Positions 1 through 64,000 of a DNA stretch of 64,000 bases are shown piece by piece. The notes under the pieces were generated by a model. It saw only the letters and a program-made list of their open reading frames with translations. It was not told the origin of the DNA and did not search any database. Positions within the stretch are counted from its first letter, which is position 1. Every line of letters begins with the position of its first letter. Origin of the DNA: Hadesarchaea archaeon. GTDB lineage: Archaea > Hadarchaeota > Hadarchaeia > Hadarchaeales > Hadarchaeaceae. The translations under genes were made by a program, and so were the position numbers. Where the stretch lies: positions 2,255-66,254 of the forward strand of contig JAUWBN010000003.1 in the NCBI GenBank assembly GCA_030601675.1, given 5' to 3'.

Positions 1-296
1 GAGAGGGCGAAGGCGACGATGCAGATGTTGATGACGATGGAGGTCAGCACGAGGGCTTGGGGGATCGGGTCAACGGCTCGAGCAGCGAATCCTGAGAGGT
101 CCGAGAGCATCTCCCCGCTGACGATAGCTGCTATGCCCCCTGCGCGGTAGCCGAGACTTATCAGAAATAGGTGGATACCGTCGGTCAGCACGGCTAGGCC
201 GATGATTATCTTGATCAAGTTTCGTTTGAGTAGCAAACAGTAGAGCCCAAGCGCGACTAGGAGCATCGCGATGATGTAGTTAAAGTCCAACTTCAC
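1..296 (-). CDS. mnhC: Mrp/Mbh-type antiporter module subunit C (MnhC/MbhG, NuoK-like); 3' end runs off the window
   Basis: Truncated, so absent from the ORF track. Minus-strand translation from GTG 296 (or TTG 290) reads KLDFNYIIAMLLVALGLYCLLLKRNLIKIIIGLAVLTDGIHLFLISLGY..., a NuoK/MnhC-like hydrophobic pattern. It lies directly downstream of the MnhB-like gene on the same strand. Confidence 0.7.
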   Translation of the reverse strand, partial: MKLDFNYIIAMLLVALGLYCLLLKRNLIKIIIGLAVLTDGIHLFLISLGYRAGGIAAIVSGEMLSDLSGFAARAVDPIPQALVLTSIVINICIVAFAL

Positions 297-323
297 ACCC
301 TGTAAACTTTACACCCCTGTAAA
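291..323 (-). repeat. Tandem palindromic 17-mer (one degenerate copy plus one perfect copy) abutting the TTG start of mnhC
   Basis: Plus strand reads cttcacaccctgtaaa + ctttacacccctgtaaa. In mRNA sense the unit is UUUACAGGGGUGUAAAG. Confidence 0.8.
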
Positions 324-335
324 GTCCAAGTCCGT

Positions 336-770
336 TCATTCCTCGCCACCCCTGAAAGCGAATAACATCGCATAAAAGATCAGAATGAGGCCCGCCGCGA
401 CTTTTATCCCGACACCTAGGTAGAGCAGGGGCAGGTTACCCGCGCTGAAGAGCTGCCCGAGCGTACCCAGTGGAAACACGTTTTGGAGGAAGGTGATGCC
501 GAGCAGGAGGCCGAATAACCCGAGCACTACTATAGCCAATCCACCGACGCTTTCAAGTACTTCGGCGTGCAGGAAGCCCACCCTCTTCTGAGCCCGCTCG
601 ATGCCGTAGGCGAGGAAGAGCATGACGACCGAGGCGGCGATGATCACTCCACCCGGGAAGCCCCCTCCCGGCGTCAGGTGGCCGTGGAGCACGATGTAGG
701 CCCCGAAGATGAAGGTGAATGGGAAGAGGAGCCTCGCGATGGTTCGAACGATCACAGTCATTCCCGCCAT
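336..770 (-). CDS. mnhB: Mrp/Mbh antiporter module subunit B (MnhB/MbhF-like)
   Basis: 144-aa polytopic membrane ORF with the MnhB-type motif HGHLTPGGGFPGGVIIAA. It sits in an operon with mnhEFG. Confidence 0.8.
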   Translation of the reverse strand: MAGMTVIVRTIARLLFPFTFIFGAYIVLHGHLTPGGGFPGGVIIAASVVMLFLAYGIERAQKRVGFLHAEVLESVGGLAIVVLGLFGLLLGITFLQNVFPLGTLGQLFSAGNLPLLYLGVGIKVAAGLILIFYAMLFAFRGGEE

Positions 771-1069
771 TACTCTCGCCTCCTAAATGCCCTGAAAATC
801 ATCACTACGCCGATGACGGCCGTGAAGAGCACCGTCACTTCGCCCAGCGTGTCGTAGCCCCGATATCCCCACACGACGCTCGTCACCACGTTTGCCGCGC
901 CCGTTTGCAGGGGGGCATTTTCTAAAATCTGCTGGCCGATGCTGTTCTCGAAGTTTTCCCCTATCTTGCGCATTGGGAAAGAGCCGAATGGCAACAAGTT
1001 GGTGCTGACGGTGAAAACGAGCAGTGCACCAATCGCCAAGACCATCCCGAGTGCCAGCACCCTCTGCAT
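770..1069 (-). CDS. MbhE-like small membrane subunit (MrpA C-terminal / MnhB-domain-like)
   Basis: 99-aa ORF with the motif [18 protein letters not shown], typical of the MnhB-related domain. Its stop/start abuts the next gene (770). Confidence 0.6.
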
Positions 1070-1070
1070 C

Positions 1071-1316
1071 TCACTCCTGCCTCCTCGTACGGCTTATCGC
1101 TATCACGAAGAGCACGGTCATCACCCCCGCCCCTACAGCCGCTTGGGTGATTGCGATGTCCGGGGCCTGGAGCATGAAAAAAATCACGGCGAGCGTTGTG
1201 CTAGCTCCAGCCAGCACGATTACCGAATAGAGCAGGTCCTTGAGCTCAATAGCGATGAGGCAGAGCACGAACAGGAACACGAGCAGGGCATTTTGAATCA
1301 GCAACTCGAGACTCAA
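1071..1316 (-). CDS. MbhD-like small membrane subunit (DUF4040-type)
   Basis: 81-aa, three-TM ORF with a TTG start. Its position between mnhG and the MbhE-like gene matches the Mbh/Mrp gene order. Confidence 0.55.
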
Positions 1317-1350
1317 CTTTACACCCCTGTAAACTTTACACCCCTGTAAA
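1317..1350 (-). repeat. Two perfect tandem copies of the same 17-mer abutting the TTG start of the MbhD-like gene
   Basis: ctttacacccctgtaaa occurs twice back to back. TTTACA and TGTAAA are reverse complements flanking CCCC. Confidence 0.85.
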
Positions 1351-1356
1351 CTTCGC

Positions 1357-1683
1357 TCACGATTTTCCCTCCTTGAGCTTGTCGACCACGCTGCGACGCC
1401 AGAGCTTGACCCCCGACTTATGGGCAGCCCGAGCGATCGCGTGAGATCCTACGGGGTTGGTGAGGAAGAGGAAGAGGGCGATGATAAGAGCTTTTAGGGT
1501 GTACGAGCTGAGCCCCTCGAACACACTCGCGCCGAGCAGCATCACGATCACCCCACCGACCACGACGACGGTCTGGGCGTGGATTCGGTTGTAGACATCA
1601 GGGAAGCGCACGATGCCCATCGCCCCGATGAGCGCGCATGCGGCACCGATTCCGAGCAGGATGTAAGCGATTATTTCAATCAA
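1357..1683 (-). CDS. mnhG: Mrp/Mbh antiporter module subunit G (MnhG/MbhC)
   Basis: 108 aa. The motif GAMGIVRFPDVYNRIHAQT is characteristic of MnhG/PhaG. Confidence 0.85.
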   Translation of the reverse strand: MIEIIAYILLGIGAACALIGAMGIVRFPDVYNRIHAQTVVVVGGVIVMLLGASVFEGLSSYTLKALIIALFLFLTNPVGSHAIARAAHKSGVKLWRRSVVDKLKEGKS

Positions 1684-1940
1684 GTTTCGATCCCCCTTCC
1701 TTCGAGATATTTCGCGATGGCGAGCGTGCCCAAGAAGGCGATGAAGACGTAGACCAAGGCGACGTCTAGGTAGATCGATGCGCGGTAGTGGACCCCCAGC
1801 AGCACCAGGGCACCGACCATCAGCGCGACCAAGGCATCGATGGCGACGACCCGATCTGGGGCGGTGGGGCCCAGAGCCGCGCGAAGCGCACAGAAGAGGC
1901 AGGCGCCGAAGACGACGATGAGCACCCCAAGCAGGATCAT
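1680..1940 (-). CDS. mnhF: Mrp/Mbh antiporter module subunit F (MnhF/MbhB)
   Basis: 86 aa. The motif LGPTAPDRVVAIDAL is characteristic of MnhF. It has 4-nt overlaps with both neighbours. Confidence 0.8.
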   Translation of the reverse strand: MILLGVLIVVFGACLFCALRAALGPTAPDRVVAIDALVALMVGALVLLGVHYRASIYLDVALVYVFIAFLGTLAIAKYLEGRGIET

Positions 1941-2446
1941 TTGAATATCCTCCTGAGGAAGCGCTCGAAGGGTCCGGCTATCTGCCTGCTGGTTTGCTCG
2001 GGCTCGACCGCCTTGACATCGATCCAGTGCACGTATAAGGAGGATTCCTCTTCGCTGACATCCACGCTGAGTGTACCTGGAGTCATCGTGATCGCGTTGG
2101 CCAAGCCGGTGATGCCGAAATCGCTCTGGAGCTCGGTGGGAACTCGAACGATGCCGGGTTTAATGGGCATTCGTGGGTGTAGTATAAGATAGATGACGCT
2201 TGCGTGCGCCTTCAGCTCGGCCCATAGGTAAGCGGGCACGTAGGCGAGAGCGTAGCCCCATCGCTTCGGTTCAAATTTCTCCCGCATCCCCCCGCGAAAG
2301 AGGAGCTCGTAGGAAACCGCGGCCACAAAGGCAGCGACAATCGCCCCCACCGCGAACTCCTGGGGGTTGAGTGAACCTGTTAGAGCGATCCATGCTAGCC
2401 AGAGGCAGACGAACGCTGTGAACAAACCCCCCTTAGCCATGGGCAT
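1937..2446 (-). CDS. mnhE: Mrp/Mbh antiporter module subunit E (MnhE/MbhA)
   Basis: 169 aa with N-terminal TM helices. It is the first gene of the E-F-G order, and its size and position fit MnhE. Confidence 0.7.
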   Translation of the reverse strand: MPMAKGGLFTAFVCLWLAWIALTGSLNPQEFAVGAIVAAFVAAVSYELLFRGGMREKFEPKRWGYALAYVPAYLWAELKAHASVIYLILHPRMPIKPGIVRVPTELQSDFGITGLANAITMTPGTLSVDVSEEESSLYVHWIDVKAVEPEQTSRQIAGPFERFLRRIFK

Positions 2447-2507
2447 CGCTCCTTTGCCCCATAGCGCGGAGCCGAACTTTAATTTTTCGCTTCACCTTTA
2501 CTGAAAT

Positions 2508-2756
2508 ATGAGGGGTGACCCAAGGGACTTCTTCGACCTCTATCAGCTGGCGAGGAACTTCGACTTGGCGAACGTGCAAAAGCTCTTTTTTGAAAAGTTG
2601 AAGGCGCTCGGGGTGAGGTTCAAAGAGGGGCGGTTTCAAGAGAGGTTGGAGGGGGCAGACATGAACCAGATAGGCTACTTGATCCCCGCCGAGGTTAAAA
2701 TTGATGGGGAAGAACTCGTGGCCACGTTGAGGGGAAGCTTTGCGTTTGTTTTCTGA
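2508..2756 (+). pseudogene. Possible C-terminal remnant of an AbiEii-type nucleotidyltransferase toxin
   Basis: 82-aa ORF. The PRDFFDLYQLAR segment resembles the conserved (A)RDLYDL helix of AbiEii-family proteins. It is far shorter than the full-length family, and there is no room for the N-terminal domain. Confidence 0.3.
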
Positions 2757-2875
2757 GGTGGCTCCAGTCGTTTTGGTTGCACGTCAATCGTCGATAATGG
2801 TATTAACGTTCAACGTATCATCGGGGCTATTTAAAGCTTTTTCTTTGAAGTTAGGGGATTTTTAAGGCTCGAAAT

Positions 2876-2922
2876 GCTTAAATAGGGGCCCTTAAAGAGT
2901 TCAGCCCGCAATAAAAAAGGAG
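2876..2922 (+). promoter_or_regulatory. Putative promoter/RBS of the surface-protein gene
   Basis: A TATA-like gcttaaatagg lies at 2876-2886, and an SD-like aaggag at 2917-2922 lies 8 nt before GTG 2931. Confidence 0.3.
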
Positions 2923-2930
2923 TTGAATAA

Positions 2931-5900
2931 GTGAAAGAGAAATTAGCACTAGTAATCGCAGCCCTATTAATAACTTCAATGGCATTTGCGATATCGACAA
3001 CCACTGTCACAGCCCCATCGACCTTTAGCGCTTCGCCGAGTGCGACTGCGACCTTAGACGAGCCCGACCCTGCGAGGGTAAGGGCGAACACCCGGATGTT
3101 GATAAAGATCACCGTGACAAATGACTCGACAACCGATAATATCGACAACGTTCGGATCGTCGCTACTACGGTCTTCACCCAGGCGATCGGCGGCGCTTCA
3201 GCAGCTGAGAACCTGGAGCTTGCGGCGGACAACATGGAGAACGCGGTTGCATTCCTACAGGGAGCAGGGGAGAACCTGATCTTCGCGGAGGATAACAAGA
3301 AGGCAGCCGGCTCCAAGTTGACTAACGCTGCCGTGGATATGGACACCGCGGGCGGATGGCTCAACATAGCGACCGAGACAAGTGAGAACATCAAGAACGC
3401 GGGCAGCAATTTGAAGACTGCAGCTCTCAATTTAAGCAGGGCAGGCGACAATCTGAATGCCGAGCCGGAAAATTGGGACTTGGTGGCGAGTAAGCTCTCC
3501 ACGGTGAGTTCGTTCCTAGACTCGGCGGGCATATACTTGGTGGAGAACGATACCGCTGATCCATTAGACAACGTTCTGGAGAATGCCGGGTGGCGTCTGG
3601 ATAATGCTGCGGCCCGCATAAGCGACGCATCCACCGCAATAGCGGGCGGAAGTCTCCGTCGGGCGGGCGAGAACCTCAAACTTGCGGGAGAGAACATAAA
3701 GGTTGCAGCTGATAACCTCGACGAAGCAGGTACCGGCACCAACGAAGATAACGCAGCCGCTCCCTTGTGGGCAGCTGGCGATAAGATATACAATGCAGGT
3801 GTCGATCTAGTTAATGCAGGCAACAACTTAGACAACGCCGGCTACGCTTTGGGCTTGGCGGAGAACTACCTGAAGAGCGCGGGCAGCCTGATAGAGGCAG
3901 CTGACACAGACCTTGTGGTAGCTGGCGACAACCTCGAGAATGCGGCTCTTATGCTCGAGGCGGCAGAGAATCAGCTGAGGGCCAACACAGAGAACGTCCA
4001 AGCCGCAGGAGAAAACCTAGTCAGCGCAGCCGCGTGCATGGCGAGTTCAGCATCGGGACTCGGCGTTGGCCTTGGCGGTGACGAGGAGAACGCTGCACAA
4101 GTACACATTAAGGCCGCAGGTGACAACATGAAGTCAAGCGATAATGTGGACCTGACTGTAGCGGGCAACCAGCTGATTGCTGCGGCGTCTGACTTGGAAG
4201 CGGCAGCTGCGGCGATGTTGTTGACCGCGAACAAGCTTGTGCCGATCACGACCACCTGGGACATGAGTACTGGAGCAGACTACGTGCAGTTCGACGCGCA
4301 CCTCGGCGGGGAGAACAGTATAGCTCCCACCCTCAGCGAGACCTTCGGCTTCCTCTGGACCACACCGACCATCACCACCGAGGAGAACTACACCCTAGGG
4401 ATTCTCACCAGCATCGAGGAGCTGCTCTACACCGAGTGGGATAATCTGGGCGGCTTTACGTTGACCGTTGACGGCAAGATCCCGACCCTGGCAATCGTGG
4501 TTACGCAGACGGGCGTGGTCGACAGGGATAACAACGCGGTCGAGAACGTGGTGGGCACGGCCCTCGACAACGAGGCGACGATCACCATAACCGCGAGCGA
4601 GGAGCTGCAGTTCATCGGCACCGTAACCGTGGAGAACTCCGGCGGTACTGAGGAGAACTTCGTGTCACCGATTACGCTGACCACGACCGACAACAGGGTC
4701 TACACCGGTACCTTCCTCGTAGGGACATGGGATGACAACGTGCCAGTGGTGAAGGTAGCGAGCGCCAAGGACCTAGTGGGTAACGAGAACGATGTTGGCA
4801 TGGAAGGCAGCTTTATCGTGGACACCCGAGCGCCGGTCTTCACCGACAACGGCTTGCTCGGGCTCATCAATGGCATGGCGAGAAAGAACGTCACGCAGGC
4901 TGGGACCGATATAACCTTCGCCTATGTGGACAACAACGCGGACCAGAACATATCCATATTCGTGCAGGACAACGCGCTAGGTGAGGCTGACAACGACTTC
5001 TGGGTCATCTCAGTCACCATCGACACAGACGATGCAGCTCCGGACCCGACGATCGATGACCGCTGGTTCAAGGCCAAAACTCTCAGCGAGGGCCTGACCT
5101 CCGTCCTGATCGTCACGGCGACCGACCGCGTGGGCAACACGGTGAGCGACAACGTCGAGAACATCTTCATCGACACCAAGCTACCGACGATTACGTTCGA
5201 GGACGGCGCCTCGATTACCAGGATGATCGGCAGGACCAATATAATCGGCGGGGAAGAAACAGAGGTAACCTTCAGCGCGGGAGTGCGCATCAACGACAAC
5301 ACACCGAAGATCGAGATAATAATAAGTGATCAAGGCTACACATCGACCGGTATACCGCCTGCTTTGGGAGTTGCGCGCGAGAACCTCATCGTACAGCTTG
5401 ACAACGATGAAAACATCTTGAATGGAGCCTTCTACCGGATACTTGATAACAAGGACCCGTGGAGGACTCAAGCGCAGATAGCGGCAGGCGTCTTCGAGAA
5501 CGTCATCGAAAACGTAGGAGGCGGTGGGCTCATGGACGGCACCTACTACATCACCGTGTGGGCCTCTGACAACCTCAACCACGACGGCGAGAACGGTTAC
5601 ACTTTGAGCCGCAGCTTCATCCTCGACACCGTGGTGCCTAACATACTGAACGTTGTAAATCCAAATGTAACAAGCATCCTAGACACGGAGCTCATGACGG
5701 TGATAGTATCACCCACGCAGGAGACCACGATGTTGGTCAAAGGCGTGTCAGATGAGGCAGAGTCAACAATATACATCTATGTCGGTGATAACCAAGTTGG
5801 CTTCGTGCAGTCCGGCACCGACAGCAAATTCCAGGTAGAGATAACGTTGAGCGAGGGAACCAACGTGATCTACTTTAAGGAAGTCGACCTAGCGGGCAAC

Positions 5901-6308
5901 GAATCGGACAAGGAGCTCTACAGGACCTATATAGTGGACAAGACTCCGCCAGTGATTACAGTTACGACGCCAGTTGCGGACGAAACCACGGACAAAGCCG
6001 TTATCACCGTGAGCGGCACGGTCATCGACAGCGTGGCCAAATACGACGAGCTGATTGTGACGATAGATGCCACAGGCACCTACGTGGCCAAGAGGGTCTA
6101 CCTGAACCCAGATGGTAGCTTCAGCACATCTGTGCCGTTGGTAGAGGGTAGCAACGTCATCAACGTGATAGCAATAGACACAGCTGACGTCCAGAAGATA
6201 GCGAGCGTCACGGTTACGCGAACGGTTACACCTTGGGCGACCTACGCGATTATCGTCGTGATAGTCGCGTTGTTACTGGCTGCGATTGCGATATTCCGGA
6301 AGCGCTAA
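2931..6308 (+). CDS. Large secreted surface (S-layer-like) protein with a heptad-repeat stalk, Ig-like region and C-terminal membrane anchor
   Basis: 1125 aa. It has an N-terminal signal-like segment (KLALVIAALLITSMAFA), about 350 aa of xxAGxNL heptads, a T/V/D/N-rich beta-type region, and a C-terminal TM helix (WATYAIIVVIVALLLAAIAIF) followed by RKR. Confidence 0.7.
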   Translation: MKEKLALVIAALLITSMAFAISTTTVTAPSTFSASPSATATLDEPDPARVRANTRMLIKITVTNDSTTDNIDNVRIVATTVFTQAIGGASAAENLELAADNMENAVAFLQGAGENLIFAEDNKKAAGSKLTNAAVDMDTAGGWLNIATETSENIKNAGSNLKTAALNLSRAGDNLNAEPENWDLVASKLSTVSSFLDSAGIYLVENDTADPLDNVLENAGWRLDNAAARISDASTAIAGGSLRRAGENLKLAGENIKVAADNLDEAGTGTNEDNAAAPLWAAGDKIYNAGVDLVNAGNNLDNAGYALGLAENYLKSAGSLIEAADTDLVVAGDNLENAALMLEAAENQLRANTENVQAAGENLVSAAACMASSASGLGVGLGGDEENAAQVHIKAAGDNMKSSDNVDLTVAGNQLIAAASDLEAAAAAMLLTANKLVPITTTWDMSTGADYVQFDAHLGGENSIAPTLSETFGFLWTTPTITTEENYTLGILTSIEELLYTEWDNLGGFTLTVDGKIPTLAIVVTQTGVVDRDNNAVENVVGTALDNEATITITASEELQFIGTVTVENSGGTEENFVSPITLTTTDNRVYTGTFLVGTWDDNVPVVKVASAKDLVGNENDVGMEGSFIVDTRAPVFTDNGLLGLINGMARKNVTQAGTDITFAYVDNNADQNISIFVQDNALGEADNDFWVISVTIDTDDAAPDPTIDDRWFKAKTLSEGLTSVLIVTATDRVGNTVSDNVENIFIDTKLPTITFEDGASITRMIGRTNIIGGEETEVTFSAGVRINDNTPKIEIIISDQGYTSTGIPPALGVARENLIVQLDNDENILNGAFYRILDNKDPWRTQAQIAAGVFENVIENVGGGGLMDGTYYITVWASDNLNHDGENGYTLSRSFILDTVVPNILNVVNPNVTSILDTELMTVIVSPTQETTMLVKGVSDEAESTIYIYVGDNQVGFVQSGTDSKFQVEITLSEGTNVIYFKEVDLAGNESDKELYRTYIVDKTPPVITVTTPVADETTDKAVITVSGTVIDSVAKYDELIVTIDATGTYVAKRVYLNPDGSFSTSVPLVEGSNVINVIAIDTADVQKIASVTVTRTVTPWATYAIIVVIVALLLAAIAIFRKR

Positions 6309-6356
6309 GGGGAAAAACGCCAATCATCCCCTTCGCTTTTTTTATTTTTATTTATT
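6288..6356 (+). repeat. Direct repeat copy A (last 21 nt of the surface-protein CDS plus terminator)
   Basis: gcgatattccggaagcgctaaggggaaaaacgccaatcatccccttcgcttttttt... matches 7510-7576 at roughly 90% identity, with 2-3 indels. Confidence 0.85.
6299..6343 (+). terminator. Hairpin plus T-tract at the end of the surface-protein gene
   Basis: gaagcgctaagggg ... ccccttcgc followed by ttttttt. The stop codon lies inside the stem. Confidence 0.5.
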
Positions 6357-6445
6357 TTTTGTTTTGGACGAATTTCTGTCGATCTCAACTTGTGACTAAA
6401 TGTTTAGACGATAAAGTATAAATAATTAGACAAAGGTACATTTAA

Positions 6446-6979
6446 TTGATACTTATGGTACAACCGCTTGATCGAATATTTGGAAATCGGGTTTGCTGGT
6501 CGGTGCTCAATTTTTTCCTAAACAACCCAAACGGGGAATTTTACGAGCGCGAGATCCAGCAAAGGGTTGCAGCAGCGAGGGCGAGTGTCCGCAAATGGCT
6601 GCAAGCTCTGGAGCAGTTCGGCTTTATCTCAACGACCAGGCGGGGTAGGTTGAAGCTGCATAGGCTAAACCGCGAAAATCCACTTGTGAAGCAGCTGAAA
6701 GTTTTAAGCACGATGAGCGAACTCCTGCCAAAACTCGAGGGCTGCAAGGGCCGGGGCGAGATTTATCTTTACGGCTCAGCAGCACGCGGCGAAGGACTTG
6801 AGGACTCAGATTTGGATATCCTTGTGGTAGGACGTGAACGAGAGGTGATCGGTAAGGTCAAGGCAATCGACGAACGAATAAAGGTCAGCTTTTTTACCCC
6901 CCTCGAGTGGGCAAAAATGGCTAGGGAGGATCCGGCATTTTACGAGAGGGTTGAGCGGGACAAAATAAGGCTGGTGTAG
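6446..6979 (+). CDS. wHTH-fused minimal nucleotidyltransferase (MNT-type antitoxin-like)
   Basis: 177 aa. The NTase signature is YGSAARGEGLEDSDLDILVV (GS...DxD), and the N-terminal approximately 90 aa look winged-helix-like. ATG 6455 is a likely alternative start. Confidence 0.75.
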   Translation: MILMVQPLDRIFGNRVCWSVLNFFLNNPNGEFYEREIQQRVAAARASVRKWLQALEQFGFISTTRRGRLKLHRLNRENPLVKQLKVLSTMSELLPKLEGCKGRGEIYLYGSAARGEGLEDSDLDILVVGREREVIGKVKAIDERIKVSFFTPLEWAKMAREDPAFYERVERDKIRLV

Positions 6980-7402
6980 ATGGACATTGAGAGTTGCCTG
7001 CGGGAGGGTTTCTTGCAGCAAATAAAAGTGGAGCGAGACCTCATCGAGAAGGAGTTCAAGGAGGCGAAATATGACGTCGGGAAGGCTGAGCGAGCGCTCG
7101 AGGAGGGCGACTTTAAGTGGTCGATTGTTAAAAGCTATTACTCTATGTTTCACGCTGCCCGCGCGGTATTGTTTTCGCGCGGGTTCAAGGAGCGGCGGCA
7201 CTTCGCAATTAGAGTCGTGTTGGAAGACTTAAACATGAAGGGGAAGTTGGAAAGCAAGTTCATCTCAGATTTTTCCGCTGCGCTTGGCGCGAGGGAGGAT
7301 GCTGACTACAGGTATACCTACTCGCAAGAAACCGCCGCTTATCTCTTGAGTGCTGCTGGAGATTTCTTAGCGAAGATGAAAAGGCTGGCGAAAAAGTCGT
7401 AG
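6980..7402 (+). CDS. HEPN domain protein (HEPN/MNT toxin-like partner)
   Basis: 140 aa, all-helical. It carries the conserved ...GAREDADY... motif of HEPN (PF05168-type). Its start lies immediately after the NTase stop. Confidence 0.75.
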   Translation: MDIESCLREGFLQQIKVERDLIEKEFKEAKYDVGKAERALEEGDFKWSIVKSYYSMFHAARAVLFSRGFKERRHFAIRVVLEDLNMKGKLESKFISDFSAALGAREDADYRYTYSQETAAYLLSAAGDFLAKMKRLAKKS

Positions 7403-7509
7403 CTAGCACCGCTTTTTCGAAAAGCCGCCTTAGTTGGGGCCGCGCAACTCCTGCTATTTGTCCTGTCACCTTAGTCAGCTTGGACGATCATCATGCGGGT
7501 GGCTCGGTC

Positions 7510-7576
7510 GCGATATTCCGGAAGCGCCAAGGGGGGAAAACACAATCATCCCCTTCGCTTTTTTATTTTTTATTTT
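7510..7576 (+). repeat. Direct repeat copy B (degenerate surface-protein 3' end plus hairpin/T-tract)
   Basis: gcgatattccggaagcgccaaggggggaaaacacaatcatccccttcgctttttt. The stop codon of copy A (TAA) reads CAA here. The repeat abuts the stop of the convergent fumarate hydratase beta gene. Confidence 0.85.
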
Positions 7577-8127
7577 CCCCAACGCTTTTGGTGTATGTAG
7601 AGGTTGTTTCCTTTTGTATCGATGGCCACCACGAGCGGTCCGAAGTTTAGAACTCGCAACACCCACAACGCCTCAGCCGTCCCCAGGTCCCGCCACAGCA
7701 CCCTTTCGACCCTTTCGATCGCTTGGGCAGCGAGCACCGCGGCGCCGCCCGTGAATGCTAAATAAACGCAGCCTAGCCGAGCCAGCTCCGCGGCAACCTC
7801 TTCACCGATCCCCCCCTTGCCTATAAGCACCCTCACGCCGGTTCGCCTGACAAATTCCGCCTGCATTCGGTCGAGGCGGGCGCTCGTCGTTGGCCCCCCC
7901 GACAAAATTTGCCAGCTGCGAGGGGTCTTTCTAACAATGGGCCCGCAGTGATAGATAACGGCACCACGAAGGTCAAGGGGCAACCGCTTTCCAGCCCGGA
8001 GGAGTTCAAGCGCTCTGAGGTAGGCCCTATCACGCGCGGTCACGATTCGCCCGTTTATCTTTACGAGTTCGCCGGCGCGCAGCTTCTTGACATCCCGCCC
8101 GCTGAGTGGTGGATTTAGGTTAATCAT
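7570..8127 (-). CDS. fumB: Class I (Fe-S) fumarate hydratase / tartrate dehydratase-type hydro-lyase, beta subunit
   Basis: 185 aa with the motifs IYHCGPIV and LIGKGG, typical of the beta subunit. It follows the alpha subunit gene. Confidence 0.8.
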   Translation of the reverse strand: MINLNPPLSGRDVKKLRAGELVKINGRIVTARDRAYLRALELLRAGKRLPLDLRGAVIYHCGPIVRKTPRSWQILSGGPTTSARLDRMQAEFVRRTGVRVLIGKGGIGEEVAAELARLGCVYLAFTGGAAVLAAQAIERVERVLWRDLGTAEALWVLRVLNFGPLVVAIDTKGNNLYIHQKRWGK

Positions 8128-9026
8128 CAGGGCGCCTCCACCCGCAAGCGCCCGTTAAGGAGCCTAGCACGAGCTCGTCTGGCAGCCCAGCACTGGAGCG
8201 CAACCGCGACTGGAAGGCTCGCGGTGTGGCAGGCGGCTTTCTCCACGTGCACGCCCAGCACCGTCGTTTGACCACCCAGCCCCATGGGGCCGATACCGAG
8301 CCTGTTCGCGGCTTGTGCGATCCGGCGCTCCAGCCTCGCAAGCCCCGCATCCGGGTTTGGTCTGTCCAGAGAACGTAGGAGGGCGCGCTTCGCCAGCACG
8401 GGGGCAACCTCGGCCGAACCCCCGACCCCCACGCCCACGATGGTCGGCGGGCAGGGTTGACCCCCGGCCTCCACGAGTGTCAACAGCACCGCTCGCTCGA
8501 TGGCTTTCCCCCCATCGGCAGGCCGGAGCATGAAAAACCTGCTCCAATTCTCAGCGCCCGCACCCTTGACGAGCAGGTCGATCGAGAGCTTTTTCCCAGG
8601 AATGAGTTCGAGGTGGACAGATGGCTGCTCGATGCCGACGTTGGTGCCGGTGTTCTTGCGGGTGAACGGGTCGACGATGTTTGCGCGCAGCGGCACCTCT
8701 CGCGTGGCTTGGGCGACGGCTTTGTCGAGGGCTTTTTTCAAATCGAAGTTGAGCTTGAGTTCAGAGCCGAGCCGGATGAAAAAGGTGAAGGTGCCGGTGT
8801 CCTGGCAGATGGGCGCTCCAAGCCTTTTTGCCAGTTCGAGATTTTTCAGCATGCAGTCGAGTTGTAGCCTGGCGATGCGGCCTCGTTCGCGCCCCCTGCT
8901 TCGTTTGAGCGCACGCACGATATCTTCTGGCAGGGCAGTTTCGGCGCGTCGAAGCATCTCAACGATGGCGGCTCGAAATTTGGGCTCGGTCAGCATGCAA
9001 TCGAGTTTTGATAAGGTTGGCAACAT
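8127..9026 (-). CDS. fumA: Class I (Fe-S) fumarate hydratase, alpha subunit
   Basis: 299 aa with the motifs CQDTGT and KGAGAEN, typical of the Fe-S hydro-lyase alpha domain. Confidence 0.8.
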   Translation of the reverse strand: MLPTLSKLDCMLTEPKFRAAIVEMLRRAETALPEDIVRALKRSRGRERGRIARLQLDCMLKNLELAKRLGAPICQDTGTFTFFIRLGSELKLNFDLKKALDKAVAQATREVPLRANIVDPFTRKNTGTNVGIEQPSVHLELIPGKKLSIDLLVKGAGAENWSRFFMLRPADGGKAIERAVLLTLVEAGGQPCPPTIVGVGVGGSAEVAPVLAKRALLRSLDRPNPDAGLARLERRIAQAANRLGIGPMGLGGQTTVLGVHVEKAACHTASLPVAVALQCWAARRARARLLNGRLRVEAP

Positions 9027-9046
9027 TATAACTCTAGCGCGGGAAG

Positions 9047-9424
9047 TTGAAACGTGCCCCCATGCGCTTGGTCGATCGAACTACCGGAAAGCTCTTGGCG
9101 AGCGAGGCCGAGCTGGCGGGCACCTTCTGGCGGCGCTTCCGGGGGCTCATGCTCAGGGGCAAGTTCCCACGCGGCGAGGCACTGCTTTTCAGCTTTCATA
9201 AACCGGGCCGCCACGGCGTCCACATGTTTTTTGTAAGGTTCCCCATCGACTTGGTGTATCTGGATTCAGGGTTCAAGGTCGTCGAGGTTCACGCGCGGCT
9301 CAAGCCTTGGCGCATCTACAGGCCCAAGGCGGCGGCGAAGTATCTGGCCGAGCTTCCAGCGGGGACGATTTCTCGTGCGCGCGTGGAGGTCGGGCACAAA
9401 ATTTCACTCGAGGGAAAAAGATAA
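9047..9424 (+). CDS. DUF192-family protein
   Basis: 125 aa. The pattern FWRRFRGLM...H..FVRFPIDLVYLD matches the DUF192 pattern. Confidence 0.6.
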   Translation: MKRAPMRLVDRTTGKLLASEAELAGTFWRRFRGLMLRGKFPRGEALLFSFHKPGRHGVHMFFVRFPIDLVYLDSGFKVVEVHARLKPWRIYRPKAAAKYLAELPAGTISRARVEVGHKISLEGKR

Positions 9425-9459
9425 AACCGATGAAAATAGACTAAATTTGCTGGCCGAGG

Positions 9460-10401
9460 TTGGCGGGGGGACGGAGAGATGAGCAGGTGGACGTCCCCAA
9501 AGCACTGGCCGAAGCGGCTGCACGTCTTGCTTTAGAGATCAATGCGGATGCCATCCTCGCCCTGACCAAAGATGGTAAAAGTTGTAGTCCTCTTTTCAAG
9601 AAGAACTTGTTTGGCACCCACGGGAAGGAGGTAAAAGTGGTACTTGCCACCCCCAGCCATGAAACTTACAAGAGATTCAACAGGAACCCCCACGTAAAAC
9701 TGATTAAGCTCACGGCGCGGGCACAGGGGATATCTGGCCAAGCCCATCATGCAATGGCGTGCGGGTTGCGGGAAGGGATATTTCTCCCAGGGCAGCGTTT
9801 GGTATGCTTGGCGGGGAATGGTTTCGCTGATAGCACCGATGCCCTCCTGGTCCTGCAGGTCTCCAAGCATGAGCCGGTGATGGAGATGGTCGAATCGGAC
9901 CCCGTTCTGGCCGCCGCAACTGAGATATCGCTCGAGCTCGGGAGGGGGACTTCGGGTGGCAAGCCCGTGGGCACGGCGTTCGTGATCGGGGACAGCAAGG
10001 CGGTCCTGAGGCTATCGCACCAACTGATGATCAACCCATTCAAGAGTTACCTGGTGAGCATCGCCGATAGAAAACAATGGGAGCTGATCAAGAGGTACGC
10101 CACTTTTGATGGAGCCTTCGTCGTGGGGGCCGATGGACGCGTCATCGCGGCGGAGCGCTATCTCAACGCGAACGTCAAGTTTGAAATCCCCCATGGTCTG
10201 GGCACGCGGCACCTGGCGGTCGCAGCCATGACCACGGCGACTGGGGCCAGGGGGGTAACGGTCTCCGGGGAAGATGGTGTGGTAAGAATTTTTAGAAGTG
10301 GCAAGCTAGTGGCGAGGATAGACCCGCACAGTGGCATCCTCGAACACCTGCGCGAGGCCTCGAGCCAGCCTGACGTTAAAAGTTTTAGGTCAAAGGCCTG
10401 A
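9460..10401 (+). CDS. dacZ: Diadenylate cyclase DacZ (PK-C-like N-domain plus DAC domain)
   Basis: The C-terminal half carries the DAC motifs DGAFVV and GLGTRH. The N-terminal domain resembles the pyruvate kinase C-terminal-like domain of archaeal DacZ. The start codon is uncertain. Confidence 0.7.
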   Translation: MAGGRRDEQVDVPKALAEAAARLALEINADAILALTKDGKSCSPLFKKNLFGTHGKEVKVVLATPSHETYKRFNRNPHVKLIKLTARAQGISGQAHHAMACGLREGIFLPGQRLVCLAGNGFADSTDALLVLQVSKHEPVMEMVESDPVLAAATEISLELGRGTSGGKPVGTAFVIGDSKAVLRLSHQLMINPFKSYLVSIADRKQWELIKRYATFDGAFVVGADGRVIAAERYLNANVKFEIPHGLGTRHLAVAAMTTATGARGVTVSGEDGVVRIFRSGKLVARIDPHSGILEHLREASSQPDVKSFRSKA

Positions 10402-10419
10402 AGTACTGTTAGGGTTGGG

Positions 10420-12132
10420 ATGCGTTACGCGACTTTAGCTGAGGCCTTTGAGAAGCTGGAGCACACCCCATCTTATCTGAAAAAAAATTCGGTTATCGTC
10501 GAGTTGTTGAAGTGCACGCCGGCCGAGGGGATGGAGCGAGTTATCCTGCTCCTGCTCGGCAGACCTTGGCCCGCTTACATTTCTAAGGAGACCGGCGTTG
10601 GGCTACAGCAGCTCAAGAAGGCGGTCGCGAAGGCGGCAGGTTATTCGGCAGCTGAAGTGGATAAGCTCATGAAGCAGGTCGGCGATCTCGGTGAGGTCGC
10701 CAAGCAACTTCTGGAGAAGAAAAGACAGACGACTCTATCCGTCGAGCAGCTGACGGTGAAAAAGGTCTTCGAGAACGTTAAACAGTTGCCTGAGATCACT
10801 GGTGAGGGCTCGGTGGACCGAAAGATAGCTTCAATCGCCGAACTCTTAACGAGCTCCACCCCGCTCGAGGCTAAGTTCATCGTCCGCACCGTGATCGGCG
10901 ACCTCCGAATAGGTGTGGCGGAGGGAAGGCTCAGGGATGCAATAGCGAGCGCGTTCGGCGTGAAACCAGGGGTGATCGAGCACGCCTACATGCTCACGAC
11001 GGACTACTCGATCGTCGCGAAGGCGGTTGCCACGAGTGGGGAAAAAGGCCTCGAGAAGCTCGGGGTCGCGGTTGGGCACCCCGTGAACCCCATGCTGGCG
11101 CAGCGAGCTGAGACGATCGACGAGGTTCTCGAGCGGATGAAGGGAAAGGCGGCGTTCGAGATAAAGCTCGATGGCATCAGAGTTCAGGTCCACAAGGACG
11201 GCGATAGGATCTCGCTCTTCACGAGGCGGATGGAGGATTACACCAAAATGTTTCCAGATGTCATCGACCCATTGCGTCAAGCGCTGAAACCGAAGCGGGC
11301 GATAGTCGATGGGGAGCTGGTGGCGATCGATAAACGCACGGGGAAGCCCATGCCTTTCCAAGAGGTGCTCAAGCGGCGCCGCAAGTACGAGATCAAGCAG
11401 ACGATCGAACAAATCCCAGTTGAGATCCACCTGTTCGATGTGTTGATGTCGGATGGTAGCGTGATGCTCGATGAACCCTACGTCGAGCGGAGGAAGACGC
11501 TGGAGCGGATCATCAGGGAAGTAAAGGGCAAGGTGATGATGACTGAACAACGGGTCCTCAGCAAGCCAGATGAGATAAAAGAATTCATGAGCAAGTCAAT
11601 CGAGATAGGTCATGAGGGGTTGCTGGCGAAGGATCTTGAGGCGAGTTATCGTGCGGGGCGGCGCGAGTTCGTGTGGCTCAAGCTTAAACCCATGTTGGAG
11701 ACCCTCGACTTGGTCGTGGTCGGGGGGCTCTACGGCAAGGGCAAGCGCGTCGGCTTCTTTGGCAGCTACGTGCTTGCAGCGCGCGATGAGAAGAGCGGGC
11801 GCTACAAGACGGTGACGAAGTGCGGGAGTGGATACACCGATGAGGAGCTGAAAGAGTTCACGAAAATCTTCAAGAAGCTCCAGCTAAAAAAGCCCCATCC
11901 GGATGTTGATATCGAGATCGATTGCGACGCGTACTTTGAGCCCCGAATAGTGTTCGAGACCTATTTCGAGGAAATCCAAAAATCACCAAAATTAAAACAC
12001 ACGAGTAGATTCGGCCTAAGGTTCCCGAGGCTAGTTAGGATAAGAGAAGATAGGCGGGCGGAGGAGGCAAACACGATTAAAGACGTTGCGGGCCTGTACG
12101 AAAGACAGCAGAAAAGGAAGGCAAAAGTTTGA
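10420..12132 (+). CDS. lig: ATP-dependent DNA ligase
   Basis: 570 aa. The adenylation motif I is EIKLDGIRVQ, and the overall layout is typical of archaeal Lig. Confidence 0.9.
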   Translation: MRYATLAEAFEKLEHTPSYLKKNSVIVELLKCTPAEGMERVILLLLGRPWPAYISKETGVGLQQLKKAVAKAAGYSAAEVDKLMKQVGDLGEVAKQLLEKKRQTTLSVEQLTVKKVFENVKQLPEITGEGSVDRKIASIAELLTSSTPLEAKFIVRTVIGDLRIGVAEGRLRDAIASAFGVKPGVIEHAYMLTTDYSIVAKAVATSGEKGLEKLGVAVGHPVNPMLAQRAETIDEVLERMKGKAAFEIKLDGIRVQVHKDGDRISLFTRRMEDYTKMFPDVIDPLRQALKPKRAIVDGELVAIDKRTGKPMPFQEVLKRRRKYEIKQTIEQIPVEIHLFDVLMSDGSVMLDEPYVERRKTLERIIREVKGKVMMTEQRVLSKPDEIKEFMSKSIEIGHEGLLAKDLEASYRAGRREFVWLKLKPMLETLDLVVVGGLYGKGKRVGFFGSYVLAARDEKSGRYKTVTKCGSGYTDEELKEFTKIFKKLQLKKPHPDVDIEIDCDAYFEPRIVFETYFEEIQKSPKLKHTSRFGLRFPRLVRIREDRRAEEANTIKDVAGLYERQQKRKAKV

Positions 12133-12138
12133 TTTAGG

Positions 12139-13560
12139 TTAGCCGAGTTGATCGATTACCCGATCTTCGAGTTTCAGCAAAAATTCCGGGAGCCTCTTTT
12201 CATCCACTTGGGCGCCACAGGCGACGGCGTGCCCACCACCCTCCCCCCCGACAGACCCTGCGGCATCGCGTATCGCCCGCCCCATGTCCAAACCCTTTAG
12301 GAATAGGAGCTTCGAGCATCGCGCGGAAATCTTGGCGGCGCCGCCTTCCCTGATCATACCCACCACGGGCTTGTAGGGGTCGCAGGTCCGATGCCCGATC
12401 GCGAGGCCAGCTATCGTCCCAATGAAGGTCTCCTTTATCTCCCCCGTCGCGTCGAAATATTGCAAGTACCCGCGGCGTCCCCGCTCGAGCCCACTTTGTT
12501 CGATGAATTCCATGCCCTCGGCGATGCAACGTCGGTGATAGCGGAGCAGGTTCAACATCGCACGATAGTAAGTCCCGCGGTCACCTTTGGCTACCTCGAG
12601 ACCTATCAATGGCTGCTCGTGGCGCGCGGTCGAGTTTATGCAGGTCGAGAATTCGTCGGCACCGCGGAGCATCGACCGTTTGTTCTCCTTCAGCAGCGTG
12701 TGGGCCTCGCCGATTATCAGACCCGGCACGTACTGCACGAGTTCCTCCGGCACATTTTTGTAAGCCCGCGCGATCAGCTCCGTTGCCAGCCGGCGTTTTT
12801 CGACATCGGTGAGGTCGACGGGGCGACGCCATCCACCATCGCTCTTGAACGGGATGTCGAGATCCTTGAGCAGGCTCACGCAGCCAGGGGCCGAATTGCT
12901 GACGCCGGGAATCGGGGGGTCTGTGAATAACTCAAGCGCCTTGAAGATCGGTCGGGTGTGCCGTCCGTAAAGCATCAGGTCGATCTTTTGCTCAAGAACC
13001 TTTGAGTCGATGCTATCTTGGGCGATCTGCCGGTTATAGCCGAGCAACTTCCCCCAGGCATTCTGGATGTCGCCAAGTGCGCCGATGATCGCGAGCCCCG
13101 AGAGGTCCCGGTTGGCTTGGTCCAACTCCCGAACGATGAAGTAGGCCATGCCAGCCCCGCTTATCTCCTGCATGCCGTCCAAGCCAAATTGGTGGGCGTT
13201 GAGGTGAACGAGTTCCCGCCAGCCCTCTGTCCGCTCCGGCTCGTGATGGTCGGCGATGATGACGTCATGCCCGGAAAATTTGTCGCGGACATTTTGAAGC
13301 TGGGAGCTGCCGAGGTCGGTGAAAATGGTTAGGTCGGTGGGCTCGAGCTCTTCGACGACCTCTCGATAAAGCATGCGGACGAACCTCGCGTGATGTTCAA
13401 CGTTGTTTCGTTCGAGAGCTTTAGAAATTACCGCGGCCGCGCACACACCATCGGCGTCCATGTGCGAGATGATTTCGATGGAATCGTTTCGGTGTTTTTT
13501 GATCAGCTCTGCGGCTTTTCGCGCGACGGTGAGCATGGAGTTCCCAATTAATCTGTGCAT
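12139..13560 (-). CDS. DHH-family RecJ/Cdc45-like nuclease (GAN-type)
   Basis: 473 aa with the DHH motifs SHMDADG and ADHHEP and a C-terminal GGGH motif. Confidence 0.75.
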   Translation of the reverse strand: MHRLIGNSMLTVARKAAELIKKHRNDSIEIISHMDADGVCAAAVISKALERNNVEHHARFVRMLYREVVEELEPTDLTIFTDLGSSQLQNVRDKFSGHDVIIADHHEPERTEGWRELVHLNAHQFGLDGMQEISGAGMAYFIVRELDQANRDLSGLAIIGALGDIQNAWGKLLGYNRQIAQDSIDSKVLEQKIDLMLYGRHTRPIFKALELFTDPPIPGVSNSAPGCVSLLKDLDIPFKSDGGWRRPVDLTDVEKRRLATELIARAYKNVPEELVQYVPGLIIGEAHTLLKENKRSMLRGADEFSTCINSTARHEQPLIGLEVAKGDRGTYYRAMLNLLRYHRRCIAEGMEFIEQSGLERGRRGYLQYFDATGEIKETFIGTIAGLAIGHRTCDPYKPVVGMIREGGAAKISARCSKLLFLKGLDMGRAIRDAAGSVGGEGGGHAVACGAQVDEKRLPEFLLKLEDRVIDQLG

Positions 13561-13668
13561 GATTTTATTTAAGTCGGAGGGCTGAGAAGTCAGCGGGTGA
13601 AAGGTTGCATACCATTATAGGCATATCGTTCATGATGTGGGAGTTCAACCACAACAGGCGGTGAGGGC

Positions 13669-14688
13669 ATGCGGACGATTGAGCTTCGAGGTAAGAGCGT
13701 GGTGTTAATCGATCAGACGAGGTTGCCGCGGGAGCTGAGGTTGGTGAGGTGCAGGAGTGCGGAAGAATTGGCGAAGGCGATCGAGCGCATGCAAATAAGG
13801 GGGGCTCCGGCGCTCGCCGCGGCGGCAGCGATGGCGCTTGCAGTCACCGCGCTGCGAAGTAAGGCGGGAGGGAGGGTCCAAATGCTTCGCGAGCTCGAGG
13901 CAGCCGCCGCCAGGCTGAGACGGACCCGCCCGACTGGGGTCAACTTGTTCGTCGGCCTGAAGCGCGTGCTCCGGGTAGCTCGTTCTGCACGCGATGTGAG
14001 GGAAATTCGCGCCGCGGTTGTGCGGGAAGCGAAACACATCGCTGACGAGGATGTCGAGGCGAACCACCGGATGGGGAAACATGGAGCGAGATTGCTTAAG
14101 AACGGAGATGTTGTCCTCACGCACTGCAATACCGGAGCGCTCGCGACCGTTGATTACGGTACCGCCCTCGGGGTAGTCCGTACTGCGAGGCACCAAGGAA
14201 AGCGCATCAGAGTCATCGCGACCGAGACCCGACCGTTTTTGCAGGGCGCGCGGCTGACGGCTTGGGAGCTCAAGCGTGAGGGCATCCCGGTCATTGTGAT
14301 CACCGACAGTATGGTGGGGCACGTGATGGCGCAGGATGAAGTGGATGCGGTGCTCGTCGGTGCGGATAGGATCGCAGCAAACGGCGATGTTGCGAACAAA
14401 ATTGGGACGTATTCGATAGCCGTACTCGCCAAGGAACATCGCGTGCCGTTCTACGTCGTTGCCCCGACCAGCACCATCGACCTGAGCGTGCGGAGCGGCA
14501 GGGAAATCCCGATCGAGCAACGCGATGCGAGTGAAGTAGAGTTTATCGGGCGGACCCGAGTGGTGCCCAAAGGGGTTAGGGTACTCAACCCCGCGTTCGA
14601 CATCACGCCCGCGCGCTTGGTGACGGCGATCGTGACCGAGCGAGGTGTGGTGAAGCCGAGCGAGCTAAAGTCACTATTCAAGCGCTAG
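13669..14688 (+). CDS. mtnA: S-methyl-5-thioribose-1-phosphate isomerase-like protein (eIF-2B/MtnA family)
   Basis: 339 aa. The N-terminus (LIDQTRLP...IRGAPA) and the TETRP motif are typical of the MtnA branch. Confidence 0.75.
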
Positions 14689-14906
14689 ACTGCTTCTACC
14701 CGCTTGACCCCGGACACGCGTTCCTTGAGCGTGCGTTCGATGCCCAAAGCCAAGGTCATCGTTGACATCGGGCACCCCACACATGCTCCAACTAGCCTTA
14801 CTTTGACTACGCCTTCCTTGGTGACGTCGACGAGCTCTATGTCTCCACCATCGGCTTGGAGCGCCGGGCGAATCTTGTTCAGAACCGCTTCAACTTTTTT
14901 ACGCAT
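14685..14906 (-). CDS. NifU-like (Nfu C-terminal domain) Fe-S cluster protein
   Basis: 73 aa with [13 protein letters not shown] and the GACVGCPMS CxxC motif. Confidence 0.8.
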
Positions 14907-14963
14907 TTTCTCACTTGAAGATTTTTCTTTTCTCCCCTTTAACGTTTATCGATACAACCTCCA

Positions 14964-16244
14964 TCATGCTCCAAACATCTCGGTTTTTCCCATCAAGTCA
15001 GCGATGATAGGCATAAGATCCTTTCCCAGGATTCTACCCAAACCGCCCCCCGCGGCCGAACGCTCGCCGTAGGTTTTAACCTCATCTGTACGTACACCGG
15101 GGCCGAATATGAGAATCGGCACGGGGTCACCGGTGTGTTTCCTGACGCTCACCGGTGTAGTGTGGTCCACGGCAACCGCGATTAAATCCGTTGCATCGAT
15201 GAATTTGTTCAGCATGGTATCAACGCGCTCGATGAGCTGAATTTTCGCACCCACGTTGCCGTCATGGCTGGCCTCATCAAAACCTTTCACATGCAATATC
15301 ACGAATTCATGGGTTTCAAGTGCCCGTAGCGCGGCCTTCGCCTTCGCATTTAGGTCTGTGTCGACGCTACCGGTTGCACCCGGAACATCGATCACGCTCA
15401 TGCCCGCCAGCCTGCAGACACCCTTCACTAGTGCAGCGGCAGCAACGCATGCACCACGAATCTTAAACCGCTCGTAGAGAGATTTGAGGTTAGGCACAAC
15501 CCCACCACCACGAAGTAAAATGTAGTTTGCAGGGGGGAGCCCTTTCTGAATGCGCTCTTGGTTGAGGGGATGATTTTTAAGAATATCGTGCGCCCTACGA
15601 GAAAAATCGTTCAGCAATCGCACCGTTTTTGAGGCCCTGCGCCGGCGCACGATGTATTTGCGTATGCCGCCAGCGATAGTCGGGAAGGCCAATCCGGGTC
15701 GCTCCGGGGGATGCAGGAGTGGCCTTACCCCAAGGACTTTCCTCCCGACCTCGTGGGGGTCTGAGTCGGTGACTTCGTGCGACAGCCCCTTCCCATGCAG
15801 CACGAGGACGGCGCGGTGGCTGACGGTGCTCCTAAAGACCAACTGTGCGCCGCGGAGTTTGATTTTCTCTATCGCGGCCGAAAGTTCCTCAGTCCCGTGA
15901 ATGCGTCCAGCCCGCCTGTCCTTGACGATAAAGGCGCCGTCCACGGTGGCGTAGTTTGCCCTGAAGGCGACATCTCCAGCCTGAAGTTCGACGTTGGCGC
16001 CCGCGGCCTCAAATGGTCCCCGTCCGGTATAAGTTTCGAAGGGATCGTAACCCAGCAAGGCGAGGTGGGCAGTATCACTTCCTGGAGGGATTCCCGGCGC
16101 GATCGTATCCATCAGGCCGCAGATCCCCCGCTTGGCCAGCCAATCCATGTTTGGTTTTTTTGCTATTTCGAGCGGCGTTCGGTTGGCGAGCTTTGGTACC
16201 GGGCGATCCGCCATGCCGTCGCAGATGAGCATTAGGGTTTTCAA
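14964..16244 (-). CDS. apgM: Cofactor-independent phosphoglycerate mutase, archaeal type
   Basis: 426 aa. The N-terminus LMLICDGMADRP and overall similarity fit ApgM. Confidence 0.8.
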   Translation of the reverse strand: MKTLMLICDGMADRPVPKLANRTPLEIAKKPNMDWLAKRGICGLMDTIAPGIPPGSDTAHLALLGYDPFETYTGRGPFEAAGANVELQAGDVAFRANYATVDGAFIVKDRRAGRIHGTEELSAAIEKIKLRGAQLVFRSTVSHRAVLVLHGKGLSHEVTDSDPHEVGRKVLGVRPLLHPPERPGLAFPTIAGGIRKYIVRRRRASKTVRLLNDFSRRAHDILKNHPLNQERIQKGLPPANYILLRGGGVVPNLKSLYERFKIRGACVAAAALVKGVCRLAGMSVIDVPGATGSVDTDLNAKAKAALRALETHEFVILHVKGFDEASHDGNVGAKIQLIERVDTMLNKFIDATDLIAVAVDHTTPVSVRKHTGDPVPILIFGPGVRTDEVKTYGERSAAGGGLGRILGKDLMPIIADLMGKTEMFGA

Positions 16245-16296
16245 ATTTTCACCCCATCACGAAAAGAATACTAATGTGGGGCAATAAAAACAATTG

Positions 16297-16374
16297 GGGC
16301 CCGTGGTCTAGCCTGGATAAGACATCTGGCTTCGGACCAGAAAATCGAGGGTTCGAATCCCTCCGGGCCCGCCA
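16297..16374 (+). tRNA. tRNA-Arg (anticodon TCG), CCA encoded, no intron
   Basis: Hand-folded cloverleaf: acceptor GGGCCCG/CGGGCCC, D arm GTCT-AGCCTGGATA-AGAC, anticodon arm TCTGG-CTTCGGA-CCAGA, T arm GAGGG-TTCGAAT-CCCTC, discriminator G, then CCA. Confidence 0.9.
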
Positions 16375-16661
16375 CCCACAAAACTTTTAGTCCAAAATTG
16401 GAGTGTTGGGAGGTTCAAACATGGCAACAGGGAGGGGACCTCCAAATCCAAGAGGTTTCGACAATCGGGGAGGCTGCCGACCCAATGCTGGAGACTGTGT
16501 AGCCATGTTACACCGTTATCAAGATTTGGAATTGACAAAAGGGGTTTTTAATAGGTCAAAATTTCTATTTCAAGGTTTTAAAACGATAATTTTAAATATC
16601 GACTGTTTAAACCTAAAAACGTCTAAAGCGTTTGAATAAGGCGAAAAGGAGGTGAAAATGA

Positions 16662-17111
16662 ATGGAGAAAAAAACATTTATTTATCTTGGGCTTATCGGC
16701 GGTATCTTAGCGGCGGTTGGGGTCTTCCTCGAGTGGGCATCAATATCGGTGAACATTCCAGGCGTCTTCACATATTCAGCATCAGCATCAGGGTGGGATG
16801 CTACAGCAGGGATGGCTGCACCATACCTTGCTCTAGCAGGCGGCATCCTCGCGTTGCTAGGTGGTCTCGGGCTACTAATGGGTAAGAGGGGCCTCGGCTT
16901 CTTGCTCCCCATAGGCGGGATACTCGCCATCGCAGGTTCGGCTTGGGCCTTTGTCGATATCAACGCTGCGATAGCGGGAGTGGCAGCGGTAATAGTACAG
17001 ATAGAGGCCCTTGGCGGATCGGCATCAGTAGGTGTCGGCTATGGTCTCTACCTATCTATCGTCGGCGGCGTAATGGCCCTAATTGGCTCGCTCGGCCTGA
17101 AGGGAAAGTAA
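16662..17111 (+). CDS. Small Gly/Ala-rich polytopic membrane protein, unknown function
   Basis: 149 aa with 4-5 hydrophobic segments. A strong SD (aaggaggtga) precedes the ATG, and a hairpin terminator follows. Confidence 0.6.
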   Translation: MEKKTFIYLGLIGGILAAVGVFLEWASISVNIPGVFTYSASASGWDATAGMAAPYLALAGGILALLGGLGLLMGKRGLGFLLPIGGILAIAGSAWAFVDINAAIAGVAAVIVQIEALGGSASVGVGYGLYLSIVGGVMALIGSLGLKGK

Positions 17112-17150
17112 ACCCGCTAACACGCCACTAAGCGGGTTTTTTAATTTTTT
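17112..17150 (+). terminator. Hairpin plus T-tracts
   Basis: acccgct (17112-17118) pairs with agcgggt (17131-17137), followed by tttttt aa tttttt. Confidence 0.55.
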
Positions 17151-17208
17151 AATTATTTACTGTGGGAAATCGAGCACGCTTTTTGGTGAGTTATAACATA
17201 CAGTCAAG

Positions 17209-17304
17209 GGGCCGGTAGTCTAGCCTGGATTACGCAAAAACGTCCAGAGAGGACGCGAGCCTCCGGAGCTTGCGGCACGGGTTCGAATCCCGTCCGGCCC
17301 GCCA
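17209..17304 (+). tRNA. tRNA-Arg (anticodon CCG) with an 18-nt insertion/non-canonical intron in the D-loop, CCA encoded
   Basis: Acceptor GGGCCGG/CCGGCCC, anticodon arm CGAGC-CTCCGGA-GCTTG (CCG at 17263-17265), T arm ACGGG-TTCGAAT-CCCGT. The D stem GTCT...GGAC closes only if about 17233-17250 (cgcaaaaacgtccagaga) is removed. Confidence 0.7.
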
Positions 17305-17330
17305 CTAAAATCTATGAAATGAACACAAAC

Positions 17331-17747
17331 CTAGCCGACATAGCTCGGGCGCTCATCACCGGGTTTAGGCGGCTTGGGCATGCCCGGCAACGGGATTGGC
17401 GGGGGGATGTTGAGCGAGCGGGAGAGAACGGTGGCCTCGATGAGCGAAACGTTGGTTATGGATTGGAGCAGCTGGGGTGGTGGGGCGTGCTGCTTTTTGT
17501 AACTCTCTTGGATTTTTTCAAGCTCCTCCGGCTTGCCCGATAAAATCGCCTGCCCCTTGAGAGATATCTGCGCGATCGACGGGGTGTAGCCGATCGTCAC
17601 GACGAAGGGAATGGACAGCTTCTCATCTTTCGATTCGACACCCACTATGTTGACATTGGTCGAGATGTGCACTCCGGCTGGGGCGGGTTTGCCGTGCTCC
17701 CAGAATCGCTCCGCGGAGATGTAGCTGATACTCACGCTCACGCGCAA
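17331..17747 (-). CDS. Hypothetical protein with a Pro-rich C-terminus
   Basis: 138-aa ORF between two tRNA genes. I recognised no motif. Confidence 0.45.
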   Translation of the reverse strand: MRVSVSISYISAERFWEHGKPAPAGVHISTNVNIVGVESKDEKLSIPFVVTIGYTPSIAQISLKGQAILSGKPEELEKIQESYKKQHAPPPQLLQSITNVSLIEATVLSRSLNIPPPIPLPGMPKPPKPGDERPSYVG

Positions 17748-17875
17748 GCTCGATCACCGCTTGATGTTTGGCTCCATCCCATATTAAACATCCGACCGAA
17801 GGCGCATTCAGCCTCGATATGGGCCGATGCTGTAGCGGGGCAAGCTTTTATTTTCAGGAGGCGATGTTAGCTCGT

Positions 17876-18010
17876 GGGGCCGTAGTGTAACTTGGCTAGC
17901 ACGGCAGGCTCCAGTGGCAATTGCGGGTCTGCTGACGAAAGGATGATGACCCATTGGAGCTGTGCTAGAGAGACCTGCAAATCCGGGTTCAAATCCTGGC
18001 GGCCCCACCA
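17876..18010 (+). tRNA. tRNA-Trp (anticodon CCA) with a 58-nt intron at the canonical 37/38 position, CCA encoded
   Basis: Acceptor GGGGCCG/CGGCCCC, D arm GTGT-AACTTGGCTA-GCAC, anticodon stem GCAGG...CCTGC split by the intron at 17915-17972, T arm CCGGG-TTCAAAT-CCTGG. Confidence 0.85.
17915..17972 (+). ncRNA. tRNA-Trp intron with box D'-like (CTGA 17932-17935) and box C'-like (GATGATGA 17942-17949) motifs and a guide to tRNA position 39
   Basis: The 10 nt upstream of CTGA (17921-17930, ttgcgggtct) pair with 17971-17980 (agacctgcaa). The 5th nt upstream of the box pairs with c17974, which is tRNA position 39. Confidence 0.6.
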
Positions 18011-18257
18011 CTAAATTTTTCTCGAACGCGACCCCTAGTCCCCGCCGAGCCGAAGGCGGCAGCATAATCTGAGATCGTTGGTCAGATGCGCTCCGAAGGT
18101 CACTTGGGCTTAGTAAAACGCTCCTGTTTATAGGGATATGCAGTTCAGCACGCCTGTTTACTCAAAGTGGTATTAAAAAATCAACACTCCTGTTTATCCA
18201 CCCACGGCAAAAGCAACCTTCTTAACCGCGCGTGGATAGGTGTAAAAAGGGGACGGC

Positions 18258-18800
18258 ATGGAAGAAGCCGAAATCCCTGTTGTCGAGGCCCAGTTGTACA
18301 AGGGCAAGATAATGGTCTGGGACGAGACGCAGGCGAACCAGCTCTACCAGCGGGGCTCTTACGGCAAGCCCCTGAGCGGGGGGAAGCTTCAGCTCGCGCC
18401 GGTCGAGGCCCTCTACCTGCGGGAGGGGGGGAAGATACGGGTGTTCGATGAGGACGGAAAGCAGTTGAAATTCAAAGATCTCTCGGATAAATTTACCGAG
18501 GGTGACCCCGAGACGATGCTCAAGTATCCCGTGTACGCCGATCTTCGCTCGCGCGGCTACATTATCAAAACTGGCCTGAAGTTCGGGGCGCACTTCCGCG
18601 TCTACGAGAGGGGCGAGAAGCCAGGGGAGGCGCATTCGAAGTTCTTGGTTCACGCGGTGCCCGAGGGAATAAAGCTCACCCCAACCGAGCTAGCGCGCGC
18701 GGTTCGACTCGCGCACAGTGTCAGGAAAAAAATTTTATGGGGGATCGTGGACGATGAGGGGGATGTCACCTATTACGCACTGACCCGTGAGAGGCCTTGA
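18258..18800 (+). CDS. endA: tRNA-splicing endonuclease EndA (short, about 180-aa form)
   Basis: 180 aa. The C-terminal catalytic domain carries YADLRSRGY, GLKFGAHFRVY and SKFLVH. Its size matches the homotetramer-type subunit. Confidence 0.85.
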   Translation: MEEAEIPVVEAQLYKGKIMVWDETQANQLYQRGSYGKPLSGGKLQLAPVEALYLREGGKIRVFDEDGKQLKFKDLSDKFTEGDPETMLKYPVYADLRSRGYIIKTGLKFGAHFRVYERGEKPGEAHSKFLVHAVPEGIKLTPTELARAVRLAHSVRKKILWGIVDDEGDVTYYALTRERP

Positions 18801-18801
18801 G

Positions 18802-19908
18802 ATGCCGATTAGGATTGATCCTTGGGGAGCGGCGGTACCCGAGGATTATGCCCGCCTGACGCGCGAGTTCGGCATCGAGCCCTTTGAGAAACTGCTCGCG
18901 CGCGCGCCCGATCCTCACTACCTAATGCGCCGCAAGGTCATCTTCGGCCACCGTGATTTCGGGCGGGTACTCGATGCAATGCTCAAGGACAAGAAGTTCG
19001 TGGTGATGACGGGGCTAATGCCGAGTGGCCGAATGCACGTGGGGCACAAGCTGGTAATTGATCAGCTGGCATGGTATCAGGGACAGGGAGCGGACATCTA
19101 CCTCTGCGTTGCTGATTTGGAGGCGTATTCAGCTCGCGGGATCCAATTCGGGGAGTCGAAGAAGCTTGCGGCTGAGGAGTACCTCGCTAATTATCAAGCG
19201 CTCGGGCTGGATGTGGGACGCTGTAACGTCTACTTTCAGTCGCGCAGCGATGTCGTTCGCCACCTCGCGTTTCTCTTGGCCAAGCGGGTGAACTTCAGCG
19301 AGATGCGCGCGATTTACGGTTTTGTGGGAGAGTCAAACATCTCTCATATTTTTTACCCGATGATTGACGTCGCAGACATCCTGCACCCCCAGCTGGAGGA
19401 GTTTGGGGGGCCACGCCCGACCGTCGTACCCGTGGGCATCGATCAGGACCCCCACCTCAGGCTAGCGCGAGACGTGGCGGCTCGTTTCCAGCGGGAGTTC
19501 GGTTTCGTGCTCCCATCTTCCACCTACCACCGCCTCTTACCCGGCCTGATGGGCGAGAAGATGTCGAGCAGCAAGCCAGAGACGGCGATTTTTCTGACGG
19601 ATAGCGCTGAGGACATCAAGAAGAAAATTAAAGATGCTTTTACGGGCGGCAGGCCCACGGCGGCGGAGCAGCGAAAGTATGGAGCCGACCCGGACAAGTG
19701 CAGGGTTTACGAACTCTACGTTTATCACCTCATTCCAGATGATAAGAAGCTCCTAGATTTAAGGAAGGCGTGCAAATCTGGGGCGATAATTTGCGGCGAA
19801 TGCAAGTCGCTGGCGATCGAGCTCATGACAAAGTTCTTAAAGGCGCATCAAGCCAAGCGGAAGCGCGCCGAAGCCGGGGCGAAGAAACTCGTGGAGAGAG
19901 TTTATTGA
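18802..19908 (+). CDS. trpS: Tryptophanyl-tRNA synthetase
   Basis: Class I signatures HVGH (GRMHVGHK) and KMSSS (GEKMSSSKP). The archaeal/eukaryal-type N-terminus is MPIRIDPWG. ATG 18802 lies 1 nt after the endA stop; the ORF track extends back to 18787. Confidence 0.8.
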   Translation: MPIRIDPWGAAVPEDYARLTREFGIEPFEKLLARAPDPHYLMRRKVIFGHRDFGRVLDAMLKDKKFVVMTGLMPSGRMHVGHKLVIDQLAWYQGQGADIYLCVADLEAYSARGIQFGESKKLAAEEYLANYQALGLDVGRCNVYFQSRSDVVRHLAFLLAKRVNFSEMRAIYGFVGESNISHIFYPMIDVADILHPQLEEFGGPRPTVVPVGIDQDPHLRLARDVAARFQREFGFVLPSSTYHRLLPGLMGEKMSSSKPETAIFLTDSAEDIKKKIKDAFTGGRPTAAEQRKYGADPDKCRVYELYVYHLIPDDKKLLDLRKACKSGAIICGECKSLAIELMTKFLKAHQAKRKRAEAGAKKLVERVY

Positions 19909-19954
19909 ACGCTCGCCTGTGGCGCGGAAGCATCAAGTCTAGATGGCGGAATTT

Positions 19955-21619
19955 TTACGCGCGCGATGGGGAGCCTGGCTTAGCTGATTCATGATGACGA
20001 TGTTGAGTCCCTGAGCGCACCTTGAGCAATGACCGCGGAAAATCGGTAAGCTGCATTATCGGCTGCGCTACTTTTGCCCCATGTTTCCATCTATAATAGA
20101 GCATGTACAAAAACATCGAACCCATTGCAATTTTTCCTTGCTTATCAGGGGCCCAGAGTTTTATGTTGTACTTCCAGCATGTCGCAAAGAAATCCCAATG
20201 CAAATCTGTTAGGTGATGTAAATCCGCCTGCCTCGCATTACTCAACAGACATTCCTCCTCGGACGTGAAAAATAGTGGAACGTAAAACAATTTCGCTCCC
20301 TTCAACCTATCCACGAGCTCCATCGTCGCAAGCGTGTCTTTTTCCTCCTCGCCAGGCAGACCGACAACAAGCGTCGCCAGTGGACAAATGTCGTTATCGT
20401 TGAGGATGCCGACTGCTTGAGTGACCACTTCGCACCAGTCTTTTGCTTCGTACGGCAGCGGCTTGCCTCGCATGTATTTCTCGATTAATCTTATGCTTCC
20501 TGTTTCTATACCAACTTCAACTGAAGCCACTTTTTTTCCGTTGTATCTCCATCTGCTTTTCTCCACGAGCGTCGGCGCAATTTCCTCGATCATTTTTGAA
20601 TCGCACGCAACTGGAGGTAGAGCGGCGTGTGCAGGTTGTAAATACTCGACGTTAGGTATTTTGGCGACCGTTTCTATCAACTCAACGATAGCTTGCCTGT
20701 TAGGAACAAATCGCTCGCCGCATTTATAGAGAAATATGTCATCTGTCTGCAACACGATCATTCTTGAACCCGCGCGCGCGTTGAGCTCCACTTCCTTTTT
20801 AATCTTTTCTAGGGGGAATGAATATCTCGTCCGCATTGTGGGCGAACAGAACTGGCATCCCTTGCCGCAGCCCCGGGTTATCTCGACCACGCCAAATAGC
20901 GCCGGTTTTTTTATCGTTGGGATCTCATCTAGCTCTGGCTTCTCCGTTTCGACGATCTTTGGCAGCGATTCGCCGTTCATTGCATTTCTAAATATCTCCA
21001 GCGCGGAGCGGTCGCCTTCCCCCATCATCACCGTATTTATCCCATACCTATCCTGCATGTTTCCCCTGACGATCTGCCAAGCGCCGGAACCTCCCACTAT
21101 AATTTTTGGCTTGTGCCTCTTCCAAATGCGGCGCTTCATCAAATTTCTAAACTCAGCCGCCGCGACGGGTTCATCGCCAAAACCCACCAGAGAAGTGTAA
21201 GTTCGGCTGACAAACCCGATGCCCAATGGATCCATCGTCGAGATTCCAACAGCCTTTGTCTTTGGGCCCACAAATTTGCTAAGGTTGTTGGGGGTGCAGG
21301 TCACAACGTTATCGTCCCCAAATTCCTCGATCAATAGGGCTTCTATTTTCCTCAATCCATAGGGGGCGAAGCGAGCGCTACCATCGTCATTGTTGGGCGT
21401 TATCGGGTACCAGTATTTCCTCAAAATTTTTATTGGGATTATTTTTGACGGAAAGCCCCCCGTGAATGCGATGAAGGGATTCAAATTAAAATCACTCATC
21501 TCTATTACAGAGGCAGTCAGTACAATGGGCACGCCACCATTATGTGGTGCATCAGCACCAATCGAAGCATCTCGGTTCAGAAATTTGCCAAGTGGTATGA
21601 AACTACAGCCCCAGACCAA
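19955..21619 (-). CDS. B12-binding-domain radical SAM protein (lower-GC gene)
   Basis: 554-aa ORF. The radical SAM cluster motif is ITRGCGKGCQFCS, with an N-terminal Rossmann-like B12-type domain. Sampled lines are 38-43% GC. The true start is possibly internal (GTG at VPIVLTAS). Confidence 0.7.
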   Translation of the reverse strand: MVWGCSFIPLGKFLNRDASIGADAPHNGGVPIVLTASVIEMSDFNLNPFIAFTGGFPSKIIPIKILRKYWYPITPNNDDGSARFAPYGLRKIEALLIEEFGDDNVVTCTPNNLSKFVGPKTKAVGISTMDPLGIGFVSRTYTSLVGFGDEPVAAAEFRNLMKRRIWKRHKPKIIVGGSGAWQIVRGNMQDRYGINTVMMGEGDRSALEIFRNAMNGESLPKIVETEKPELDEIPTIKKPALFGVVEITRGCGKGCQFCSPTMRTRYSFPLEKIKKEVELNARAGSRMIVLQTDDIFLYKCGERFVPNRQAIVELIETVAKIPNVEYLQPAHAALPPVACDSKMIEEIAPTLVEKSRWRYNGKKVASVEVGIETGSIRLIEKYMRGKPLPYEAKDWCEVVTQAVGILNDNDICPLATLVVGLPGEEEKDTLATMELVDRLKGAKLFYVPLFFTSEEECLLSNARQADLHHLTDLHWDFFATCWKYNIKLWAPDKQGKIAMGSMFLYMLYYRWKHGAKVAQPIMQLTDFPRSLLKVRSGTQHRHHESAKPGSPSRA

Positions 21620-21710
21620 ATGCCAGCCTCCACGAACACACTGTAATTAAGCGTTCTTAAAGTTTCCCTGAAATTTGTGGTAATTTACTTTTGTTTTGTC
21701 ATTTTCGGAG

Positions 21711-23105
21711 CTAACTCTGAGGCCGCAGGTATTTCTCGATGAACTTCGGGTCGACGCGCTTCAGCTCGGCTGTGGGCAGCGTGCGCAGGAGTTCCCACCC
21801 CAAGTCGAGCGTGCTCTCGATCGATCGGTCCTCGTCTCGCCTCTGGTTCACGAACTCCCGCTCGAATCGGTCGGCGAAATCCAAGTAGCGGCGATCTCGC
21901 TCGGTCAGCGCCTCCTCCCCGACGACCGCAACTAACGCTCGGAGGTCCTTGCCCTCAGCATAAACGGCGTAAAGCTGGTTTGAGACATCGCTGTGGTCCT
22001 CCCGTGTATGCCCCTTCCCTATGCCGTCCTTCATGAGCCTCGAGAGCGATGGCAGGACGTTGAGCGGCGGGTAGATCCCTTTGCGGTGGAGCTCGCGATC
22101 CATCACGAGCTGTCCCTCGGTGATGTAGCCCGTGAGGTCGGGGATTGGGTGGGTGATGTCGTCACCCGGCATGGTCAAGATCGGCATTTGGGTCACCGAG
22201 CCCTTCTTTTTCTTTATCCTTCCCGCCCGCTCGTACATCGTCGCAAGGTCCGTGTACAAGTAGCTGGGATAGCCCCGCCTTCCTGGTACCTCGCTTCGGG
22301 CGGCGGAGATTTCTCGCAGGGCTTCGCAGTAGTTCGTCATGTCGACCAAGATGACCAGCACGTGCATCCCTTGGGTGAACGCGAAGTATTCGGCGGTCGT
22401 CAGGGCCAGGCGCGGCGTGAGGATGCGCTCGATGGCAGGGTCGCTGGCGAGGTTCAAGAACACCGTCGCCCGCTCGAGTGCGCCAGTTCGCTCGAAGTCG
22501 TGCGTGAAGAATGCGGCCTCTTCGTGTGTTATTCCCATCCCGCAAAACACCACGGAGAACTTTTCCTCCTCGCCGATCACTTTCGCCTGCCTAGCGATCT
22601 GCGCAGCCAGCTCGTTGTGGGGCAGGCCCGAGCCCGAGAAGATGGGCAACTTTTGACCCCGGACGAGCGTGTTCATGCCGTCTATGGATGATATGCCGGT
22701 CTGGATGAACTCGCTAGGGTACTCTCGCGCCGCCGGGTTTATCGGGGCCCCGTGCACATCCCACTCGTCCTCGAAAATCGGCTTGGGGCCGCCGTCTATG
22801 GGCTCGCCACGCCCGTTAAAAATTCTGCCGAGCAACTCGAGCCCGACGCCGAACTTGATGGTCTCGCCCGTGAAGCGAACGCGGGTTTTTAGGGTATCGA
22901 TGCCGCTTGTACCCTCGTAGACCTGCACCACCGCGCGATCCTCGTAAGCGTCCAGCACTTGCCCGTGTTTTGTCTCCCCATCGGGCGTGGTCACCTCGAC
23001 GACCTCCCCGTAGGCGACACCGCTCACACCCTCGACTATCATCAGCGGGCCAGAAACTTCAGCGACAGTCAAATATTCACGGCTCTTCACGGTCTCACTT
23101 TTCAC
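21711..23105 (-). CDS. atpB: A1AO (V-type) ATP synthase subunit B
   Basis: 464 aa with typical A/V-type B subunit sequence ([26 protein letters not shown]). Confidence 0.95.
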
Positions 23106-24921
23106 CCTTCTCCCCTTCGGCTGGTGCTTTCCTCGTTCGCATCAGCTCTTCGAACTGTTCCTTGAGCTGTTTTTCAAACTTCTCCCGCTCTTTCATGAAC
23201 TTTTCAGGGGGAAGCCGCTTCATGCCCGCGATGGTCTCCTTGATCAGCAGTTTTTTGATTTCCCCGACCGAGATGCCCTGTCGTGCTGCCTCCACGGAGT
23301 TGCGATAGAAATCGAGCACGAGCTTGAGCATTCCGAACTGCTTCTCGACAGGGCAGTGGGTGTCGACCTCGTGGAAGGCGAACTGTTGGAGGAAATCCTC
23401 CCGCATCATCCGCGCGGCCTCGAGTACGGCTCGCTCTGGCTCGGGGAGGGCATCGGGCCCCACGAGCTTCACGATCTCCTCGAGTTCTGCCTCCTTCTGG
23501 AGCATGGCGATCGCTTCATCGCGCAGGGCCTTCCAGTCCTCGTGGAGCTTTTGTTTCCACCACTCGCGGACGTTGTCGACGTAGAGCGAGTAGCTATTGA
23601 GCCAGTGGATAGCCGGGAAGTGGCGCCGGTCGGCCAGCCCCGTGTCGAGCGCCCAGAAGACCTTGACAATGCGAAGCGTGTTTTGTGAAACGGGCTCCGA
23701 GAGGTCGCCTCCGGGCGGGGAGACGGCACCGAGCACCGTCACGGAGCCGAAGCGCTCATCGTTGCCGAGCGTCCGCACGCGGCCAGCTCGTTCATAGAAC
23801 TCCGCCAGCCTCGAAGCGAGGTAAGCGGGGAAGCCCTCCTCCCCCGGCATCTCCTCCAGCCTGCCGGAGATTTCGCGCATCGCCTCGGCCCAGCGCGAGG
23901 TGGAGTCGGCCATGAGCGCTATATCGTAGCCCATGTCTCGGAAGTACTCGGCGATGGTTATTCCAGTGTAGACACTCGCCTCGCGCGCGGCCACGGGCAT
24001 GTTTGAGGTGTTGGCGATAAGTGTGGTGCGTTCCATCAGCGACTCGCCGCTACGCGGGTCCTTCAGCTCGGGGAAGTGCACCAGCACGTCACACATCTCG
24101 TTGCCCCGCTCGCCGCAGCCCACATAAACGACTACGTCTGCGGCTGCCCATTTCGAGAATTGATGGAGCATAACCGTTTTACCCGTGCCGAAGCCTCCGG
24201 GGATCGCTGCTGTACCCCCTTTCGCGATTGGGAAGAACGTGTCGATGACGCGTTGCCCGGAGATGAGCGGCTCATTCGGATTGAACTTCTCCTTAAATGG
24301 TCTCGCCCGCCGCACCGGCCATTTTTGCATCATCGCAATCTCTCGCTTGCCGTCAGCGGTCTCGATGCTGGCGATAATATCTTCGACTTTATGCCCACCA
24401 TCCGCGAGTTCTAGAACCCTTCCGTTGATGCCGGGCGGGACCAGAATTCGATGTTCGACGAGCTTGCTCTCCTTGACGGTCCCGAGTATATCACCCTCGA
24501 CGACCTCCGCGCCTCGCTTGACCTTTGGCACGAACTCCCACTTCTTATCCCGCGGCAGGGCATGAGCGAAGACGCCCCGCTTTATCATATCCCCGATTTT
24601 CGCCCGGATGATGGTGAGCGGTCGCTGCGTGCCATCATAAATTGCTCCAACAAGCCCTGGCCCAAGCTCTACAGAGAGAGGTCCCCCGGTACCCTCGACC
24701 TTCTCGCCAGGTTTTATACCCGAGGTTTCCTCGTACACCTGAATTGTCGCGCGATCCTCGGTCAAGCCGATTATCTCCCCCATCAGGCCCTCCTCGCCGA
24801 CCTTGACGAGCTCGTACATCTCAGAGCCCTTCATTCCATCGGCGATCACCACGGGCCCAGTGATTCGAACGATTTTCCCCAATCTAACACCCCGAGCTCC
24901 AGCTATGATTAGCGGCTCCAC
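23095..24921 (-). CDS. atpA: A1AO (V-type) ATP synthase catalytic subunit A
   Basis: 608 aa with Walker [10 protein letters not shown] and typical A-subunit motifs. GTG start. It has a short K/E-rich C-terminal extension. Confidence 0.95.
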
Positions 24922-24999
24922 TTTTATGAATATCTCTTAAAATCAGAACTTTTATGAACATCACTTCTAATTAACTTAGACACTGGACGGTGGAGCCAA
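24922..24999. promoter_or_regulatory. A/T-rich divergent promoter region between atpA and atpH, with a duplicated 15-mer
   Basis: acttttatgaatatc (24920-24934) and acttttatgaacatc (24948-24962) match at 14 of 15 positions with a 28-nt period. TATA-like tracts occur on both strands. Confidence 0.45.
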
Positions 25000-25311
25000 G
25001 TGGTCGAGGAAAGTCTTCGCGCGATTTTTGAGGCGGAAAAAAAGGCGAGGGAACAGGTGGAAGTAGCGCAGCGAGAGGCTGCAACGATCCTCGAATCCGC
25101 CCGGGGGGAAGTGGAGAAACTAAAGGAGGGCGCAAAGGCTGAGACGAAATCAAAGACGGAAAAAGTGATCGAGGAATTGAGGAAAAAGGCAGAGGCCGAT
25201 GTGCAGGAGCTGCTGAAGAAAAATCGCAGACAGATCCAAGCGATGGAGCGAAAAGCTAGGACGAGGCATGCGGAGGCGATTAAGCTCGTTCTGGTTGCCG
25301 TCCTCGGGTGA
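25000..25311 (+). CDS. atpH: A1AO ATP synthase subunit H
   Basis: 103 aa, all-helical and E/K/A-rich. It is the first gene of the H-I-K-E-C-F-D series. Confidence 0.75.
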   Translation: MVEESLRAIFEAEKKAREQVEVAQREAATILESARGEVEKLKEGAKAETKSKTEKVIEELRKKAEADVQELLKKNRRQIQAMERKARTRHAEAIKLVLVAVLG

Positions 25312-25315
25312 CCCC

Positions 25316-27358
25316 ATGTTCAAAACGGCTCGAATGCAGAAGTTTAGGGTCGTCTTCCTTCAACAAGCGCACGATAGCGTCGTGGCCCGGCTGCACGAGG
25401 CCGGCGTGGTCCAGCTGAAGGAGATCTCGGAGCTGGAGGTCGCGCGGAAGGCGCTCGACGAGGAGGTCTACGAGATCTCATCGCTACTTACAAAATTCAA
25501 GGAGGCGCGAGAGTTTCTCGGCCCACCGCTCGGTAAACCTGTGGAGATAGAGGAGCCCCCCTACGGACAAATTTTGAAGCAGGCGAAAAAGTTTCTAGAT
25601 AAGTTCGAGCCGAAGTTGATCGCTTTAAAAGCCAAGAAGGAGGAGCTCAATCAGAGAAGGCAAGAGTTACATGCCCAGATGGAAATGCTCCGGACTTTTT
25701 GGGAGATAAAATTCCCTCTGAGTTACCTCCGACCGACGGATGAAATCTACGTTGTGGTCGGGCGGATTGCGGAGGAAAGGGTGCGAGAATTCTCGGACGC
25801 GGCGAGGGAAGCTCTGGGACGCAAGGTTTTCGTGGCTGTGCTCGGGAAAGGCAAGCAAAGGATTTTGATCGTGGCATGCCGGACCGCAGAGCAGCCGAAG
25901 CTCTCGCCAGTGCTCTACAGACACGAGGTCGAGCTCTTGGAGATCCCCTCGATCCCCAAGGCCCCACGAAAGGCGCTCAGAACGCTGGAGGGACGGCTGA
26001 AGGAACTCGATGAGGAGCAGGCCAAGCTAGAGGGGAAGAGGAAGAAGCTTGCGAAGGCTAGGGCTCGTGAAGTCAGCACGTTGTTGGAACTTCTCGAGAT
26101 CCAAAGGGAAAGGCTTGAGTGCAGCGGGCTCTTTGGTTACACCGATGCGACCGTGGTCATGGAGGGGTGGGTACTAGCGAAGCGGGCGACCGAGCTCGAT
26201 CCCCTGCTCAGCGCAGCTACGAATGGGCGCCATGTCCTCCGCACCTATACCCCCCAGAAGGCCGAGGTTGAGGCAGTCCCCGTGGAGTTAGAAAATCCCA
26301 GGATGGTCGAGGACTTCGAGTACGTTACCAACATGTATGGTTTGCCCAAGTACGACGAGGTAGACCCGACGCCCTTCATGACCCTCACCTTCGCGATATT
26401 TTTTGCGATTTGTTTGTCCGACGCGGGCTATGGCATTGTGCTTGGGCTTTTCATGGCCTCGGGTTTTTGGTTCGCCAAAATGTTTCCGCGAAAGCTCAGG
26501 CGGATGATGATCGTGTGTGCGATATTCACGGTCATCGTCGGTTTATTAATAGGCGGGTGGTTCGGTTTTGGGCAAGGCCTATGGGTAGATCCGATTCAAA
26601 GGCCGATTCCTCTACTCAAGCTCGTCGTGTTTATAGGCATCCTTCATCTCATCGTGGCATTCGGCATGGCGGGGGCACTGAAGGACTTGTTCAGGAGGGA
26701 TTGGAAGAGTTTAATATTCGGCCGTGTTTCGCGCATATTAATTTTGATTGGTTTCTTCGGGTTGAGCTTCTGCGTCTTGGGCATCGGCTTGCACGAGTTT
26801 GGAATAAATTTCACATTTCCAAAGACAGAACTTTTCACGGTATTTAATCCCTTTGGAGCTGGGGCAGCCATCGTCGTGGCGTTCAGGACCATCTTCTACC
26901 TCGGTTTGGGCGTGGGCATGGTCGGTGCGGTGTTGATTGGCAAAGGGGCAGGAGAAAAAATTGGGGGGCCGATCAACGTTATTTATGGCATAACTGGGCT
27001 TATTGCAGATGTGACCTCTTATACCAGGCTTTTGGCCCTCGGCATCGCGACAGGGGTAATAGCATTTTCGATAAATTTCATCGTCGGATTCGCGTACAAT
27101 GGCATGATGCCGGCCGAACTCACACCGCTGTCGGCGATTTACGCTGGCTTGCTGCTGACCGGGCTAGGGTTCATCTTCATCGCTGCACACTGCTTCAACA
27201 TATTCATCAATAGCCTCGGAGGGTTTATCCACACCATGCGTTTGCACTTCGCGGAGTTCTTCAGCAAGTTCTACGAGGCCGGAGGCGAGAAGTTCGTCCC
27301 CTTTAAAGCTAAAAGGACGTTCACTAAGGTAAAAGGGGGTGAATGGCCTGGTAGGTGA
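25316..27358 (+). CDS. atpI: A1AO ATP synthase subunit I (a-subunit homologue)
   Basis: About 680 aa from ATG 25316 (MFKTARMQKF). It has an N-terminal soluble coiled domain and a C-terminal polytopic domain with the conserved RL..L arginine region (SYTRLLALG). Confidence 0.9.
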   Translation: MFKTARMQKFRVVFLQQAHDSVVARLHEAGVVQLKEISELEVARKALDEEVYEISSLLTKFKEAREFLGPPLGKPVEIEEPPYGQILKQAKKFLDKFEPKLIALKAKKEELNQRRQELHAQMEMLRTFWEIKFPLSYLRPTDEIYVVVGRIAEERVREFSDAAREALGRKVFVAVLGKGKQRILIVACRTAEQPKLSPVLYRHEVELLEIPSIPKAPRKALRTLEGRLKELDEEQAKLEGKRKKLAKARAREVSTLLELLEIQRERLECSGLFGYTDATVVMEGWVLAKRATELDPLLSAATNGRHVLRTYTPQKAEVEAVPVELENPRMVEDFEYVTNMYGLPKYDEVDPTPFMTLTFAIFFAICLSDAGYGIVLGLFMASGFWFAKMFPRKLRRMMIVCAIFTVIVGLLIGGWFGFGQGLWVDPIQRPIPLLKLVVFIGILHLIVAFGMAGALKDLFRRDWKSLIFGRVSRILILIGFFGLSFCVLGIGLHEFGINFTFPKTELFTVFNPFGAGAAIVVAFRTIFYLGLGVGMVGAVLIGKGAGEKIGGPINVIYGITGLIADVTSYTRLLALGIATGVIAFSINFIVGFAYNGMMPAELTPLSAIYAGLLLTGLGFIFIAAHCFNIFINSLGGFIHTMRLHFAEFFSKFYEAGGEKFVPFKAKRTFTKVKGGEWPGR

Positions 27359-27818
27359 TGAGGTCTGGATAGCGTTGGCCGCTGGTCTAGCGGTCGCGAT
27401 TCCAGGGATCCTATCGGCAATCGGCGTTGGGATGACCGGAGTTGCAGCAGCAGCGGTATCGGCTGAGGACCCAAAGAAGTTCTCAAAGCTCTTCGTGCTA
27501 GAGGTTCTCCCGGGCACGCAGGGAATCTACGGTTTCGTCGCGGGCTTTTTGATCCTCGTCGGTACAGGTTTGCTTGGGGGCGGTGTACTAAAGGAAGGCA
27601 TAGTGGGACTGGCCGTACTGGCGGCGGCTGTTCCAGCCATTCTCCAAGGATTTACCGCATACGCGCAGGGAAAGGTTGCCACTGCAGGCGTCAGCGCCAT
27701 TGCAAAAAGACCGGAAATATTTGGACAAGCTATAATGTACACGGTGATGGTTGAGCTTTACGCTATCCTTGGGCTTCTAGCGACGATCTTAATTCTAGTA
27801 AGTCTCGGCGCGTTGTAG
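27339..27818 (+). CDS. atpK: A1AO ATP synthase proteolipid subunit K/c, duplicated 4-TM (16-kDa-type) form
   Basis: 159 aa with two hairpins. It is close to Enterococcus hirae NtpK as I recall it (GVGMTG, LPGTQGIYGF, AQGKVA, MVELYAILG). The start codon is uncertain. Confidence 0.85.
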   Translation: MNGLVGDEVWIALAAGLAVAIPGILSAIGVGMTGVAAAAVSAEDPKKFSKLFVLEVLPGTQGIYGFVAGFLILVGTGLLGGGVLKEGIVGLAVLAAAVPAILQGFTAYAQGKVATAGVSAIAKRPEIFGQAIMYTVMVELYAILGLLATILILVSLGAL

Positions 27819-27829
27819 GGGGCTAAGCG

Positions 27830-28459
27830 TTGCCGGCTGAAAAAGGCGCCCAGCTAATAGCAGATGATATCCTAAAAGAAGCGAAGGAAAAAGCCGCGGG
27901 GATAATTAGGGCAGCGAAGAAGGAAGCGCGCACGTTGCTCGATGCGGCCCGCTTCGGCGCCAAGGAAGAGGAGGAACGCGAGACAAAGGAAGCACGCGCC
28001 CGTGGCAAACACGTTTACGATGGAGTACTCGCGGAGGGCAGGATGCGCGCGAAGCGGGAAGCGCTTCGAAAGAGGGAAGAACTCATCAACGAGGTCTTCC
28101 GAGAGGTAGAGAAGAAGCTTCGAGCGCACGCATCGTCTAAAAAGTACGAGAATGACATCGTTCGAATCGTCGCGGCGGCGTGCAAAAAACTCGGTTCCGA
28201 TGATGTTGTCATCCGAGCTAATCGCCGGGACCTGAAACTCCTCGAAGGATCCAAAGATCAAATAACACGTGAGCTGGGCGGAGGCAAAAAAACGGTGAAA
28301 GTTTCACTGGGTGAACCGATTCAAACGATCGGAGGGGTAAAGATCGGAACCTCGGATGGCAGGGTTGAGATCGACGAGACGTTCGAGGGCAGGATGCGGA
28401 GGGAATTCGAGGGCCTCCGGGTAAAGGTCGCGAAAGTTCTATTCGAAGGGTCAAGATGA
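27830..28459 (+). CDS. atpE: A1AO ATP synthase subunit E
   Basis: 209 aa with an N-terminal long helix and a C-terminal globular domain. Its position is after atpK. Confidence 0.85.
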   Translation: MPAEKGAQLIADDILKEAKEKAAGIIRAAKKEARTLLDAARFGAKEEEERETKEARARGKHVYDGVLAEGRMRAKREALRKREELINEVFREVEKKLRAHASSKKYENDIVRIVAAACKKLGSDDVVIRANRRDLKLLEGSKDQITRELGGGKKTVKVSLGEPIQTIGGVKIGTSDGRVEIDETFEGRMRREFEGLRVKVAKVLFEGSR

Positions 28460-29592
28460 TTGATGTTCTCGTAGTTATTTTTCTGATCATAGGGACCCTC
28501 TTTGCCTTGGTGATATACAACGCCAGGCGCTCGATGGCTTACGTTTACTGCAACGCGACCATCAGTGCGTGGGAGGCAAGATTGCTTTCCGCGGCACGCC
28601 TGATGGAGCTCGCCGATGCCCCAGGGATCACAAATGTATTCGCGGCCCTTGACGACACTGACTACCGACCGCAGCTAGCTGAGGTTCCGAGGGGCGAGGA
28701 GGGGATCGACATGCCGGTGGTCGAGCGAGCGCTCAGGGAGAACTTGAACGCGTGCTATCGCGAGCTCTTGGGGATGGTGCCGGAGGAGCGAAAGGAAACG
28801 GTCGCGAGGGTGATCGAGCGTATTGATATCTGGAACCTTAAGGCGATCCTCACAGCGATCCACAATAAAGTTCCCAAGGAAAAGAGGCTTGAGGAGTTAA
28901 TTCCATCACCGACGCTTCCTCGCGAGAAGCTTGAGATGCTCGCATCCGCCGAGATCTTTGAACAACTGCTTGAATTCCTGAAAGGGAGCGAGTACTTCGA
29001 CGTACTTTCAGAGGCACTGAAAGAATATGCGACGCGAGGGTTGATTGCCATCCTATCGGCGCTCGACAAGCACTACTACACGAGCTTGTGGAAGGACGTG
29101 TTGAGCAAGCGCGCACAGCGCTCGGTTTTGAGGGCAATCTTGGGGTACGAAATTGATGCTTTGAACATCAAGCTGATTTTACGGCTCAAGCGGGAGGGTG
29201 CGCCACCCGAGGAGATTGACAGATACCTCATCTTGCCCCCTCACGAGCTCACGGAGGCGATGCTGAGGGCGATGATCACCGCTGAGGATGTCCCTTCTGC
29301 GATAAACATGATTCATCGTACCGTCTACGGCCAAATTTTGCTGGAGGCCCTCCCGCAGATCGAGGCCCAAGGGATCTTCGCGGCGGAGAAGGCTTTGGAT
29401 GAAACGCATCTAAAGATATGTAGGTGGCTTGCGCTTACCCAGCTCTTTAGCATAGCTCCCGTGCTCTCTTACATCTACTTGAAGGAAAACGAGATGAGAA
29501 ATCTGCGGGCGATAATCAGGCTCAAGGTGGATAAAGTCGAGCCGCAGAAAATCAAGGAAACAACGGTAAGGGTGCCAAAAATTGGGTTTTAA
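28456..29592 (+). CDS. atpC: A1AO ATP synthase subunit C (d-subunit homologue)
   Basis: 378 aa, helical. A 4-nt overlap with atpE and its position fit atpC. Confidence 0.85.
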   Translation: MIDVLVVIFLIIGTLFALVIYNARRSMAYVYCNATISAWEARLLSAARLMELADAPGITNVFAALDDTDYRPQLAEVPRGEEGIDMPVVERALRENLNACYRELLGMVPEERKETVARVIERIDIWNLKAILTAIHNKVPKEKRLEELIPSPTLPREKLEMLASAEIFEQLLEFLKGSEYFDVLSEALKEYATRGLIAILSALDKHYYTSLWKDVLSKRAQRSVLRAILGYEIDALNIKLILRLKREGAPPEEIDRYLILPPHELTEAMLRAMITAEDVPSAINMIHRTVYGQILLEALPQIEAQGIFAAEKALDETHLKICRWLALTQLFSIAPVLSYIYLKENEMRNLRAIIRLKVDKVEPQKIKETTVRVPKIGF

Positions 29593-29920
29593 AATAGCCG
29601 TCGTTGGGGATCAAGATACCGTGACGGGGTTCGCTTTAGCGGGCGCGACCTATACCCACATTTACACGACGAAAGAAGAGGCGCTGGCCAAGCTGGGCGA
29701 GTTTCTCGCCAGCGATGAAATTGGGCTCGTGCTGGTAACCCACCGCATCGTGGAGGCGCTCGGTTACGAGTTTCGCCGGATGATGCGGGCGAAGCGGTTG
29801 CTCCCGCTCGTGCTTAGAATTTCCGACAAGACAGGGTACGTGCCGAAGGTCGATGAGCTGCGTGAGATAATCAAGCGCACGGTGGGGGCCGAGATCATGG
29901 TCAAGCGGGAGGGCAGCTAA
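29582..29920 (+). CDS. atpF: A1AO ATP synthase subunit F
   Basis: 112 aa. The FKIAVVGDQDTVTGFALAG N-terminus is typical of subunit F. Confidence 0.85.
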   Translation: MGFKIAVVGDQDTVTGFALAGATYTHIYTTKEEALAKLGEFLASDEIGLVLVTHRIVEALGYEFRRMMRAKRLLPLVLRISDKTGYVPKVDELREIIKRTVGAEIMVKREGS

Positions 29921-30558
29921 TGGCGGTGGCGCTGGCAGTACCCCCAACCCGGATGGAGCTCCTGAAGCTGAGGCAAAGGGTGGGCCTCGCGCAGAGGGGC
30001 CACGACCTGCTCAAGGAGAAGATGGACGCCCTCGTCATCGAGTTCTTCGAGGTGTTGAGGCGAATCCAGGAAGCTAGGACGAAGGCGCTCGAGCAGCTCT
30101 TCGTAGCCCATCGGGCGCTATCGATGTGCTTTGCGATCGTGGGGACGCTCGAGACCAAGCAGGCCTCTAAAGAAACAAGGCGGGAGCTTCAAGTGGAGAT
30201 TTCAACCCGCCACATCATGGGTATCGCGGTGCCGGCCGTCGAAGTCAGAGAGGTTGAGCGCAACGCTTTGGTGAGGGGTTATGGCTTGCATATGACATCT
30301 TCGGTGCTCGATGAGGCGTCGATGGAGTTCGAGCGAGCGCTCAAGCTCTTGATCGAGCTAGCTGAACTTGAGGGATCGGCATTTGCCCTCGCAAGGGAAC
30401 TCGAGAAGACCAAACGGAGGGTGAACGCGCTCGAGTATATCCTGATCCCGAGGTTGAAGGAGACCCTCAAGTTCATCATGATGAGGCTGGATGAAATGGA
30501 GCGGGAAAACTTCTCCCGCCTCAAGCGGATAAAGGCGATGTTGGAGGAGCGTGGGTGA
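29920..30558 (+). CDS. atpD: A1AO ATP synthase subunit D
   Basis: 212 aa. PTRMELLKLRQRV and LEYILIPRL are typical of subunit D. The TAATG junction overlaps atpF. Confidence 0.9.
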   Translation: MAVALAVPPTRMELLKLRQRVGLAQRGHDLLKEKMDALVIEFFEVLRRIQEARTKALEQLFVAHRALSMCFAIVGTLETKQASKETRRELQVEISTRHIMGIAVPAVEVREVERNALVRGYGLHMTSSVLDEASMEFERALKLLIELAELEGSAFALARELEKTKRRVNALEYILIPRLKETLKFIMMRLDEMERENFSRLKRIKAMLEERG

Positions 30559-30950
30559 ACGCAAATCGTCTGATAAAACTCGAGTTGAGCAAGCTCAACG
30601 TGCACCTGCCCGAGAGGCGCCTGTCGTTGAGGGAGGCCCTTTCGTCCGCGAGGCCTCAAGTCGTGGCGCGCGATGGCAGCACCCACGCGTTCAAGCGCGA
30701 GGAGCTCAAGTTCTTGGCGGGGCTCCTCCCCGAGGCGGAGCGGGATAAACTCCAGCTGCCAATTCTAATCGGGCTGGAGCCGAAGCTCGGTAGGGGGACC
30801 GCTAGGATAAGTGGAGAGGCCGAGGTAAGGGTTGTCAGCCAAGTTCTCGAAAAAGAGCCCGCTGCCGGGGAGCTGCTGATCTACCGCCCTGAGGTGGCGA
30901 TCTTGCGGAAAAAGCTCCCGACGACCACGCAGTACCTCTTTCTCTGGTGA
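30555..30950 (+). CDS. Small conserved archaeal protein, possibly DUF61/UPF0216 family
   Basis: 131 aa. GTG start overlaps the atpD stop. The pattern ...RDGSTHAFKREELKFLAGLL...PTTTQ recalls UPF0216, from memory only. Confidence 0.4.
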   Translation: MNANRLIKLELSKLNVHLPERRLSLREALSSARPQVVARDGSTHAFKREELKFLAGLLPEAERDKLQLPILIGLEPKLGRGTARISGEAEVRVVSQVLEKEPAAGELLIYRPEVAILRKKLPTTTQYLFLW

Positions 30951-30954
30951 TCAA

Positions 30955-31251
30955 ATGGAGGCGCGCAAGGGAATCATCTTGGCGGCACTTTTCTACCCAT
31001 TCTCCATCGCGACGGTAGCGGCAGGCTTCCTAGCTTTCGTGATGATCGTGCTTAAAGCTGACATCCTCACGGTTTCGACTGTAGTACTGTGGTTTTACTT
31101 CGTGTGTGCAGCGTCTATTTATTTCATCTCAGAGAGAGCGCTCAAGGCATTTGGGGTTCGCGGGGTCTTCTTGGGTTTTATTATCACCATCGGGGTTCTA
31201 GCAGTTTTGTCTGCGGTTCTCTTTATTTGGAGAACCATAGGTAATCCATAG
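30955..31251 (+). CDS. Small membrane protein, unknown function
   Basis: 98 aa with three hydrophobic helices. Confidence 0.5.
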   Translation: MEARKGIILAALFYPFSIATVAAGFLAFVMIVLKADILTVSTVVLWFYFVCAASIYFISERALKAFGVRGVFLGFIITIGVLAVLSAVLFIWRTIGNP

Positions 31252-31257
31252 GGTTAC

Positions 31258-33075
31258 CTAAGGTGCCGTCATAGACTGTTTCCTCGTCAGTATGGCATCG
31301 ACAATCCGGGCGTAAACAGGGCGCGTCACGAGCACAGAGATGCCGGTGCCAACCATTGTGATTAGAGCGAATCCGCGCATCACTCCAAAACCGAGCCAAA
31401 AAAGCATCAACATCGCCGCGATCGTTGTCGCAGCGGCAGCGAAGATCACCGTGAACGCCCGCCCCTTTCGCCCCTTCAAGCTTATACGCTTGGCATGCGG
31501 TATTTCTCCCCGCACCATCTCATCGGTTATTATAATTTGATGGTCTACCCCCGTACCAATGACAACGACAAGCCCGCCGAGTTCAGGTATCCCAATGACC
31601 CATCCGAGCATTGCTGCAATGCCAATGGTAATCACGACTTCAAAAATCATCGTACCCGTGAGTGCCGCGCTTATCTTTAGGCGCTTGTATCTGAGGTAAA
31701 CAAGCATCCCAACCCCCGCCAGGGCAACGAGCCCAGCCAGGATGGCCTCTCGCAGGAAGCCGGCGCCGAGGCGGGGATCTATCCCCGTCTCACTCTCGTA
31801 TGAAATCCTGACTGGGAGTCGCTGGGCCAAAACTGCTTTCAAATCTTCGGCGTCTTTTCGTGCATCTTCTGTTGCCCCGCCACCTATGGTGATTATCATT
31901 CTTGTCAAAGGTTGGCCAGCAACCGCTTCGGTGATGCTGGGCATGGACCTCAAGCCGCAGGCACGTTCCACCCATTCGCGGGCCGTCCAGTCCTTTCCTC
32001 TCGGCGCATTCTCAAGCGAAGGATAATCAAGGTTCTCAATTTCCGTGATAACATTTTCGAAATCGTCCTCTTCGCCGACCAAAATAATGCGAGTTTTTAT
32101 CTCCCGTTGCTCCCGCAGAAATTCGAGCGTTTCAAGCGGAAGATTTTCTTGGACTTCCACGGCGGTAACCTGCAAGTAGAATCTGTGTGGGACCCCGCGG
32201 ATTTCCCATAGAATGTATATCATTCGCGGGTTGTTGTCATAGATCATCCCCGCTTCATCTAATACCTGTCTGCTGAAAACTACAACAGCATCAAAAGGAC
32301 GATCGAGATAAATGCCAGTGGGGTGATCAACCTTGCCCGCGGATGCAGCGCTCCATTTTTCCGCCCCCTCACCGGATACCCCAAACGGCACGGTCCAGCT
32401 TCCTGCATCGATATCGTACTCAACAGGTGAAACAAATGTGATGTCGCCACCGGTCAGGACAGGCGACTCATTTTCGATGAATATCTCGAGCCGCCCTTGG
32501 TGACCAAGCAGCTCCTTTGCCCGCTCCGGTTCAACCCCAGCAATCTCGAATAGCACAAAATTTGCACCTACAGGTAAAAACCGTACCCCAGGCATTCCAT
32601 AGGGATTGACCCGCATATCGAGGGAGTGCATTACCTCTTCTCGCGTGGTATCGCTCACCACTTCTTTGGGTTCTCCTATTACTGTGCCATGGTCGCCGAT
32701 GACGGTTTCAATTAATTCTTTAGTGACAGGTAAACCGATTTCGACCGTAACTCTCCGGGTGGCCTCGTCGTAACCGATTTCTTTCACAGTCGTATGCAAG
32801 TTTTCCTCAAATGCGGCGCGTATGCTCGCGTATGCAGCGTCTACATCCTCTGGAGCGAGTTCGATTGTGACGTGTGATGCTTCCAATCTCAGCATGATCC
32901 TTGAGCCCCCGAGGATATCGATCCCAAAGCTGAGGCCGCGCACGTAGTGGCTCGGCCATCCTAACACCTCTTCTGCCCTCGTGTCGACCTCCACCCAAGG
33001 TCGCCATACCGCCGCGACTGATAGCGTGAGCAAAAGGGCGAGCAACAGCACGCGGCGCTCTTTAAATACTAACAT
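31258..33075 (-). CDS. secD: Protein-export membrane protein SecD
   Basis: Large periplasmic-type domain plus a C-terminal 6-TM region (GTGVDHQIIITDE). The likely start is MLVFKERRVLLL at 33075, which overlaps the secF end. Confidence 0.8.
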   Translation of the reverse strand: MLVFKERRVLLLALLLTLSVAAVWRPWVEVDTRAEEVLGWPSHYVRGLSFGIDILGGSRIMLRLEASHVTIELAPEDVDAAYASIRAAFEENLHTTVKEIGYDEATRRVTVEIGLPVTKELIETVIGDHGTVIGEPKEVVSDTTREEVMHSLDMRVNPYGMPGVRFLPVGANFVLFEIAGVEPERAKELLGHQGRLEIFIENESPVLTGGDITFVSPVEYDIDAGSWTVPFGVSGEGAEKWSAASAGKVDHPTGIYLDRPFDAVVVFSRQVLDEAGMIYDNNPRMIYILWEIRGVPHRFYLQVTAVEVQENLPLETLEFLREQREIKTRIILVGEEDDFENVITEIENLDYPSLENAPRGKDWTAREWVERACGLRSMPSITEAVAGQPLTRMIITIGGGATEDARKDAEDLKAVLAQRLPVRISYESETGIDPRLGAGFLREAILAGLVALAGVGMLVYLRYKRLKISAALTGTMIFEVVITIGIAAMLGWVIGIPELGGLVVVIGTGVDHQIIITDEMVRGEIPHAKRISLKGRKGRAFTVIFAAAATTIAAMLMLFWLGFGVMRGFALITMVGTGISVLVTRPVYARIVDAILTRKQSMTAP

Positions 33076-33988
33076 AAAGTTCCATCCGCATCCGTTTTTG
33101 CGTATAGCGCAGCAAAAACCCGGCATTTAAGAACCACGTGTTGAAGATGTCGATGACTACCCCAAAGATAAGCACGGCGGATAGTTGGTCGAGGGCCGGG
33201 GCTGTTGTAAATAAATTGAGGGCGAGGAGCACTATGAGGGTAGTGCCGCTCATCATCAGTCCAGTTTTCATCGCGCTCGCGGCGCGTTCGTGTGCCTCGC
33301 CAGTCACGCCCTTCAACACCCGTGTAGAGAGCAGAATGTTTGTGTCAACTGAATATCCGATGAGCATGAGTAGGCCGGCAATAGAGGCTAGGCTGAGGTC
33401 GACGCGAAATAGACTCATGCAGCCAAGGACACCAATCATGTTGAGCCCGATCGCCAACAAAATGGTCCCAACGACGATGCGGCGCCTGAAAACGATGAAG
33501 ATAATAATTGCCATCGCCACAACCGCACCGATTATGGCATTTCTCGCCTGCTCGCGGTGAATGCCTATGATGGCCCCGCCCATCCTCTCTGCCTTGATCA
33601 TATCGACCGAGATGTTGAGATGTTGAGAAAGAATGTTTTCGAGATTATCTCTTTCGTCATCTTCCAAGAAGTTGTCAGTTTCTATATCGAAACCAAATCG
33701 CCCCGTATCCAGAGCGGGGTTTTTTGTAATCTTCACATCCGCGTCGGCACCGAGAAAATTTTCGGCGATAGTTTCAACTTCACCAACTTCACCAACATTT
33801 GGAACGTTGTCGAGCCCCCGCACCATGATCAACGTCCCACCCTTCAAATCCCTACCAATTGGGAAGGTGTCAAGTGCTAGCGTTGCGATGGTGACAGCGC
33901 CCAGAAATATCGCCAAGGCTGCTGGAATTGCGATCATCTGGCGCGTGCTAAGATGCTTGAAGTGCGAGGTTGGATCCATGTTTACCAT
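33062..33988 (-). CDS. secF: Protein-export membrane protein SecF
   Basis: C-terminal SecF-type TM bundle (LIGYSVDTNILL). The likely start is MVNMDPTSHF at 33988. The ORF-track extension to 34120 would overlap the divergent trmI gene. Confidence 0.8.
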   Translation of the reverse strand: MVNMDPTSHFKHLSTRQMIAIPAALAIFLGAVTIATLALDTFPIGRDLKGGTLIMVRGLDNVPNVGEVGEVETIAENFLGADADVKITKNPALDTGRFGFDIETDNFLEDDERDNLENILSQHLNISVDMIKAERMGGAIIGIHREQARNAIIGAVVAMAIIIFIVFRRRIVVGTILLAIGLNMIGVLGCMSLFRVDLSLASIAGLLMLIGYSVDTNILLSTRVLKGVTGEAHERAASAMKTGLMMSGTTLIVLLALNLFTTAPALDQLSAVLIFGVVIDIFNTWFLNAGFLLRYTQKRMRMELYVSI

Positions 33989-34027
33989 TAATAATCTAAA
34001 CCCCTGATTAATAGTTAATCCAACGAG

Positions 34028-34792
34028 GTGTGCCGGATGATCGAAGAAGGCGAGCGGATAATCCTCATCGACGGGCGGGGCAGGAAGTATCTCGTCAAGG
34101 CCGAGCGGAGGCAGCTCCACACGGACCTAGGGGTCGTCGAGTTGGGCGAGGCCATCGGGCAGGAGCCGGGGGCGAGGTTAAAATCACACGTCGGAAAGGA
34201 GTTCATCCTACTAAAGCCGCGCATCACCGATTACCTCCAGAAGCTCCGCCGCGCCCCCCAGATAATGTTACCCAAAGATGCCGCGCAGATCGTCGCATAT
34301 ACCGGCGTGGGCCCGGGCGATCTGATCGTCGATGCGGGCGTGGGGTCGGGTTCGCTCGCGATTTTTCTGGGCAACCTTGTTCGACCAAACGGGCGCGTGG
34401 TGAGCTACGAGGTGCGGGAGGATTTCGCGCGCGTGGCGGGGGAGAATGTCAGCATGGCTGGACTCGGCGATATCGTAACGGTGAAGCTAAAAGACATCTA
34501 CGAAGGCATTGACGAGAGCGATGTCGATCTAGTGACACTTGACCTTCCCCAGCCCGAGCGCGTGCTGCCGCATGCGGAGCGGGCCCTGAAGCCGGGCGGT
34601 CACATTATGACATTTGCCCCCTGCGTTGAACACTTGCAACGCCTCTACCGGGAGCTGCCAAATTACCGCTTCGTCCACCCCAAGACCATCGAGTGCCTCG
34701 TCCGGGAATTCGAGGTCAAGCCAAGCTGCACCCGCCCAAAGACGCGGATGATCGCGCATACGGGATACCTAACGTTCGCACGGCGGGTATAG
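34028..34792 (+). CDS. trmI: tRNA (adenine-N1)-methyltransferase TrmI (GCD14 family)
   Basis: 254 aa. It has the SAM motif VDAGVGSGSLA and an N-terminal beta domain (GRKYLVKA...HTDLG). Confidence 0.8.
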   Translation: MCRMIEEGERIILIDGRGRKYLVKAERRQLHTDLGVVELGEAIGQEPGARLKSHVGKEFILLKPRITDYLQKLRRAPQIMLPKDAAQIVAYTGVGPGDLIVDAGVGSGSLAIFLGNLVRPNGRVVSYEVREDFARVAGENVSMAGLGDIVTVKLKDIYEGIDESDVDLVTLDLPQPERVLPHAERALKPGGHIMTFAPCVEHLQRLYRELPNYRFVHPKTIECLVREFEVKPSCTRPKTRMIAHTGYLTFARRV

Positions 34793-34832
34793 ATTCCTTA
34801 ATCAAGTTCAGTCATGCATAAATAGTGTCCAA

Positions 34833-35234
34833 TCAGATCCGGCGAGCTTTAAAACCGTAATAGATAACCCCGTCTTGACTTTCCTCACCCATCCGCCTGA
34901 AGATCATCTCGACTTCATCGCCTATCTTGATCTCATCCGGGTTGCAGTCGGTGATTTGGGCGGTCAGGCGAGGGCCATCCTCGAGCTCGATGATTGCGAG
35001 CAAGTAGGGTGCCTGATCCTCGAAGCCATTTGCGGCGATGTGCACAACCGTGTAGGAGAGAACCTTACCCCGGCGCTTGAGTCGGTAAGGCTCCAGCTTG
35101 CCCATCCGCCGGCAGTAGGGGCAGATGTAGCGCGGCGGGAAGAGGACTTTGTTGCAGTTGCCGCAGCGCGCGCCCACGAGGTTGTAGCGGTTGGGTATCT
35201 CTCGCCAGAAGCGCGGGACGGCCATCCTAATCAC
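34833..35234 (-). CDS. DUF35 OB-fold/Zn-ribbon protein (scaffold of the thiolase/HMGCS complex)
   Basis: 133 aa with the Zn ribbon CGNC...CPYC. It lies downstream of the thiolase and HMGCS genes. Confidence 0.8.
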
Positions 35235-36390
35235 TCCTCCTTAGCACATGCACGACCGCGGTACCTCCCGAGCCCCCAACGTTGTGCGTCAGCCCGACCT
35301 CTGCCCCATCGACCTGACGCTTGCCGGCCTCGCCTCGAAGCTGCTGTACGATCTCCACGGCCTGCGCGATGCCGGTAGCGCCCACGGGGTGCCCCTTGCC
35401 CTTGAGCCCGCCGCTCGTGTTCACGGGAATCCGCCCACCTATCGCGGTTTCTCCCTGCTCGGTCACCTTGCCCCCTTCACCCTTCTTGCAGAACCCCAGG
35501 TCCTCGATCGCTATTATCTCCGCGATGGTAAAACAGTCGTGAACTTCCACGAGGTCGATGTCATCGGGCTTGACGCCAGCCATCTTGTACGCCGTCCGCG
35601 TGGCCTCGATGGTCGCCCGCAGGCTCGTGAGCGAGGAGCGGCTGTGGAGCGAGATGGTGTCGCTTGCTTGCCCAGTACCGGCGACTAGGATTGGGATATC
35701 GGTGAACTTCCGCGCTTTCTCCGCTGGAGCGAGGATTACGCAGGCGGCGCCATCGGTGATCGGGGAGCAATCGAGCAATTTTATGGGCGAGGTAACCAGT
35801 GGCGATTTTAACACATTCTCGACGGTTATTTCCGTTTGATATTGCGCGCAGGTGTTAAAGCGTGCGTTGTGGTGATTTTTGACCGCCACCATCGCCATCT
35901 GTTGCTCCGTGGTTCCGAACTCATACATGTGGCGGCGAGCCATCAGCGCGTAAAGGCCCGGGAAAGTGGCGCCCACGAATACCTCCCATTCCTGATCGGC
36001 GGCGGTCGCGAGCGCCCCCGTCGCCTGCCCGGTCAGCACATCGGTCATCTTCTCTATGCCGGCCGCGACGACGATGTCGTGGATACCCGAGGCGACGGCG
36101 ATCACCGCCTGACGGAGCGCTAGCCCGCCCGACGCGCAGGCCCCTTCGACGCGCGTGGAGGGGACGGGCACGAGCCCCGCGTGATCCGCGACGATTGAGG
36201 AGATGTGCTCTTGGCGGATGAATTGACCGGACGACATATTCCCCACGTACATTGCATCAATCTGTTTTCCATCGATCTCGGCATCCTCGATCGCTCGAGC
36301 ACCCGCTTCCATCATTATCTGCCTGAACGAGAGATCCCAGAGCTCGCCGAACTTCGTCAAGCCCACACCTATCACTGCGACATCGCGCAT
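35227..36390 (-). CDS. Acetyl-CoA C-acetyltransferase (thiolase)
   Basis: 387 aa with the active-site region VEGACASGG and C-terminal GHPVGATG. Confidence 0.85.
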
Positions 36391-37449
36391 TTACTTCACC
36401 AGTAATCTCCTAAATTTCACATAGGCAGCGTAGTCGATGTTAACCTTTCGATTCACGTAATCGAGCACTTTGGGCGTCGCATTCCGTTTCTTCTCTATGG
36501 TGTCGCGCACGACGATGCTGAAGGCATCGCTCCCGGCGCCCGAGCCGTAGGAGACCATGAGGATTCGCTCCCCGGGTTTGGCCTGGTCGAGGACCGCGGC
36601 GAGACCCATCATGGCCGACCCAGAATAAGTGTTGCCTATTTTCGGTGCCAGCAGGCCGGGTACCACCTGTTCCTTTGAGAAGCCGAGCTCCTCGGCCGCG
36701 TGCATGGGGAATTTTCCGTTGGGTTGGTGGAAGACCACGTACGCGAAATCTTGGGGGGTGAGCTGGAGCTTACGGAGCAAGCCGTTGGCTGCGGAGAGCA
36801 CATGTTTGAAGTAGGCGGGCTTTCCGGTGAATCGCCCCCCGTGTTTGGGGTAGGGCCGCATATCCCGGCGCCAGAAGTCGGGCGTGTCGGTGGTGTAGGA
36901 GTAGGTGTCCTCGATCGTCGCTAGGGTTTCGCTTCCGTTCTTACCCACGATGAAGGCACAGCCCCCGGCCGCAGCGGTGTATTCGAGGGGATCCCCCGGG
37001 GCGCCTTGGGCGGTGTCCGATCCAATCGCCATGCCGTATTTTATCATGCCAGCCTCGACGGCCCCCATACAGGTTTGGATGCCCGCCGTGCCGGCCTTAC
37101 AGGCGAATTCGTAGTCGGCGGCGGTGAGGTCTGGGGTGGCCTCGATGGCCTCAGCTACGATGGTGGCGGTGGGTTTAACCGCATATGGGTGGGACTCCGA
37201 GCCGACGTAGATCGCCCCGATGCCTTGTGGGTCGATGCCAGCCTGTTTCACGGCGTTGCGCGCGGCCTCGACTGCGATGGTGGCGGTATCCTCGTCGGGC
37301 CCCGGGACGGATTTTTCCTCGACCAAAAGTCCGCGCTTGATATTCTCGGGATCATCCCCCCAGACCTTGGCTATTTCCTCGACTCGGATGCGGTACCAGG
37401 GGATGTAAACGCCGTAGCCAACTATTCCAACATCCATTAGTAAGGTCAC
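36391..37449 (-). CDS. Hydroxymethylglutaryl-CoA synthase (archaeal)
   Basis: 352 aa. The condensing-enzyme fold motifs are EFACKAGT and NTYSGS. It is first in the conserved trio. Confidence 0.85.
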
Positions 37450-37545
37450 CTTTTGCTTCGAATACTAATTTTTATGTCTATGCTTAAGCGAGGGCAATAA
37501 AAGCCTTTCGATTGTCGAAAAAATCATCGGCGATTGCCGTTGGGG

Positions 37546-38259
37546 TCAGTGGGAGCACTTCCGAAGTCCCTCAAGCAGGTCGCCCACGGATGGAAGCCTC
37601 GAGATCACAAGGGGGACGCGCAGGAGTTCGGCTATTTTTACCCCCAGCGCGTCGACGCGTTTGAGCTCACCATGTAGGATTACCATTCCTGGGGTTATCC
37701 CGATCACCTTCACCGCCACCATGGGGGAACGCCCCGTCGTCACTCCGGTGAAAACCAGCGCCCGCTCGGTGGTCAGCCCGTATAGGCGCTTAAAATCGTC
37801 GGCGGAGAGCCCCAGCACCGCCTTGTAGCTGTCGATGATGGTGTAGCCGAAGAGCTTTTGGCTGAGCAGGTCTTTGTTCGCGACGATATTACCACCCACC
37901 GCCTTACAGATTATCTTCCCATCGGTGGGCTCGCCGAACTCCCGGATCTCGAGTACGACGTCGGGCGGCAACTGGGTGCCGAACACTTGAGCGAAAGTCC
38001 TAGACACATCTCCCCCCTGTTGTTCATCGATCTTGAGGAAGGCGTTGACCACACGCTTGATGGTCGCGGCCCCGGGCGATTTCCTCCTCCCGGCCTCGTA
38101 GTCGCTGATTACCGAGGGGGAGATGTGCATCACCTTGGCGAGCGAGGTCTGGCTCATCCCGAATCGCCCCCGCCAGCGCTTGAGGGCCACCCCGGGGTCG
38201 TCGGAAATGGTTATGTCGCCGGCGATCCATCGCGCGATCCTTTCCCTCACTTCAGCCAA
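37546..38259 (-). CDS. XRE-type HTH transcriptional regulator with a C-terminal uncharacterised domain
   Basis: 237 aa with the HTH segment MSQTSLAKVMHISPSVISDYEAG. Confidence 0.65.
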   Translation of the reverse strand: MAEVRERIARWIAGDITISDDPGVALKRWRGRFGMSQTSLAKVMHISPSVISDYEAGRRKSPGAATIKRVVNAFLKIDEQQGGDVSRTFAQVFGTQLPPDVVLEIREFGEPTDGKIICKAVGGNIVANKDLLSQKLFGYTIIDSYKAVLGLSADDFKRLYGLTTERALVFTGVTTGRSPMVAVKVIGITPGMVILHGELKRVDALGVKIAELLRVPLVISRLPSVGDLLEGLRKCSH

Positions 38260-38308
38260 TGGTACACCGATATTAATCTCAGGGTCTGGGATAAAAATAT
38301 CGAGAGGC

Positions 38309-38890
38309 TCAGCTTTTGGCCCGCAGTTTTCCAGCCAGCTTGAACAGATCAGCTTTGGTCACGATGCCGGTCACTTTTCCATGTTCCACGACGAGGACTG
38401 CGGGTTCGTGTTCGAGCAAGGGGTAAACGACGTTGACATCGACATCCTTACCCACCGCAGGGAGCGGGCCCTCCATCATCTCGCTGACGCTGCGCCTGAG
38501 CAGCTTGTGCATGTTTTCACCCGCGGCGATTTTGTGCACGATCGTCGCCTCGGATATTGACCCCACCTGAGCTTCGCCATCGAGCACGGGCAGCTGCGAG
38601 ATGTCGTAGGATTTCATGAGACGGATCGCTTTTTCTATTCGGTCATCGGACTTGATGGCAACTATCGGCGAGGCCATTATCTGCTCGACGGTCACACGCT
38701 TTTCCTCGGTCGTCGCCCGCTCGAGCGCCTTGGAGATCTTCTCGAGGGTGGAGATGCGAGGATCCGCGGCACCTGCTTCGATTTTCGCGATATAGGCTTG
38801 GGTCACGCCCGCCAGCTCCGCGAGCTGCACCTGGGTAAGCCCCAACCTCGTGCGCATCACCTTCACCTCGGATGGTCTCAAAATTCGCAT
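38309..38890 (-). CDS. XRE-type HTH plus CBS-pair regulator
   Basis: 193 aa. The HTH is LTQVQLAELAGVTQAYIAKIE, followed by two CBS-like repeats. Confidence 0.7.
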   Translation of the reverse strand: MRILRPSEVKVMRTRLGLTQVQLAELAGVTQAYIAKIEAGAADPRISTLEKISKALERATTEEKRVTVEQIMASPIVAIKSDDRIEKAIRLMKSYDISQLPVLDGEAQVGSISEATIVHKIAAGENMHKLLRRSVSEMMEGPLPAVGKDVDVNVVYPLLEHEPAVLVVEHGKVTGIVTKADLFKLAGKLRAKS

Positions 38891-38975
38891 CTAAATCGCC
38901 AATTCCTGTTAGTTATATTTTGGGCAAAAACTATAAATAACTCGCCCGCAGACCGAAAATCCGCGAGGCTTTAAC

Positions 38976-40187
38976 TTGGCGCGGAACATAGTTGTCGAGG
39001 AGTTCAAGCAGGAACCTCTCGAGAAGCAGAAGTTGGAAGTTGTTGAGCGAAAGGGCCTTGGCCACCCCGACTTTATATGTGATGCGATTTTGGATCGAGT
39101 TTCAGTCGAGTTAAGCAAGGAGTATTTAAAAAAGTTTGGCACGGTCATGCATCACAATGCCGACAAGTCGCTGCTCGTCGCCGGGGAGGTCGAGACGAGA
39201 TTTGGTGGTGGCGAGGTGAAGCAACCTATGCTTTTGATCTTCGGAGACCGAGCGACCGAGGAGGTTGAGGGGGCTAGGATATCAGTAAAGGATATCGCGG
39301 TTCACGCGGCGAAGAGTTGGGTGAAGGAAAATTTGAGGTTTGTCGACCCGGAAAAGCACATGCGCTACCAAGTCGAGTTCAAGCCAGGCTCTACGGCACT
39401 CACGGACATCTTCAAGCGGAAGGGCAGGGTGCTTAGCGCTAACGACACTTCGGCTGCGGTCAGCTACGCTCCAATGACTTGGACCGAACAACTGGTACTA
39501 AAGATCGAGCGCTACCTCAACTCAAAGGAGTTCAAGAAGGAGTTCCCGGAGTCGGGTGAGGATGTCAAGGTGATGGGCTTTCGAAAGAACGACGAGCTCT
39601 ATCTAACCGTGGGTATGGCTTTCGTTGACCGATTCGTGGAGAGTGAGGACGATTACTTCAGGAAGAAGGGGAAGATCTTCGAACGGCTGCGCGCCTTCGT
39701 GGAGGAGAATTCTGATATCAAAAAGATCAAGCTCGACCTCAACACCCTCGACGTGCGTGGACGGGGCATCGGAGGGGTTTACCTCACCGTGCTCGGGACT
39801 AGCGCTGATGGGGCGGACTCAGGTCAAGTTGGGAGGGGCAATCGTCCAAACGGTGTGATTCCGCTCAACCGTCATGTGGGCTCGGAGGCGGCGGCGGGCA
39901 AGAACCCCGTTAGCCACGTGGGTAAGATTTACAACTTGCTCACACACCGAATCGCGAACGAAATTTACAGTCAAGTTTCGGGATTGGATGAGGTCTACGT
40001 TTGGTTGGTTAGTCAGATAGGGAAACCCATCGATGATCCAGCGATCGCCGCTGTCAGGGTCATCATGAAGTCGGGCACCACGATCGAGAGCGTCCGGGGG
40101 CAGATAGCGGAAGTGGTGGACGCGGAGCTCGAGCACATCGATAAGTTTTGTATGGAGCTCGCTGAAGGAAAAATCCCAGTCTGTTGA
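38976..40187 (+). CDS. Archaeal-type S-adenosylmethionine synthetase
   Basis: 403 aa with the N-terminus RNIVVEE...ERKGLGHPDFICD, typical of archaeal MAT. Confidence 0.9.
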   Translation: MARNIVVEEFKQEPLEKQKLEVVERKGLGHPDFICDAILDRVSVELSKEYLKKFGTVMHHNADKSLLVAGEVETRFGGGEVKQPMLLIFGDRATEEVEGARISVKDIAVHAAKSWVKENLRFVDPEKHMRYQVEFKPGSTALTDIFKRKGRVLSANDTSAAVSYAPMTWTEQLVLKIERYLNSKEFKKEFPESGEDVKVMGFRKNDELYLTVGMAFVDRFVESEDDYFRKKGKIFERLRAFVEENSDIKKIKLDLNTLDVRGRGIGGVYLTVLGTSADGADSGQVGRGNRPNGVIPLNRHVGSEAAAGKNPVSHVGKIYNLLTHRIANEIYSQVSGLDEVYVWLVSQIGKPIDDPAIAAVRVIMKSGTTIESVRGQIAEVVDAELEHIDKFCMELAEGKIPVC

Positions 40188-40260
40188 GCTTTCGAATTTC
40201 AAGCGGAAGGCCTTTGTAAGAATCATTCAAAGTTGTAGTGGCGATTAAATCTTCCAAATC

Positions 40261-41748
40261 TTGTGCCGCGATGGCATGGGTCGAGTGGGTAAACTTAGCA
40301 CCCCTCACGGCGATGTGACAACCCCAGCCCTCATGCCTGTTATCGATCCGTCGGACGTAATTCTATCACCCAACCAGATGCAGCGCGAGTTTGGCATTGA
40401 ACTGGTGATAACCAACGCCTACCTGACACTTCGCCACTTCGGCGAGGAAGCCGCGGAGCGGGGGGTCCACGGTGCGCTCGACCACGATGGCCCGATTATG
40501 ACCGACTCGGGCGGCTACCAAATCCTGCGCTATGGAGGTGTCGAAGTTTCACCTGAAGAAATCGTGCGCTATCAGGATGCGATTGCCCCAGACATCGCGA
40601 CTATCCTTGATATCCCGACCGGTGTTCAAGCGACCAAAGAGCGTGCAGCTGAGACGGTACGGATAACACTTGAGCGAGCCAAGCAAGCGGTTGAACTCAG
40701 GTCCAACTCTAAGGTGATGTGGTGCGGCCCGGTGCAGGGGGGCCTCTTTAGCGAGCTGGTCGCCCAAAGCGCACGCGAGGTTGGGAAGCTCGACTATCAA
40801 CTGCACGCGATAGGAAGCCCTGTCGAGTTGCTCGAGGGATATCGCTACGCGGAGCTCGTGGATCTCGTCATGACAGCGAAGCAACATCTGCCACCCGATC
40901 GCCCCGCGCATCTTTTCGGCGCTGGGCACCCCATGATGTTTGCACTCGCTGTGGCAATGGGCTGCGACCTCTTCGATTCCGCTGCGTATGTGATTTACGC
41001 GCGTGACGGGCGTTACATGACCTCGGAGGGGACCTTTCACCTCGATGAGCTATCATACCTACCATGTGAGTGCCCTGTTTGTGCGCAGTATTCACCCGAT
41101 GAGCTCAGGCGCGTTCCGCAGGACGAACGGGTCAAGCTCTTGGCTAGGCACAATCTTCATGTAACATTCGGCGAACTGCGGCGCATCCGTCAAGCGATCG
41201 TCGAGGGGGGCCTAGGGGAGCACGTCGAGTTGCGGTGTCGCGCCCATCCGCGGCTGCTCGATGGGCTTCGGAGGTTGGCGAGGTATAGAGATTTCATCGA
41301 GCGGTTTGATCCAGTGACAAAGCCTTCGGCATTCTGCTACCTCGGTGAGGAATCGGTGAATCGCCCAGAGGTCGCGCGCCATAGGAAGAGACTCGAAGAA
41401 CGCTATGAGCCGCCCAAGCTGCCCATCTTAGTGCTCTTGCCCGTTTTTGGGAGAGAGTGGCCGAAGCTCGAGGAACCCGAGCGGACCCACCTCGTGAAGC
41501 TCGTGCCCCCATTTGGCGTCGTCCCCGAGGAGCTCGAGGAGGTTTATCCGCTCGGGCAGTTTCAGGTGCCTCACGAGCTCGACGCGGTGCAGATCAAATC
41601 GGTGACAGAGACCATTTCTCGCTTCCTCGAGAGGTACGGTGGGCGTTACGAGCGGGTTCTTTTGTTTAACGACGAGCGACGATGGGGTAAATCACTCGTC
41701 GAAGCGTGCAAAAAGGTAGGGGAAAAACTAAAAGTAATCCAGTTTTGA
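40261..41748 (+). CDS. tgtA: tRNA-guanine(15) transglycosylase (ArcTGT) without an obvious PUA domain
   Basis: 495 aa with RDGMGRVGKLSTPHG...TPALMPV, MTDSGGYQ, and the Zn site CECPVC. TTG start. Confidence 0.8.
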   Translation: MCRDGMGRVGKLSTPHGDVTTPALMPVIDPSDVILSPNQMQREFGIELVITNAYLTLRHFGEEAAERGVHGALDHDGPIMTDSGGYQILRYGGVEVSPEEIVRYQDAIAPDIATILDIPTGVQATKERAAETVRITLERAKQAVELRSNSKVMWCGPVQGGLFSELVAQSAREVGKLDYQLHAIGSPVELLEGYRYAELVDLVMTAKQHLPPDRPAHLFGAGHPMMFALAVAMGCDLFDSAAYVIYARDGRYMTSEGTFHLDELSYLPCECPVCAQYSPDELRRVPQDERVKLLARHNLHVTFGELRRIRQAIVEGGLGEHVELRCRAHPRLLDGLRRLARYRDFIERFDPVTKPSAFCYLGEESVNRPEVARHRKRLEERYEPPKLPILVLLPVFGREWPKLEEPERTHLVKLVPPFGVVPEELEEVYPLGQFQVPHELDAVQIKSVTETISRFLERYGGRYERVLLFNDERRWGKSLVEACKKVGEKLKVIQF

Positions 41749-41824
41749 TGCACAAAAATGCCCCCACAAAAATTAAATAACCGAAGCGCACAACTAATTC
41801 AAGGCTTGGCCGGGGGGATGAAGC

Positions 41825-42265
41825 GTGGATAGCGTCGACATGAAACTTTTGAAGATGCTAAGCGACGATGCACACGTTTCGCTGCGCAAGATGGGGCGCG
41901 AGGTCGGCCTCAGCACCTCTGGGGTGCGGCGGCGGGTCAAGCAGCTCGAGCGCTTCGGCCTGATCAAACAATACTCAGCGTTGATAGACCCTCAAAAATT
42001 CGGCTACGGGGTGATGGCGTTCGTCAGCATCGACGTCGATAGTAGGAACATGCGCGAGCTCGTTCGTTCTCTGTCACACTGCCACCAAGTATGCGAGCTC
42101 CATCACACGACGGGGGGCCATGGATTAATGCTGAAGGTACGTGCCCGCGACGTGGAAAGCTTAAAGAATTTCGTTGACGACCGCATCCAGTCATTCGACT
42201 CGGTGAAGAGCGTTCGAACGATCGTGGCAATGGAAACCATCAAGGAGAACCTCTTGAACCTCTAG
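41825..42265 (+). CDS. Lrp/AsnC family transcriptional regulator
   Basis: 146 aa with an N-terminal HTH (LLKMLSDDAHVSLRKMGREVGLSTSGVRRRV) and a RAM domain. Confidence 0.85.
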   Translation: MDSVDMKLLKMLSDDAHVSLRKMGREVGLSTSGVRRRVKQLERFGLIKQYSALIDPQKFGYGVMAFVSIDVDSRNMRELVRSLSHCHQVCELHHTTGGHGLMLKVRARDVESLKNFVDDRIQSFDSVKSVRTIVAMETIKENLLNL

Positions 42266-42273
42266 GTGCTGAG

Positions 42274-42504
42274 ATGCGGGAAGCCGAGGCAAAACTCGTT
42301 CGAGATTCATTTTCATCGGTTATGCCATACCTTGCTTATCCACAGGAGCTCCGGAGCTTGATCGAGCGAACGCTTGGTGAGAGTGCAGGTATTGAAGTAT
42401 TCATTGAGGGGCTCAGGCAGGCGATTTCAGCCGAAGCTGACACCACACGCAAAACAGATGGGCAGATCTTCCTGAATGAGCTTCGGCGCCGCCTTCCCAA
42501 GTGA
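42274..42504 (+). CDS. Hypothetical small protein
   Basis: 76-aa ORF lying 8 nt after the lrp-like gene. I recognised no motif. Confidence 0.35.
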   Translation: MREAEAKLVRDSFSSVMPYLAYPQELRSLIERTLGESAGIEVFIEGLRQAISAEADTTRKTDGQIFLNELRRRLPK

Positions 42505-42554
42505 AATCCCAATTGGTTTAAGTTTGAGTACAAGCATAGGAATTGAGGGAACCC

Positions 42555-43490
42555 ATGGCACGCGCTGAGGTCAAGCAAATCGCGCGGGATATCCGAACGA
42601 TGCGCATACGAGGTGCCGGCAGGATCGCTCGCGCTGCGGCTCGAGCCTTAAAACTTACTGCGAAGGCGACCCGAGCCAAGACGCCAGCCGGGTTCACGAG
42701 GGAGCTCGATTACGTTTCAAAACTTTTGCTGGCTACCCGCCCGACAGCGGTCTCGCTTCCCAATGCGGTCCGCTACGTCACGCTGGGTGCGAAGCGAGCA
42801 AGGGGGACCGATCTGCAGACGCTTCGGAGGGGGATCATCTCTCATGCGGACGAGTTTATCCGTGATTCAAGGGGAGCTGTCAAGCGAATAGGTGAAATCG
42901 GCGCGCGTCGCATCTCCGATGGCGACGTAGTGCTCACCCACTGCAACAGCGACTGCGCGCTCGCGGTAATCAAGGCGGCTTTTGAGCAGGGCAAGCGCAT
43001 CCAAGCATTCGTCACCGAGTCACGCCCGAGCCGGCAGGGTTTGATAAGTGTGCGAGAGCTGAAAAAAGCAGGCATTCCCACCACCCTTATCGTTGACTCG
43101 GCTGTGCGCTATTTCATCCGCGACATTGACAAAGTCATCGTTGGTGCAGACAGCATCGCGGCAAATGGAGCAGTGATCAACAAGATAGGGACCTCGCAAA
43201 TCGCCCTCATCGCTCACGAGGCTCGAGTGTTATTCTTCGCCGCCGCAGAGAGCTACAAGTTCCACCCTGGGACGCTTGTGGGGAGGTTGGTCGAGATCGA
43301 GGAGCGCTCGCCGAAGGAGATCATCAACCCCAAGCGCTTTCCGGGCGTGAAAATTCGTAACCCAGTCTTCGATGTCACGCCACCCGATTATATCGACCTC
43401 ATCATAACCGAGCGGGGCATAATCCCACCCTCAGCGGCTTACACGGTGATCCAGGAGCTCTTCGAGTGGAGGCCGGGCGAGGAAATTTAA
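42555..43490 (+). CDS. Ribose-1,5-bisphosphate isomerase-like protein (eIF-2B family, e2b2 branch)
   Basis: MARAEVKQIARDIRTMRIRGAGRIARAAA resembles the Thermococcus R15P isomerase N-terminus, from memory. ATG 42555 follows the SD gaggg. Confidence 0.7.
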   Translation: MARAEVKQIARDIRTMRIRGAGRIARAAARALKLTAKATRAKTPAGFTRELDYVSKLLLATRPTAVSLPNAVRYVTLGAKRARGTDLQTLRRGIISHADEFIRDSRGAVKRIGEIGARRISDGDVVLTHCNSDCALAVIKAAFEQGKRIQAFVTESRPSRQGLISVRELKKAGIPTTLIVDSAVRYFIRDIDKVIVGADSIAANGAVINKIGTSQIALIAHEARVLFFAAAESYKFHPGTLVGRLVEIEERSPKEIINPKRFPGVKIRNPVFDVTPPDYIDLIITERGIIPPSAAYTVIQELFEWRPGEEI

Positions 43491-43563
43491 GGATTTAAAT
43501 GAACAAGGCTTGGGTTCGACGTCTTGGGCAGCGAAATGCTTATAGAACGCTGATAAAACCGTA

Positions 43564-43932
43564 TTGATACAAAAATGCCGAGGTGATTTAATGGGTGAGA
43601 TAGAAAAATCTATAGCGGATTTTCAAGAAATGATGGGGGTTCTCTCGAAAGAAAGTAGAGAAGCGATGCACCACTTCAGAGCCTTCATGGATTCAGTGCT
43701 TGAAAAAAAGGTTCTAGACACCAAAACTAAGGAGTTAATTGCCCTAGGAACTGCGATAACCGCGAGGTGCAAGTACTGCATCGCCATACACGTCAAAAAA
43801 TCGCTCGCGGCCGGTGCTACTAGGGAAGAGATATTGGAAGCAGCCACAGTAGCTATCTTGATGGGTGGAGGTCCAGCCTTAACCTATGTGACGGAGGTTA
43901 AGAAAGCGTTGGACGAATTTGCAATCAAATAA
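43564..43932 (+). CDS. Carboxymuconolactone decarboxylase / AhpD-like protein
   Basis: CxxC motif (ARCKYCIAIH). About 113-122 aa depending on the start. Confidence 0.7.
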   Translation: MIQKCRGDLMGEIEKSIADFQEMMGVLSKESREAMHHFRAFMDSVLEKKVLDTKTKELIALGTAITARCKYCIAIHVKKSLAAGATREEILEAATVAILMGGGPALTYVTEVKKALDEFAIK

Positions 43933-43971
43933 TTTAAGCGCATCAACCCCCTCGGCTAAAGAGGGGGGCCC

Positions 43972-44451
43972 TTGGAGAAGTCGAAGGCAGAGCAGCTCGT
44001 GTTGATTTTCGACCCCGAGCGGTGCACGGGCTGCCGGTACTGCGAGATCGCATGCTCATTCCAACACTACGGCACGCTTACCCCCGAGCGATCCCACATC
44101 CGAATATTTGTCGACCCACAGCGGATGGAGCTCGAGGCCTCAGATTGCCAGCACTGCGAGGAACCGGCGTGTGCCGCGGCCTGCCACGAGGATGCGATAG
44201 CGAAGGATGAGACGAAGGGATGGGTTACGCTAAATTCAATGAAGTGCACAGGTTGCTACTCGTGCATCTTCGCCTGCCCGCTCTCTTGCCCTTGGTTTGA
44301 CAAAGAGCATCGCGTAGCGGCAAAGTGCGATTTCTGCGATGGGGATCCCGTGTGCGTGAAATATTGCTCACCCCAAGCGATAAGAGTGGGAACCCGGGCC
44401 GAGGCGCTCAAGTTTGCCCGCCAGCGCTACAGGAGGGAAAAAAGTGCCTAG
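43972..44451 (+). CDS. CooF/HycB-like ferredoxin with four Cys clusters
   Basis: Cys motifs: CTGCRYCEIAC, CQHCEEPACAAAC, CTGCYSCIFACP, CDFCDGDPVCVKYC. Confidence 0.8.
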   Translation: MEKSKAEQLVLIFDPERCTGCRYCEIACSFQHYGTLTPERSHIRIFVDPQRMELEASDCQHCEEPACAAACHEDAIAKDETKGWVTLNSMKCTGCYSCIFACPLSCPWFDKEHRVAAKCDFCDGDPVCVKYCSPQAIRVGTRAEALKFARQRYRREKSA

Positions 44452-45106
44452 CGGCGCCGAGATCGTCGAGCGGCTCAAGTCTGAGGCGGGAGTGCTGAGC
44501 GCGGGCGTGGAGCGCGAGCGGAAGGTTAGTGCAGCGATCGAGTCAGCCGCCATTCAAAATATTGCTCAAACCCTGTTCAACTCGGGGGCGAGGTTCGTGA
44601 TCATCGCGGCCGCCGACAAAGGCTTGGATATTGACTTGCTTTATCACTTCGACTTGGGAGGTACCCTCATCGTCCTGCAGACCTCGGTCGCGAAGGAAGC
44701 GCCCGAAATTGAAAGCATCGCTGAACTGGTGCCAGCGGCGGAGTGGGCGGAGAAGGAGGTGGCAGAGCTCTTCGGCGTGAACTTCCGAGGGCATCCAAAG
44801 CCGGGCCACTTCCAGCTGCCTGACGATTGGCCCACCGGCGATTACCCGTTGGGTAAGCCGTTCAAGCCAAAGCTACCCGATGAGATCTGCCCCGTCGCGG
44901 AGTCCATAACCTCAGTGGGTGCAACGGCTCCGCTGACGCCGCTGATGCAGCGGAAGCGTGAGGAAGCAGGTCTGCCAGCCCAGCCGCCGGCCAGCTACTC
45001 AGACGAGGCATCGCTGCGCGAGGTCCACGAGCTTGCAAGGTACACGGAGTTCGACAAGCTGGCCGGGTACGATTGGAAGAAGAAAAAATTGAGGGGAAGC
45101 AGGTGA
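44444..45106 (+). CDS. NuoC/MbhK-like (30-kDa) hydrogenase/complex I module subunit
   Basis: DIDLLYHFDLGG...AAEWAEKEVAELFGVNFRGHP is typical of NuoC/HycE-N. GTG 44444 follows the SD ggaggg and overlaps the ferredoxin stop. Confidence 0.75.
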   Translation: MPSGAEIVERLKSEAGVLSAGVERERKVSAAIESAAIQNIAQTLFNSGARFVIIAAADKGLDIDLLYHFDLGGTLIVLQTSVAKEAPEIESIAELVPAAEWAEKEVAELFGVNFRGHPKPGHFQLPDDWPTGDYPLGKPFKPKLPDEICPVAESITSVGATAPLTPLMQRKREEAGLPAQPPASYSDEASLREVHELARYTEFDKLAGYDWKKKKLRGSR

Positions 45107-45981
45107 AAAAATACGCGGTGTTCTTAGGTTGCTTGATTCCCCAGCGGCTACCAAGCGTCGAGCTTGCGGCGCGCAAAGTTTTCGAACTCACTAACATTGA
45201 GGCAGTGGATCTAGAGGGCTACACCTGCTGTCCAGATCCGATCCTAGCGCGCCTCATGGATCGAAAGATGGGGCTGAGCCTCGCCGCGAGGAACCTCAGC
45301 TTGGCCGAAAAGCTCGGGCTCGACCTCGTGGTGCTGTGCAACGGTTGTTACGAGACGCTGTTCGAGGGGAATGAAAGCCTGAAACACGAGCCGGAGCTTA
45401 GGAGAGAGGTCAACGAGACCCTCGCCCGAATTGGGAGGAGCTACGAGGGCAAGATAGATGTCAATCATGTGGTCGAGGTGCTTTACGAGGATGTTGGAAT
45501 AGAGCGCATCAAAAAACTTGTCAGGCGACCCATCCGGGCGAAGCTGGTGATCCACCCAGGTTGCCACCTCTTCCGGGAGCACGAAGGGGTCGACATATGG
45601 CGAAAGATTAGGCAGCTGGAGGAGCTCGTTCTCGCGACGGGGGCGGAAGTCGTACACAGCAAGCTAGATCGCCTGTGCTGTGGCTTCCCCACGATGGCGG
45701 TAAACGAGGAGCTGGCGCTCAAGCAAAACTTGCAACCGAAGCTCGAGTGCTACCAACACGCTGGCGTCGATGGGGTGGTCGTGTGCTGCCCAGCGTGCGG
45801 TGTCCAGTTTGAGACCGGGCAGGTGCTGCTTCGAAAGTACGGTGCCAGATTCAACATCCCCTGCCTGCACGTGGTCGAGCTACTTGCGCTTGCGTTCGGG
45901 GTCCCGGCCCGAGAGCTGGCGCTGGGCTTCCACCGCAGTCCCGTGCCCCAGCTGGCGGCGAAGGTGGTTGGAGATGTCTAA
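45103..45981 (+). CDS. HdrB-like protein with two CCG domains
   Basis: The KYAVFLGC N-terminus is present, with CCG domain 1 (CCPDP...CNGC) and CCG domain 2 (CCGFP...CCPAC). GTG 45103 overlaps the upstream stop. Confidence 0.75.
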   Translation: MKKYAVFLGCLIPQRLPSVELAARKVFELTNIEAVDLEGYTCCPDPILARLMDRKMGLSLAARNLSLAEKLGLDLVVLCNGCYETLFEGNESLKHEPELRREVNETLARIGRSYEGKIDVNHVVEVLYEDVGIERIKKLVRRPIRAKLVIHPGCHLFREHEGVDIWRKIRQLEELVLATGAEVVHSKLDRLCCGFPTMAVNEELALKQNLQPKLECYQHAGVDGVVVCCPACGVQFETGQVLLRKYGARFNIPCLHVVELLALAFGVPARELALGFHRSPVPQLAAKVVGDV

Positions 45982-47113
45982 GGTAATCATGGTGGGTCCG
46001 TATCATCCGGCGCTGCTCGAGCCGGAACTCTACGAGGTCACCGTGCGGGATAAAAAAATAGTGGATGTTGGGATCAAGCAGGGCTACACCCACCGAGGCA
46101 TCGAGCGATTGATGGAGACAAAGAGCTTCCACCAGAACATCATACTCGCCGAACGCATCTGCGGACTCTGCTCCCAGGCCCACTCCTGCTCCTACTGCCA
46201 GACGGTCGAGGGACTTTTTGGCGTTGAAATTCCGGAACGGGCCTCGTACATCCGCGCGTTGGTCTTTGAGCTCGAGCGCCTTCACAGCCATTACATGTGG
46301 CTGGCGCTGCTCTTCCACACGCTCGGCGACGAGCAGCGGTTTATCAAAATAATCGATGCGCGCGAGCGACTGATGGACCTGTTCGAACTGGTATGTGGCA
46401 ACCGCGTGCACTACTCGATAAATGCGTTGGGCGGGGTCAGGCGGGACCTGAAGCCGGAGGCGGCCAGGCGGGTTAAAACTCTCTTACCCGAACTAGAGCG
46501 TTTGACCGAGGATATCATGCGTGCTCTGAAGAGCGCAGCGCCAAAGCTTGAGGGCAAGGGACCACTGTCCAAGGAGGAGGCCCTAGCCTATGGTGTCGTG
46601 GGGCCCGTGCTCCGCGCGTCGGGTGTGAAGAGCGACATTAGGCGAGATGATCCCTATGCGGCGTATGGGGAGGTCGATTTCGAGGTAATCACAGAGGATG
46701 GCTGTGATGTCTTGGCGCGGGCGTTGGTGAGGGCCCGGGAGACCCACGAGAGCGCGGACATCATCCAGCAGCTGCTTGGGGGCCTTCCGGCTGGAGACAT
46801 CAAAACCGAGGTCGGCAAGCCGCCCGCGGGCGAGGAGTCGGGCAGGGTCGAGGCGCCCCGCGGGGAGTTGATTTATTTCATCAGGTCGAACGGCAGCAAC
46901 ATTCCCGAGCGGGTGAAGCTCAGGCCCCCGACCTACATGAACGATCGCGCGGTCGTCGAGATGTTACGGGAGCAAGAACTCATTGACCTGCCGGTTATCT
47001 TGGAGAGCTTGGATCGATGCATTTCCTGCACCAATCGTCTGACGGTGATCGATGAGCGAACGGGCAAGAGGCGGTTCGTGAGTTTAACCGACCTCAAGAG
47101 GGGAACGTCATGA
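45974..47113 (+). CDS. [NiFe] hydrogenase large subunit, group-4 (NuoD/EchE/MbhL-like)
   Basis: About 380 aa from ATG 45974. The N-terminal NiFe motif is RICGLCSQAH. The C-terminal motif DRCISCTNR is followed by a 24-aa extension. The upstream 68 codons of the ORF track overlap the HdrB-like gene and are rejected. Confidence 0.8.
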   Translation: MSKVIMVGPYHPALLEPELYEVTVRDKKIVDVGIKQGYTHRGIERLMETKSFHQNIILAERICGLCSQAHSCSYCQTVEGLFGVEIPERASYIRALVFELERLHSHYMWLALLFHTLGDEQRFIKIIDARERLMDLFELVCGNRVHYSINALGGVRRDLKPEAARRVKTLLPELERLTEDIMRALKSAAPKLEGKGPLSKEEALAYGVVGPVLRASGVKSDIRRDDPYAAYGEVDFEVITEDGCDVLARALVRARETHESADIIQQLLGGLPAGDIKTEVGKPPAGEESGRVEAPRGELIYFIRSNGSNIPERVKLRPPTYMNDRAVVEMLREQELIDLPVILESLDRCISCTNRLTVIDERTGKRRFVSLTDLKRGTS

Positions 47114-47985
47114 AGGAAATCGGCATCTATCGGCTGGACGTGGGCTCGTGCAACGGGTGCGACATCGAGGTGCTCAGCGCCCTGGCCCCGAGGTTCGGGT
47201 TGGCGAAGCTCGGGGTGAAGTTCGTCGATGAGCCCAGCGAGGCAAGCGTGCTCCTCGTCACCGGTGTGCCGACCGTCAAGATGCGTGAGCCGCTCAAGCA
47301 GGTTTACGAGAAGCTAAGGGACCCGAAGTTAGTCGTCGCGGTGGGCGCCTGCGCGTTGGCCGGCGAGGCGTTTGAGGATTCCTACAGCATCGACGGGATG
47401 ACGGACGAGGTGATTCGGGTTAATGTTTACGTTCCGGGTTGCCCGCCCAGCCCGCAGGCGATCGTCGGCGCGCTCGCAGAGGCCTTGGGAATCAAACCGA
47501 AAGTTTGGTCGGCGCCCCAGGGCTTCAGAGGCTACCCCCAGGTCGATGCGGAAAAGTGCACGGGCTGCGGTGCATGTGAGCAAGTTTGTCCGACGCGCGC
47601 GATTGAGCTGATAGACGGGGAGGAAAAGCGAACCGTGAAATTCAAGTACGAGAAGTGCATCTCCTGCGCGACCTGTGAGGAAGCCTGCCCGGAGGATGCG
47701 ATCGAGATGGCAGCCGAGCGTCCTCCTCCGACGCGAGATCGAAAGGCGATTGGAACGAGCGTGGAGGTCGGGCTGGCAAAGTGTTTGGATTGCGGCACCC
47801 CCTTCGTCCCCTCGCGGCAGCTCCGGGCGCTTTCCGACCGAATCGTGTCCAACGTTGGAGAGTACAAGGCCCTCCGCGATGAAATCGAGCGGGCAGCGAG
47901 CATTTGTGCGAAGTGCAGGGGCGAGATAGAAAATCTGAGGAAGGCGAAGGTCCTCCTCCTCGAACTCACGGAGGCTCTCAGCTAG
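47110..47985 (+). CDS. NuoB-like hydrogenase small subunit fused to a 2x[4Fe-4S] ferredoxin domain and a Cys4 tail
   Basis: Small-subunit motifs GSCNGC, GACA and PGCPP. These are followed by CTGCGACEQVCP and CISCATCEEACP, and then by CLDC...CAKC. Confidence 0.8.
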   Translation: MKEIGIYRLDVGSCNGCDIEVLSALAPRFGLAKLGVKFVDEPSEASVLLVTGVPTVKMREPLKQVYEKLRDPKLVVAVGACALAGEAFEDSYSIDGMTDEVIRVNVYVPGCPPSPQAIVGALAEALGIKPKVWSAPQGFRGYPQVDAEKCTGCGACEQVCPTRAIELIDGEEKRTVKFKYEKCISCATCEEACPEDAIEMAAERPPPTRDRKAIGTSVEVGLAKCLDCGTPFVPSRQLRALSDRIVSNVGEYKALRDEIERAASICAKCRGEIENLRKAKVLLLELTEALS

Positions 47986-48087
47986 AGCACTCGATATCCT
48001 AAACTGAGCGGTGTCCCGGAATACAGCGGTAAAGACTTGCAGAGCTCAACGATTGCGTCTTCTAGAAGTTTGTTGGAAAGTGCGACA

Positions 48088-48354
48088 CTAGGCTATTTTG
48101 TAGACGATGTCGCCCTCACGCACACGCTGTTCGACCTTGAGCCCGATCGACTGCCCCGCGCTTGCGCTCTGAACGTTCTCGTGCTCGATTTCCATCGAGT
48201 TAATCGTTTGCTGCAGGTTGGTCGTCGCGCCCTCGATTGAGATGCGGTCACCTACTTTGAGCTCATCGGAAAGCTCGATGACTCCCACTCCTATCTTGGT
48301 GAAGTAGTGAGCTATCTTTCCCACGAGCTTCTTCTCCACAGGTGCTTCTTCCAT
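48088..48354 (-). CDS. Small beta-barrel protein (EF-Tu domain 2-like)
   Basis: 88 aa. The pattern VGVIELSDELKVGDRISIEG...GQSIGLKV...GDIVY resembles translation-factor domain II barrels. Confidence 0.45.
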   Translation of the reverse strand: MEEAPVEKKLVGKIAHYFTKIGVGVIELSDELKVGDRISIEGATTNLQQTINSMEIEHENVQSASAGQSIGLKVEQRVREGDIVYKIA

Positions 48355-48435
48355 TCACCTCACCAGATTAAGATAGAATCCTCTAATTAAATGCCTTTCC
48401 GCCCATGATATAGCCGAGATCTATCCCTCGCAAAG

Positions 48436-48756
48436 TCAGCGCTTCTTGCCCACGTTTAGAATCCCTAGGCGATAGCCCATGCGGCGACCTAGCTCAGGGT
48501 ACATCCTAGCTATGCCGAGCGTTATTCCCCAGCCACCGAAGATCACAGCAGTAATTGTGGCCCCCAAAAGCAAGTCCATGAGCGGCGCTTTTCCGAGGAG
48601 GAATAGCTCGCCGTTCCAGAGGTGGTCCACTAGTCCGAACAATGCGCCCCCGTAGAGCAGCAGGTTAAGCCACCACCCTGCGGGACCCCTTCTCTTGGAA
48701 CCCCATACGACCGATGAAATTATGGCCGCCACCAAGGGTATGGTGTAACAAACCAC
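48436..48756 (-). CDS. Small membrane protein, unknown function
   Basis: 106 aa with three hydrophobic helices. Confidence 0.45.
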   Translation of the reverse strand: MVCYTIPLVAAIISSVVWGSKRRGPAGWWLNLLLYGGALFGLVDHLWNGELFLLGKAPLMDLLLGATITAVIFGGWGITLGIARMYPELGRRMGYRLGILNVGKKR

Positions 48757-48838
48757 TTTTCTGCACCTCCTAGAGCTTAATAATACTTTTTACCTTAAAA
48801 ATATTACTTATCCAACATGGAAAGCTTGAAAATGTCTG

Positions 48839-49267
48839 ATGATAAGGTTTGCTGGGCGCAGCATGGTTCAAAAAATCACGCGTGTAAGTTTGACGTTACC
48901 TGAAGATTTACTGAACGAACTCGATCGTTCGCTCAAGGCCCAGCGCTACGCTAGCCGTTCCGAGGCGGTTCGAGACGCGTTACGCGATTTCTTGGCGAGC
49001 TATCGTTGGCGGAGCGAGCTGAAGGGCGAGCAGCTTGGTGCAATCCTCGTGATGTATGAACACGATGTTCGGGGGGTAACCGATGTGCTCATGGATATCC
49101 AACATGAGAGTGCGAACCTCATAAGCGCGGTTCAGCACCTACACGTGGATGCTAAAAATTGCTTAGAGGTTCTCATCGTCCGAGGACCAGCTGAGGGAAT
49201 TAGGCAACTCGTCAATCGCTTGGGTGCTCAGCGAGGTGTCAAACAGGCCAAGCTGGTGGTCGTCTGA
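48839..49267 (+). CDS. nikR: Nickel-responsive regulator NikR
   Basis: RHH N-terminus (ITRVSLTLPEDLLNELD...SRSEAVRDALR). The C-domain aligns with E. coli NikR (from memory), with equivalents of H76, H87, H89 and C95 present (IQHE, HLH, NCLE). The likely start is MVQKI at 48860. Confidence 0.85.
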   Translation: MIRFAGRSMVQKITRVSLTLPEDLLNELDRSLKAQRYASRSEAVRDALRDFLASYRWRSELKGEQLGAILVMYEHDVRGVTDVLMDIQHESANLISAVQHLHVDAKNCLEVLIVRGPAEGIRQLVNRLGAQRGVKQAKLVVV

Positions 49268-49851
49268 AATTAAATGAATTCTTAGAGCGGCTCAACAACC
49301 TCAAGCGCATCCCCCGCACGGGCTGGTTGCTCTGCAATGTCCCCCTCAGCGAGGTTGAGGATGTGGCGCAGCACACGTTCGATGTTGTGACGATTACTTT
49401 GGTACTCACCGATGAATTCGAGCGCGGAGGCAAGAAACTCGACCGGGAACGAGCGCTCAGCATGGCGGTCGTGCACGATTGGGCTGAGGCATTGGTCGGC
49501 GACTTCCCCTACACAGCCTTGAAACACTTGGGACCCACTGGCACGAAGAAACGCATCGAAAAAAGAGCACTTGAGGACCTCTTGGGCAAGCTGCCAAATA
49601 AAGAAAAATACCTAAAGCTTTGGCGGGAGTACAGCGAGAAGCGCAGCCCCGAGGCCAAGCTCGTCCACGCTGCTGATTATCTCTCGATGCTCGTGCAGGC
49701 GGTCAAATATCGGGAGCGAGGTAACCGATCGCGCGAACTGGACGAACTCTGGCGGGCGGTCTGCAAGGATCTGAAGCCATACGCTAGGGAATTTCCGGTA
49801 GTGAAGGGACTGATAATAGAGTTAGAGAAGCGTTATTCTAGTATTCCCTAG
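49264..49851 (+). CDS. HD-domain phosphohydrolase (YfbR-like 5'-nucleotidase family); start codon unclear
   Basis: HD motif AVVHDWAEALVGD. The conserved N-terminal LNEFLERLNNLKRIPRTGW region is in frame upstream of the track's TTG (49327), but no ATG/GTG/TTG precedes it. Confidence 0.65.
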   Translation: MKLNEFLERLNNLKRIPRTGWLLCNVPLSEVEDVAQHTFDVVTITLVLTDEFERGGKKLDRERALSMAVVHDWAEALVGDFPYTALKHLGPTGTKKRIEKRALEDLLGKLPNKEKYLKLWREYSEKRSPEAKLVHAADYLSMLVQAVKYRERGNRSRELDELWRAVCKDLKPYAREFPVVKGLIIELEKRYSSIP

Positions 49852-49893
49852 CAGCACCGTTTTTTATTTAACACTAACGCTGAAGTATCTTGA

Positions 49894-50436
49894 TTATCCT
49901 CTCGGCAGCCTTAGCTTGGTTATCCTCTCGGCGGCCCTCTCGACATCCTTCTTGCTTTTCGCTCCCGCACAAACGCCTTTTCCAGATACAAAGAGCAGAA
50001 CCACAACCTTTGGGTCATCAAGCCTAAATACCAGTCCGGGAAAAACTTCTGGCTCATACTCAGTGGTTTCGAAATTCCTAGCAATTTCTTCCAGATCGAA
50101 CCCTCTGCCAAAGTCAATGGAAGCCACGATGTTTTGAACTTTGATTTTGGGTTCTGATTTAATCTTGACACCAGACCTTCGGAGCTTTTTGGTCAGATTT
50201 TTGATCGCAAGCTTGGCATCTTTCATACTTTTGGCACCAACGCAATTCATCTTTCCGGAACTGAATATCAGAAAAGATGCGCGGGGAACCTCCGATCTAT
50301 AAGCTATGCCTGGAAAAACTTCGGGATCATAATCAGCGCCGTCTAGGGTTCTCGCCAGTTTTTCGAGGTTGAACTCGGTACCCTCGTAGGTAACAGATAC
50401 CACTATATTCTGGATTTTGGTTTTCACCCTAGGCAT
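49894..50436 (-). CDS. tbp: TATA-box binding protein
   Basis: 180 aa with two TBP repeats (QNIVVSV...FPGIAYR...SGKMNCVGAKS and QNIVASI...FPGLVFR...SGKGVCAGAKS). Confidence 0.9.
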   Translation of the reverse strand: MPRVKTKIQNIVVSVTYEGTEFNLEKLARTLDGADYDPEVFPGIAYRSEVPRASFLIFSSGKMNCVGAKSMKDAKLAIKNLTKKLRRSGVKIKSEPKIKVQNIVASIDFGRGFDLEEIARNFETTEYEPEVFPGLVFRLDDPKVVVLLFVSGKGVCAGAKSKKDVERAAERITKLRLPRG

Positions 50437-50455
50437 ATTAACCGCATAATAAACT

Positions 50456-50524
50456 CTTACATACCTGCCTTGCTACTTTCGGTTCGGCCAAATATCGTGA
50501 GCGAGGCGATCGTTCGCGCGAGCT
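50456..50524 (+). repeat. Short copy of the junction plus HD-gene fragment repeat
   Basis: cttacatacctgccttgctactttcggttcggccaaatatcgtgagcgaggcgatcgttcgcgcgagctg matches 50976-51045 at roughly 90%. Confidence 0.8.
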
Positions 50525-50718
50525 GAAAAATTAAATTCTAAAAAGATAGCGCATGTTAAGAAGCTTGCCGTTTCAGCTATTTCTAGTACTCGATGTTATT
50601 GATGCACCTTGGGTCTGGCATTGAGGTCGCCTAGCTTGAAACTCATGTTTGGGCCCAGTGCTGAGTATCATGCAAAAATTTAAGGTTGTTTGTTGCAAGT
50701 GTATAATGGGATTTTTGA

Positions 50719-50952
50719 ATGGTAAGCGCTTATGGCTTGATATCCACCGAGCCAGGTAAGACCGCTGAAGTCTTCCAAAGGGTGAAGAGTATAGAGGGCG
50801 TCAAGAAAGCGGAATGCGTGACCGGTTCCTACGACATTGTCGTCCGTGTTGAGGTCGACTCTCCCGAGAAGCTCACCAAGGTGGTTTTTGGTGATATCCG
50901 AAGCATAGCAGGCATCACGAGCACCATCACGCTGATCGTGACCGAATTGTAA
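50719..50952 (+). CDS. Stand-alone RAM (Lrp/AsnC ligand-binding) domain protein
   Basis: 77 aa. The pattern VSAYGLISTEPGK...VKSIEGVKKAECVTGSYDIVVRVE fits a RAM/ACT-like fold without an HTH. Confidence 0.65.
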   Translation: MVSAYGLISTEPGKTAEVFQRVKSIEGVKKAECVTGSYDIVVRVEVDSPEKLTKVVFGDIRSIAGITSTITLIVTEL

Positions 50953-50975
50953 GTTTATATCAGCCTTATAATTAG

Positions 50976-51157
50976 CTTACACACCCTACCTTGCTATTTT
51001 CGGTTCGGCCAAATATCGTGAGCGAGGCGATCGATCGCGCGAACTGGACGAACTCTGGCGGGCGGTTTGTGAAGATTTGAAACCGTATGTCGAGGAGTTC
51101 TCGGCGGTGAAGAATCTCGTCACAGAATTTAAAAAGCGCTACCCGAGGATTCCCTAA
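50976..51157 (+). pseudogene. Displaced 3' fragment of an HD-phosphohydrolase gene (paralogous to 49702-51851 region end)
   Basis: From 51009 it translates to AKYRERGDRSRELDELWRAVCEDLKPYVEEFSAVKNLVTEFKKRYPRIP*. The intact gene ends AVKYRERGNRSRELDELWRAVCKDLKPYAREFPVVKGLIIELEKRYSSIP*. No upstream coding part is present. Confidence 0.75.
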
Positions 51158-51162
51158 AGACC

Positions 51163-53115
51163 TCACTTAGCTTTACCTATCTCTTGTACGGCCTCTGGAT
51201 TTCTCAGGGTTGAAATATCCCCAACCAGCTTCCCTGTCACCACAGCTTTGATCACCCTGCGCATTATCTTACCACTCCGAGTCTTGGGGACATCACCTAC
51301 GAACAACACCTCATCGGGTCTGGCTATCTTCCCTATTTCTTTGCCCACGTGTTCTCGAAGCTCAGCCCTCAATTCCTCGCTAGGCTCGGCACCAGCTTTC
51401 AGAACCACGAAAGCCGTTATGGATTCTCCTTTTATTTCGTGAGGTTTTCCGATTACCGCAGCTTCCGCGACTTTTTTGTGGCTGACCAAGGCAGATTCCA
51501 CTTCTGAGTTGCCTATCCGGTGCCCCGCGACATTAAGCACGTCATCTGCCCTTCCTTGGACCCAGAAGTAGCCATCCTCGTCCTTCCTCGCCATATCACC
51601 AGTCAGGTAATAGTTGGGGAATTTACTCCAGTATGTCTCTTGGTATCTTTTCGGATCTTTGTAGAGGCCGCGAAGCATAGCGGGCCAAGGGGTGAGTTGA
51701 ACTAAACTGCCACCCGCACCGGTGAGCGGTTTACCCTTCTCGTCGAACACATCCGCCGAGAATCCTGGCAAGGGCTTTGTGGCTGACCCTGGTTTTAGAG
51801 GGGTAATAGGCAACGGCGAGATGCAGAAAGTTCCAGATTCCGTCTGCCACCAAGTGTCCATGATTTGGCACCGCTCGTTTCCTATGTGTTTGTAGTACCA
51901 TATCCAAGCCTCCGGGTTTATCGGCTCCCCAACGGTGCCCAGCAGCCTCAGCGAACTCAGGCCGTGCTTTTGAGGCCATTGCTCACCAAGCTTCATGTGT
52001 GCCCTGATCGATGTTGGAGAGGTATAGAAAACTGTCACCCCATACTTCTCGACGATAGACCACCATCGGTCGGGGTCGGGATAAGCAGGGGCCCCCTCAT
52101 ACATCACGGAAGTTACCCCAGCGATAAGCGGAGCATAAACGATGTAGCTGTGCCCTGTTACCCACCCAATGTCTGCGGCGCACCACCACACGTCATCATC
52201 TTTGAGGTCAAATACCCACTTGAGAGTCTGATAGGTTCCGACTGCGTAGCCACCATGAACATGAATGACCCCCTTTGATTTCCCAGTGGTCCCAGAGGTG
52301 TAGAGGATATAGAGGATGTCTTCTGAGTCCGTTGGTTCGGAATCGGCGGTTGTTGGTTGGTCTTTTGTAACTTCACCCCACCAGAGATCTCGACCCTCTT
52401 TCATCGGAACCTTTTCCCCCGTGCGCTTGACGACGATGACTTTCTTGACGGTCGGGGCCTCCTCTAGGGCCTCGTCTGCATTTTTCTTTGTCGGGACGAC
52501 CTTCCCACGCCTGTATGACCCATCACAGGTGATGAGCAATTTAGCCTCCGCATCGTTTACTCTCTCCCTCAAGGCCTTGGCACTAAACCCCGAGAACACG
52601 ACGCTGTGAATCGCCCCCATCTTCGCGCAGGCGAGCATCGCGATGGGAAGCTCGGGAATCATCGGGAGATAAATCCCGACCCTGTCTCCTTTCTTGATTC
52701 CAAAACTTTTCAAAGCGTTCACGAGTTTGTTGACCTCTTCATAAAGTTCAGTGTAGGTCAGCTTTCTGACATCGCCCGGCTCCCCCTCCCAGATGTAGGC
52801 TACCTTGTCCTTGGTTGGAGTTTTCATGTGCCGATCGACGGCATTGTAGGCGATGTTGATTTTACCCCCCACAAACCACTTAGCGTAAGGGGGCTTCCAT
52901 TCGAGAACCTTTTTCCAGGGTTTGTGCCACTCGAGCTCCTTCGCGACCTCACCCCAGAACCAGTCGAGGTCCTTTGCCCTTTCGAGCAACTCATCGTAAT
53001 CTTTTATTCCGTGTTTGTCCATCCATCGCTTGACGTTGCTATTTTCAACTAGCTCTTTCGAGGGTTCGAAGACCCTACGCTCCTTCAGTAAAACGTCCAA
53101 TCCCTTTTCAGCCAT
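51163..53115 (-). CDS. acs: Acetyl-CoA synthetase (AMP-forming)
   Basis: 650 aa with [11 protein letters not shown], the WWQTE region and the C-terminal [11 protein letters not shown]. Confidence 0.9.
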
Positions 53116-53221
53116 AGGTTGCCTCGGTTTTCGTTATTTGGCGTACAATAAATAATTTAGGGAAAAATCACTTTCGCCAATATTTATCCCACCATCCGGC
53201 TACAGAAACAGCCGTCCACTC

Positions 53222-54202
53222 CTAACGAAGAAGAGCTCTCGCAATCGATCGCACAGCCTTAGCGGGCTCGGGCCCCATCGGCGACCCTATCACCATGCGA
53301 GTTACTCTAAGACGTTTCAATTCCTCGACGCGCGCGATGAGCTCTTCTATCGGGCCGCAGACCGAGAACGCATCGATCATGCGCTCAGTCACCGCCGCGC
53401 GGGCCTTTTTCAACTCTCCAGCCCTGAGCAGGCGGCGAATCGATTCGACCTCCTCGACCCCGATGCCGTGACGCTCGAGTGATGCGCGGGGGGCTGATGA
53501 GGTAATGAACGCGACTACCCCACGGGCCACGTCCCTCGCTTTTCTCGCGTCCCTCCCGACCGACACGGCAAGGTATGCGACGAAATCGAACGCCTCGGGT
53601 TTCCTCCCGCTCGCTCGCAACCCTCTCTCAATGTACTCGATACACTCCTGGATGTCCTCGGGTTGTGAGGCGTTGATGAGGGCACCATCGGCGACCGAGC
53701 CCGCGAGTTCAAGCATACGCCGCCGCCGTCCGCCGATGTAAATGGGAATTTTATTTACCGGTTTGAACCTGAGCCCCGCGCCCCGGCACGAGAAGAGCTC
53801 CCCCGTGAAGCTCACGCGGTTCCCTGCGAGGAGTTCGCGGATGATGTGGGTCGCCTCCCGCACCGCCGTGATGGGCTTCCGTTGTTCCACCCCCACCGTC
53901 GCGAGGAAGAAGGGGTCACCAGCGGAAATCCCAAGCAGCATCCGCCCCCGCGAGATCTCGTTGAGGGTCGCGATGGCAGCAGCGGTCACGGTGGGGTGAA
54001 CTAGGTATGGATTCGTCACGCCAGGGCCCAACCTCACTCGGCGCGTCTCGAGCGCGAGCTGGGTGAGCACGGGGTAAACGTAGCGGTTGTGGTAGTGGTC
54101 GCAAACCCAGATCTGCTCGAACCCTAAGCGCTCGACCAATTGGGCCAGCTTGACTAGGACATCCAGTTTCAGATAAGGGACGAACTCTACTCCAAATTTC
54201 AC
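53222..54202 (-). CDS. Mer-like F420-dependent oxidoreductase (methylene-H4MPT reductase / LLM family)
   Basis: 326 aa. MKFGVEFVP, CDHYHN, LGPGVTNPY..HP, INAS.PED, LERHGI and GSPMGP parallel Mer, from memory. The substrate cannot be assigned. Confidence 0.65.
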   Translation of the reverse strand: MKFGVEFVPYLKLDVLVKLAQLVERLGFEQIWVCDHYHNRYVYPVLTQLALETRRVRLGPGVTNPYLVHPTVTAAAIATLNEISRGRMLLGISAGDPFFLATVGVEQRKPITAVREATHIIRELLAGNRVSFTGELFSCRGAGLRFKPVNKIPIYIGGRRRRMLELAGSVADGALINASQPEDIQECIEYIERGLRASGRKPEAFDFVAYLAVSVGRDARKARDVARGVVAFITSSAPRASLERHGIGVEEVESIRRLLRAGELKKARAAVTERMIDAFSVCGPIEELIARVEELKRLRVTRMVIGSPMGPEPAKAVRSIARALLR

Positions 54203-54365
54203 CTCGAACCCCCTCGCATTTTAATGTGGGTATGCTAAAATAGCCGTCGGTGGCCAAGTGCAGCTCATCGTGCTCAAGGGGGTTACCAAAAATAAAACGA
54301 GTCGACCACTCAAATGTGGACCCAGATAGAATTGGTTGTGCACACGTGTGAAGAACTACCGATAA

Positions 54366-54428
54366 TTAGCGCTTTTTCTTTCTCTTCACGAGCTTTCCGA
54401 GCCCACGCTTCCAGAGCATCGCTTTGAT
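54366..54428 (-). repeat. Direct repeat copy A: orphan duplicate of the last 63 nt of the 58566-59024 gene
   Basis: 56 of 63 positions match 58566-58628 with no indels, exactly 4200 nt apart. It encodes ...IKAMLWKRGLGKLVKRKKKR*, against ...IKAMLRKRGLGKLVKKKRKR* in the intact gene. Confidence 0.85.
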
Positions 54429-54448
54429 AAGAGCACTTGCAATTTGAT

Positions 54449-55234
54449 CTATCGCAGAACGATTTTATATTTGGGCGTTATCTTCAATTCCTTTCTCATC
54501 GGGCTAGCATCAGGGTTTATCGATTTGGCGACCTGGATGTGATATTTGGTCAACTTCTCCAACTTGGTGTTCACATATGCTACATTTGGGAAGATGCTCA
54601 CTACTCTATTCAACAGCGTTTCCGGCACGGCTTCACGGTTGATCGATGTTACGCCCGTTGCGCCTCTCATCTGAAGCCAAGACATCAGGGGCTCGATTAG
54701 ATCGCTGACCCCGCGCTCCCCGTAATAACGCGAGAGATGAGCTAGGTCGCTTATGGAAGTCAGGCGCCAGAATATCGGCTTACCCCACGTTTCTAGGTCC
54801 CCTAACAGCTTTACCATCCGCTCATAAATCTGTCCCGGCAGGAGTGAGAGATCTATCTGGGTTTCACAGTCCAGATTAGACTTGTACTCAGGCGGCGTCC
54901 AGAAATTAACAGCGAGGAGCCCCCCAATCTTGCCCGTTTTATCAAATTTTTTGTAGAGATCGGGCATGAGTGTTCGATACCTTTTGAGGGAGAGGCCCCA
55001 AGGCGAGCGGGTGGTCATGATGAAAGTTGGGTACCCACGGGCAGCGATGTTAAACGACGTAATCAAAACAGTTGAAGCGACGATGCCCTCCGCCTCTGGA
55101 TCCGAGACGAAAAGCCACGGGTAACCGGGCTGAAACCCTCCCCCAATAAACTTGTTGAGCGACCTAAAACCACTTTTAATAGGCAGGTTTGATTGCAGCC
55201 CACCATTCCTTAAATAAATGCTAGGTCCCGGCAC
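54449..55234 (-). CDS. Degenerate KaiC/RecA-superfamily paralogue lacking Walker A
   Basis: 261 aa. IKSGFRSLNKFIGGGFQPGYPWLFVSDPEAEG aligns with [33 protein letters not shown] of the upstream ATPase, but the P-loop is replaced. Confidence 0.6.
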   Translation of the reverse strand: MPGPSIYLRNGGLQSNLPIKSGFRSLNKFIGGGFQPGYPWLFVSDPEAEGIVASTVLITSFNIAARGYPTFIMTTRSPWGLSLKRYRTLMPDLYKKFDKTGKIGGLLAVNFWTPPEYKSNLDCETQIDLSLLPGQIYERMVKLLGDLETWGKPIFWRLTSISDLAHLSRYYGERGVSDLIEPLMSWLQMRGATGVTSINREAVPETLLNRVVSIFPNVAYVNTKLEKLTKYHIQVAKSINPDASPMRKELKITPKYKIVLR

Positions 55235-55250
55235 GATTCACCACGCTCAT

Positions 55251-57656
55251 TTAGCTTTTTTTCCCCTTTATCTTCTTGACTTTCGGCTGTAGCTCCCGTT
55301 CTTTACTCCTGAGTTCCTCGAGCCGCGTGCCATACTTTTTAATTAATTCATTATAAGTTTCTCTCGTCAGGGTGCCTTCCGTGTAATACCCCCTGGCCGC
55401 CTCTTTTTTGAGCTTGGGGATTTCCTGAATTTCCCTCCGTATTTCGGCAAGATTTCGAATGAGCCCCTTTTCAAGCATGTGTTTTCGGATGAAGAACACG
55501 GGGACGGCTATCGCTACCACGATGATCGATAGGATTGCCCACCAGTATTGGGAGAGGATGGGCGGGATAGCGGTTGGGGTGTATACCGTCACCTCGAACG
55601 TTCTAGTTCCTTCGGTTTTCCCCGCCGCATCCGTTGAGTAGTATTCGACGGTGTGCTTGCCATCGGTCGAGATTACGAAGGTGTTGCCAGTTTTCCACTC
55701 GCCGCCATTGACGCGATACTTCGTAGAGCTTACCCCTGAGGTTGCATCCGTAGCGGTAAGCGTGACCACCACGGAGTTCTTGTAGCCTTCCGCCCTCAAA
55801 TCTCCAGATAAATCCTTCTGCGTGTTCGGGGGGGTTTGATCAAGGATTATCGAGCCCACCTTCGTTTGGCTGGTGTAACCGGCGTTATCCTTCACCCTGA
55901 CATACACACTTTTAGAGCCATCGTCGCCCGGTAGTTCAAATTCTATCGGGGATTCGAAGTCTTCCCAATCGCCCCAAACTACTCCATCGCTCGAGAATGA
56001 CATCATGTTCGCGTACTGCGCGTCGATGGTCAATTGGACGCTGTTGTCGCTCGTATACGCAGCCCCCGCCTCGATTGCAATGCTCTTGACTTTCGGAGCG
56101 GTCAGCTTGGCGGTGAAGCTCCAAGTTGATGACCAATCTCCCGATCCAGCGGCGTTTGTTCCCCTAACCCTCCAGTAATAGAGAGTCCCATCTAAAAGGC
56201 TCGTGGGCGAAGCCACAGACGACTCTGTGGCACTCCTTGTGAAAACTTTATTTGTAAAATTGTTGTCCGTGGCTACCTCTACCGTGTAGGACTCGGCTCC
56301 TGCGACATCTGACCAGTCGAACGTTGGGGTGAGGTTATCGGTCGTCCCATTCTCCGGCCGCACCAATGAAGGGGCTGTTGGTGGCGCCACTATCGTTACC
56401 GTGATGTCACCCATCCGTGTTAAACCACCATCTGTGCCCGTGACCCCATAGGTAAAGGTCCCAGCGCTCGCGGTGGAGGTCGTTGTAAAGGTTAGGGTGC
56501 TGTTATCAGTTGGAGTGACCGATGATGGACTAAAACTTGCGCTGATCCCCGTTGGTACCGTTCCCGCCCAATCCCCGCTCAACGATACAGTTTGAGTCAC
56601 GCCGGAAACGAGAGTTACCGTAATCGTTGAGATGGCTGAATCACCCCTCATCAACGTTACGTTGTCCGGTGACGCGCTCACCGAGAAGTCAAATGCTGGT
56701 GCCACCGGCGCTATCTCTAGGGACCACGTCGAAGACCAATCGCTCTGGTTGTTGTTATTGTCCACAGCACGAACATGCCAGGAGTAGTTGTCGTTTGGCA
56801 GCTTCGTGGCCGAGGTATATGAGGAGGTGCTCAAGCCGGTGACGTTCTCCTCGGGCGATGAGAAGTCTGAGTCGTTATCGACCTGGATCCAGTAGGTTAT
56901 GATATCTCCCTCGGGATCTGTCGAGGTCTGCCACTGGAAGGTTGGGGTGTTGTCGCTGGTGGATGAACCATCGGAAGGCGAGGACAGCGTCGGAACGCTC
57001 GGCGCTAGATTGGTGGTGACCTCAACCCAGACATAGTCGAAGGATACGGCATCAAATCCTCCACCATCGTTGTTTGTGAACTCGATGTCGAGAGTGGAAA
57101 TCTTGGCCAATGTGTCCACGCCCTGGGCGTAGAGGTCATAGCTACAGACTTGATCCTCCTGCCCATCGGCTGGGACTATGTCCGTACTTGTCAAGGACCC
57201 ACCATCCAAGGCCCACTTAATTGAGTTCGTGCCCTCGTATCCAGCTTCAACCGAGTACTGAACCTTTAGTGCCGCCGCGGTTACCGTCCCGCTCATGCCC
57301 GAGGTGTCGAAGTTATCAATGAACATCACAACACTTTTGTCAACCGTGTACCAGCCATCCCCGGTCGTGACTGCAGAGGGCGAAGCGTCCGATGCATCGT
57401 CCGCTTGAATGTCAGCCAAAAGGTCGCCCGTGTCATCAGATGACCCCTTTGCGCTGGGCGTCGTGTTCCCGGTCGGTGCGGAAACAAGAGCAGGGGTCAT
57501 GCCAAAAATTATCAAAAGGAACAGCCCGGCCAGTAGAGGCGAAAGCAACTTTAACGAAAGCCTCCCCTTTTCAGCCCGTCCAATCAACCAACCCGATGAT
57601 TTAGAGTACATGAACATAGTAGCCTTTTTACTCCTCGATCCCGTAAAGGTGCTCAC
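55251..57656 (-). CDS. Membrane-anchored surface protein with FN3/Ig-like repeats and a cytoplasmic coiled-coil tail
   Basis: 801-aa ORF; ATG 57617 is a likely start. It has an N-terminal hydrophobic signal/anchor and repeated TPTFxW...Y.W.VRA.D..G..S.WS FN3-like modules. A TM helix (WWAILSIIVVAIAVPVFFI) is followed by a roughly 95-aa K/E/R-rich tail. Confidence 0.7.
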   Translation of the reverse strand: MSTFTGSRSKKATMFMYSKSSGWLIGRAEKGRLSLKLLSPLLAGLFLLIIFGMTPALVSAPTGNTTPSAKGSSDDTGDLLADIQADDASDASPSAVTTGDGWYTVDKSVVMFIDNFDTSGMSGTVTAAALKVQYSVEAGYEGTNSIKWALDGGSLTSTDIVPADGQEDQVCSYDLYAQGVDTLAKISTLDIEFTNNDGGGFDAVSFDYVWVEVTTNLAPSVPTLSSPSDGSSTSDNTPTFQWQTSTDPEGDIITYWIQVDNDSDFSSPEENVTGLSTSSYTSATKLPNDNYSWHVRAVDNNNNQSDWSSTWSLEIAPVAPAFDFSVSASPDNVTLMRGDSAISTITVTLVSGVTQTVSLSGDWAGTVPTGISASFSPSSVTPTDNSTLTFTTTSTASAGTFTYGVTGTDGGLTRMGDITVTIVAPPTAPSLVRPENGTTDNLTPTFDWSDVAGAESYTVEVATDNNFTNKVFTRSATESSVASPTSLLDGTLYYWRVRGTNAAGSGDWSSTWSFTAKLTAPKVKSIAIEAGAAYTSDNSVQLTIDAQYANMMSFSSDGVVWGDWEDFESPIEFELPGDDGSKSVYVRVKDNAGYTSQTKVGSIILDQTPPNTQKDLSGDLRAEGYKNSVVVTLTATDATSGVSSTKYRVNGGEWKTGNTFVISTDGKHTVEYYSTDAAGKTEGTRTFEVTVYTPTAIPPILSQYWWAILSIIVVAIAVPVFFIRKHMLEKGLIRNLAEIRREIQEIPKLKKEAARGYYTEGTLTRETYNELIKKYGTRLEELRSKERELQPKVKKIKGKKS

Positions 57657-58443
57657 GGGGCAGGACCTCTAGGCCCCCTTCCCGTGATATGTTCATGGGC
57701 ACAATTTTGTTCGAGTGGTCTGCCCCACGCAGCTTCAGGATTTCGATGGCCCTCATCCTTATCCCCCGAAGTTTGAAATTATACAGGACAAAGGCCCCAT
57801 CGGCCAGAAATTCCTCCACTCCTGTTTTCGAGAGAACTTTTGGGGCTTCCACGGATTCGGATATCAAGAAAGTTGTCACCCTAGCCTTATCAAAAAATCT
57901 GAACAGTTGTTCTATGTAAACCCTATAACTCTCAGGTTTTCCCGTGAATGCCGACTCTAGGGCGGAGATGGAGTCCAGCACGATTACTTGTGGATTAAGG
58001 CCCGCGGGTATCAGCCCCTGAATCTCTTTTATTTCGATCGGCAATGTGCCCGCAGCCTCCTCGAGCAATGCCTCGACGGATTTTGCTGTTTTGAACGGAT
58101 CCATCCGTCTGACAGTGAATGAACCAGCTTTCTTCACCGCTTCAACATCCCAACCGAACATTCGCATATGTGCTTCAAGCCGCTCCGGTAGCTCTTCGAA
58201 CGTGACATAAAGACAGGTGAGGCCGCGACGTGCTAGGTTATAAAGCGTTTGTAGACAGAAAATAGTCTTGCCCGTGCCCGGCCCACCCGAGATGAGGATG
58301 TTGGCGCCCCGCGGTATCCCATGTACAAGCAATTTGTCGAACCCGGGGACCCCTGTTTTTATCCACTCGGGCACCGCGTGTTTTTTGCCTTTATTTGGTT
58401 TTTTCCGGCTTTTTTTCCTTTTTCGATGGTTAGTCATGCCCAT
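57628..58443 (-). CDS. Single-domain KaiC-like (RecA-superfamily) ATPase with a poly-basic N-terminal tail
   Basis: 271 aa with Walker A GGPGTGKT and Walker B-like VIVLDSISALE. The N-terminus has 11 Lys/Arg within residues 7-21. Confidence 0.8.
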   Translation of the reverse strand: MGMTNHRKRKKSRKKPNKGKKHAVPEWIKTGVPGFDKLLVHGIPRGANILISGGPGTGKTIFCLQTLYNLARRGLTCLYVTFEELPERLEAHMRMFGWDVEAVKKAGSFTVRRMDPFKTAKSVEALLEEAAGTLPIEIKEIQGLIPAGLNPQVIVLDSISALESAFTGKPESYRVYIEQLFRFFDKARVTTFLISESVEAPKVLSKTGVEEFLADGAFVLYNFKLRGIRMRAIEILKLRGADHSNKIVPMNISREGGLEVLPREHLYGIEE

Positions 58444-58565
58444 TACCCATTATCCTTTGACGCACACTTTAACTTATGATTTTACCTTTAACTAGATTCT
58501 GGGGGCCTCGGGATCTGGCGAGTGAAAATGAATCGTTTACATGCGCATCAGAGTTAATTTCGAGT

Positions 58566-58628
58566 TCAGCGTTTCCTCTTTTTCTTCACGAGCTTGCCGA
58601 GCCCACGCTTCCGGAGCATCGCTTTGAT
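58566..58628 (-). repeat. Direct repeat copy B (3' end of the membrane-protein gene)
   Basis: See 54366-54428. Confidence 0.85.
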
Positions 58629-59024
58629 CTCTCGCTCGGACGATTTCGGAGGCAAGGGGGGCAGGGGTGTTCGAGCCAGCTTCACCCTGAATACGCTGAT
58701 GATTTTGCTTGCGACGAACATGTACGCGAGCACCAGCACACAAAAGTAAAGCGGTTCGAGCGCGAGCAGCATGGATGTGACGATTGCGGGGCCAACGATT
58801 GCGAGCCCGACCGCTAGGGCAATCACAATCGTTTTGACCTTCCGGCGGCGGTAAAGCACCATGAGCTTTCCCCCAAGACCCAAGAGCAGCGCCTCCAGCC
58901 CAAAAGCCAAAGAACCGACGAGGAGAATTAGGTAGAGGATTTCGATGGCGCTCAAGTCGGTCACCAATCGAGCTAGGGCGGCGGGAGATTTAAAGGGTGG
59001 GCGAACGAACGAACGGCGCCGCAT
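58566..59024 (-). CDS. Small polytopic membrane protein with a basic C-terminal tail
   Basis: 152 aa with 3-4 TM helices. The C-terminus KRGLGKLVKKKRKR is duplicated at 54366-54428. Confidence 0.55.
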   Translation of the reverse strand: MRRRSFVRPPFKSPAALARLVTDLSAIEILYLILLVGSLAFGLEALLLGLGGKLMVLYRRRKVKTIVIALAVGLAIVGPAIVTSMLLALEPLYFCVLVLAYMFVASKIISVFRVKLARTPLPPLPPKSSEREIKAMLRKRGLGKLVKKKRKR

Positions 59025-59676
59025 GGTTACGATTTTGGATCGCCTACGCGCTGAGTTCGAGCTCTGGCGCCGCTACACCGACGACCCCTTCCTGCTGCTC
59101 GTCGGCACCGTCCTCTCGCAGAACACGAACTGGCGCAACACCCGAGCGGCTTACGACCGACTCGTCACGAAGTTTAAGACGCCCAGGCAGCTCGCTAGGG
59201 CGGATGTGCGGGAGATTCAAAAGCTGATCAAACCCGCTGGCTTGTATCGCATGAAATCGAGGCGCCTGAAGGAACTCGCGCAGATAATCTGCCAGCGCTA
59301 CGATGGAAATTTCGGCACCGTGCTTCGAAAGTCGTCTGAGGCGGCGCGTCAAGAGCTTCTCTCGCTACCCGGCGTGGGCTACAAGAGCGCGGATGTGCTG
59401 TTGCTATTTGGCGCGCGGCGCGATGTGCTGCCGATTGATACCCACATTTTTAGGATATCGAAGCGTTTGGGTTTTGCAGCACGTGGGGATGACCACGAGG
59501 AAGTTAGGATTAAGCTCGAAAAACTTGTCCAACGTGGTCGTCGCGGTGAGGCCCACATTTTCTTGATCCAGCACGGCAGGCGCTACTGCCGCGCTCGAAA
59601 CCCGCTGTGCGGTGAGTGTCCGATCAACCGCTTCTGTCCAATCGGAATTCGCCGTGCAAAGCGCGCACGGCTTTAA
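59023..59676 (+). CDS. nth: Endonuclease III family DNA glycosylase (HhH-GPD with a 4Fe-4S loop)
   Basis: HhH region LPGVGYKSADVLL, catalytic D (PIDTH), and Fe-S motif CRARNPLCGECPINRFC. The likely start is MVTILDRL at 59023. Confidence 0.85.
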   Translation: MVTILDRLRAEFELWRRYTDDPFLLLVGTVLSQNTNWRNTRAAYDRLVTKFKTPRQLARADVREIQKLIKPAGLYRMKSRRLKELAQIICQRYDGNFGTVLRKSSEAARQELLSLPGVGYKSADVLLLFGARRDVLPIDTHIFRISKRLGFAARGDDHEEVRIKLEKLVQRGRRGEAHIFLIQHGRRYCRARNPLCGECPINRFCPIGIRRAKRARL

Positions 59677-59741
59677 CGGCGTCCCGCTCGTTGGTTGCGA
59701 AAGAGATGTTGAGCTCCGAGGATCTCTGGGCGATCATGAGG

Positions 59742-60107
59742 TCAGCTTTTGGATTTCGGCTCGAGCACGTAGTACGCGTTAAGAGCTTCGCAGATATTTT
59801 TCGCGAGCGCGTGATAACACATGTCGACGTCGACCTTTTCGGTAGCGATGTTCATCACGTAGTCGCGACAGGTGCAGAAAGCGCGGACAACTTCATATTC
59901 ATCAGCCTTTCCCCGCACGAACCACCGCTGCCCTCGCCTTATAACGCGCCTTCGCTTGATGACTTCTAGGGCCCGCTTTCCCCGCCCGCCATAGACATCC
60001 ATTACCATCCGCTCGAACTCTGGACTGAGCACCTTGTCACGCTTCAGGCGCTTGAACAGCTCTTCCCTCCCGCGCTGGAACGCCGTGGAAACCATCACAA
60101 TCCCCAC
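59742..60107 (-). CDS. Small SWIM-type zinc-finger protein
   Basis: 121 aa with a CxC...CxH pattern (FCTCRDY...DMCYHALA). Confidence 0.55.
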   Translation of the reverse strand: MGIVMVSTAFQRGREELFKRLKRDKVLSPEFERMVMDVYGGRGKRALEVIKRRRVIRRGQRWFVRGKADEYEVVRAFCTCRDYVMNIATEKVDVDMCYHALAKNICEALNAYYVLEPKSKS

Positions 60108-60139
60108 CTAATTAATCACACCGGAGTATTAGAATAAAG

Positions 60140-60976
60140 TTGATGATGGGTCAAACTCTAGCCCTGTTGCGCAAGCACGGCATAAGGCTCAGCAAGCGAG
60201 CGGGGCAGCATCAAGTCATCGACCCCACTGTTCTGGAGCAGATGGTCGACTACGCCGAGCTCTCGCGCGATGACTTGGTGCTCGAGGTGGGTGCTGGAAT
60301 AGGAAATCTAACGCTTTTGCTCGCCGCGCGTGCTGGAGGGGTGATCGCGGTGGAGCGAGATAGAATGATCATAAAAGTCCTAGGGGAGCGGTTGAGGGGC
60401 CACTCGAATGTCGAGCTGTTGTGCGGGGACGCGTTGCGCATCGAGCTTCCCAAGTTTAATAAGGTCGTCGCGAACCTGCCTTACGGCATTTCCTCGGACA
60501 TCACGTTCAGATTTCTCGCCCACGATTTCGAACTGGCCGTACTGATGTATCAGCAGGAGTTCGCCGAGCGGCTCGTGGCGAGGCCGGGGTCCGATGATTA
60601 CGGCCGCCTGACGGTGAACACTTACTATCGCGCGAACGTCGAGTTGTTGAAGGAGGTGCCGCCAGAGGCATTTTTCCCGCAACCAAAAGTCACATCGGCG
60701 ATCGTCAGACTCAGGCCGCGGGAGCCGCCATTCAAGGTCGTGGATGAGCACGTGTTTTTCAACGTGGTTCGGGCGCTCTTCCAACACCGACGCCAGCGGG
60801 TGCGGAACGCGCTATACCGTTCTTTCGGGGGAGTATTCCCTGGTGTGAAAATATCGAAGGCGGAGAGGCGAGCTGCGATAGATCAGAAGCTCCCTAAAGC
60901 GCTTGCCGAAGCACGCGTAATGGACCTTGAGCCGGAGAAATTTGGCGTGATAGCTAACCTACTTACTTCTCCATGA
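60140..60976 (+). CDS. ksgA: 16S rRNA dimethyladenosine transferase KsgA/Dim1
   Basis: 278 aa with GQHQVID, the SAM motif LEVGAGIGNLT, and NLPYGISS. Confidence 0.9.
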   Translation: MMMGQTLALLRKHGIRLSKRAGQHQVIDPTVLEQMVDYAELSRDDLVLEVGAGIGNLTLLLAARAGGVIAVERDRMIIKVLGERLRGHSNVELLCGDALRIELPKFNKVVANLPYGISSDITFRFLAHDFELAVLMYQQEFAERLVARPGSDDYGRLTVNTYYRANVELLKEVPPEAFFPQPKVTSAIVRLRPREPPFKVVDEHVFFNVVRALFQHRRQRVRNALYRSFGGVFPGVKISKAERRAAIDQKLPKALAEARVMDLEPEKFGVIANLLTSP

Positions 60977-63161
60977 AGTCCTCGGGCTTGGGCGGCTCCG
61001 GTTTCAGGCCCTTGCGTTTTCGCGCGTCCCGAATGACCTGTTCCTGGAGCTCCTTGGGCAACCGCTCAAATTTTTCGAACTCTGTCCCCCAGATTGCCCG
61101 CCCCTCGGTCTCCGAGCGCATTTCAGCTGCTAGCCCGAAGGAATTTGCCACCGGCAGCGAGGCTTTGATGATCGCGATGTCTTCTTCTGACTCCATCGTG
61201 ACGATTCGTCCCCGACGCCCCTGGATGACCTTGGTAGCACCGCCCATGAACTCCTGCGGCACCCGCACCTCGAGCTTGAGCCGGGGCTCAAGCACCGTTG
61301 GATTAGCTAGGAGGATTCCGGCCTGAATCGGGCGCCTGACAGCCGGGATGATCTGTGCTGGCCCCCGGTGCACCGAATCCTCGTGCAACGATGCGTCGTC
61401 GATGAGCACTTTGAGCCCGCGCATGGGCTCGCGCATCAACGGCCCCTCCTCGACGACCTGCTCGAAGGCATCGATGGCATAGTCCTCGACCTCGCGCATG
61501 TACTGCACGCCCTTGCTGGCGTCGACGAGGATGTTCGTACCGATGATGGAAACCACGTTCCGCGCGGCGTGGGTCTCCCATCCCAGCTCCCGGAGCACGT
61601 TCGCGCGCTCCTTCCGCTCCTGCTTCTGGGCGACCTTACCCTCCTCGATCGCCTTGATCACCTCCGGATCGATGGGTTCGACTGCGATGAGGAATCGATT
61701 GTGTTTGTTTGGCGACTTGCCCTCGACGTGCTCGGCCCTGCCGAGGAGCGCCTCGCGGTAGACGACAATCGGCTCCGACGTTTTCACTTCAAGCCCAGAT
61801 TCCTTGAGCTTGTACTCGACGATCTCGAGGTGGACCTCGCCCATCCCCGAAACGAGGTACTCCCCCGTCTCCTCGTTGATCTTTATGTGTATGTTCGGGT
61901 CCTCGCGGGAGATCTTCTTGAGCTGGTTTATCAATCGGGGCAACTCCTGGAAGTTCTTGGGCTCGACGGCGACAGTGACGACGGGCTCGCTTATGTAGCG
62001 CATTTCTTCGAAGCCCCTACTCTCGACGCCCGACTCGACGAATGTCTCACCGACGTAAGCCCCCTTCATCCCTATGATAGCCGCGATGTTTCCCGCGGGC
62101 ACCCGATCAACCATGACTCGATCGGGCCCCATGTATACCCCGACCTGCTGGATGCGCGCGTCCTGCCCGGCGCTCACCAGTCTCACGGCCTTCCCCTTCT
62201 CAAGTGTGCCGGAGAAGACCCGACCCGTCGAGATGACCCCGGCCTGCTCGTCCACGATGATGTCGGTGACCACCATGCACACCTTGCCCTCTTGGTTGCA
62301 GGAGAGCATGTCCTTGCCGAGCCCGCTCTCCATGTCTCCCTTCCATATAATCGGGATTCGGCTCGCTTGCGCAACCTTCGGGTTTGGGAGGTGGCGGATG
62401 ACCATATCTAGCACGACCTCGAAAAGCGGACTTCGCTTCGCCAGCTCAGCTTGGTTGCCCGTCTGGTAGGCGGTGATGATGTCCTTGAAGCTGATGTTCT
62501 TGGCCTTCATCTGGGGAACCGAGAGGGCCCACTTATCCTTCGCTGAGCCAAATGCGACGGAGCCCACCTCAACGCTCACCTGCCATTTATCGGCGAGGTC
62601 GGGCGGGGCGTACCTCCGGATCAGCTGGTTAAATTTGGTTATGAGTTTGATGAAACGCGCTTGCATGCCCTCGGGAGTCAGCTTAAGCTCAGAGATGAGA
62701 CGGTCAACCTTGTTGATGAATAGCACGGGTCGCGCTCGCTCGCGCAGCGCTTGGTGGAGCACGGTTTCGGTCTGCGGCATGACGCCCTCGACTGCGTCCA
62801 TGACGACGATCACCCCATCGATTGCGCGCAGGGCCCGCGTGACGTCACCGCTGAAGTCGACGTGTCCCGGGGTATCAAGCAAGTTAATGAGGTGCTCCTT
62901 TCCCTCGAAGATGTGCGCCAGGCTCACTGCTGCAGTCTGCACGGTTATCCCGCGCTGCTGCTCGATCTCGAGGAAATCCGTGAAGAGCTGCTCGCCCGCG
63001 AGTTCGAAGCTTATGATGCCCGAAGCGGCGACCAAGCTGTCCGTGAGCGTCGTCTTGCCATGATCGACGTGAGCAACTATGCCTATGTTTCGGATCAGCT
63101 CAGGCGTCCACATTATTTTGGTCACGTCGCCTAGATGCTTGTAGCGCCGCATATTCACCAC
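60963..63161 (-). CDS. fusA: Translation elongation factor 2 (aEF-2)
   Basis: 732 aa with G1 AHVDHGKTT, DTPGHVDF, NKVDR, and the diphthamide-region HEDSVHRG. Confidence 0.95.
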   Translation of the reverse strand: MVNMRRYKHLGDVTKIMWTPELIRNIGIVAHVDHGKTTLTDSLVAASGIISFELAGEQLFTDFLEIEQQRGITVQTAAVSLAHIFEGKEHLINLLDTPGHVDFSGDVTRALRAIDGVIVVMDAVEGVMPQTETVLHQALRERARPVLFINKVDRLISELKLTPEGMQARFIKLITKFNQLIRRYAPPDLADKWQVSVEVGSVAFGSAKDKWALSVPQMKAKNISFKDIITAYQTGNQAELAKRSPLFEVVLDMVIRHLPNPKVAQASRIPIIWKGDMESGLGKDMLSCNQEGKVCMVVTDIIVDEQAGVISTGRVFSGTLEKGKAVRLVSAGQDARIQQVGVYMGPDRVMVDRVPAGNIAAIIGMKGAYVGETFVESGVESRGFEEMRYISEPVVTVAVEPKNFQELPRLINQLKKISREDPNIHIKINEETGEYLVSGMGEVHLEIVEYKLKESGLEVKTSEPIVVYREALLGRAEHVEGKSPNKHNRFLIAVEPIDPEVIKAIEEGKVAQKQERKERANVLRELGWETHAARNVVSIIGTNILVDASKGVQYMREVEDYAIDAFEQVVEEGPLMREPMRGLKVLIDDASLHEDSVHRGPAQIIPAVRRPIQAGILLANPTVLEPRLKLEVRVPQEFMGGATKVIQGRRGRIVTMESEEDIAIIKASLPVANSFGLAAEMRSETEGRAIWGTEFEKFERLPKELQEQVIRDARKRKGLKPEPPKPEDFMEK

Positions 63162-63199
63162 TTGTTAGGAAATATCTATCTTATAGCTTAAAAGTCGAG

Positions 63200-64000
63200 C
63201 TAGCGAAAGGGCAGGAGATCCGATTCGATTTCGCCCTTCTTCTTCTCGGGCGGCGCTGGGAATTCCTTGGGCAGCTCCTCGGTGCGCTGTCCTATCCCTA
63301 TCGTGTTCCCTATGCCCGCGACAATCACCACATCGCCCGGCTTCGTCCGCTCCCGCACCGCCTGCTTCACCCGCTCCTCAGCCACCTCGACCGCGCGGGC
63401 GAGGCGCTTGTTGAGGGGCCTTATAGCTTCCTTGAACGACTCCTTGATCACGATTGCGTCGACTGGCACCTTGCGCTTCACCGCGATCTCCTCGATCTTG
63501 TACTTCTCCGTGGGGGGCCCACCTATCGCAGCCCCGACGCCCTCGATCACCTGCCCGCTCGTGTCTCCCTCGAGCTTCAGGGCGGCGTCGATCATGACGA
63601 TTCGATTTATTTTGCGCCCCCCGACCAAGCGCTTGATGAGCTCGCCGGGTTTACCGACCCTTCCCCCGGGCCCTTTCGCCTTGACGACAAGGAGCTTCCG
63701 CCCGTCGAACTTCGTCTCGGCGTAAATGGTGTCTTCGACGGGTTCCTTGCAGCGTGCACCCCCGATGAGCCGGGTTGCCGTCATCGCTCCAACGCCATCA
63801 CCTATCGGTTTTCCGTCAACGAAGGCCTTCGTCGCATCCACGAACGCTTTCCCATACTCCTTCAGGAAGGGCATCTGCATTTGAATGAGCATGACGAGCT
63901 GGTAGCTCTTCGTCTTCTCGGCAAGCAGGGTGAAGTGGCGCACCAAGCGATAGAGGGTGTAGCTCGCCATCGCCCCCTCGAGGGTCATCTCCAGGTTGGC
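63200..64000 (-). CDS. Conserved archaeal protein, possibly DUF1512 family; 5' end probably beyond the window
   Basis: The open frame continues to the window edge. The family assignment is from memory of the general pattern only. Confidence 0.4.
   Translation of the reverse strand, partial: ANLEMTLEGAMASYTLYRLVRHFTLLAEKTKSYQLVMLIQMQMPFLKEYGKAFVDATKAFVDGKPIGDGVGAMTATRLIGGARCKEPVEDTIYAETKFDGRKLLVVKAKGPGGRVGKPGELIKRLVGGRKINRIVMIDAALKLEGDTSGQVIEGVGAAIGGPPTEKYKIEEIAVKRKVPVDAIVIKESFKEAIRPLNKRLARAVEVAEERVKQAVRERTKPGDVVIVAGIGNTIGIGQRTEELPKEFPAPPEKKKGEIESDLLPFR

Follow-up and report, generated by a model that had tools for sequence, protein, structure and literature searches.

The window analysed here is a stretch of 64,000 nucleotides from the genome of a Hadesarchaea archaeon (G000 in the comparisons below). 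Between the end of a surface-protein gene (S) and the convergent genes of a fumarate hydratase it carries a two-gene cassette, denoted W, which encodes a minimal nucleotidyltransferase (MNT) fused to a wHTH domain, followed by a HEPN protein. The two genes are co-oriented (MNT 6455-6979, HEPN 6980-7402), and the TAG of the first directly abuts the ATG of the second. A copy of one repeat, R, stands on each side of the cassette, complete on the left (copy A) and truncated on the right (copy B, or Rt). The main elements of the locus are as follows.

2931 to 6308, forward strand: surface-protein gene S, an open reading frame of 1125 aa with a C-terminal TM anchor; Pfam Glucodextran_B and Big_3_3.
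6277 to 6356, forward strand: full copy of R (copy A), with the last codons of S (…AAIAIFRKR-stop), a terminator hairpin spanning the stop codon, and a T tract.
6357 to 6454, forward strand: cassette leader and promoter, with direct repeats on both sides of a TATA box.
6404 to 6411, forward strand: box 1, TTAGACGA, the direct repeat upstream of the TATA box.
6417 to 6424, forward strand: TATA box TATAAATA, an exact sequence match.
6426 to 6433, forward strand: box 2, TTAGACAA, the direct repeat downstream of the TATA box, 22 nt from box 1 start to start.
6455 to 6979, forward strand: wHTH-MNT, 174 aa from the ATG at 6455, with an alternative in-frame TTG start at 6446; predicted antitoxin and autorepressor.
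6980 to 7402, forward strand: HEPN protein of the AF0298/UPF0332 type, 140 aa; predicted toxin.
7403 to 7499, forward strand: conserved 3' spacer, with a T5 tract and a small hairpin right behind the stop.
7500 to 7576, forward strand: truncated copy of R (copy B, Rt), with a CDS remnant (…VAIFRKRQ, the stop changed to CAA), hairpin and T tract; overlaps the fumB stop.
7570 to 8127, reverse strand: fumB, the fumarate hydratase C-terminal subunit (Pfam Fumerase_C, E 2e-44); convergent, the right border of the hotspot.
8127 to 9026, reverse strand: fumarase N-terminal subunit (Pfam).

S has a hypervariable body, but its signal peptide and final ~90 nt are conserved. Over the last 400 aa the relatives show 30-49% identity, against ~90% nucleotide identity for the 3' end. 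A repeat search places 6283-6353 and 7505-7575 in one family, as a direct pair of 71 nt with 86% identity ungapped. Direct repeats of about 68 nt around the cassette had been described in the original prediction, and alignment of 6288-6356 with 7510-7576 confirms them at 86-87% identity (61/70, or 87%, with 4 gap columns); extension to 6277/7500 gives 69/81 (85%). The stop codon of S (TAA, 6306-6308) indeed reads CAA in copy B, and copy B abuts the stop of the convergent fumB as claimed, that codon (7570-7572) lying inside its T tract. The hairpin noted behind the surface-protein CDS is present but is longer than described, taking in the final two codons as well as the stop. Its energies are not better than those of shuffled sequences (z −0.35 to −0.5), and its support comes from inspection of variants below the AAGGGG stem (C-G in G000 and G012 vs G-C in G009). 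An Rfam scan of 6150-7700 returned two chance-level matches (E 2 and 9) and no RNA family in R or the spacer.

A search of the whole assembly (937,688 bases, 35 contigs) found R in two copies only (E 3e-33 and 3e-18), the next-best match being a 17-mer with E 0.017. Within this genome, therefore, R is no general terminator; that identity is ruled out also by its distribution in relatives, where it occurs exclusively behind surface-gene paralogues and array cassettes.

The wHTH-MNT protein consists of a wHTH (residues ~1-72), a linker helix (76-97) and an MNT core (99-174). It matches Pfam NTP_transf_2 (E 7e-10, 39.6 bits vs a cut-off of 21) and contains the GSX10DXD motif YGSAARGEGLEDSDLD (G107-S108…D119-L-D121, positions 6773-6817); among 47 homologues G107, S108 and D119 never vary, and at least 90% keep D121. 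The predicted fusion of the two domains is supported by an AlphaFold2 model (pLDDT 92.8), for which Foldseek matches MNT antitoxins on one side (8XEO, 8XEH, 7AE9, 7BXO and 2RFF) and ArsR/MarR/TrmB-type wHTH proteins on the other (NolR, SqrR, AF1382 and Phr). At the sequence level the protein also gives a near-full-length match to PDC-M05A, a profile of the candidate defence system PDC-M05 in PADLOC, in which residues 15-170 align with positions 16-185 of 201 (E 2.3e-19); the profile of the partner gene gave no match to the HEPN protein.

The HEPN protein matches Pfam PF05168 (E 4e-15, 56.4 bits vs a cut-off of 22). Its motif R105-E-D-A-D-Y110 lies at 7292-7309 and the codon of H58 at 7151-7153; H58, H74, R105, D109 and Y110 are near-invariant among homologues, with no His at +5. 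AF0298-like HEPN proteins with an alternative His were described by Anantharaman et al. 2013 (PMC3710099). The match to PDB 2HSB (E 7e-7) aligns REESDY with REDADY. With dN/dS values of 0.11-0.17 for the wHTH-MNT and 0.06-0.09 for the HEPN protein (0.06-0.17 in all), the cassette operon is intact and under purifying selection.

By its families and motifs W is classed as a Class II HEPN/MNT pair (PF05168/PF01909; COG2250/COG1708, the ‘thermophilic’ HEPN_T-MNT; PDB 2HSB). Yao et al. 2020 (PMC7641770) characterize this class by a retained GSX10DXD, no RX4H and a conserved Tyr; the toxicity experiments of that paper concern Class I only. As in other Class II pairs, the MNT stands upstream of the HEPN gene in one operon and carries GSX10DXD, and the PF05168 protein has no RX4H but has R…DY with the conserved Tyr, and conserved His residues in its N-terminal part. 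Such pairs are mobile, patchy and abundant in archaea (PMC7641770, PMC3710099, PMC2701414). Unlike the usual members, the MNT here has an N-terminal wHTH together with a defined operator-like repeat pair; for Class II a DNA-binding partner in trans was raised by Makarova et al. 2009 as speculation only. A type VII HepT/MntA (Class I) identity was ruled out: neither PF01934 (DUF86) nor NCBIfam HepT matches the HEPN protein, in which RX4HXY reads R-E-D-A-D-Y-R-Y, with no His, and the MNT scores 23.3 bits against the MntA equivalog NF047752, whose cut-off is 60. The fold of the MNT core nonetheless matches MntA structures, the gene order is the same, and a true HepT/MntA cassette (H) stands in the same arrays in relatives.

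The leader motifs lie exactly where they had been reported (TTAGAC at 6404-6409 and 6426-6431, TATA box at 6417-6424). The pattern TTAGACRA-N14-TTAGACRA is unique in the window, and 0/100 shuffles give any match. Orthologous leaders keep box 1 in 11/11 and box 2 in 9/11, and leader positions −60 to −1 are 85-88% identical, vs 66% at 4-fold degenerate sites. Other wHTH-MNT cassettes have different repeat pairs in the same geometry. Conservation, the position on both sides of the TATA box and this common geometry all favour the earlier suggestion of an operator, and the pair is a well-supported operator candidate for the wHTH-MNT. Because the ATG lies ~30 nt past the TATA box, the transcript would be near-leaderless. 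The view of W as a self-contained MNT/HEPN cassette of toxin-antitoxin type with its own promoter is also upheld.

The junction of S and fumB was compared with those of relatives; the genomes are all MAGs, 56-95% complete. The cassettes are coded as W, H (a bona fide MntA/HepT pair) and X (MNT206/HEPN137). Seven configurations are seen at this one site between conserved anchors:

S-R-fumB (empty): G012, G002, G001, G006, G007, G024, G022, L088, L091.
S-R-W-Rt-fumB: G000, G009, L074.
S-R-W-Rt-H-Rt-fumB: L071-73.
S-R-H-Rt-W-fumB: L064-66, L084.
S-R-X-Rt-W-fumB: L062, L089, L090.
X-Rt-H-Rt-fumB: L092.
S-R-X1-Rt-X2-Rt-(fossil W leader)-fumB: G010.

The order surface gene, one shared terminator, fumB, which had been proposed as ancestral, is found in at least nine relatives, and at these empty sites the element of copy A stands once. 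In the arrays of relatives R bounds at least three different MNT/HEPN or MntA/HepT cassettes, in varying orders and combinations and with 2-3 copies per array. Each Rt has a left flank peculiar to the cassette before it, and the element after Rt varies; past the T tract the junction is constant, …CCTGTTTT being followed by the W or the H leader. W lacks its own Rt in arrays of the L062 and L064 type. Both R copies in relatives without the cassette had been named as evidence that would count against the original prediction; G010 partly corresponds to this, as it has lost the genes of W and has three R copies around other cassettes and a fossil W leader.

The mobility of the cassette was correctly anticipated. 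G024, L070 and L067 have W at different loci, with no R, and in distant lineages its similarity exceeds that of the housekeeping flanks: identity is 74-89% and 79-91% for the W proteins, vs only 62-69% for fumA and fumB. These sequence comparisons indicate that W spreads horizontally. Between G000 and its closest relative, G010, nucleotide identity drops toward the array, being 97.7% at lig and 84.3% at fumB, and within the array no alignment is possible.

Copy B is a chimera, with a left half that is cassette-specific across genomes and a right half that is host-specific. This comparison took in G000, G009 and L071, with the L074 rows left out. In G000 the left 35 nt of copy B share 89% identity with Rt of G009 and L071, and 75% with copy A of the same genome; among the three genomes the left half of Rt(W) is 89-100% identical, and only 49-75% identical to the host's own R. 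The surface gene of G009 ends in AIFGGPRIWKR, but its Rt encodes AIFRKR. Copy B of G000 shares CTCGGTC, in place of CTGCGATT in copy A, with copy B of other genomes, and was therefore inherited with the cassette rather than copied from the local target. In G009 and L071 the right 52 nt of Rt track the R of the host itself (87-98%). For G000 the identity of the right half to copy A is only 79%, and the host-specific character of this half therefore rests mainly on G009 and L071.

The 3' spacer is 84-85% identical to that of G009 and L071, vs 66-67% at 4-fold sites (P = 4e-5 for G009, 2e-4 for L071). Up to ~7460 it accompanies the cassette even without R, as seen from the limits of homology with G024, L062 and L064. 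The rest, 7460-7499, has a faint colinear similarity to the TM-coding region that is not significant by itself, and may be an eroded 3' remnant of the surface gene. Spacer and left half of Rt are both conserved above neutral expectation; such conservation is not expected from homologous recombination alone and may reflect a function in cis. Together, the conserved ~100-nt spacer and this half of Rt might be an element that promotes exchange.

No inverted repeats were found in 5800-8200, and no mobility gene was identified inside the cassette, whose sole two long ORFs match the MNT and HEPN families. Across 21 genomes no tyrosine recombinase (PF00589) adjoins any array; there is no match anywhere in G010 or G001 (94% complete), these being incomplete MAGs in which absence is not proof, and in G000 such a gene lies on a different contig. 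R contains no R''/L''…L'/R' imperfect palindrome and, on inspection, no GTTRRRY core, and viral contigs showed neither the R pattern nor an encoded MNT relative. The left boundaries of at least eight truncated copies of R lie some 12-33 nt before GCGATATTC, perhaps as much as 72 nt; aligning the left flanks of 11 such copies to their own full copies gives boundaries from −12 to about −72. Similarity further to the left, which would speak for eroded homology over a defined att-like site, is weak (z about 1-3) and clearly above shuffles in L062, L076 and G010_3 only.

We consider it probable, at roughly 0.6, that 6357-7576 is one cassette of a modular toxin-antitoxin array which is shuffled by recombination in R, at a hotspot between S and fumB. 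Since one R separates different modules in varying orders, it most likely marks recombination joints and not the footprint of a transposition. In the comparison each cassette of such an array has its own Rt at its end, the left edge fused to the cassette and the right edge joined at a constant point to the leader of another cassette or to fumB; crossovers or gene conversion inside R would then allow cassettes to be gained, lost and reordered. The likeliest route would be general homologous recombination, with no dedicated integrase required, either by Campbell-type integration and excision of a cassette circle with one R, or by import of array segments from related cells through double crossover, with R and fumB as anchors. 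Empty sites could be sites never occupied or products of excision between R and Rt. The explanation requires a secondary loss in the L062- and L064-type arrays, where W has no Rt. Within the cassette, family membership suggests that the HEPN protein (R105, D109, Y110, H58 and H74, without the canonical His of Rx4-6H) would be the growth-inhibiting partner, and that the upstream MNT (GSX10DXD) would neutralise it, probably by binding it and/or nucleotidylylating the conserved Tyr; by analogy with HepT/MntA, nucleotidylylation of the Tyr beside the R motif is likely. The wHTH is predicted to bind the two TTAGACRA repeats around the TATA box, so that the operon would be autorepressed.

The original prediction had attributed the repeats to insertion with target duplication, in which a long-stagger cut by a mobile element duplicated ~68 nt. 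Direct repeats on both sides of the insert and the existence of single-copy empty sites are in line with such an event, which is nevertheless scarcely credible, as typical transposase target duplications are far shorter than 70-80 nt, R also bounds other cassettes, and W stands elsewhere (G024, L070, L067) without a duplication of this kind. The comparison of copy B across genomes, and its chimeric make-up, already contradict it; with 0 inverted repeats, terminal or other, and no transposase domain, identity as a transposon or IS with target-site duplication was ruled out. It is quite improbable that copy B is a static remnant, what decay has left of the 3' end of another, tandem surface paralogue whose body was deleted or replaced, with R not involved in movement. 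Tandem surface genes, each with a full R at the end, do occur (G009, G003, L064, L071), the stop of copy B has decayed to CAA, and a faint colinear TM-coding similarity with indels is clear in Rt of L076 (score 29 vs a shuffle maximum of 14), marginal in Rt2 of L071 and not significant in G000 and G009. This leaves unexplained that three cassette types each have their own Rt and are permuted (W-H vs H-W; X-W vs X-H) and that Rt(W) combines a left half conserved from genome to genome with a right half tracking the host's R, and it gives no account of why the remnants never exceed ~70 nt of a 3-kb gene.

Site-specific recombination in trans is a possible but unlikely alternative. R (about −15 to +60 around GCGATATTC) would be an att-like site for a recombinase (tyrosine/XerA-like or other) encoded elsewhere, and the cassettes would be non-autonomous, in the manner of integron cassettes or cis-mobilisable elements, and would restore the surface gene when they insert at its 3' end. 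Direct repeats that correspond to a gene's 3' end are a classic sign of integrase insertion restoring the target; left boundaries across cassette types fall in a ~20-nt window, and the constant junction, the conservation of spacer and left half above the neutral rate, and the tyrosine recombinase on another contig of G000 also speak for it, as do the archaeal integrons and integrase-less attC arrays documented, some in Hadarchaeota (PMC9668308). However, no recombinase gene lies in or beside any of ~25 arrays examined, PF00589 gave no match in G001 nor even in G010 with its three R copies, R has a simple terminator hairpin only, the boundaries vary by cassette type and even within X (−12 vs −27), and the cassettes have their own promoters. 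Identity as an integron gene cassette is not supported, with no attC features in R and no IntI at the arrays of these incomplete MAGs.

The shuffled array that we favour is a variant on known kinds, with Class II HEPN/MNT genes here in a wHTH fusion and in an R-bounded order. Like integron arrays (superintegron TA cassettes, archaeal integrase-less attC), it consists of tandem co-oriented cassettes delimited by one repeat, with order and content that differ between strains and TA cassettes that have their own promoters; unlike them, it has no IntI, its repeat is a gene 3' end with terminator and not an attC hairpin, and its 1-3 cassettes are anchored to a surface-protein gene and not to attI/Pc. 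It resembles the minimal mobile elements of Neisseria (PMC3787668, PMC1797815), whose spread is attributed to homologous recombination, in that conserved anchors enclose alternative cassettes, or none, and no mobility genes, and the anchors bear signs of recombination: a chimeric Rt, the identity gradient, and a cassette more similar than its flanks. It differs in that an internal R separates the cassettes, making reordering and Campbell-type gain or loss possible, and in that the host is an archaeon for which natural transformation is not known. As in 3'-end-targeting integrative elements (tRNA-gene integrases; integrase-less cis-mobilisable elements), the direct repeats are the 3' end of the target gene, with the intact gene regenerated on the left and a truncated copy on the right; here, in contrast, the target is a protein-coding gene with its terminator, and no integrase turned up in cis, and in some genomes none anywhere.

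Among archaeal modules of toxin-antitoxin type, MNT/HEPN pairs are the most abundant. The locus gives a concrete picture of their movement: a cassette that ends in the tail and terminator of a neighbouring gene and is permuted at one hotspot, with no recombinase gene nearby. It also offers a compact test system for the toxicity of Class II (PF05168) HEPN proteins, for nucleotidylylation by the MNT and for operon autoregulation by a fused wHTH with a clear operator candidate. More tentatively, and at less than even odds, Hadesarchaea might keep an integrase-independent, integron-like array of TA/abortive-infection cassettes at the 3' end of a hypervariable surface gene, with R serving as terminator, insulator and recombination joint, so that surface alleles and defence cassettes would be reshuffled together; the surface protein is likely a virus receptor. 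In these small (~1 Mb) subsurface archaeal genomes, the association of a fast-evolving surface protein with exchangeable modules for defence or addiction could be relevant to the dynamics between virus and host.

The MNT/HEPN cassette of the window (W, 6357–7576) lies between a surface-protein gene (S) and the convergent fumB, and is bounded by two copies of a repeat, R, made up of the 3′ end of the surface gene and its terminator. The copy that ends the cassette is truncated (Rt).

6277–6356: copy A, full R
6455–6979: wHTH-MNT gene, NTP_transf_2 match (in-frame TTG at 6446 as alternative start)
6980–7402: HEPN gene, PF05168 match, 56 bits
7500–7576: copy B, the Rt of W

The original prediction of direct repeats around the cassette is borne out: a repeat search finds a single long direct-repeat family in the window (6283–6353 against 7505–7575, 71 nt, 86% identity ungapped), and gapped alignment over the coordinates first proposed gives 61/70 (87%) with 4 gap columns. 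The similarity reaches about 11 nt further leftward, to 6277 and 7500. As first noted, copy B has CAA in place of the surface-gene stop TAA. The final two sense codons of the surface gene, together with its stop codon, form part of the hairpin of R, and the fumB stop (7570–7572) falls within the T tract of copy B. In the whole assembly (937,688 bases, 35 contigs, 86% complete; the window is contig C6:2255–66254) a search for further copies returned only A and B (E 3e-33 and 3e-18), the next match having an E of 0.017. R is also carried by public Hadesarchaea and Candidatus Hadarchaeota MAG records, and the closest homologues of both W proteins bear the same names; the comparison set throughout consists of MAGs and metagenome contigs.

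The HEPN protein matches AF0298 (PDB 2HSB, E 7e-7), whose REESDY lines up with REDADY of W; its homologues carry the label UPF0332, and H58, H74, R105, D109 and Y110 are near-invariant. It fits the AF0298-like HEPN-T family of Anantharaman et al., which is without the His of Rx4-6H and has a conserved N-terminal His (PMC3710099). The pair likewise fits the ‘Class II’ HEPN/MNT of Yao et al., defined by PF05168/PF01909, a retained GSX10DXD, no RX4H and a conserved Tyr (PMC7641770). A type VII HepT/MntA identity is ruled out by the NCBIfam cut-offs. The assembly contains no PF05168 gene other than the HEPN of W, and dN/dS values of 0.06–0.17 show purifying selection on both the MNT and the HEPN gene. 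The non-coding spacer that follows the HEPN gene (7403–7499) is 84–85% identical to those of two relatives, G009 and L071, where 4-fold sites in the cassette genes reach 66–67%. The spacer matches no Rfam family and has no convincing fold. A T5 tract lies at 7412–7416, and either this tract or Rt may terminate the operon.

The AlphaFold2 model of the MNT (47-sequence alignment) is confident, with a pLDDT of 92.8 and a pTM of 0.83. Four helices and two strands (residues 5–71) are followed by a long helix (76–97) and then an alpha/beta core. In Foldseek searches against the PDB, the C-terminal half retrieves MNT antitoxins (8XEO, 8XEH, 7AE9, 7BXO, 2RFF, HI0073) and the N-terminal half ArsR/MarR/TrmB-type winged-helix regulators (NolR, SqrR, AF1382, Phr, TrmBL2). 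The predicted N-terminal wHTH is assigned from this modelled fold, because Pfam and NCBIfam wHTH matches for residues 1–88 are sub-threshold. In the catalytic motif, G107, S108 and D119 never vary, and D121 shows conservation of at least 90%. Along its full length the protein matches the PADLOC candidate defence family PDC-M05A (E 2e-19). Toxicity of the HEPN, nucleotidylylation and DNA binding by the wHTH are predicted from family membership and motif conservation.

The TATA box (6417–6424) and the two TTAGAC hexamers (6404–6409 and 6426–6431) lie exactly where they were first placed, the hexamers 22 nt apart on either side of the TATA box; the leader stretch 6395–6454 holds both, together with a GTATATTTAATTGATAC element. 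The spaced TTAGACRA pair is unique within the window and occurs in 0/100 shuffles. From about −55 to the ATG the leader is 85–88% identical between orthologues, against 66–67% at neutral sites. Box 1 is present in 11/11 orthologous leaders and box 2 in 9/11, among them the leader of an unrelated-locus cassette with 67% identity. At the corresponding position, other wHTH-MNT cassettes carry direct-repeat pairs of a different sequence, AAGTAACC twice in G024 and TTAGTCAAAAATGACT twice in the cassette type X. This difference between families supports the proposed autoregulation by the fused wHTH, with the TTAGAC pair as candidate operator.

The order proposed as ancestral, surface gene, shared terminator, fumB, is present in nine relatives (G012, G002, G001, G006, G007, G024, G022, L088 and L091), which have one R and a gap of 60–110 nt. 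W occupies the same site in G009, L071–73, L074–76, L062 and L064–66. Three cassette types recur there: W; H, a bona fide MntA/HepT pair; and X, an MNT206/HEPN137 pair. R follows each surface-gene paralogue, and Rt each array cassette.

Array configurations at the site
S-R-W-Rt-fumB
S-R-W-Rt-H-Rt-fumB
S-R-H-Rt-W-fumB
S-R-X-Rt-W-fumB
X-Rt-H-Rt-fumB
S-R-X1-Rt-X2-Rt, fossil W leader (both TTAGAC boxes, no genes), fumB: G010

G010 is the closest relative (lig 97.7% nucleotide identity). Its fossil (L038 6763–6930, minus strand) comprises an R copy, spacer, both TTAGAC boxes and a degraded TATA, TTCAAATA, and the fossil leader abuts the T tract before fumB; the W genes have been deleted here by an event other than R × R deletion. 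In G011 (L045 4822–7254) and G014 (L053) the gap holds a second surface-type protein of 810–815 aa, with no R copy, in place of toxin-antitoxin cassettes.

Three further occurrences of W are at other loci and lack R: in G024, within an island of MNT/HEPN modules adjoining mnhE; in L070, between mnhE and the surface gene; and in L067, at an unrelated locus. Homology between the window's genome (G000) and G024 spans about 6384 to about 7460, and the core unit of W therefore runs from promoter to terminator. The W proteins are 79% and 86% identical in L074, against 62% and 64% for flanking housekeeping proteins, and 89% and 86% in G024, against 65% and 69%; this excess in distant lineages indicates that W has spread horizontally. 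The G024 island (L041, contig C1, 1–10100) comprises six or more modules of the MNT/HEPN or MntA/HepT kind, including a 309-aa MNT-HEPN fusion. Its four-gene block (a DUF3108-like protein of 262 aa, a HEPN, a wHTH-MNT of 186 aa and a 338-aa surface-like protein) is found again within the arrays of G010 and G037.

R is the nucleotide-conserved 3′ end (about 90% identity) of an otherwise hypervariable gene. In the surface gene (2931–6308) and its orthologues (L037–L047) the signal peptide is conserved (about 80 aa, 47–53% identity), as are the TM anchor and terminator at the nucleotide level; the protein body is 30–49% identical even between genomes that share 98% identity in lig. Two or three tandem paralogues are present in several relatives. 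The variable body, conserved ends and tandem paralogues suggest that alleles may be swapped by recombination at the conserved ends. Between mnhE and the surface gene, an 82-aa ORF (2508–2756, +) weakly matches the AbiEii nucleotidyltransferase toxin C-terminus (Pfam E 0.005, below cut-off). At this position an AbiEii-type pair (198 and 219 aa) is intact in L074 and L075, and the ORF seems to be the remnant of a toxin-antitoxin module that flanked the surface gene on the side away from W. One related metagenome contig (L062 8497–9801, −) has a TnpB/Cas12f1-like gene (434 aa) between fumA and a DUF192 gene; it is absent within the window.

Cassettes could be exchanged by homologous recombination within R or by a dedicated recombinase acting on R site-specifically. 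What lies to the left of each Rt depends on the cassette before it, irrespective of what comes next, and to the right the sequence always begins at the same junction past the T tract. Several comparisons point to recombination within R. Over its left 35 nt the Rt of W is 89–100% identical among G000, G009 and L071, and 49–75% identical to the full R of the same genome; in G009 the surface gene ends in AIFGGPRIWKR and AIFRKR is encoded by the Rt. Over its right 52 nt the Rt matches the R of its own host (87% in G009, 98% in L071), against 73% to the Rt of G000, whose own right halves are 79% identical. Between G000 and G010 identity drops toward the site, from lig (97.7%) through the dacZ-like gene (96.9%) and fumA (95.5%) to fumB (84.3%), with no alignment possible across the array itself.

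A site-specific enzyme would suit the clustering of Rt boundaries within a few tens of nucleotides, and the 84–87% identity between lineages of the 97-nt spacer plus Rt left half, against 66–67% at 4-fold degenerate sites of adjacent genes (P 4e-5 to 9e-3). However, the boundaries vary both between and within cassette types, the cassette site has no inverted repeats, and R has neither an attC-like structure nor an Rfam match. No tyrosine recombinase (PF00589, Phage_integrase, E ≤ 1e-3) lies near any array examined, nor was one detected in G010 or G001 (94% complete, 3 contigs); some Hadesarchaea may lack a XerA-type recombinase or have a very divergent one. A dedicated recombinase is thus unlikely, and homologous recombination is favoured: cassettes would be exchanged by recombination within R, with the unselected left edge of Rt eroding.

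Follow-up and report, generated by a model that had tools for sequence, protein, structure and literature searches.

The five plus-strand genes at 43972-47985 of a Hadesarchaeon DNA sequence (64 kb were analysed, here called the window) appear, judging from their sequences, to specify a complex-I-like [NiFe] hydrogenase that has no membrane parts and carries an HdrB-like subunit (Table 1). Its likeliest function would be that of a cytoplasmic H2:disulfide oxidoreductase that pumps no ions. The initial annotation had offered a soluble H2:disulfide oxidoreductase as one possibility, and we find this the best reading because the HdrB-like subunit is genuine and because NuoH and NuoL genes are absent beside the cluster across the orthologous clade. 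Stated in full, as a [NiFe] hydrogenase:disulfide reductase of five subunits that is wholly cytoplasmic, oxidises H2, holds HdrB through an HdrC-derived segment and does not pump, the proposal has, in our estimate, about an even chance of being right. The enzyme would then be a soluble offshoot of a little-studied and previously membrane-only group.

Table 1. The operon and neighbouring features, with positions in the window
Feature	Size	Position	Strand	Basis
Gene 1, polyferredoxin of the HycB/CooF/AorA/WOR5-B kind	159 aa	43972..44451	+	Pfam Fer4_11, E 1.7e-15
Gene 2, NuoC/MbhK-like + HdrC-tail fusion	220 aa	44444..45106	+	Pfam Complex1_30kDa, E 4.2e-19; profile matches
Gene 3, HdrB-like, two CCG domains	292 aa	45103..45981	+	Pfam CCG x2, E 2.8e-25; TIGR03288; solved HdrB chains
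Gene 4, group-4-type [NiFe] large subunit	379 aa	45974..47113	+	Pfam Complex1_49kDa (PF00346), E 4.2e-61; NiFeSe_Hases (PF00374), E 4.5e-14
Gene 5, NuoB::HycF fusion	291 aa	47110..47985	+	Pfam Oxidored_q6, E 9.4e-24, and Fer4 (2x[4Fe-4S] domain); PRK12387; solved relatives
CMD/AhpD-family gene, CxxC motif (RCKYC)		43591..43932	+	Pfam CMD, E 1.8e-21
NikR nickel-responsive regulator		48839..49267	+	Pfam NikR_C, E 3.1e-26, and RHH_1
Membrane protein gene, divergent from NikR gene	106 aa	48436-48756	-	

The genes are translationally coupled, with stop/start overlaps of 8, 4, 8 and 4 nt in gene order, and Shine-Dalgarno-like motifs accompany the likely starts GTG 44444, GTG 45103, ATG 45974 (or TTG 45968) and ATG 47110. 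TTG 45968 is the start of a 100%-identical database protein, P0001. The gene positions and overlaps of the initial annotation were borne out, as were its subunit assignments in the Pfam search that it had proposed. None of the five proteins is predicted to contain a membrane helix, all 19-residue windows falling below the Kyte-Doolittle threshold of 1.6; in the 302-aa ORF of the CCG protein one stretch, at residue 260, comes close (1.59), and it aligns with a conserved segment of soluble HdrB.

The large subunit keeps both NiFe cysteine pairs, in motifs L1 (RICGLCSQAH) and L2 (DRCISCTNR, in which two residues other than cysteine do not fit the published consensus [DE][PL]Cx[AGST]Cx[DE][RL]), and an alignment of 16 homologues shows C63, C66, C349 and C352 to be invariant. 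The C-terminal extension, previously put at 24 residues, indeed counts exactly 24 after R355, and a gene for the HycI protease adjoins the orthologous clusters at loci L001, L003 and L034. Among solved structures the closest are HycE (7z0s_E, 244 bits) and MbhL (6cfw_L, 228 bits). Gene 5 joins a NuoB/HycG/MbhJ-like small subunit with one proximal [4Fe-4S] cluster (residues about 5-126) to a HycF/NuoI-like 2x[4Fe-4S] domain (residues about 135-205), and its solved relatives are 7z0s_G, 6cfw_J and 7z0s_F. This fusion had been seen before, but the further cysteine tail (CLDC...CAKC) had not been recognised as a match to the Cys4 site that binds a single metal in E. coli HycF, here C225, C228, C266 and C269; the NCBIfam HycF-like model PRK12387 covers residues 136-274, and the 16 cysteines of the fusion are essentially invariant in 9-14 orthologues. 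Gene 1 carries four CxxCxxCxxxC motifs, corresponding to 4x[4Fe-4S], and all 16 ligand cysteines are invariant in the 14 sequences compared. Its closest solved structures are 6x6u_B, 9mqx_E and 8c0z_C, with HycB (7z0s_B) also matched, and we propose that it acts as an electron wire.

Gene 3, with two CCG domains and hence two non-cubane [4Fe-4S] sites, is the proposed disulfide-reducing active site. It matches the solved methanogen HdrB chains 8rvu_b and 5odc_B over its full length (E about 1e-66; 38% identity to methanogen HdrB), so that its earlier assignment to HdrB rather than to LutA, GlcF or SdhE stands, and none of the ten CCG cysteines varies among 14 sequences. Against the TIGR03288 HdrB model it scores far above SdhE, LdhH or GlcF. 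That score of 264 bits lies below the NCBIfam HdrB equivalog cutoff of 345, which speaks against a disulfide-reductase reading. The protein forms a subfamily of its own, being 37-39% identical to canonical HdrB from the same Bathyarchaeal loci.

Gene 2 is the second fusion. Its NuoC/MbhK-like domain, already recognised, takes up residues 1 to about 150 and has no cofactor cysteines, but the initial annotation overlooked that the protein ends, over residues about 141-220, in a stretch corresponding to the C-terminal part of HdrC, the HdrC ferredoxin domain being absent. A single-sequence search with this C-terminus gave matches to four HdrC chains; a profile built from 14 such tails aligned with residues 107-182 (of 184) of HdrC 5odc_C (E 3.6e-13), and its five best matches were HdrC in every case. 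The tail is kept by the soluble clade as well as by the membrane-bound one, and all HdrB-carrying relatives have it. The presence of this part of HdrC on a NuoC-like protein thus offers a concrete docking route for HdrB.

This order of five genes is found again at 12 independent loci of Hadarchaeota and Bathyarchaeia, and at none of the 12 does a NuoH- or NuoL-type gene adjoin the cluster; the neighbourhood comparison suggested earlier therefore leaves the lack of membrane subunits as a trait that the orthologous clade has conserved. A sister clade, whose large subunit is 44-47% identical, has the same core of ferredoxin, NuoC, HdrB and large subunit and retains NuoH, NuoL and separate genes for NuoI and NuoB, the last two in reversed order relative to the halves of gene 5. 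Two further losses mark the soluble form. Its NuoB lacks the N-terminal segment RKKSPW, still present in the sister clade and in an Mbh NuoB, and its NuoI part lacks an N-terminal segment retained in the sister clade and in Mbh-type clusters. In E. coli formate hydrogenlyase (FHL) the homologous HycF N-terminus is a helix at the membrane surface (PMC9474812).

The flanks agree with what had been described: an AhpD-like gene upstream, and downstream a convergent small gene (88 aa) and, 854 bp beyond the operon, a NikR gene whose ligand spacing, read directly from the sequence, is H-x11-H-x-H-x5-C. The upstream gene ends 39 nt before gene 1 on the same strand and is not conserved at that position, where relatives have a FeS_assembly_P gene. 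The NikR gene and its divergent membrane-protein neighbour are kept together in the closest Hadarchaeal relatives (L005/L006, L088), and at L088 a ZIP metal transporter gene follows gene 5. Genes for HycI, HypF, HypD, NikR or ZIP adjoin the cluster in various loci, as fits an active NiFe enzyme. Across the whole window, phmmer found no homologue of NuoH, HycI, HypA, HdrA, MvhD or GcvH.

With the membrane parts gone and an HdrB catalytic subunit present, H2 is probably used to reduce a cytoplasmic disulfide. In the path that we infer, as to the order of its clusters, its direction and its substrate, the NiFe site of the large subunit would split H2; the proximal [4Fe-4S] cluster in the NuoB domain would take up the electrons and hand them to the two clusters in the HycF-like part of the fusion, from where they would probably run along the four clusters of the HycB-like ferredoxin and finally arrive at the two non-cubane clusters of HdrB, where the disulfide would be reduced. 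The HdrC-derived segment of the NuoC-like subunit would hold HdrB on the hydrogenase. HdrC is the route by which electrons arrive at HdrB's two non-cubane clusters in Hdr complexes (PMC13518236). The last transfer is assumed here: beside HdrB we recognised no ferredoxin domain that would correspond to HdrC's N-terminal half. Because the operon has no NuoH- or NuoL-type partner beside it, the reaction would be uncoupled from ion pumping. A CoM-S-S-CoB-like disulfide has a potential of about -140 mV, and if such a disulfide is the substrate, uncoupled oxidation of H2 would waste much energy.

That objection would be removed if the hydrogenase and HdrB were part of a larger flavin-based bifurcating assembly, in which HdrA (with MvhD) encoded elsewhere docks on the HycB-like ferredoxin and H2 oxidation drives the reduction of ferredoxin and disulfide together, as a group-4-based analogue of MvhAGD-HdrABC. 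To our knowledge, HdrB lies downstream of HdrA/HdrC or HdrE in all characterised systems, and such an assembly would also account for the retention of a four-cluster ferredoxin one end of which is free. The route through HdrC noted above (PMC13518236) points the same way. Moreover, four Bathyarchaeal soluble-type loci continue on the same strand with canonical Hdr/MvhD genes immediately downstream (MvhD-HdrC-HdrB at L009; HdrC-HdrB, then HypF and HypD, at L034; HdrA-MvhD-HdrA at L003 and L011), so that the enzyme may work there inside a larger Hdr system. Nevertheless, neither hdrA nor mvhD belongs to the five-gene unit at any of the 12 loci, and neither was found in the window or within 7-10 kb at the Hadarchaeal loci. 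Further, a direct Fe-S chain from NiFe to HdrB in one complex would short-circuit bifurcation unless HdrB were electronically isolated, of which the analysis gives no sign. We therefore consider bifurcation unlikely.

Still less probable, in our view, is an enzyme that mainly evolves H2, in which the HycB-like subunit takes in electrons from reduced ferredoxin or from a partner oxidoreductase. HdrB would then be a second, thiol-linked outlet or inlet, serving for example in redox poising or with a low-potential dithiol, for instance a lipoyl-type carrier, that stands close to equilibrium with H2 in the environment. The closest solved large subunits, HycE and MbhL, do come from H2-evolving enzymes, and the relatives of gene 1 are connectors that take electrons from WOR5, AOR and Fdh-type partners. 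However, H2 evolution from a dithiol of the -140 mV type is infeasible without energy input. As for lipoyl carriers, LplA, radical-SAM, true lipoyl-lysine GcvH and Lpd-like genes lie directly upstream at L087 (Nezhaarchaeales, membrane-type), and the Culexarchaeia Ehe cluster includes GcvH (PMC9723716). At the soluble-type loci L003, L011 and L089, by contrast, the adjoining GcvH-like genes look like regulators rather than carriers, because the lipoyl lysine is missing and two have a ribbon-helix-helix domain, and the window contains no GcvH, LplA or Lpd gene.

Finally, the initial annotation's alternative of a detachable head on a membrane module encoded elsewhere, which might dock peripherally and would still be ion-coupled, could draw on the sister clade, which shows that the core is able to work on a NuoH/NuoL module, and on the MrpE/F/G/B/C-like first genes of an Mbh/Mrp-type operon running off the left end of the window (1-2446, minus strand). 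All characterised group-4 hydrogenases known to us are, moreover, membrane-bound. We think this alternative very improbable: the NuoB and NuoI N-terminal segments are deleted and the two proteins fused, no membrane gene is adjacent at any of the 12 loci, the complete Mbh-type operon beside the cluster of the Hadarchaeales relative L001 encodes a NuoB, NuoC, large subunit, NuoH and NuoI for itself, and the operon at 1-2446, whose gene order follows Pyrococcus mbhA-G, presumably continues into catalytic subunits of its own.

The soluble H2:disulfide oxidoreductase thus favoured is less isolated than the initial annotation implied. HdrB-linked group-4 hydrogenases, under the names Drh, Ehd, Ehe and Ehg, have appeared in genome-based descriptions since 2015, each of them as a membrane-bound or membrane-associated enzyme (PMC9723716, PMC6046458), and the membrane-bound sister clade shares the core; of the soluble form seen here we found no description in the literature. 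In its architecture the enzyme resembles the soluble arm of the formate-hydrogenlyase/Mbh type, with HdrB in place of the formate dehydrogenase of FHL and with the membrane arm deleted. In E. coli FHL, electrons are relayed along FdhF-HycB-HycF-HycG-HycE and the Cys4 metal site of HycF lies at the partner-enzyme interface (PMC9474812), and it is this cysteine quartet that gene 5 has kept.

The operon comprises five ORFs on the plus strand, each overlapping the stop codon of the gene before it, by 8, 4, 8, and 4 nt in turn, as the initial annotation had described, and the starts at GTG 44444, GTG 45103, ATG 45974, and ATG 47110 carry a Shine–Dalgarno-like motif. The reading frames, their Pfam domains, and the conservation of their ligands confirm the five-gene hydrogenase/HdrB-like operon proposed from the sequence, and the cluster-ligand cysteines of the subunits other than the large subunit are essentially invariant among 9–14 orthologs. 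The proposal that none of the five proteins spans the membrane is also borne out: with a threshold of a Kyte–Doolittle mean of 1.6 over 19 residues, no window in any of them reaches 1.6, and no membrane helix is predicted. A homology search found no NuoH homolog within the 64-kb window.

Directly upstream of the operon lies a CMD/AhpD-family gene. Behind it comes an inverted repeat with perfectly matched 7-bp arms (CCCCCTC ... GAGGGGG), and the 3′ arm also serves gene 1 as its ribosome-binding site. The CxxC protein encoded there was considered as a conserved partner and rejected, as an FeS_assembly_P gene occupies that position in relatives.

Features of the window and of database loci (L numbers) that carry relatives of the operon
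Locus	Coordinates	Strand	Feature	Pfam
Window	1–2446	minus	First genes of an Mbh/Mrp-type membrane operon, running off the left end: MrpE-, MrpF-, MrpG-, MnhB-, and MrpC/NuoK-like small subunits	
Window	2931–6308	plus	1125-aa ORF: N-terminal signal-like segment, many AG.NL-type repeats, C-terminal hydrophobic anchor	
Window	43591–43968		CMD/AhpD-family gene with RCKYC (CxxC) motif	
Window	43972–47985	plus	Five-gene operon	
Window	43972–44451	plus	Gene 1, four-cluster ferredoxin	Fer4_11
Window	44444–45106	plus	Gene 2, NuoC domain	Complex1_30kDa (PF00329)
Window	45103–45981	plus	Gene 3, two CCG domains	PF02754 x2
Window	45974–47113	plus	Gene 4, large subunit	Complex1_49kDa (PF00346), NiFeSe_Hases (PF00374)
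Window	47018–47044	plus	L2 motif of gene 4	
Window	47110–47985	plus	Gene 5, NuoB, then 2x[4Fe-4S] domain	Oxidored_q6 (PF01058), Fer4
Window	48088–49851		Downstream block: convergent 88-aa gene; 106-aa membrane protein divergent from NikR; NikR; HD-domain 5′-nucleotidase-like gene	
L003 (Bathyarchaeal)	12088–12690		GcvH-like gene	
L011 (Bathyarchaeal)	about 16800–17390		GcvH-like gene	
L089 (Bathyarchaeal)	76–444		GcvH-like gene	
L087 (Nezhaarchaeales, membrane-type)	585–12604		LplA, radical-SAM, GcvH, and Lpd-like genes directly upstream of hydrogenase; HycI after	
L022 (Hadarchaeota)	10001–11729 and flanks		NuoC, large subunit, and NuoI-like gene (193 aa) share one strand; NuoH and NuoL lie on the other; no HdrB	
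L013 (contig labeled Methylomirabilota bacterium)	1–3600		Permuted cluster: NuoB::HycF gene fragment, ferredoxin, NuoC::HdrC-tail, HdrB, large subunit	

The catalytic core has the traits of group 4. The large subunit is of the NuoD type and keeps both NiFe cysteine pairs, in the motifs RICGLCSQAH (L1) and DRCISCTNR (L2), and these cysteines (C63, C66, C349, and C352) are invariant in 16 homologs. The C-terminal extension after the Arg is exactly 24 residues long, against 20–24 residues in all homologs compared. The best solved relatives are Escherichia coli HycE (244 bits) and Pyrococcus MbhL (228 bits), above all NuoD/Nqo4 chains. The small subunit is of the NuoB type with a single proximal [4Fe-4S] cluster, and NuoC- and NuoI-type parts are present. 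Absent, both from the five proteins and from the flanks of the 12 soluble loci described below, are the NuoH/EchB/MbhM- and NuoL/EchA/MbhH-type membrane subunits of the group. Gene 4 falls below every NCBIfam cutoff, and its L2 motif differs at two non-Cys positions from the consensus in the literature. Members of the Hadarchaeal subclade read DRCISCTNR where the Bathyarchaeal subclade has DPCF[AS]CTDR; Arg stands for the usual Pro/Leu and Asn for Asp/Glu, and the cysteines are kept. In the large-subunit alignment, no clear deletion specific to the soluble clade was seen in the NuoH-facing loops.

Of the remaining subunits, gene 1 is similar to connector subunits with four clusters, those of WOR5, AOR, Fdh-N, and HycB. 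Gene 3 matches solved methanogen HdrB chains along its entire length (E ~1e-66) and scores 264.3 bits on the HdrB equivalog TIGR03288, which is below the threshold of 345.15; its scores on SdhE (95 bits), LdhH (62 bits), and GlcF (31 bits) lie far under the HdrB score. Because of the full-length match and these model scores, the CCG protein is HdrB-like rather than LutA/GlcF/SdhE-like, as had been proposed. None of its CCG cysteines (C10, C42, C43, C79, C82, C154, C192, C193, C229, and C232) varies among 14 sequences. At 38% identity over the full length to methanogen HdrB and 43–64% to its counterparts in related clusters, it forms an HdrB-like subfamily of its own.

The HdrC partner of HdrB is represented in the window by its C-terminal part alone, fused to NuoC. 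The last ~60 residues of gene 2, past residue ~150, are matched by four different HdrC chains, and when 14 of these tails are combined, the resulting profile aligns with residues 107–182 (of 184) of HdrC 5odc_C at E 3.6e-13, the top five matches all being HdrC. Gene 2 is thus a NuoC domain joined to a C-terminal HdrC part that lacks the HdrC ferredoxin domain; the initial annotation had recognized the NuoC/MbhK-like domain but missed the fusion. HdrC is reported, in the 2017 Hdr structure paper, to wrap this C-terminal part around HdrB, and the tail on gene 2 offers a physical account of HdrB's attachment.

Gene 5 is a second fusion. Residues 5–126 are HycG/MbhJ-like, with invariant proximal-cluster cysteines (C14, C17, C81, and C111), and residues 135–270 are HycF-like. 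The CLDC...CAKC tail had been noted in the initial annotation; its cysteines (C225, C228, C266, and C269) are all invariant, and we add here that it aligns to HycF's C-terminal extension with nearly the same Cys spacing. In HycF, these four cysteines bind one metal ion where the protein meets HycB and the partner enzyme FdhF (PMC9474812). The tail of gene 5 is not a further cubane cluster motif. Set against the membrane-bound sister clade, whose clusters carry HdrB together with NuoH and NuoL, gene 5 corresponds to NuoB (residues 6–127) and the NuoI-like protein (residues 131–285) fused in swapped order. In complex I, the N terminus of NuoB contacts NuoH. Gene 5 lacks the N-terminal “...ARKKSPW...” segment of NuoB as well as the N-terminal segment and “TxKYP” motif of the NuoI-like protein; the homologous N terminus of HycF forms a membrane-surface amphipathic helix that is retained across the complex I superfamily (PMC9474812). 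The full-length NuoB::HycF fusion is rare, with ~12 representatives at the 50% identity level among 1.84 billion proteins.

The large subunit has hundreds of close relatives in Hadarchaeales/Hadesarchaea and above all in Bathyarchaeia, with at least 51% identity among the 120 matches listed. We examined 12 independent soluble loci (the window, L001, L003, L005, L008, L009, L010, L011, L034, L088, L089, and L090), and the order ferredoxin, NuoC::HdrC-tail, HdrB-like protein, large subunit, NuoB::HycF is kept in every one. On inspection of these 12 neighborhoods, none has a NuoH- or NuoL-type gene adjoining the cluster, so that the check for an adjacent NuoH/MbhM-type gene in orthologous loci came out in favor of the membrane-free reading. 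Just upstream of the cluster in L001 is a separate unit, an entire Mbh-type operon (NuoL, small subunit, NuoB, NuoC, large subunit, NuoH, and NuoI), and since it carries its own catalytic subunits, that membrane module already has its own head. The sister clade, surveyed with one genome per species, has 44–47% large-subunit identity, is found in Bathyarchaeota, an Asgard MAG, and Nezhaarchaeales, and has the order ferredoxin–(NuoL)–NuoC::HdrC-tail–HdrB–large subunit–NuoH–NuoI-like–NuoB, plus further NuoL genes. More distant relatives are all classical Mbh/Mrp-type clusters without HdrB. In a neighbor-joining tree built from the loci of this analysis alone, the soluble loci group together, apart from a second clade of membrane-bound HdrB loci.

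A few loci are unusual in arrangement or label. L022 has a split, HdrB-free arrangement, and the permuted cluster of L013, whose large subunit has ...CLSCTDR as its very C terminus, without an extension, was either transferred to a bacterium or sits on a wrongly binned contig. Assembly GCA_030018135.1 (L005/L006) is labeled “Candidatus Hodarchaeaceae” (Asgard) at NCBI, and the gene order around its operon matches the window; the label looks like a Hod-/Had- mix-up. The S-adenosylmethionine synthetase of the window is 92–93% identical to “Hadesarchaea archaeon” proteins, which places the window in Hadarchaeota.

The reading best supported by these sequences is that the five proteins would form a cytoplasmic H2:disulfide oxidoreductase. 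We infer the following cluster order, reaction direction, and substrate. Electrons from the NiFe site would enter the NuoB cluster, pass to the two HycF-type clusters and then probably to the four clusters of the HycB-like subunit, and reach a disulfide through the two non-cubane clusters of HdrB. HdrB would thus take the place held by FdhF in formate hydrogenlyase, clamped there by the HdrC-derived tail. The main weakness of this model is energetics: with a CoM-S-S-CoB-like acceptor, the uncoupled reaction would waste energy, and a low-potential dithiol acceptor would bring it near equilibrium.

Several other possibilities could account for the same genes. First, the five-subunit complex could be part of a bifurcating assembly with HdrA/MvhD. 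Canonical Hdr/MvhD genes lie directly downstream in four Bathyarchaeal soluble-type loci (MvhD–HdrC–HdrB in L009, HdrC–HdrB–HypF...HypD in L034, and HdrA–MvhD–HdrA in L003 and L011), but no Hdr/MvhD genes were found in the window or, within 7–10 kb, in the Hadarchaeal loci, and a homology search of the window found no hdrA, mvhD, or full hdrC, nor an HdrC ferredoxin domain; we consider this assembly unlikely, if worth weighing. A more specific form, to which we give little credence, would make the complex the H2-oxidizing, disulfide-reducing half of a new electron-bifurcating machine, with HdrA/MvhD from elsewhere plugging into the free end of the HycB-like ferredoxin. Were a bifurcating reading true, a group 4 hydrogenase would do the job of Mvh (group 3c) in non-methanogenic Hadarchaeota/Bathyarchaeia with an unfamiliar thiol cofactor; even without bifurcation, this would be the first fully cytoplasmic group 4 hydrogenase. 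Second, the enzyme could mainly evolve H2 and carry a thiol-linked side branch, which we regard as rather doubtful. Finally, that the five proteins are a head docking on a membrane module encoded elsewhere seems highly improbable, for although the window holds the first genes of an Mbh/Mrp-type operon in mbhA–G-like order, NuoB and NuoI have lost their N-terminal segments, and the Mbh operon beside the cluster in L001 already has its own head.

The order of these Mbh/Mrp-type genes we take to follow Pyrococcus mbhA–G. Exact-sequence look-ups of an Mrp subunit and of the 379-aa large subunit, meant to follow the contig past the window, gave no match. The 1125-aa ORF beside them looks like an S-layer or surface protein, judged by its segments and repeats. 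On the other side, the block downstream of the operon is shared by Hadarchaeal relatives (also in L005 and L088), and a ZIP metal transporter gene directly follows the hydrogenase in L088 and lies nearby in L007; together, block and ZIP genes suggest that nickel supply is linked locally to the operon.

Three soluble-type loci, all Bathyarchaeal, have a GcvH-like gene nearby. The encoded proteins read ETWMF/ETWRF instead of ES.K, without the lipoyl lysine, and two of the three begin with a ribbon-helix-helix domain. They may be regulators of a new type in which a GcvH-fold domain acts as the sensor. At the membrane-type locus L087, the GcvH keeps its lipoyl lysine, the Lpd-like gene encodes a flavoprotein, and the gene set resembles the lipoate-binding-protein gene sets of sulfur-oxidizer sHdr systems. 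A homology search found no GcvH, LplA, or Lpd in the window. Lipoyl-GcvH as the general disulfide substrate of the soluble form was therefore rejected, as the GcvH-like proteins of soluble loci lack the lipoyl lysine and the window has none.

By definition, group 4 [NiFe] hydrogenases are ion-pumping membrane enzymes related to respiratory complex I. A conserved lineage in which the entire membrane arm is gone, NuoB is joined to NuoI, and HdrB has been recruited by way of an HdrC fragment would not fit this definition and would show that the “Q-module” of complex I can be reused as a soluble redox enzyme. The membrane-coupled and uncoupled forms, built on the same catalytic core, would make a comparison pair for what the membrane arm contributes. 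The operon also points to a thiol/disulfide cofactor that takes part in how abundant, uncultured archaea of the subsurface (Hadarchaeota and Bathyarchaeia) metabolize H2. For expression and cryo-EM, five small soluble subunits would be much more tractable than the membrane-bound Ehd/Ehe/Ehg/Drh complexes.

Among known systems, the best solved match for the large-subunit, small-subunit, and NuoC parts is the soluble arm of E. coli formate hydrogenlyase (HycB, HycE, HycF, and HycG; group 4a; PDB 7Z0S), which has the same set of iron-sulfur subunits and the same Cys quartet in the HycF extension. It differs in its partner enzyme, FdhF, in sitting on the HycC/HycD membrane subunits, in having the NuoC-like domain fused to the large subunit rather than to an HdrC tail, and in keeping HycF and HycG as separate proteins. 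MvhAGD–HdrABC of methanogens is likewise a cytoplasmic complex linking a [NiFe] hydrogenase to HdrB, which is bound through HdrC, but its hydrogenase belongs to group 3c, not to complex-I-like group 4, its electrons must pass the bifurcating FAD of HdrA, and it has MvhD and a full two-cluster HdrC, which, like hdrA, are absent from the window. Novel group 4 complexes of Asgard archaea (PMC11291895) and termite-gut Bathyarchaeia (PMC7886697, “Hfo”) differ in having no HdrB.

HdrB-linked group 4 hydrogenases are known from genomes as Drh (Methanocella), Ehd (Methanomethylicia), Ehe (Culexarchaeia), and Ehg (Nezhaarchaeia), with an “Ehd-like” group that includes Bathyarchaeia, and all are presented as membrane-bound or membrane-associated (PMC9723716 and PMC6046458; Borrel 2019 at second hand). 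The window shares the defining trait of this class, group 4 genes and hdrB in one cluster, which is kept in 12 loci, and lacks the antiporter-like subunit (Ehd, Ehe, and Ehg) and/or the EchB-like membrane subunit (Drh). To our knowledge, none of them has been biochemically characterized. Full-text literature searches, which did not reach Lyu & Lu 2015 or Borrel 2019, found no description of an HdrB-linked group 4 form without membrane subunits or of NuoB::HycF or NuoC::HdrC-tail fusions.

Drh, the Ech-Hdr-like “disulfide-reducing hydrogenase” of Methanocella (Mtc_0479–0486; PMC6046458, originally Lyu & Lu 2015), compared here by its description and gene list, is a group 4/Ech-like [NiFe] hydrogenase encoded with an HdrB gene, has no antiporter-like (EchA/NuoL) subunit, has been put forward as a direct link from H2 oxidation to disulfide reduction that builds no ion gradient, and is known from genomes and transcripts alone. 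By the same description, it differs in having drhB, by its Ech-based name an EchB/NuoH-type membrane subunit, in being membrane-associated, in its gene order (drhB ... hdrB–drhC–E–D–F–G), and in its separate NuoB-type (drhC) and NuoI-type (drhF) genes; its host is a methanogen, and its substrate is presumably CoM-S-S-CoB. Ehd, the Ehd-like group, Ehe, and Ehg have a core in the same order as ours (HycB-like ferredoxin, NuoC with HdrC tail, HdrB, and large subunit) and share the HdrC-tail fusion and the HycF-type Cys4 tail, and our sister clade has relatives among Nezhaarchaeales proteins. They differ in having NuoH- and NuoL-type membrane subunits, for which ion pumping is proposed, and separate NuoI-like and NuoB genes, in the order NuoH–NuoI–NuoB, with the N-terminal segments kept; the large subunit of the sister clade, which includes Nezhaarchaeales, is just 44–47% identical to that of the window and falls in a separate clade of the neighbor-joining tree built from the loci of this analysis. 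The initial interpretation is partly supported: its soluble H2:disulfide enzyme stands as the best reading, with no NuoH- or NuoL-type gene next to the cluster in any of 12 loci, but the enzyme class was already recognized (PMC9723716 and PMC6046458): the operon is a conserved membrane-free derivative of the HdrB-interacting group 4 hydrogenases.

What the first reader, a model, noticed from the sequence alone, without database searches (positions are those of the whole stretch)
49702..51157. Lower-GC TBP plus stand-alone RAM-domain genes sit between an HD-hydrolase gene and a displaced duplicate of its 3' end, with a 35-nt perfect core repeat
Seen in sequence: the last roughly 150 nt of the HD-phosphohydrolase gene (49702-49851) has a paralogous orphan copy at 51009-51157. 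The orphan still translates in frame to a matching C-terminus with a stop codon. The two share a perfect 35-mer (49726-49760 and 51032-51066) and then diverge.
Between them are the TBP gene (sampled lines 38-45% GC) and a 77-aa RAM-domain-only gene. A third, shorter copy (50456-50524) shares with the 50976-51045 copy an extra roughly 30-nt left flank and the same breakpoint (ggcc|aaatatcg). The RAM gene is therefore itself flanked by a ~70-nt direct repeat.
Inference: this is the signature of an element that integrated into the 3' end of the HD gene and supplied a replacement end, followed by a secondary duplication. The TBP here may be an element-borne or extra paralogue rather than the ancestral copy.
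Basis: partly seen in the sequence, partly recalled or inferred. Interest (0 to 1): 0.65.

Follow-up and report, generated by a model that had tools for sequence, protein, structure and literature searches.

The report
TBP paralogue insertion scar in HD gene
In this Hadarchaeota genome an extra-looking copy of the TATA-binding-protein gene was inserted at the end of a hydrolase gene, bringing a replacement gene end and leaving the original end behind as a dead fragment; it is a clear case of ordinary recombination-driven genome change, not a new kind of mobile element.

Summary
The last ~150 nt of the HD-hydrolase gene (49700-49853) recur at 51006-51159 (75% identical, perfect 35-mer). A third copy, 50464-50525, matches 50985-51046 (94%).

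Across Hadarchaeota the ancestral layout is NikR-HD-ACS without TBP. Two close relatives (L002, L065) are empty sites whose working HD tail matches the window's orphan (91% and 86%).

The functional tail ("A-tail") occurs only in loci carrying this TBP. A-tail and orphan diverged under purifying selection (dN/dS 0.11). TBP is a GC3 outlier (0.48 against 0.67±0.07).

Other parts of that reading fail. I found no integrase and no viral match. The 35-mer is simply the most conserved HD coding stretch. The same junction occurs in at least 10 other loci.

The "left flank" is TBP's own upstream region. The copy after RAM is what remains of an older TBP copy; relative L036 still holds its remnants.

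The most likely mechanism is homologous recombination between related lineages. Whether a second, canonical TBP coexists in this genome was not resolved.

The parts
48839..49267 (+). NikR gene. It is the upstream anchor of the conserved p88-p106-NikR-HD-ACS synteny.
   Evidence: Pfam RHH_1 + NikR_C. Synteny seen in about 25 Hadarchaeota loci.
49264..49851 (+). HD-domain (YfbR-like) hydrolase gene, 195 codons. It starts at CTG 49264, which overlaps the NikR stop (cTGA). ORF finders report 49327 (TTG) instead.
   Evidence: Pfam HD_3/YfbR-like. Homologues are 195 aa and start MKLNEFLE. Start-codon comparison.
49700..49762 (+). Conserved HD segment, repeat copy A, containing the perfect 35-mer 49726-49760. 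This is the likely crossover zone and the left edge of the TBP-linked block.
   Evidence: It is 73-97% identical in all HD genes, with or without TBP. It encodes the nearly invariant RSRELDELW motif.
49763..49851 (+). A-tail: the incoming replacement 3' end of the HD gene.
   Evidence: It matches only TBP-linked loci at 78-99% and is 54-66% identical to TBP-less loci.
49894..50436 (-). TBP paralogue, 180 aa, ending in RLPRG.
   Evidence: Pfam TBP x2. Full-length match to archaeal TBP structures 2z8u, 1d3u and 1mp9. GC3 0.48 against 0.67±0.07. Clade analysis.
50437..50484 (.). U(C): the TBP gene's own upstream region (5' UTR/promoter).
   Evidence: Present upstream of every paralogue-clade TBP in every context. 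It shares CTTG.CACTTTCGGTT with the canonical TBP of L044.
50485..50525 (+). Copy C: a 41-nt HD-derived fragment fused to U and cut off at GAGCTG|AAAAATT. Its first ~13 nt belong to the most conserved non-coding block upstream of TBP.
   Evidence: Conservation profile is 0.91-0.99 across the junction and ~0.6 beyond it.
50719..50952 (+). Stand-alone RAM-domain gene (RAM1), 77 aa, divergent from TBP.
   Evidence: Pfam AsnC_trans_reg only. PDB hits are 75-83 aa stand-alone AsnC-type proteins 2zbc, 2e1a and 2cvi. GC3 0.65, typical of the genome. The TBP-RAM1 pair also occurs in L036, L037/L038 and L051; L052 has RAM1 but ends before any TBP.
50956..51005 (.). U(B): a second copy of the TBP upstream region. 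It begins with the former start codon (TAT here, CAT in L052 and L037). It is the remnant of an older TBP copy.
   Evidence: L036 keeps 45 nt of TBP 5' coding sequence in front of it and a 58-nt TBP 3' remnant further on.
51006..51157 (+). Orphan B: the displaced native HD tail, 48 codons plus stop, with no usable start codon.
   Evidence: 91% identical to the working tail of L002, 86% to L065, 98% to the L036 orphan. It is contiguous with ACS exactly as in the empty sites. The L052 orphan has a frameshift and has lost its stop.
51163..53115 (-). Acetyl-CoA synthetase (ACS) gene, the ancestral convergent neighbour of HD.
   Evidence: Pfam ACAS_N/AMP-binding. 92% nt identity to L002, contiguous with the orphan.
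49886..49936 (-). 26-nt tandem duplication at the TBP 3' end. Read out of frame, the second unit encodes the clade-specific C-terminus RLPRG plus the stop.
   Evidence: the repeat finder D3, 88%. Reading of the sequence. C-termini compared.

Best explanation
This is an insertion scar around a paralogue-clade TBP gene in a Hadarchaeota genome.

What is shown:
- The ancestral layout is NikR -> HD -> <- ACS.
- In one set of lineages a block sits after the conserved HD segment (nt 437-500 of the gene). The block holds an HD tail of its own (the A-tail), a TBP gene on the opposite strand, and TBP's own upstream region (U).
- The block ends in a second copy of that conserved HD segment. The host's native tail follows as a dead orphan, joined directly to ACS.

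What is inferred:
- The block entered an L002-like backbone by homologous recombination. The left crossover lay in or before HD. The right crossover lay between the donor's HD-derived fragment and the recipient's own HD gene. This keeps HD intact with a foreign tail and strands the native tail.
- The same thing happened independently in several lineages. No integrase is needed.
- The RAM gene lies between two copies of U plus HD fragment because two TBP copies once stood in tandem here. The older copy was destroyed (its remnants survive in L036). In the window lineage, everything from the RAM stop to the old TBP start codon was then deleted.
- The first ~13 nt of HD-derived sequence (GGCCAAATATC) now belong to the most conserved non-coding block upstream of TBP. 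They probably serve as part of its promoter.
For: - Empty sites with a working B-type tail abutting ACS: L002 (HD stop 1817, ACS from 1824) and L065 (6582 and 6589).
- TBP-less NikR-HD-ACS adjacency in about 16 loci, down to 42% HD identity.
- The A-tail is found only in TBP-linked loci: window, L036, L001, L003, L028, L011, L015, L008, L060, L006.
- Identity to the TBP-less relative L002 drops from 92-93% (HD nt 301-500) to 65% (nt 501-585).
- The orphan plus ACS is 92% identical to L002, whereas NikR-HD is 84%.
- dN/dS is 0.11 for A vs B (dS 1.4). It is 0.08 between the orphans of the window and L011 (dS 1.2). They therefore diverged as working genes in separate lineages.
- Orphans are of different types. 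L015's resembles the P0043/L012 tail and L003/L028's is a third type.
- Orphans decay: a stop codon in L003, a frameshift and lost stop in L052.
- TBP GC3 is 0.48, below all 50 long ORFs of the window.
- No integrase found. No viral relatives.
- L036 carries TBP-old 5' and 3' remnants. The RAM|U(B) joint is seen independently in L052.
- Conservation across the U|HD junction is 0.91-0.99, above that of the TBP coding sequence.
Against: - The founding event is not explained. How TBP first came to lie after an HD gene with a duplicated ~150-nt HD end is unknown, and no TBP-less genome with an A-type tail was found.
- The direction of transfer cannot be told apart: block into a naive genome, or naive flank into a block-bearing genome.
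- All relatives are metagenome contigs or MAGs. Species relationships were inferred from a few neighbouring genes, not from a species tree.
- The tail segments are short (85-150 nt), so dN/dS and identity values carry wide errors.
- The promoter role rests on conservation alone. One TBP copy (L051_1) has lost the AAATAT.
- Only one of three canonical TBP upstream regions (L044) shares the CACTTTCGGTT motif.
Confidence: 0.6

Rival explanations
1. A single old insertion was inherited vertically. What moved later was the neighbouring DNA: the orphan and ACS side was repeatedly replaced by homologous recombination with DNA from TBP-less relatives. The TBP block itself never transferred.
For: The same U|HD junction is shared by all paralogue-clade TBPs. 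Neighbouring genes are mosaic. For example, NikR is 91% aa to L002 but 75% to L001, while p88 and p106 are 94% and 93% to L001. Either direction of transfer gives the same product.
Against: TBP is a GC3 outlier in the window (0.48 against 0.67), whereas ACS, RAM and NikR are not. This points to TBP as the newcomer in this backbone. The backbone resembles L002 on both sides of the block, in NikR and in ACS.
Confidence: 0.2
2. This is the remnant of an integrase-driven integrative element. It targeted the HD 3' end, used the 35-mer as its att core, carried TBP as cargo, and later lost its integrase.
For: Direct repeats flank the insert. An empty site exists. A replacement end was supplied by the insert. 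The L036 version holds 7 kb of extra genes, including small ORFs of unknown function.
Against: No integrase, transposase or replication gene lies in the insert in any of about 12 loci; the only such gene is a TnpB in L036, absent from the window. No relatives were found in viral contigs. The minimal form (L011) holds TBP alone. The 35-mer is conserved coding sequence present in all HD genes and is not identical between A and B in L036. Repeat boundaries differ between copies.
Confidence: 0.12
3. The HD 3' end duplicated in tandem in place, with TBP dropped between the copies. Copy A then evolved under selection and copy B decayed, all within one lineage.
For: This is the simplest way to obtain a direct repeat around an insert. 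It may describe the unseen founding event.
Against: Copy B is much closer to the working tails of other genomes (91% to L002) than to copy A (65-75%). Copy A is closest to the A-tails of other genomes. dN/dS for A vs B is 0.11, whereas a decaying copy should push it towards 0.5-1.
Confidence: 0.06
4. The repeats are an assembly chimera, with contigs of two strains joined at the conserved HD segment.
For: The window probably comes from a metagenome-assembled genome, and the repeats are strain-variable.
Against: Each joint is seen independently in other samples. HD(A)-TBP-U(C)-RAM is in L036. TBP-U(C)-RAM is in L037 and L038. RAM-U(B)-orphan-ACS is in L052. TBP-U-orphan-ACS is in L011.
Confidence: 0.02

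Closest known systems
Integrative elements that insert into the 3' end of a gene (usually a tRNA gene) and carry a replacement end, such as SSV-type viruses and integrated plasmids of Sulfolobus and Thermococcus. This comparison rests on my own knowledge.
   Same: The insert sits at the 3' end of a gene. The gene stays intact because the insert supplies a new end. The old end is displaced to the far side. Direct repeats flank the insert. Empty sites exist in relatives.
   Different: No integrase is present in any version. The target is a protein gene. The cargo in the minimal form is a single TBP gene. The shared 'core' is ordinary conserved coding sequence. Repeat boundaries vary between copies. 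No free or viral form was found.
Transfer of insertion polymorphisms or flexible islands between related strains by homologous recombination in flanking conserved sequence, including homology-facilitated illegitimate recombination as described in Acinetobacter and Streptococcus. This comparison rests on my own knowledge.
   Same: Identity patterns are mosaic, with breakpoints in conserved segments. The foreign block is a compositional outlier. No dedicated recombinase is present.
   Different: The right-hand homology arm is a fragment of the same gene that provides the left arm. Each transfer therefore strands the recipient's own gene end as a new orphan.
Multiple TBP paralogues in archaea, such as the tbp genes of Halobacterium NRC-1 (several on IS-rich replicons) and the three TBPs of Methanosarcina. 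This comparison rests on my own knowledge.
   Same: There is a distinct TBP clade alongside a canonical one. It lies in variable genomic contexts and shows signs of duplication and transfer.
   Different: The phylum differs (Hadarchaeota), and I found no report for it. Co-occurrence of the two types in one genome was not shown here. This clade is marked by a shared HD-derived upstream junction and an RLPRG C-terminus created by a 26-nt tandem duplication.
Stand-alone RAM-domain proteins (75-83 aa AsnC-type ligand-binding domain proteins of Pyrococcus and Sulfolobus; PDB 2e1a, 2cvi, 2zbc).
   Same: 77 aa with the RAM domain only. The full length matches 2zbc (E 1e-13).
   Different: Here the gene is paired divergently with a TBP paralogue in at least four loci. 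Its ligand and partner are unknown.

Membership tests
Integrase-driven integrative element (attL/attR in a gene 3' end) | Integrase or recombinase gene inside the element | tested here: not met
   Pfam finds only TBP and RAM in 49852-51005. The L036 island ORFs hit RAM, thermosome, radical SAM and HTH_20 only. A TnpB lies between HD and TBP in L036 alone.
Integrase-driven integrative element (attL/attR in a gene 3' end) | Identical att core flanking the insert and specific to the element/target pair | tested here: not met
   The 35-mer is perfect in the window. However, it is conserved coding sequence in all HD genes, differs at 4 positions between A and B in L036, and repeat ends vary between loci.
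Integrase-driven integrative element (attL/attR in a gene 3' end) | Empty target site in relatives, and a replacement end carried by the insert | tested here: met
   L002 and L065 are empty sites. The A-tail is linked to TBP in all loci.
Integrase-driven integrative element (attL/attR in a gene 3' end) | Free, circular or viral form | tested here: not met
   The junction motif and the TBP protein found nothing in IMG/VR viral contigs. Read-level circles could not be tested.
Archaeal TATA-binding protein (PF00352) | Two TBP repeats covering the full length | tested here: met
   Pfam TBP, 2 stretches, E 9e-54. Residues 1-172 align with archaeal TBP structures 2z8u, 1d3u, 1ais and 1mp9.
Extra TBP paralogue (as opposed to the only TBP of the genome) | A second, canonical TBP gene in the same genome | tested here: inconclusive
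   The window holds one TBP. Canonical TBPs sit in a conserved MoaE-ThiS-TBP-ThiI context in three other genomes.
Stand-alone RAM-domain protein | RAM (AsnC_trans_reg) domain only, no HTH, about 75-85 aa | tested here: met
   PF01037 over residues 8-75 of 77 and no other family. Best PDB hits are 75-83 aa proteins.
YfbR-like HD-domain 5'-nucleotidase | HD_3/YfbR-like domain with the metal-binding H...HD...D residues | tested here: met
   PF13023 E 8e-25 and PF12917 E 4e-17. H37, H71, D72 and D138 are invariant in the alignment. Activity was not tested.
In-place tandem duplication with decay | The two copies are each other's closest relatives, and the unused copy evolves neutrally | tested here: not met
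   A is closest to other genomes' A-tails and B to L002's working tail. dN/dS for A vs B is 0.11.

The most novel reading that the evidence does not exclude
The TBP block may be a self-sufficient, recombinase-free mobile module. It would use a ~64-nt conserved stretch of the HD gene as a homologous landing site, carry a spare HD tail so that the target stays functional, and spread repeatedly among Hadarchaeota lineages. Its TBP promoter would be built partly from captured HD coding sequence (the Lys-Tyr codons AAATAT standing in for the TATA box). Together with RAM-domain and thermosome genes it could form a shuffling regulatory island that gives hosts an alternative basal transcription factor.
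Probability: 0.2. Interest if true: 0.6.

Novelty: new member of a known kind. Interest (0 to 1): 0.35.

Why it matters
- **Gene transfer without an integrase.** The locus is an unusually readable record of how a basal transcription factor gene moves within and between archaeal genomes with no dedicated recombinase.
- **Markers for tracing.** The displaced gene end and the captured HD fragment work as molecular tags. They allow individual transfer and rearrangement events to be traced across uncultured Hadarchaeota.
- **Two TBP families.** The data suggest, but do not prove, that Hadarchaeota have two. One is canonical and sits in a fixed locus. The other is diverse and roaming, and is often next to RAM-domain and thermosome genes. 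If both coexist in one cell, this phylum would join haloarchaea and Methanosarcina as a case of expanded general transcription factors.
- **Annotation pitfalls.** The orphan is not a gene, and the HD gene is mis-called as 162-174 aa because of its CTG start.

Tried and rejected
- **Exact look-up of the window's TBP.** Not on record.
- **Viral contigs.** The junction motif and the TBP protein both found nothing.
- **RNA genes and tandem repeats.** Rfam at a permissive threshold over 48000-53500 gave no match. TRF over 49500-51500 gave nothing. The only tRNA in the window is at 16297-16374 and is unrelated.
- **Integrase search.** Pfam on the window genes and on the small ORFs of the L036 island found none.
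- **Co-occurrence of canonical and paralogue TBP in one genome.**
  - The listing of cluster members returned no accession numbers.
  - Three look-ups of canonical TBPs gave genomes not in my HD-locus set.
  - Both P0128 and P0137 lie in GCA_009619155.1, but I could not establish that this record is a single genome. A literature search for its accession found nothing.
  - The canonical TBP neighbourhood is absent from the window.
- **Literature on Hadarchaeota TBPs.** Nothing found.
- **Site-specific recombination at the repeated ~100-130-nt unit (TBP 5' end, U and HD fragment).** Rejected. The unit's boundaries differ between events, and shared boundaries are explained by common descent.
- **A translated orphan.** Rejected. 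It has no usable start codon, and it has a frameshift and a lost stop in L052 and a stop codon in L003.
- **An early error of mine.** The 'HDorphanB' query was translated one base out of frame. Its hits were ignored.
Full report
**1. The observation**

The region reads as follows:

| Feature | Coordinates | Strand |
|---|---|---|
| NikR | 48839-49267 | + |
| HD/YfbR-like hydrolase | 49264-49851 | + |
| TBP | 49894-50436 | - |
| RAM-domain-only gene (77 aa) | 50719-50952 | + |
| Acetyl-CoA synthetase (ACS) | 51163-53115 | - |

- The repeat finder gives 49700-49850 vs 51006-51156 (151 nt, 75%) and 50464-50525 vs 50985-51046 (62 nt, 94%).
- The perfect 35-mer lies at 49726-49760 and 51032-51066. 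It and the junction motif each occur only twice in the 64-kb window, with none expected by chance.
- The orphan keeps 48 codons and a stop in frame but has no usable start.
AAATATCG starts at 49705, 50490 and 51011.

**2. Organism and ancestral layout**

- HD homologues place the window in Hadarchaeota.
- A scan of one genome per species returned 32 HD loci. I annotated them by tblastn.
- p88-(p106)-NikR-HD followed directly by an ACS-family gene is the common layout. About 16 loci show it, down to 42% HD identity, and none of them has a TBP.
- A minority carry a TBP between HD and ACS, always followed by an HD-derived fragment: L003 (= L005), L011, L015 and L028. Two contigs end inside the TBP: L001 (= L004) and L008.
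- L011 is the minimal form: HD, TBP, orphan, ACS, with no RAM.

**3. Empty sites and which tail is native**

- L002 and L065 have NikR-HD-ACS with only 6-7 nt between the HD stop and the ACS stop. The window's orphan is joined to ACS in the same way.
- Window 51006-52489 aligns as one piece with L002 at 92%. NikR-HD aligns at only 84%.
- I split the HD gene into segments. Identity to L002 is 80%, 81%, 93%, 92% and then 65% for nt 501-585.
- For that last segment, all TBP-bearing loci score 78-99% and all TBP-less loci 54-66%.
- Tail-only BLAST confirms this:
  - The A-tail hits only TBP-linked loci.
  - The orphan tail hits the orphans of L036 (98%), L052 (91%) and L011 (88%), and the working tails of L002 (91%) and L065 (86%).
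- The working tail therefore travels with TBP, and the orphan is the backbone's own tail.

**4. Not a local duplication**

- A vs B gives dS 1.42 and dN/dS 0.11. The orphans of the window and L011 give dS 1.16 and dN/dS 0.08.
- Both pairs therefore diverged almost entirely as working coding sequence. That fits tails of HD genes in separate lineages that were stranded recently and independently.
- Orphans differ in type between loci. L015's resembles the P0043/L012 tail (FPWI...LRKRF). L003/L028/L060 carry a third type.
- Orphans do decay. L003 has a stop codon, and L052 has a 1-nt deletion and a lost stop.
- TBP has GC3 0.48, below all 50 long ORFs of the window (0.67±0.07). RAM (0.65), ACS (0.61) and NikR (0.57) are ordinary.

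**5. The 35-mer**

- It encodes RSRELDELWRAV, the nearly invariant part of the C-terminal region.
- The surrounding 64 nt are 73-97% identical in every HD gene.
- In L036, which is 95-98% identical to the window, copies A and B differ at four positions inside this stretch.
- L015's A and B share a private variant (CTGGCATGCGG). This suggests occasional local gene conversion.
- The perfect identity in the window therefore reflects conserved coding sequence, perhaps with conversion. The stretch is the natural crossover zone, not a dedicated att core.

**6. The "left flank" is TBP's own upstream region**

- Every TBP of this clade (83-100% aa identity) carries the same junction, ...CTTTCGGTT|CGGCC(A/G)AATATC.... 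This holds for the window, L036, L037, L028, L015, L003, L011, L039-41, L042-43, L046, L054 and L060.
- It holds even where TBP is no longer near HD: L037 next to RadA, L039 next to FrhB, and L042 next to a thermosome fragment.
- A canonical Hadarchaeota TBP (L044, 78% aa) has CTTGTCACTTTCGGTT at the same distance from its ATG, followed by TATATAG. Two other canonical loci (L066, L067) lack this motif, so the homology is suggestive only.
- Across 12 loci, the block spanning the junction is more conserved (0.91-0.99) than the TBP coding sequence (0.87-0.93). Conservation falls to ~0.6 about 20 nt into the HD-derived part.
- I infer that the first ~13 nt of captured HD sequence now work as part of the TBP promoter or a control site. 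This is not shown.

**7. Two TBP groups**

- The paralogue clade ends in ...RLPRG or variants, is diverse, and lies in many contexts.
- The canonical group ends ...KITKLLK.R and forms a tight cluster.
- The canonical gene sits in the same MoaE-ThiS-TBP-ThiI-EPSPS context in three genomes.
- I could not show both types in one genome. The window has only one TBP.

**8. The RAM gene and the second repeat**

- L036 is the near-identical relative. In window orientation it reads:
  1. HD(A), a TnpB insertion, TBP, U(C) and RAM1.
  2. About 7 kb: thermosome, HTH_20, two radical SAM genes, small ORFs, a 58-nt TBP 3' remnant, RAM2 and a 65-aa gene.
  3. A 45-nt TBP 5' remnant, U(B), the orphan and ACS.
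- A second, older TBP copy therefore once stood next to the orphan.
- In the window, L052 and L037, the RAM1 stop is followed by GTT and then the old start codon (TAT or CAT) and U(B). This is a deletion derivative of the L036 layout.
- L037 carries TBP-U(C)-RAM1 plus 20 nt of U(B) at another locus, at 95% identity. It therefore derives from a window-like arrangement.
- Partial copies of the unit (TBP 5' end, U and HD fragment) recur in L046, L051 and L064, with differing boundaries. Ectopic recombination between TBP copies explains this better than a site-specific system.

**9. Mechanism**

- No recombinase gene was found. There is no viral or free form and no RNA gene.
- The best account is homologous recombination between related lineages.
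  - The left crossover lay in or before HD.
  - The right crossover lay between the donor's HD-derived fragment and the recipient's HD gene.
  - The product has a foreign HD tail, TBP, and the recipient's tail left as a fresh orphan.
- The reverse direction, with a naive flank entering a block-bearing genome, gives the same product. The GC3 outlier status of TBP argues against it only weakly.
- The founding event, in which TBP arrived with a ~150-nt duplication of the HD end, remains unexplained.

**10. Verdict**

- The feature is real and well supported. It is an instructive example of known processes in a little-studied phylum. It is not a new kind of element.
- The element/att reading and the "secondary duplication" reading are not supported.

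Noticed in passing
window 49264-49267 (also L009, L012): The HD gene begins at CTG, inside the overlap cTGA with the NikR stop. Relatives have TTG, GTG or ATG there. The 21-33 N-terminal codons upstream of the ORF-finder starts are conserved and include the PRTGW motif. Gene callers therefore under-call the protein (162-174 aa instead of 195). Translation may depend on coupling to NikR.
   Followed up: partly
window 49886-49936 (minus-strand TBP 3' end): A 26-nt tandem duplication (88%) creates the clade-specific TBP C-terminus. The second unit, read out of frame, encodes RLPRG plus the stop. Canonical Hadarchaeota TBPs end ...KITKLLK.R instead.
   Followed up: partly
L036 12416-14820, L001 5343-7879 and L011 6364-10001; corresponds to window 49241-49264: L036 and L001 have HypA, a CbiA/ParA-type (HypB-like) gene and deoxyhypusine synthase inserted between NikR and HD. 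L011 has a ~3.6-kb gap at the same place, with gene content not checked. About 20-25 nt of the NikR 3' end are repeated in front of HD (L006 shows the same upstream sequence). This is a second insertion flanked by a short duplicate of the upstream gene's end.
   Followed up: partly
L036 10575-11681: A TnpB (OrfB_IS605/Cas12f-like) gene is inserted between the HD stop and the TBP stop in the near-identical relative. It is absent from the window.
   Followed up: no
L036 2540-9485; L042 7191-7583; L046 11161-12286; L051 1924-3507: Paralogue-clade TBPs are repeatedly found next to thermosome (Cpn60_TCP1) genes or fragments and to RAM-domain genes. RAM1 and RAM2 are 35% identical. L036 additionally has two radical SAM/SPASM genes and several small unannotated ORFs. 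This may be a co-travelling gene set.
   Followed up: partly
L039 and L042 (both in GCA_009619155.1): Two different paralogue-clade TBPs (89% and 83% aa identity to the window's) lie on two ~100-kb contigs of one NCBI assembly record. If that record is a single genome, it holds at least two such TBPs. I could not establish what the record is.
   Followed up: partly
L065 400-5300: In this empty-site relative, the region upstream of NikR is filled with toxin-antitoxin-like genes (PIN, RHH_12, ParE) instead of p88 and p106.
   Followed up: no
P0134 (TBP, 89% identity to the window's): This TBP has a paralogue-like body but a canonical-like C-terminus (...VIKILRR). It falls between the two groups in the tree and may be a recombinant.
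   Followed up: no
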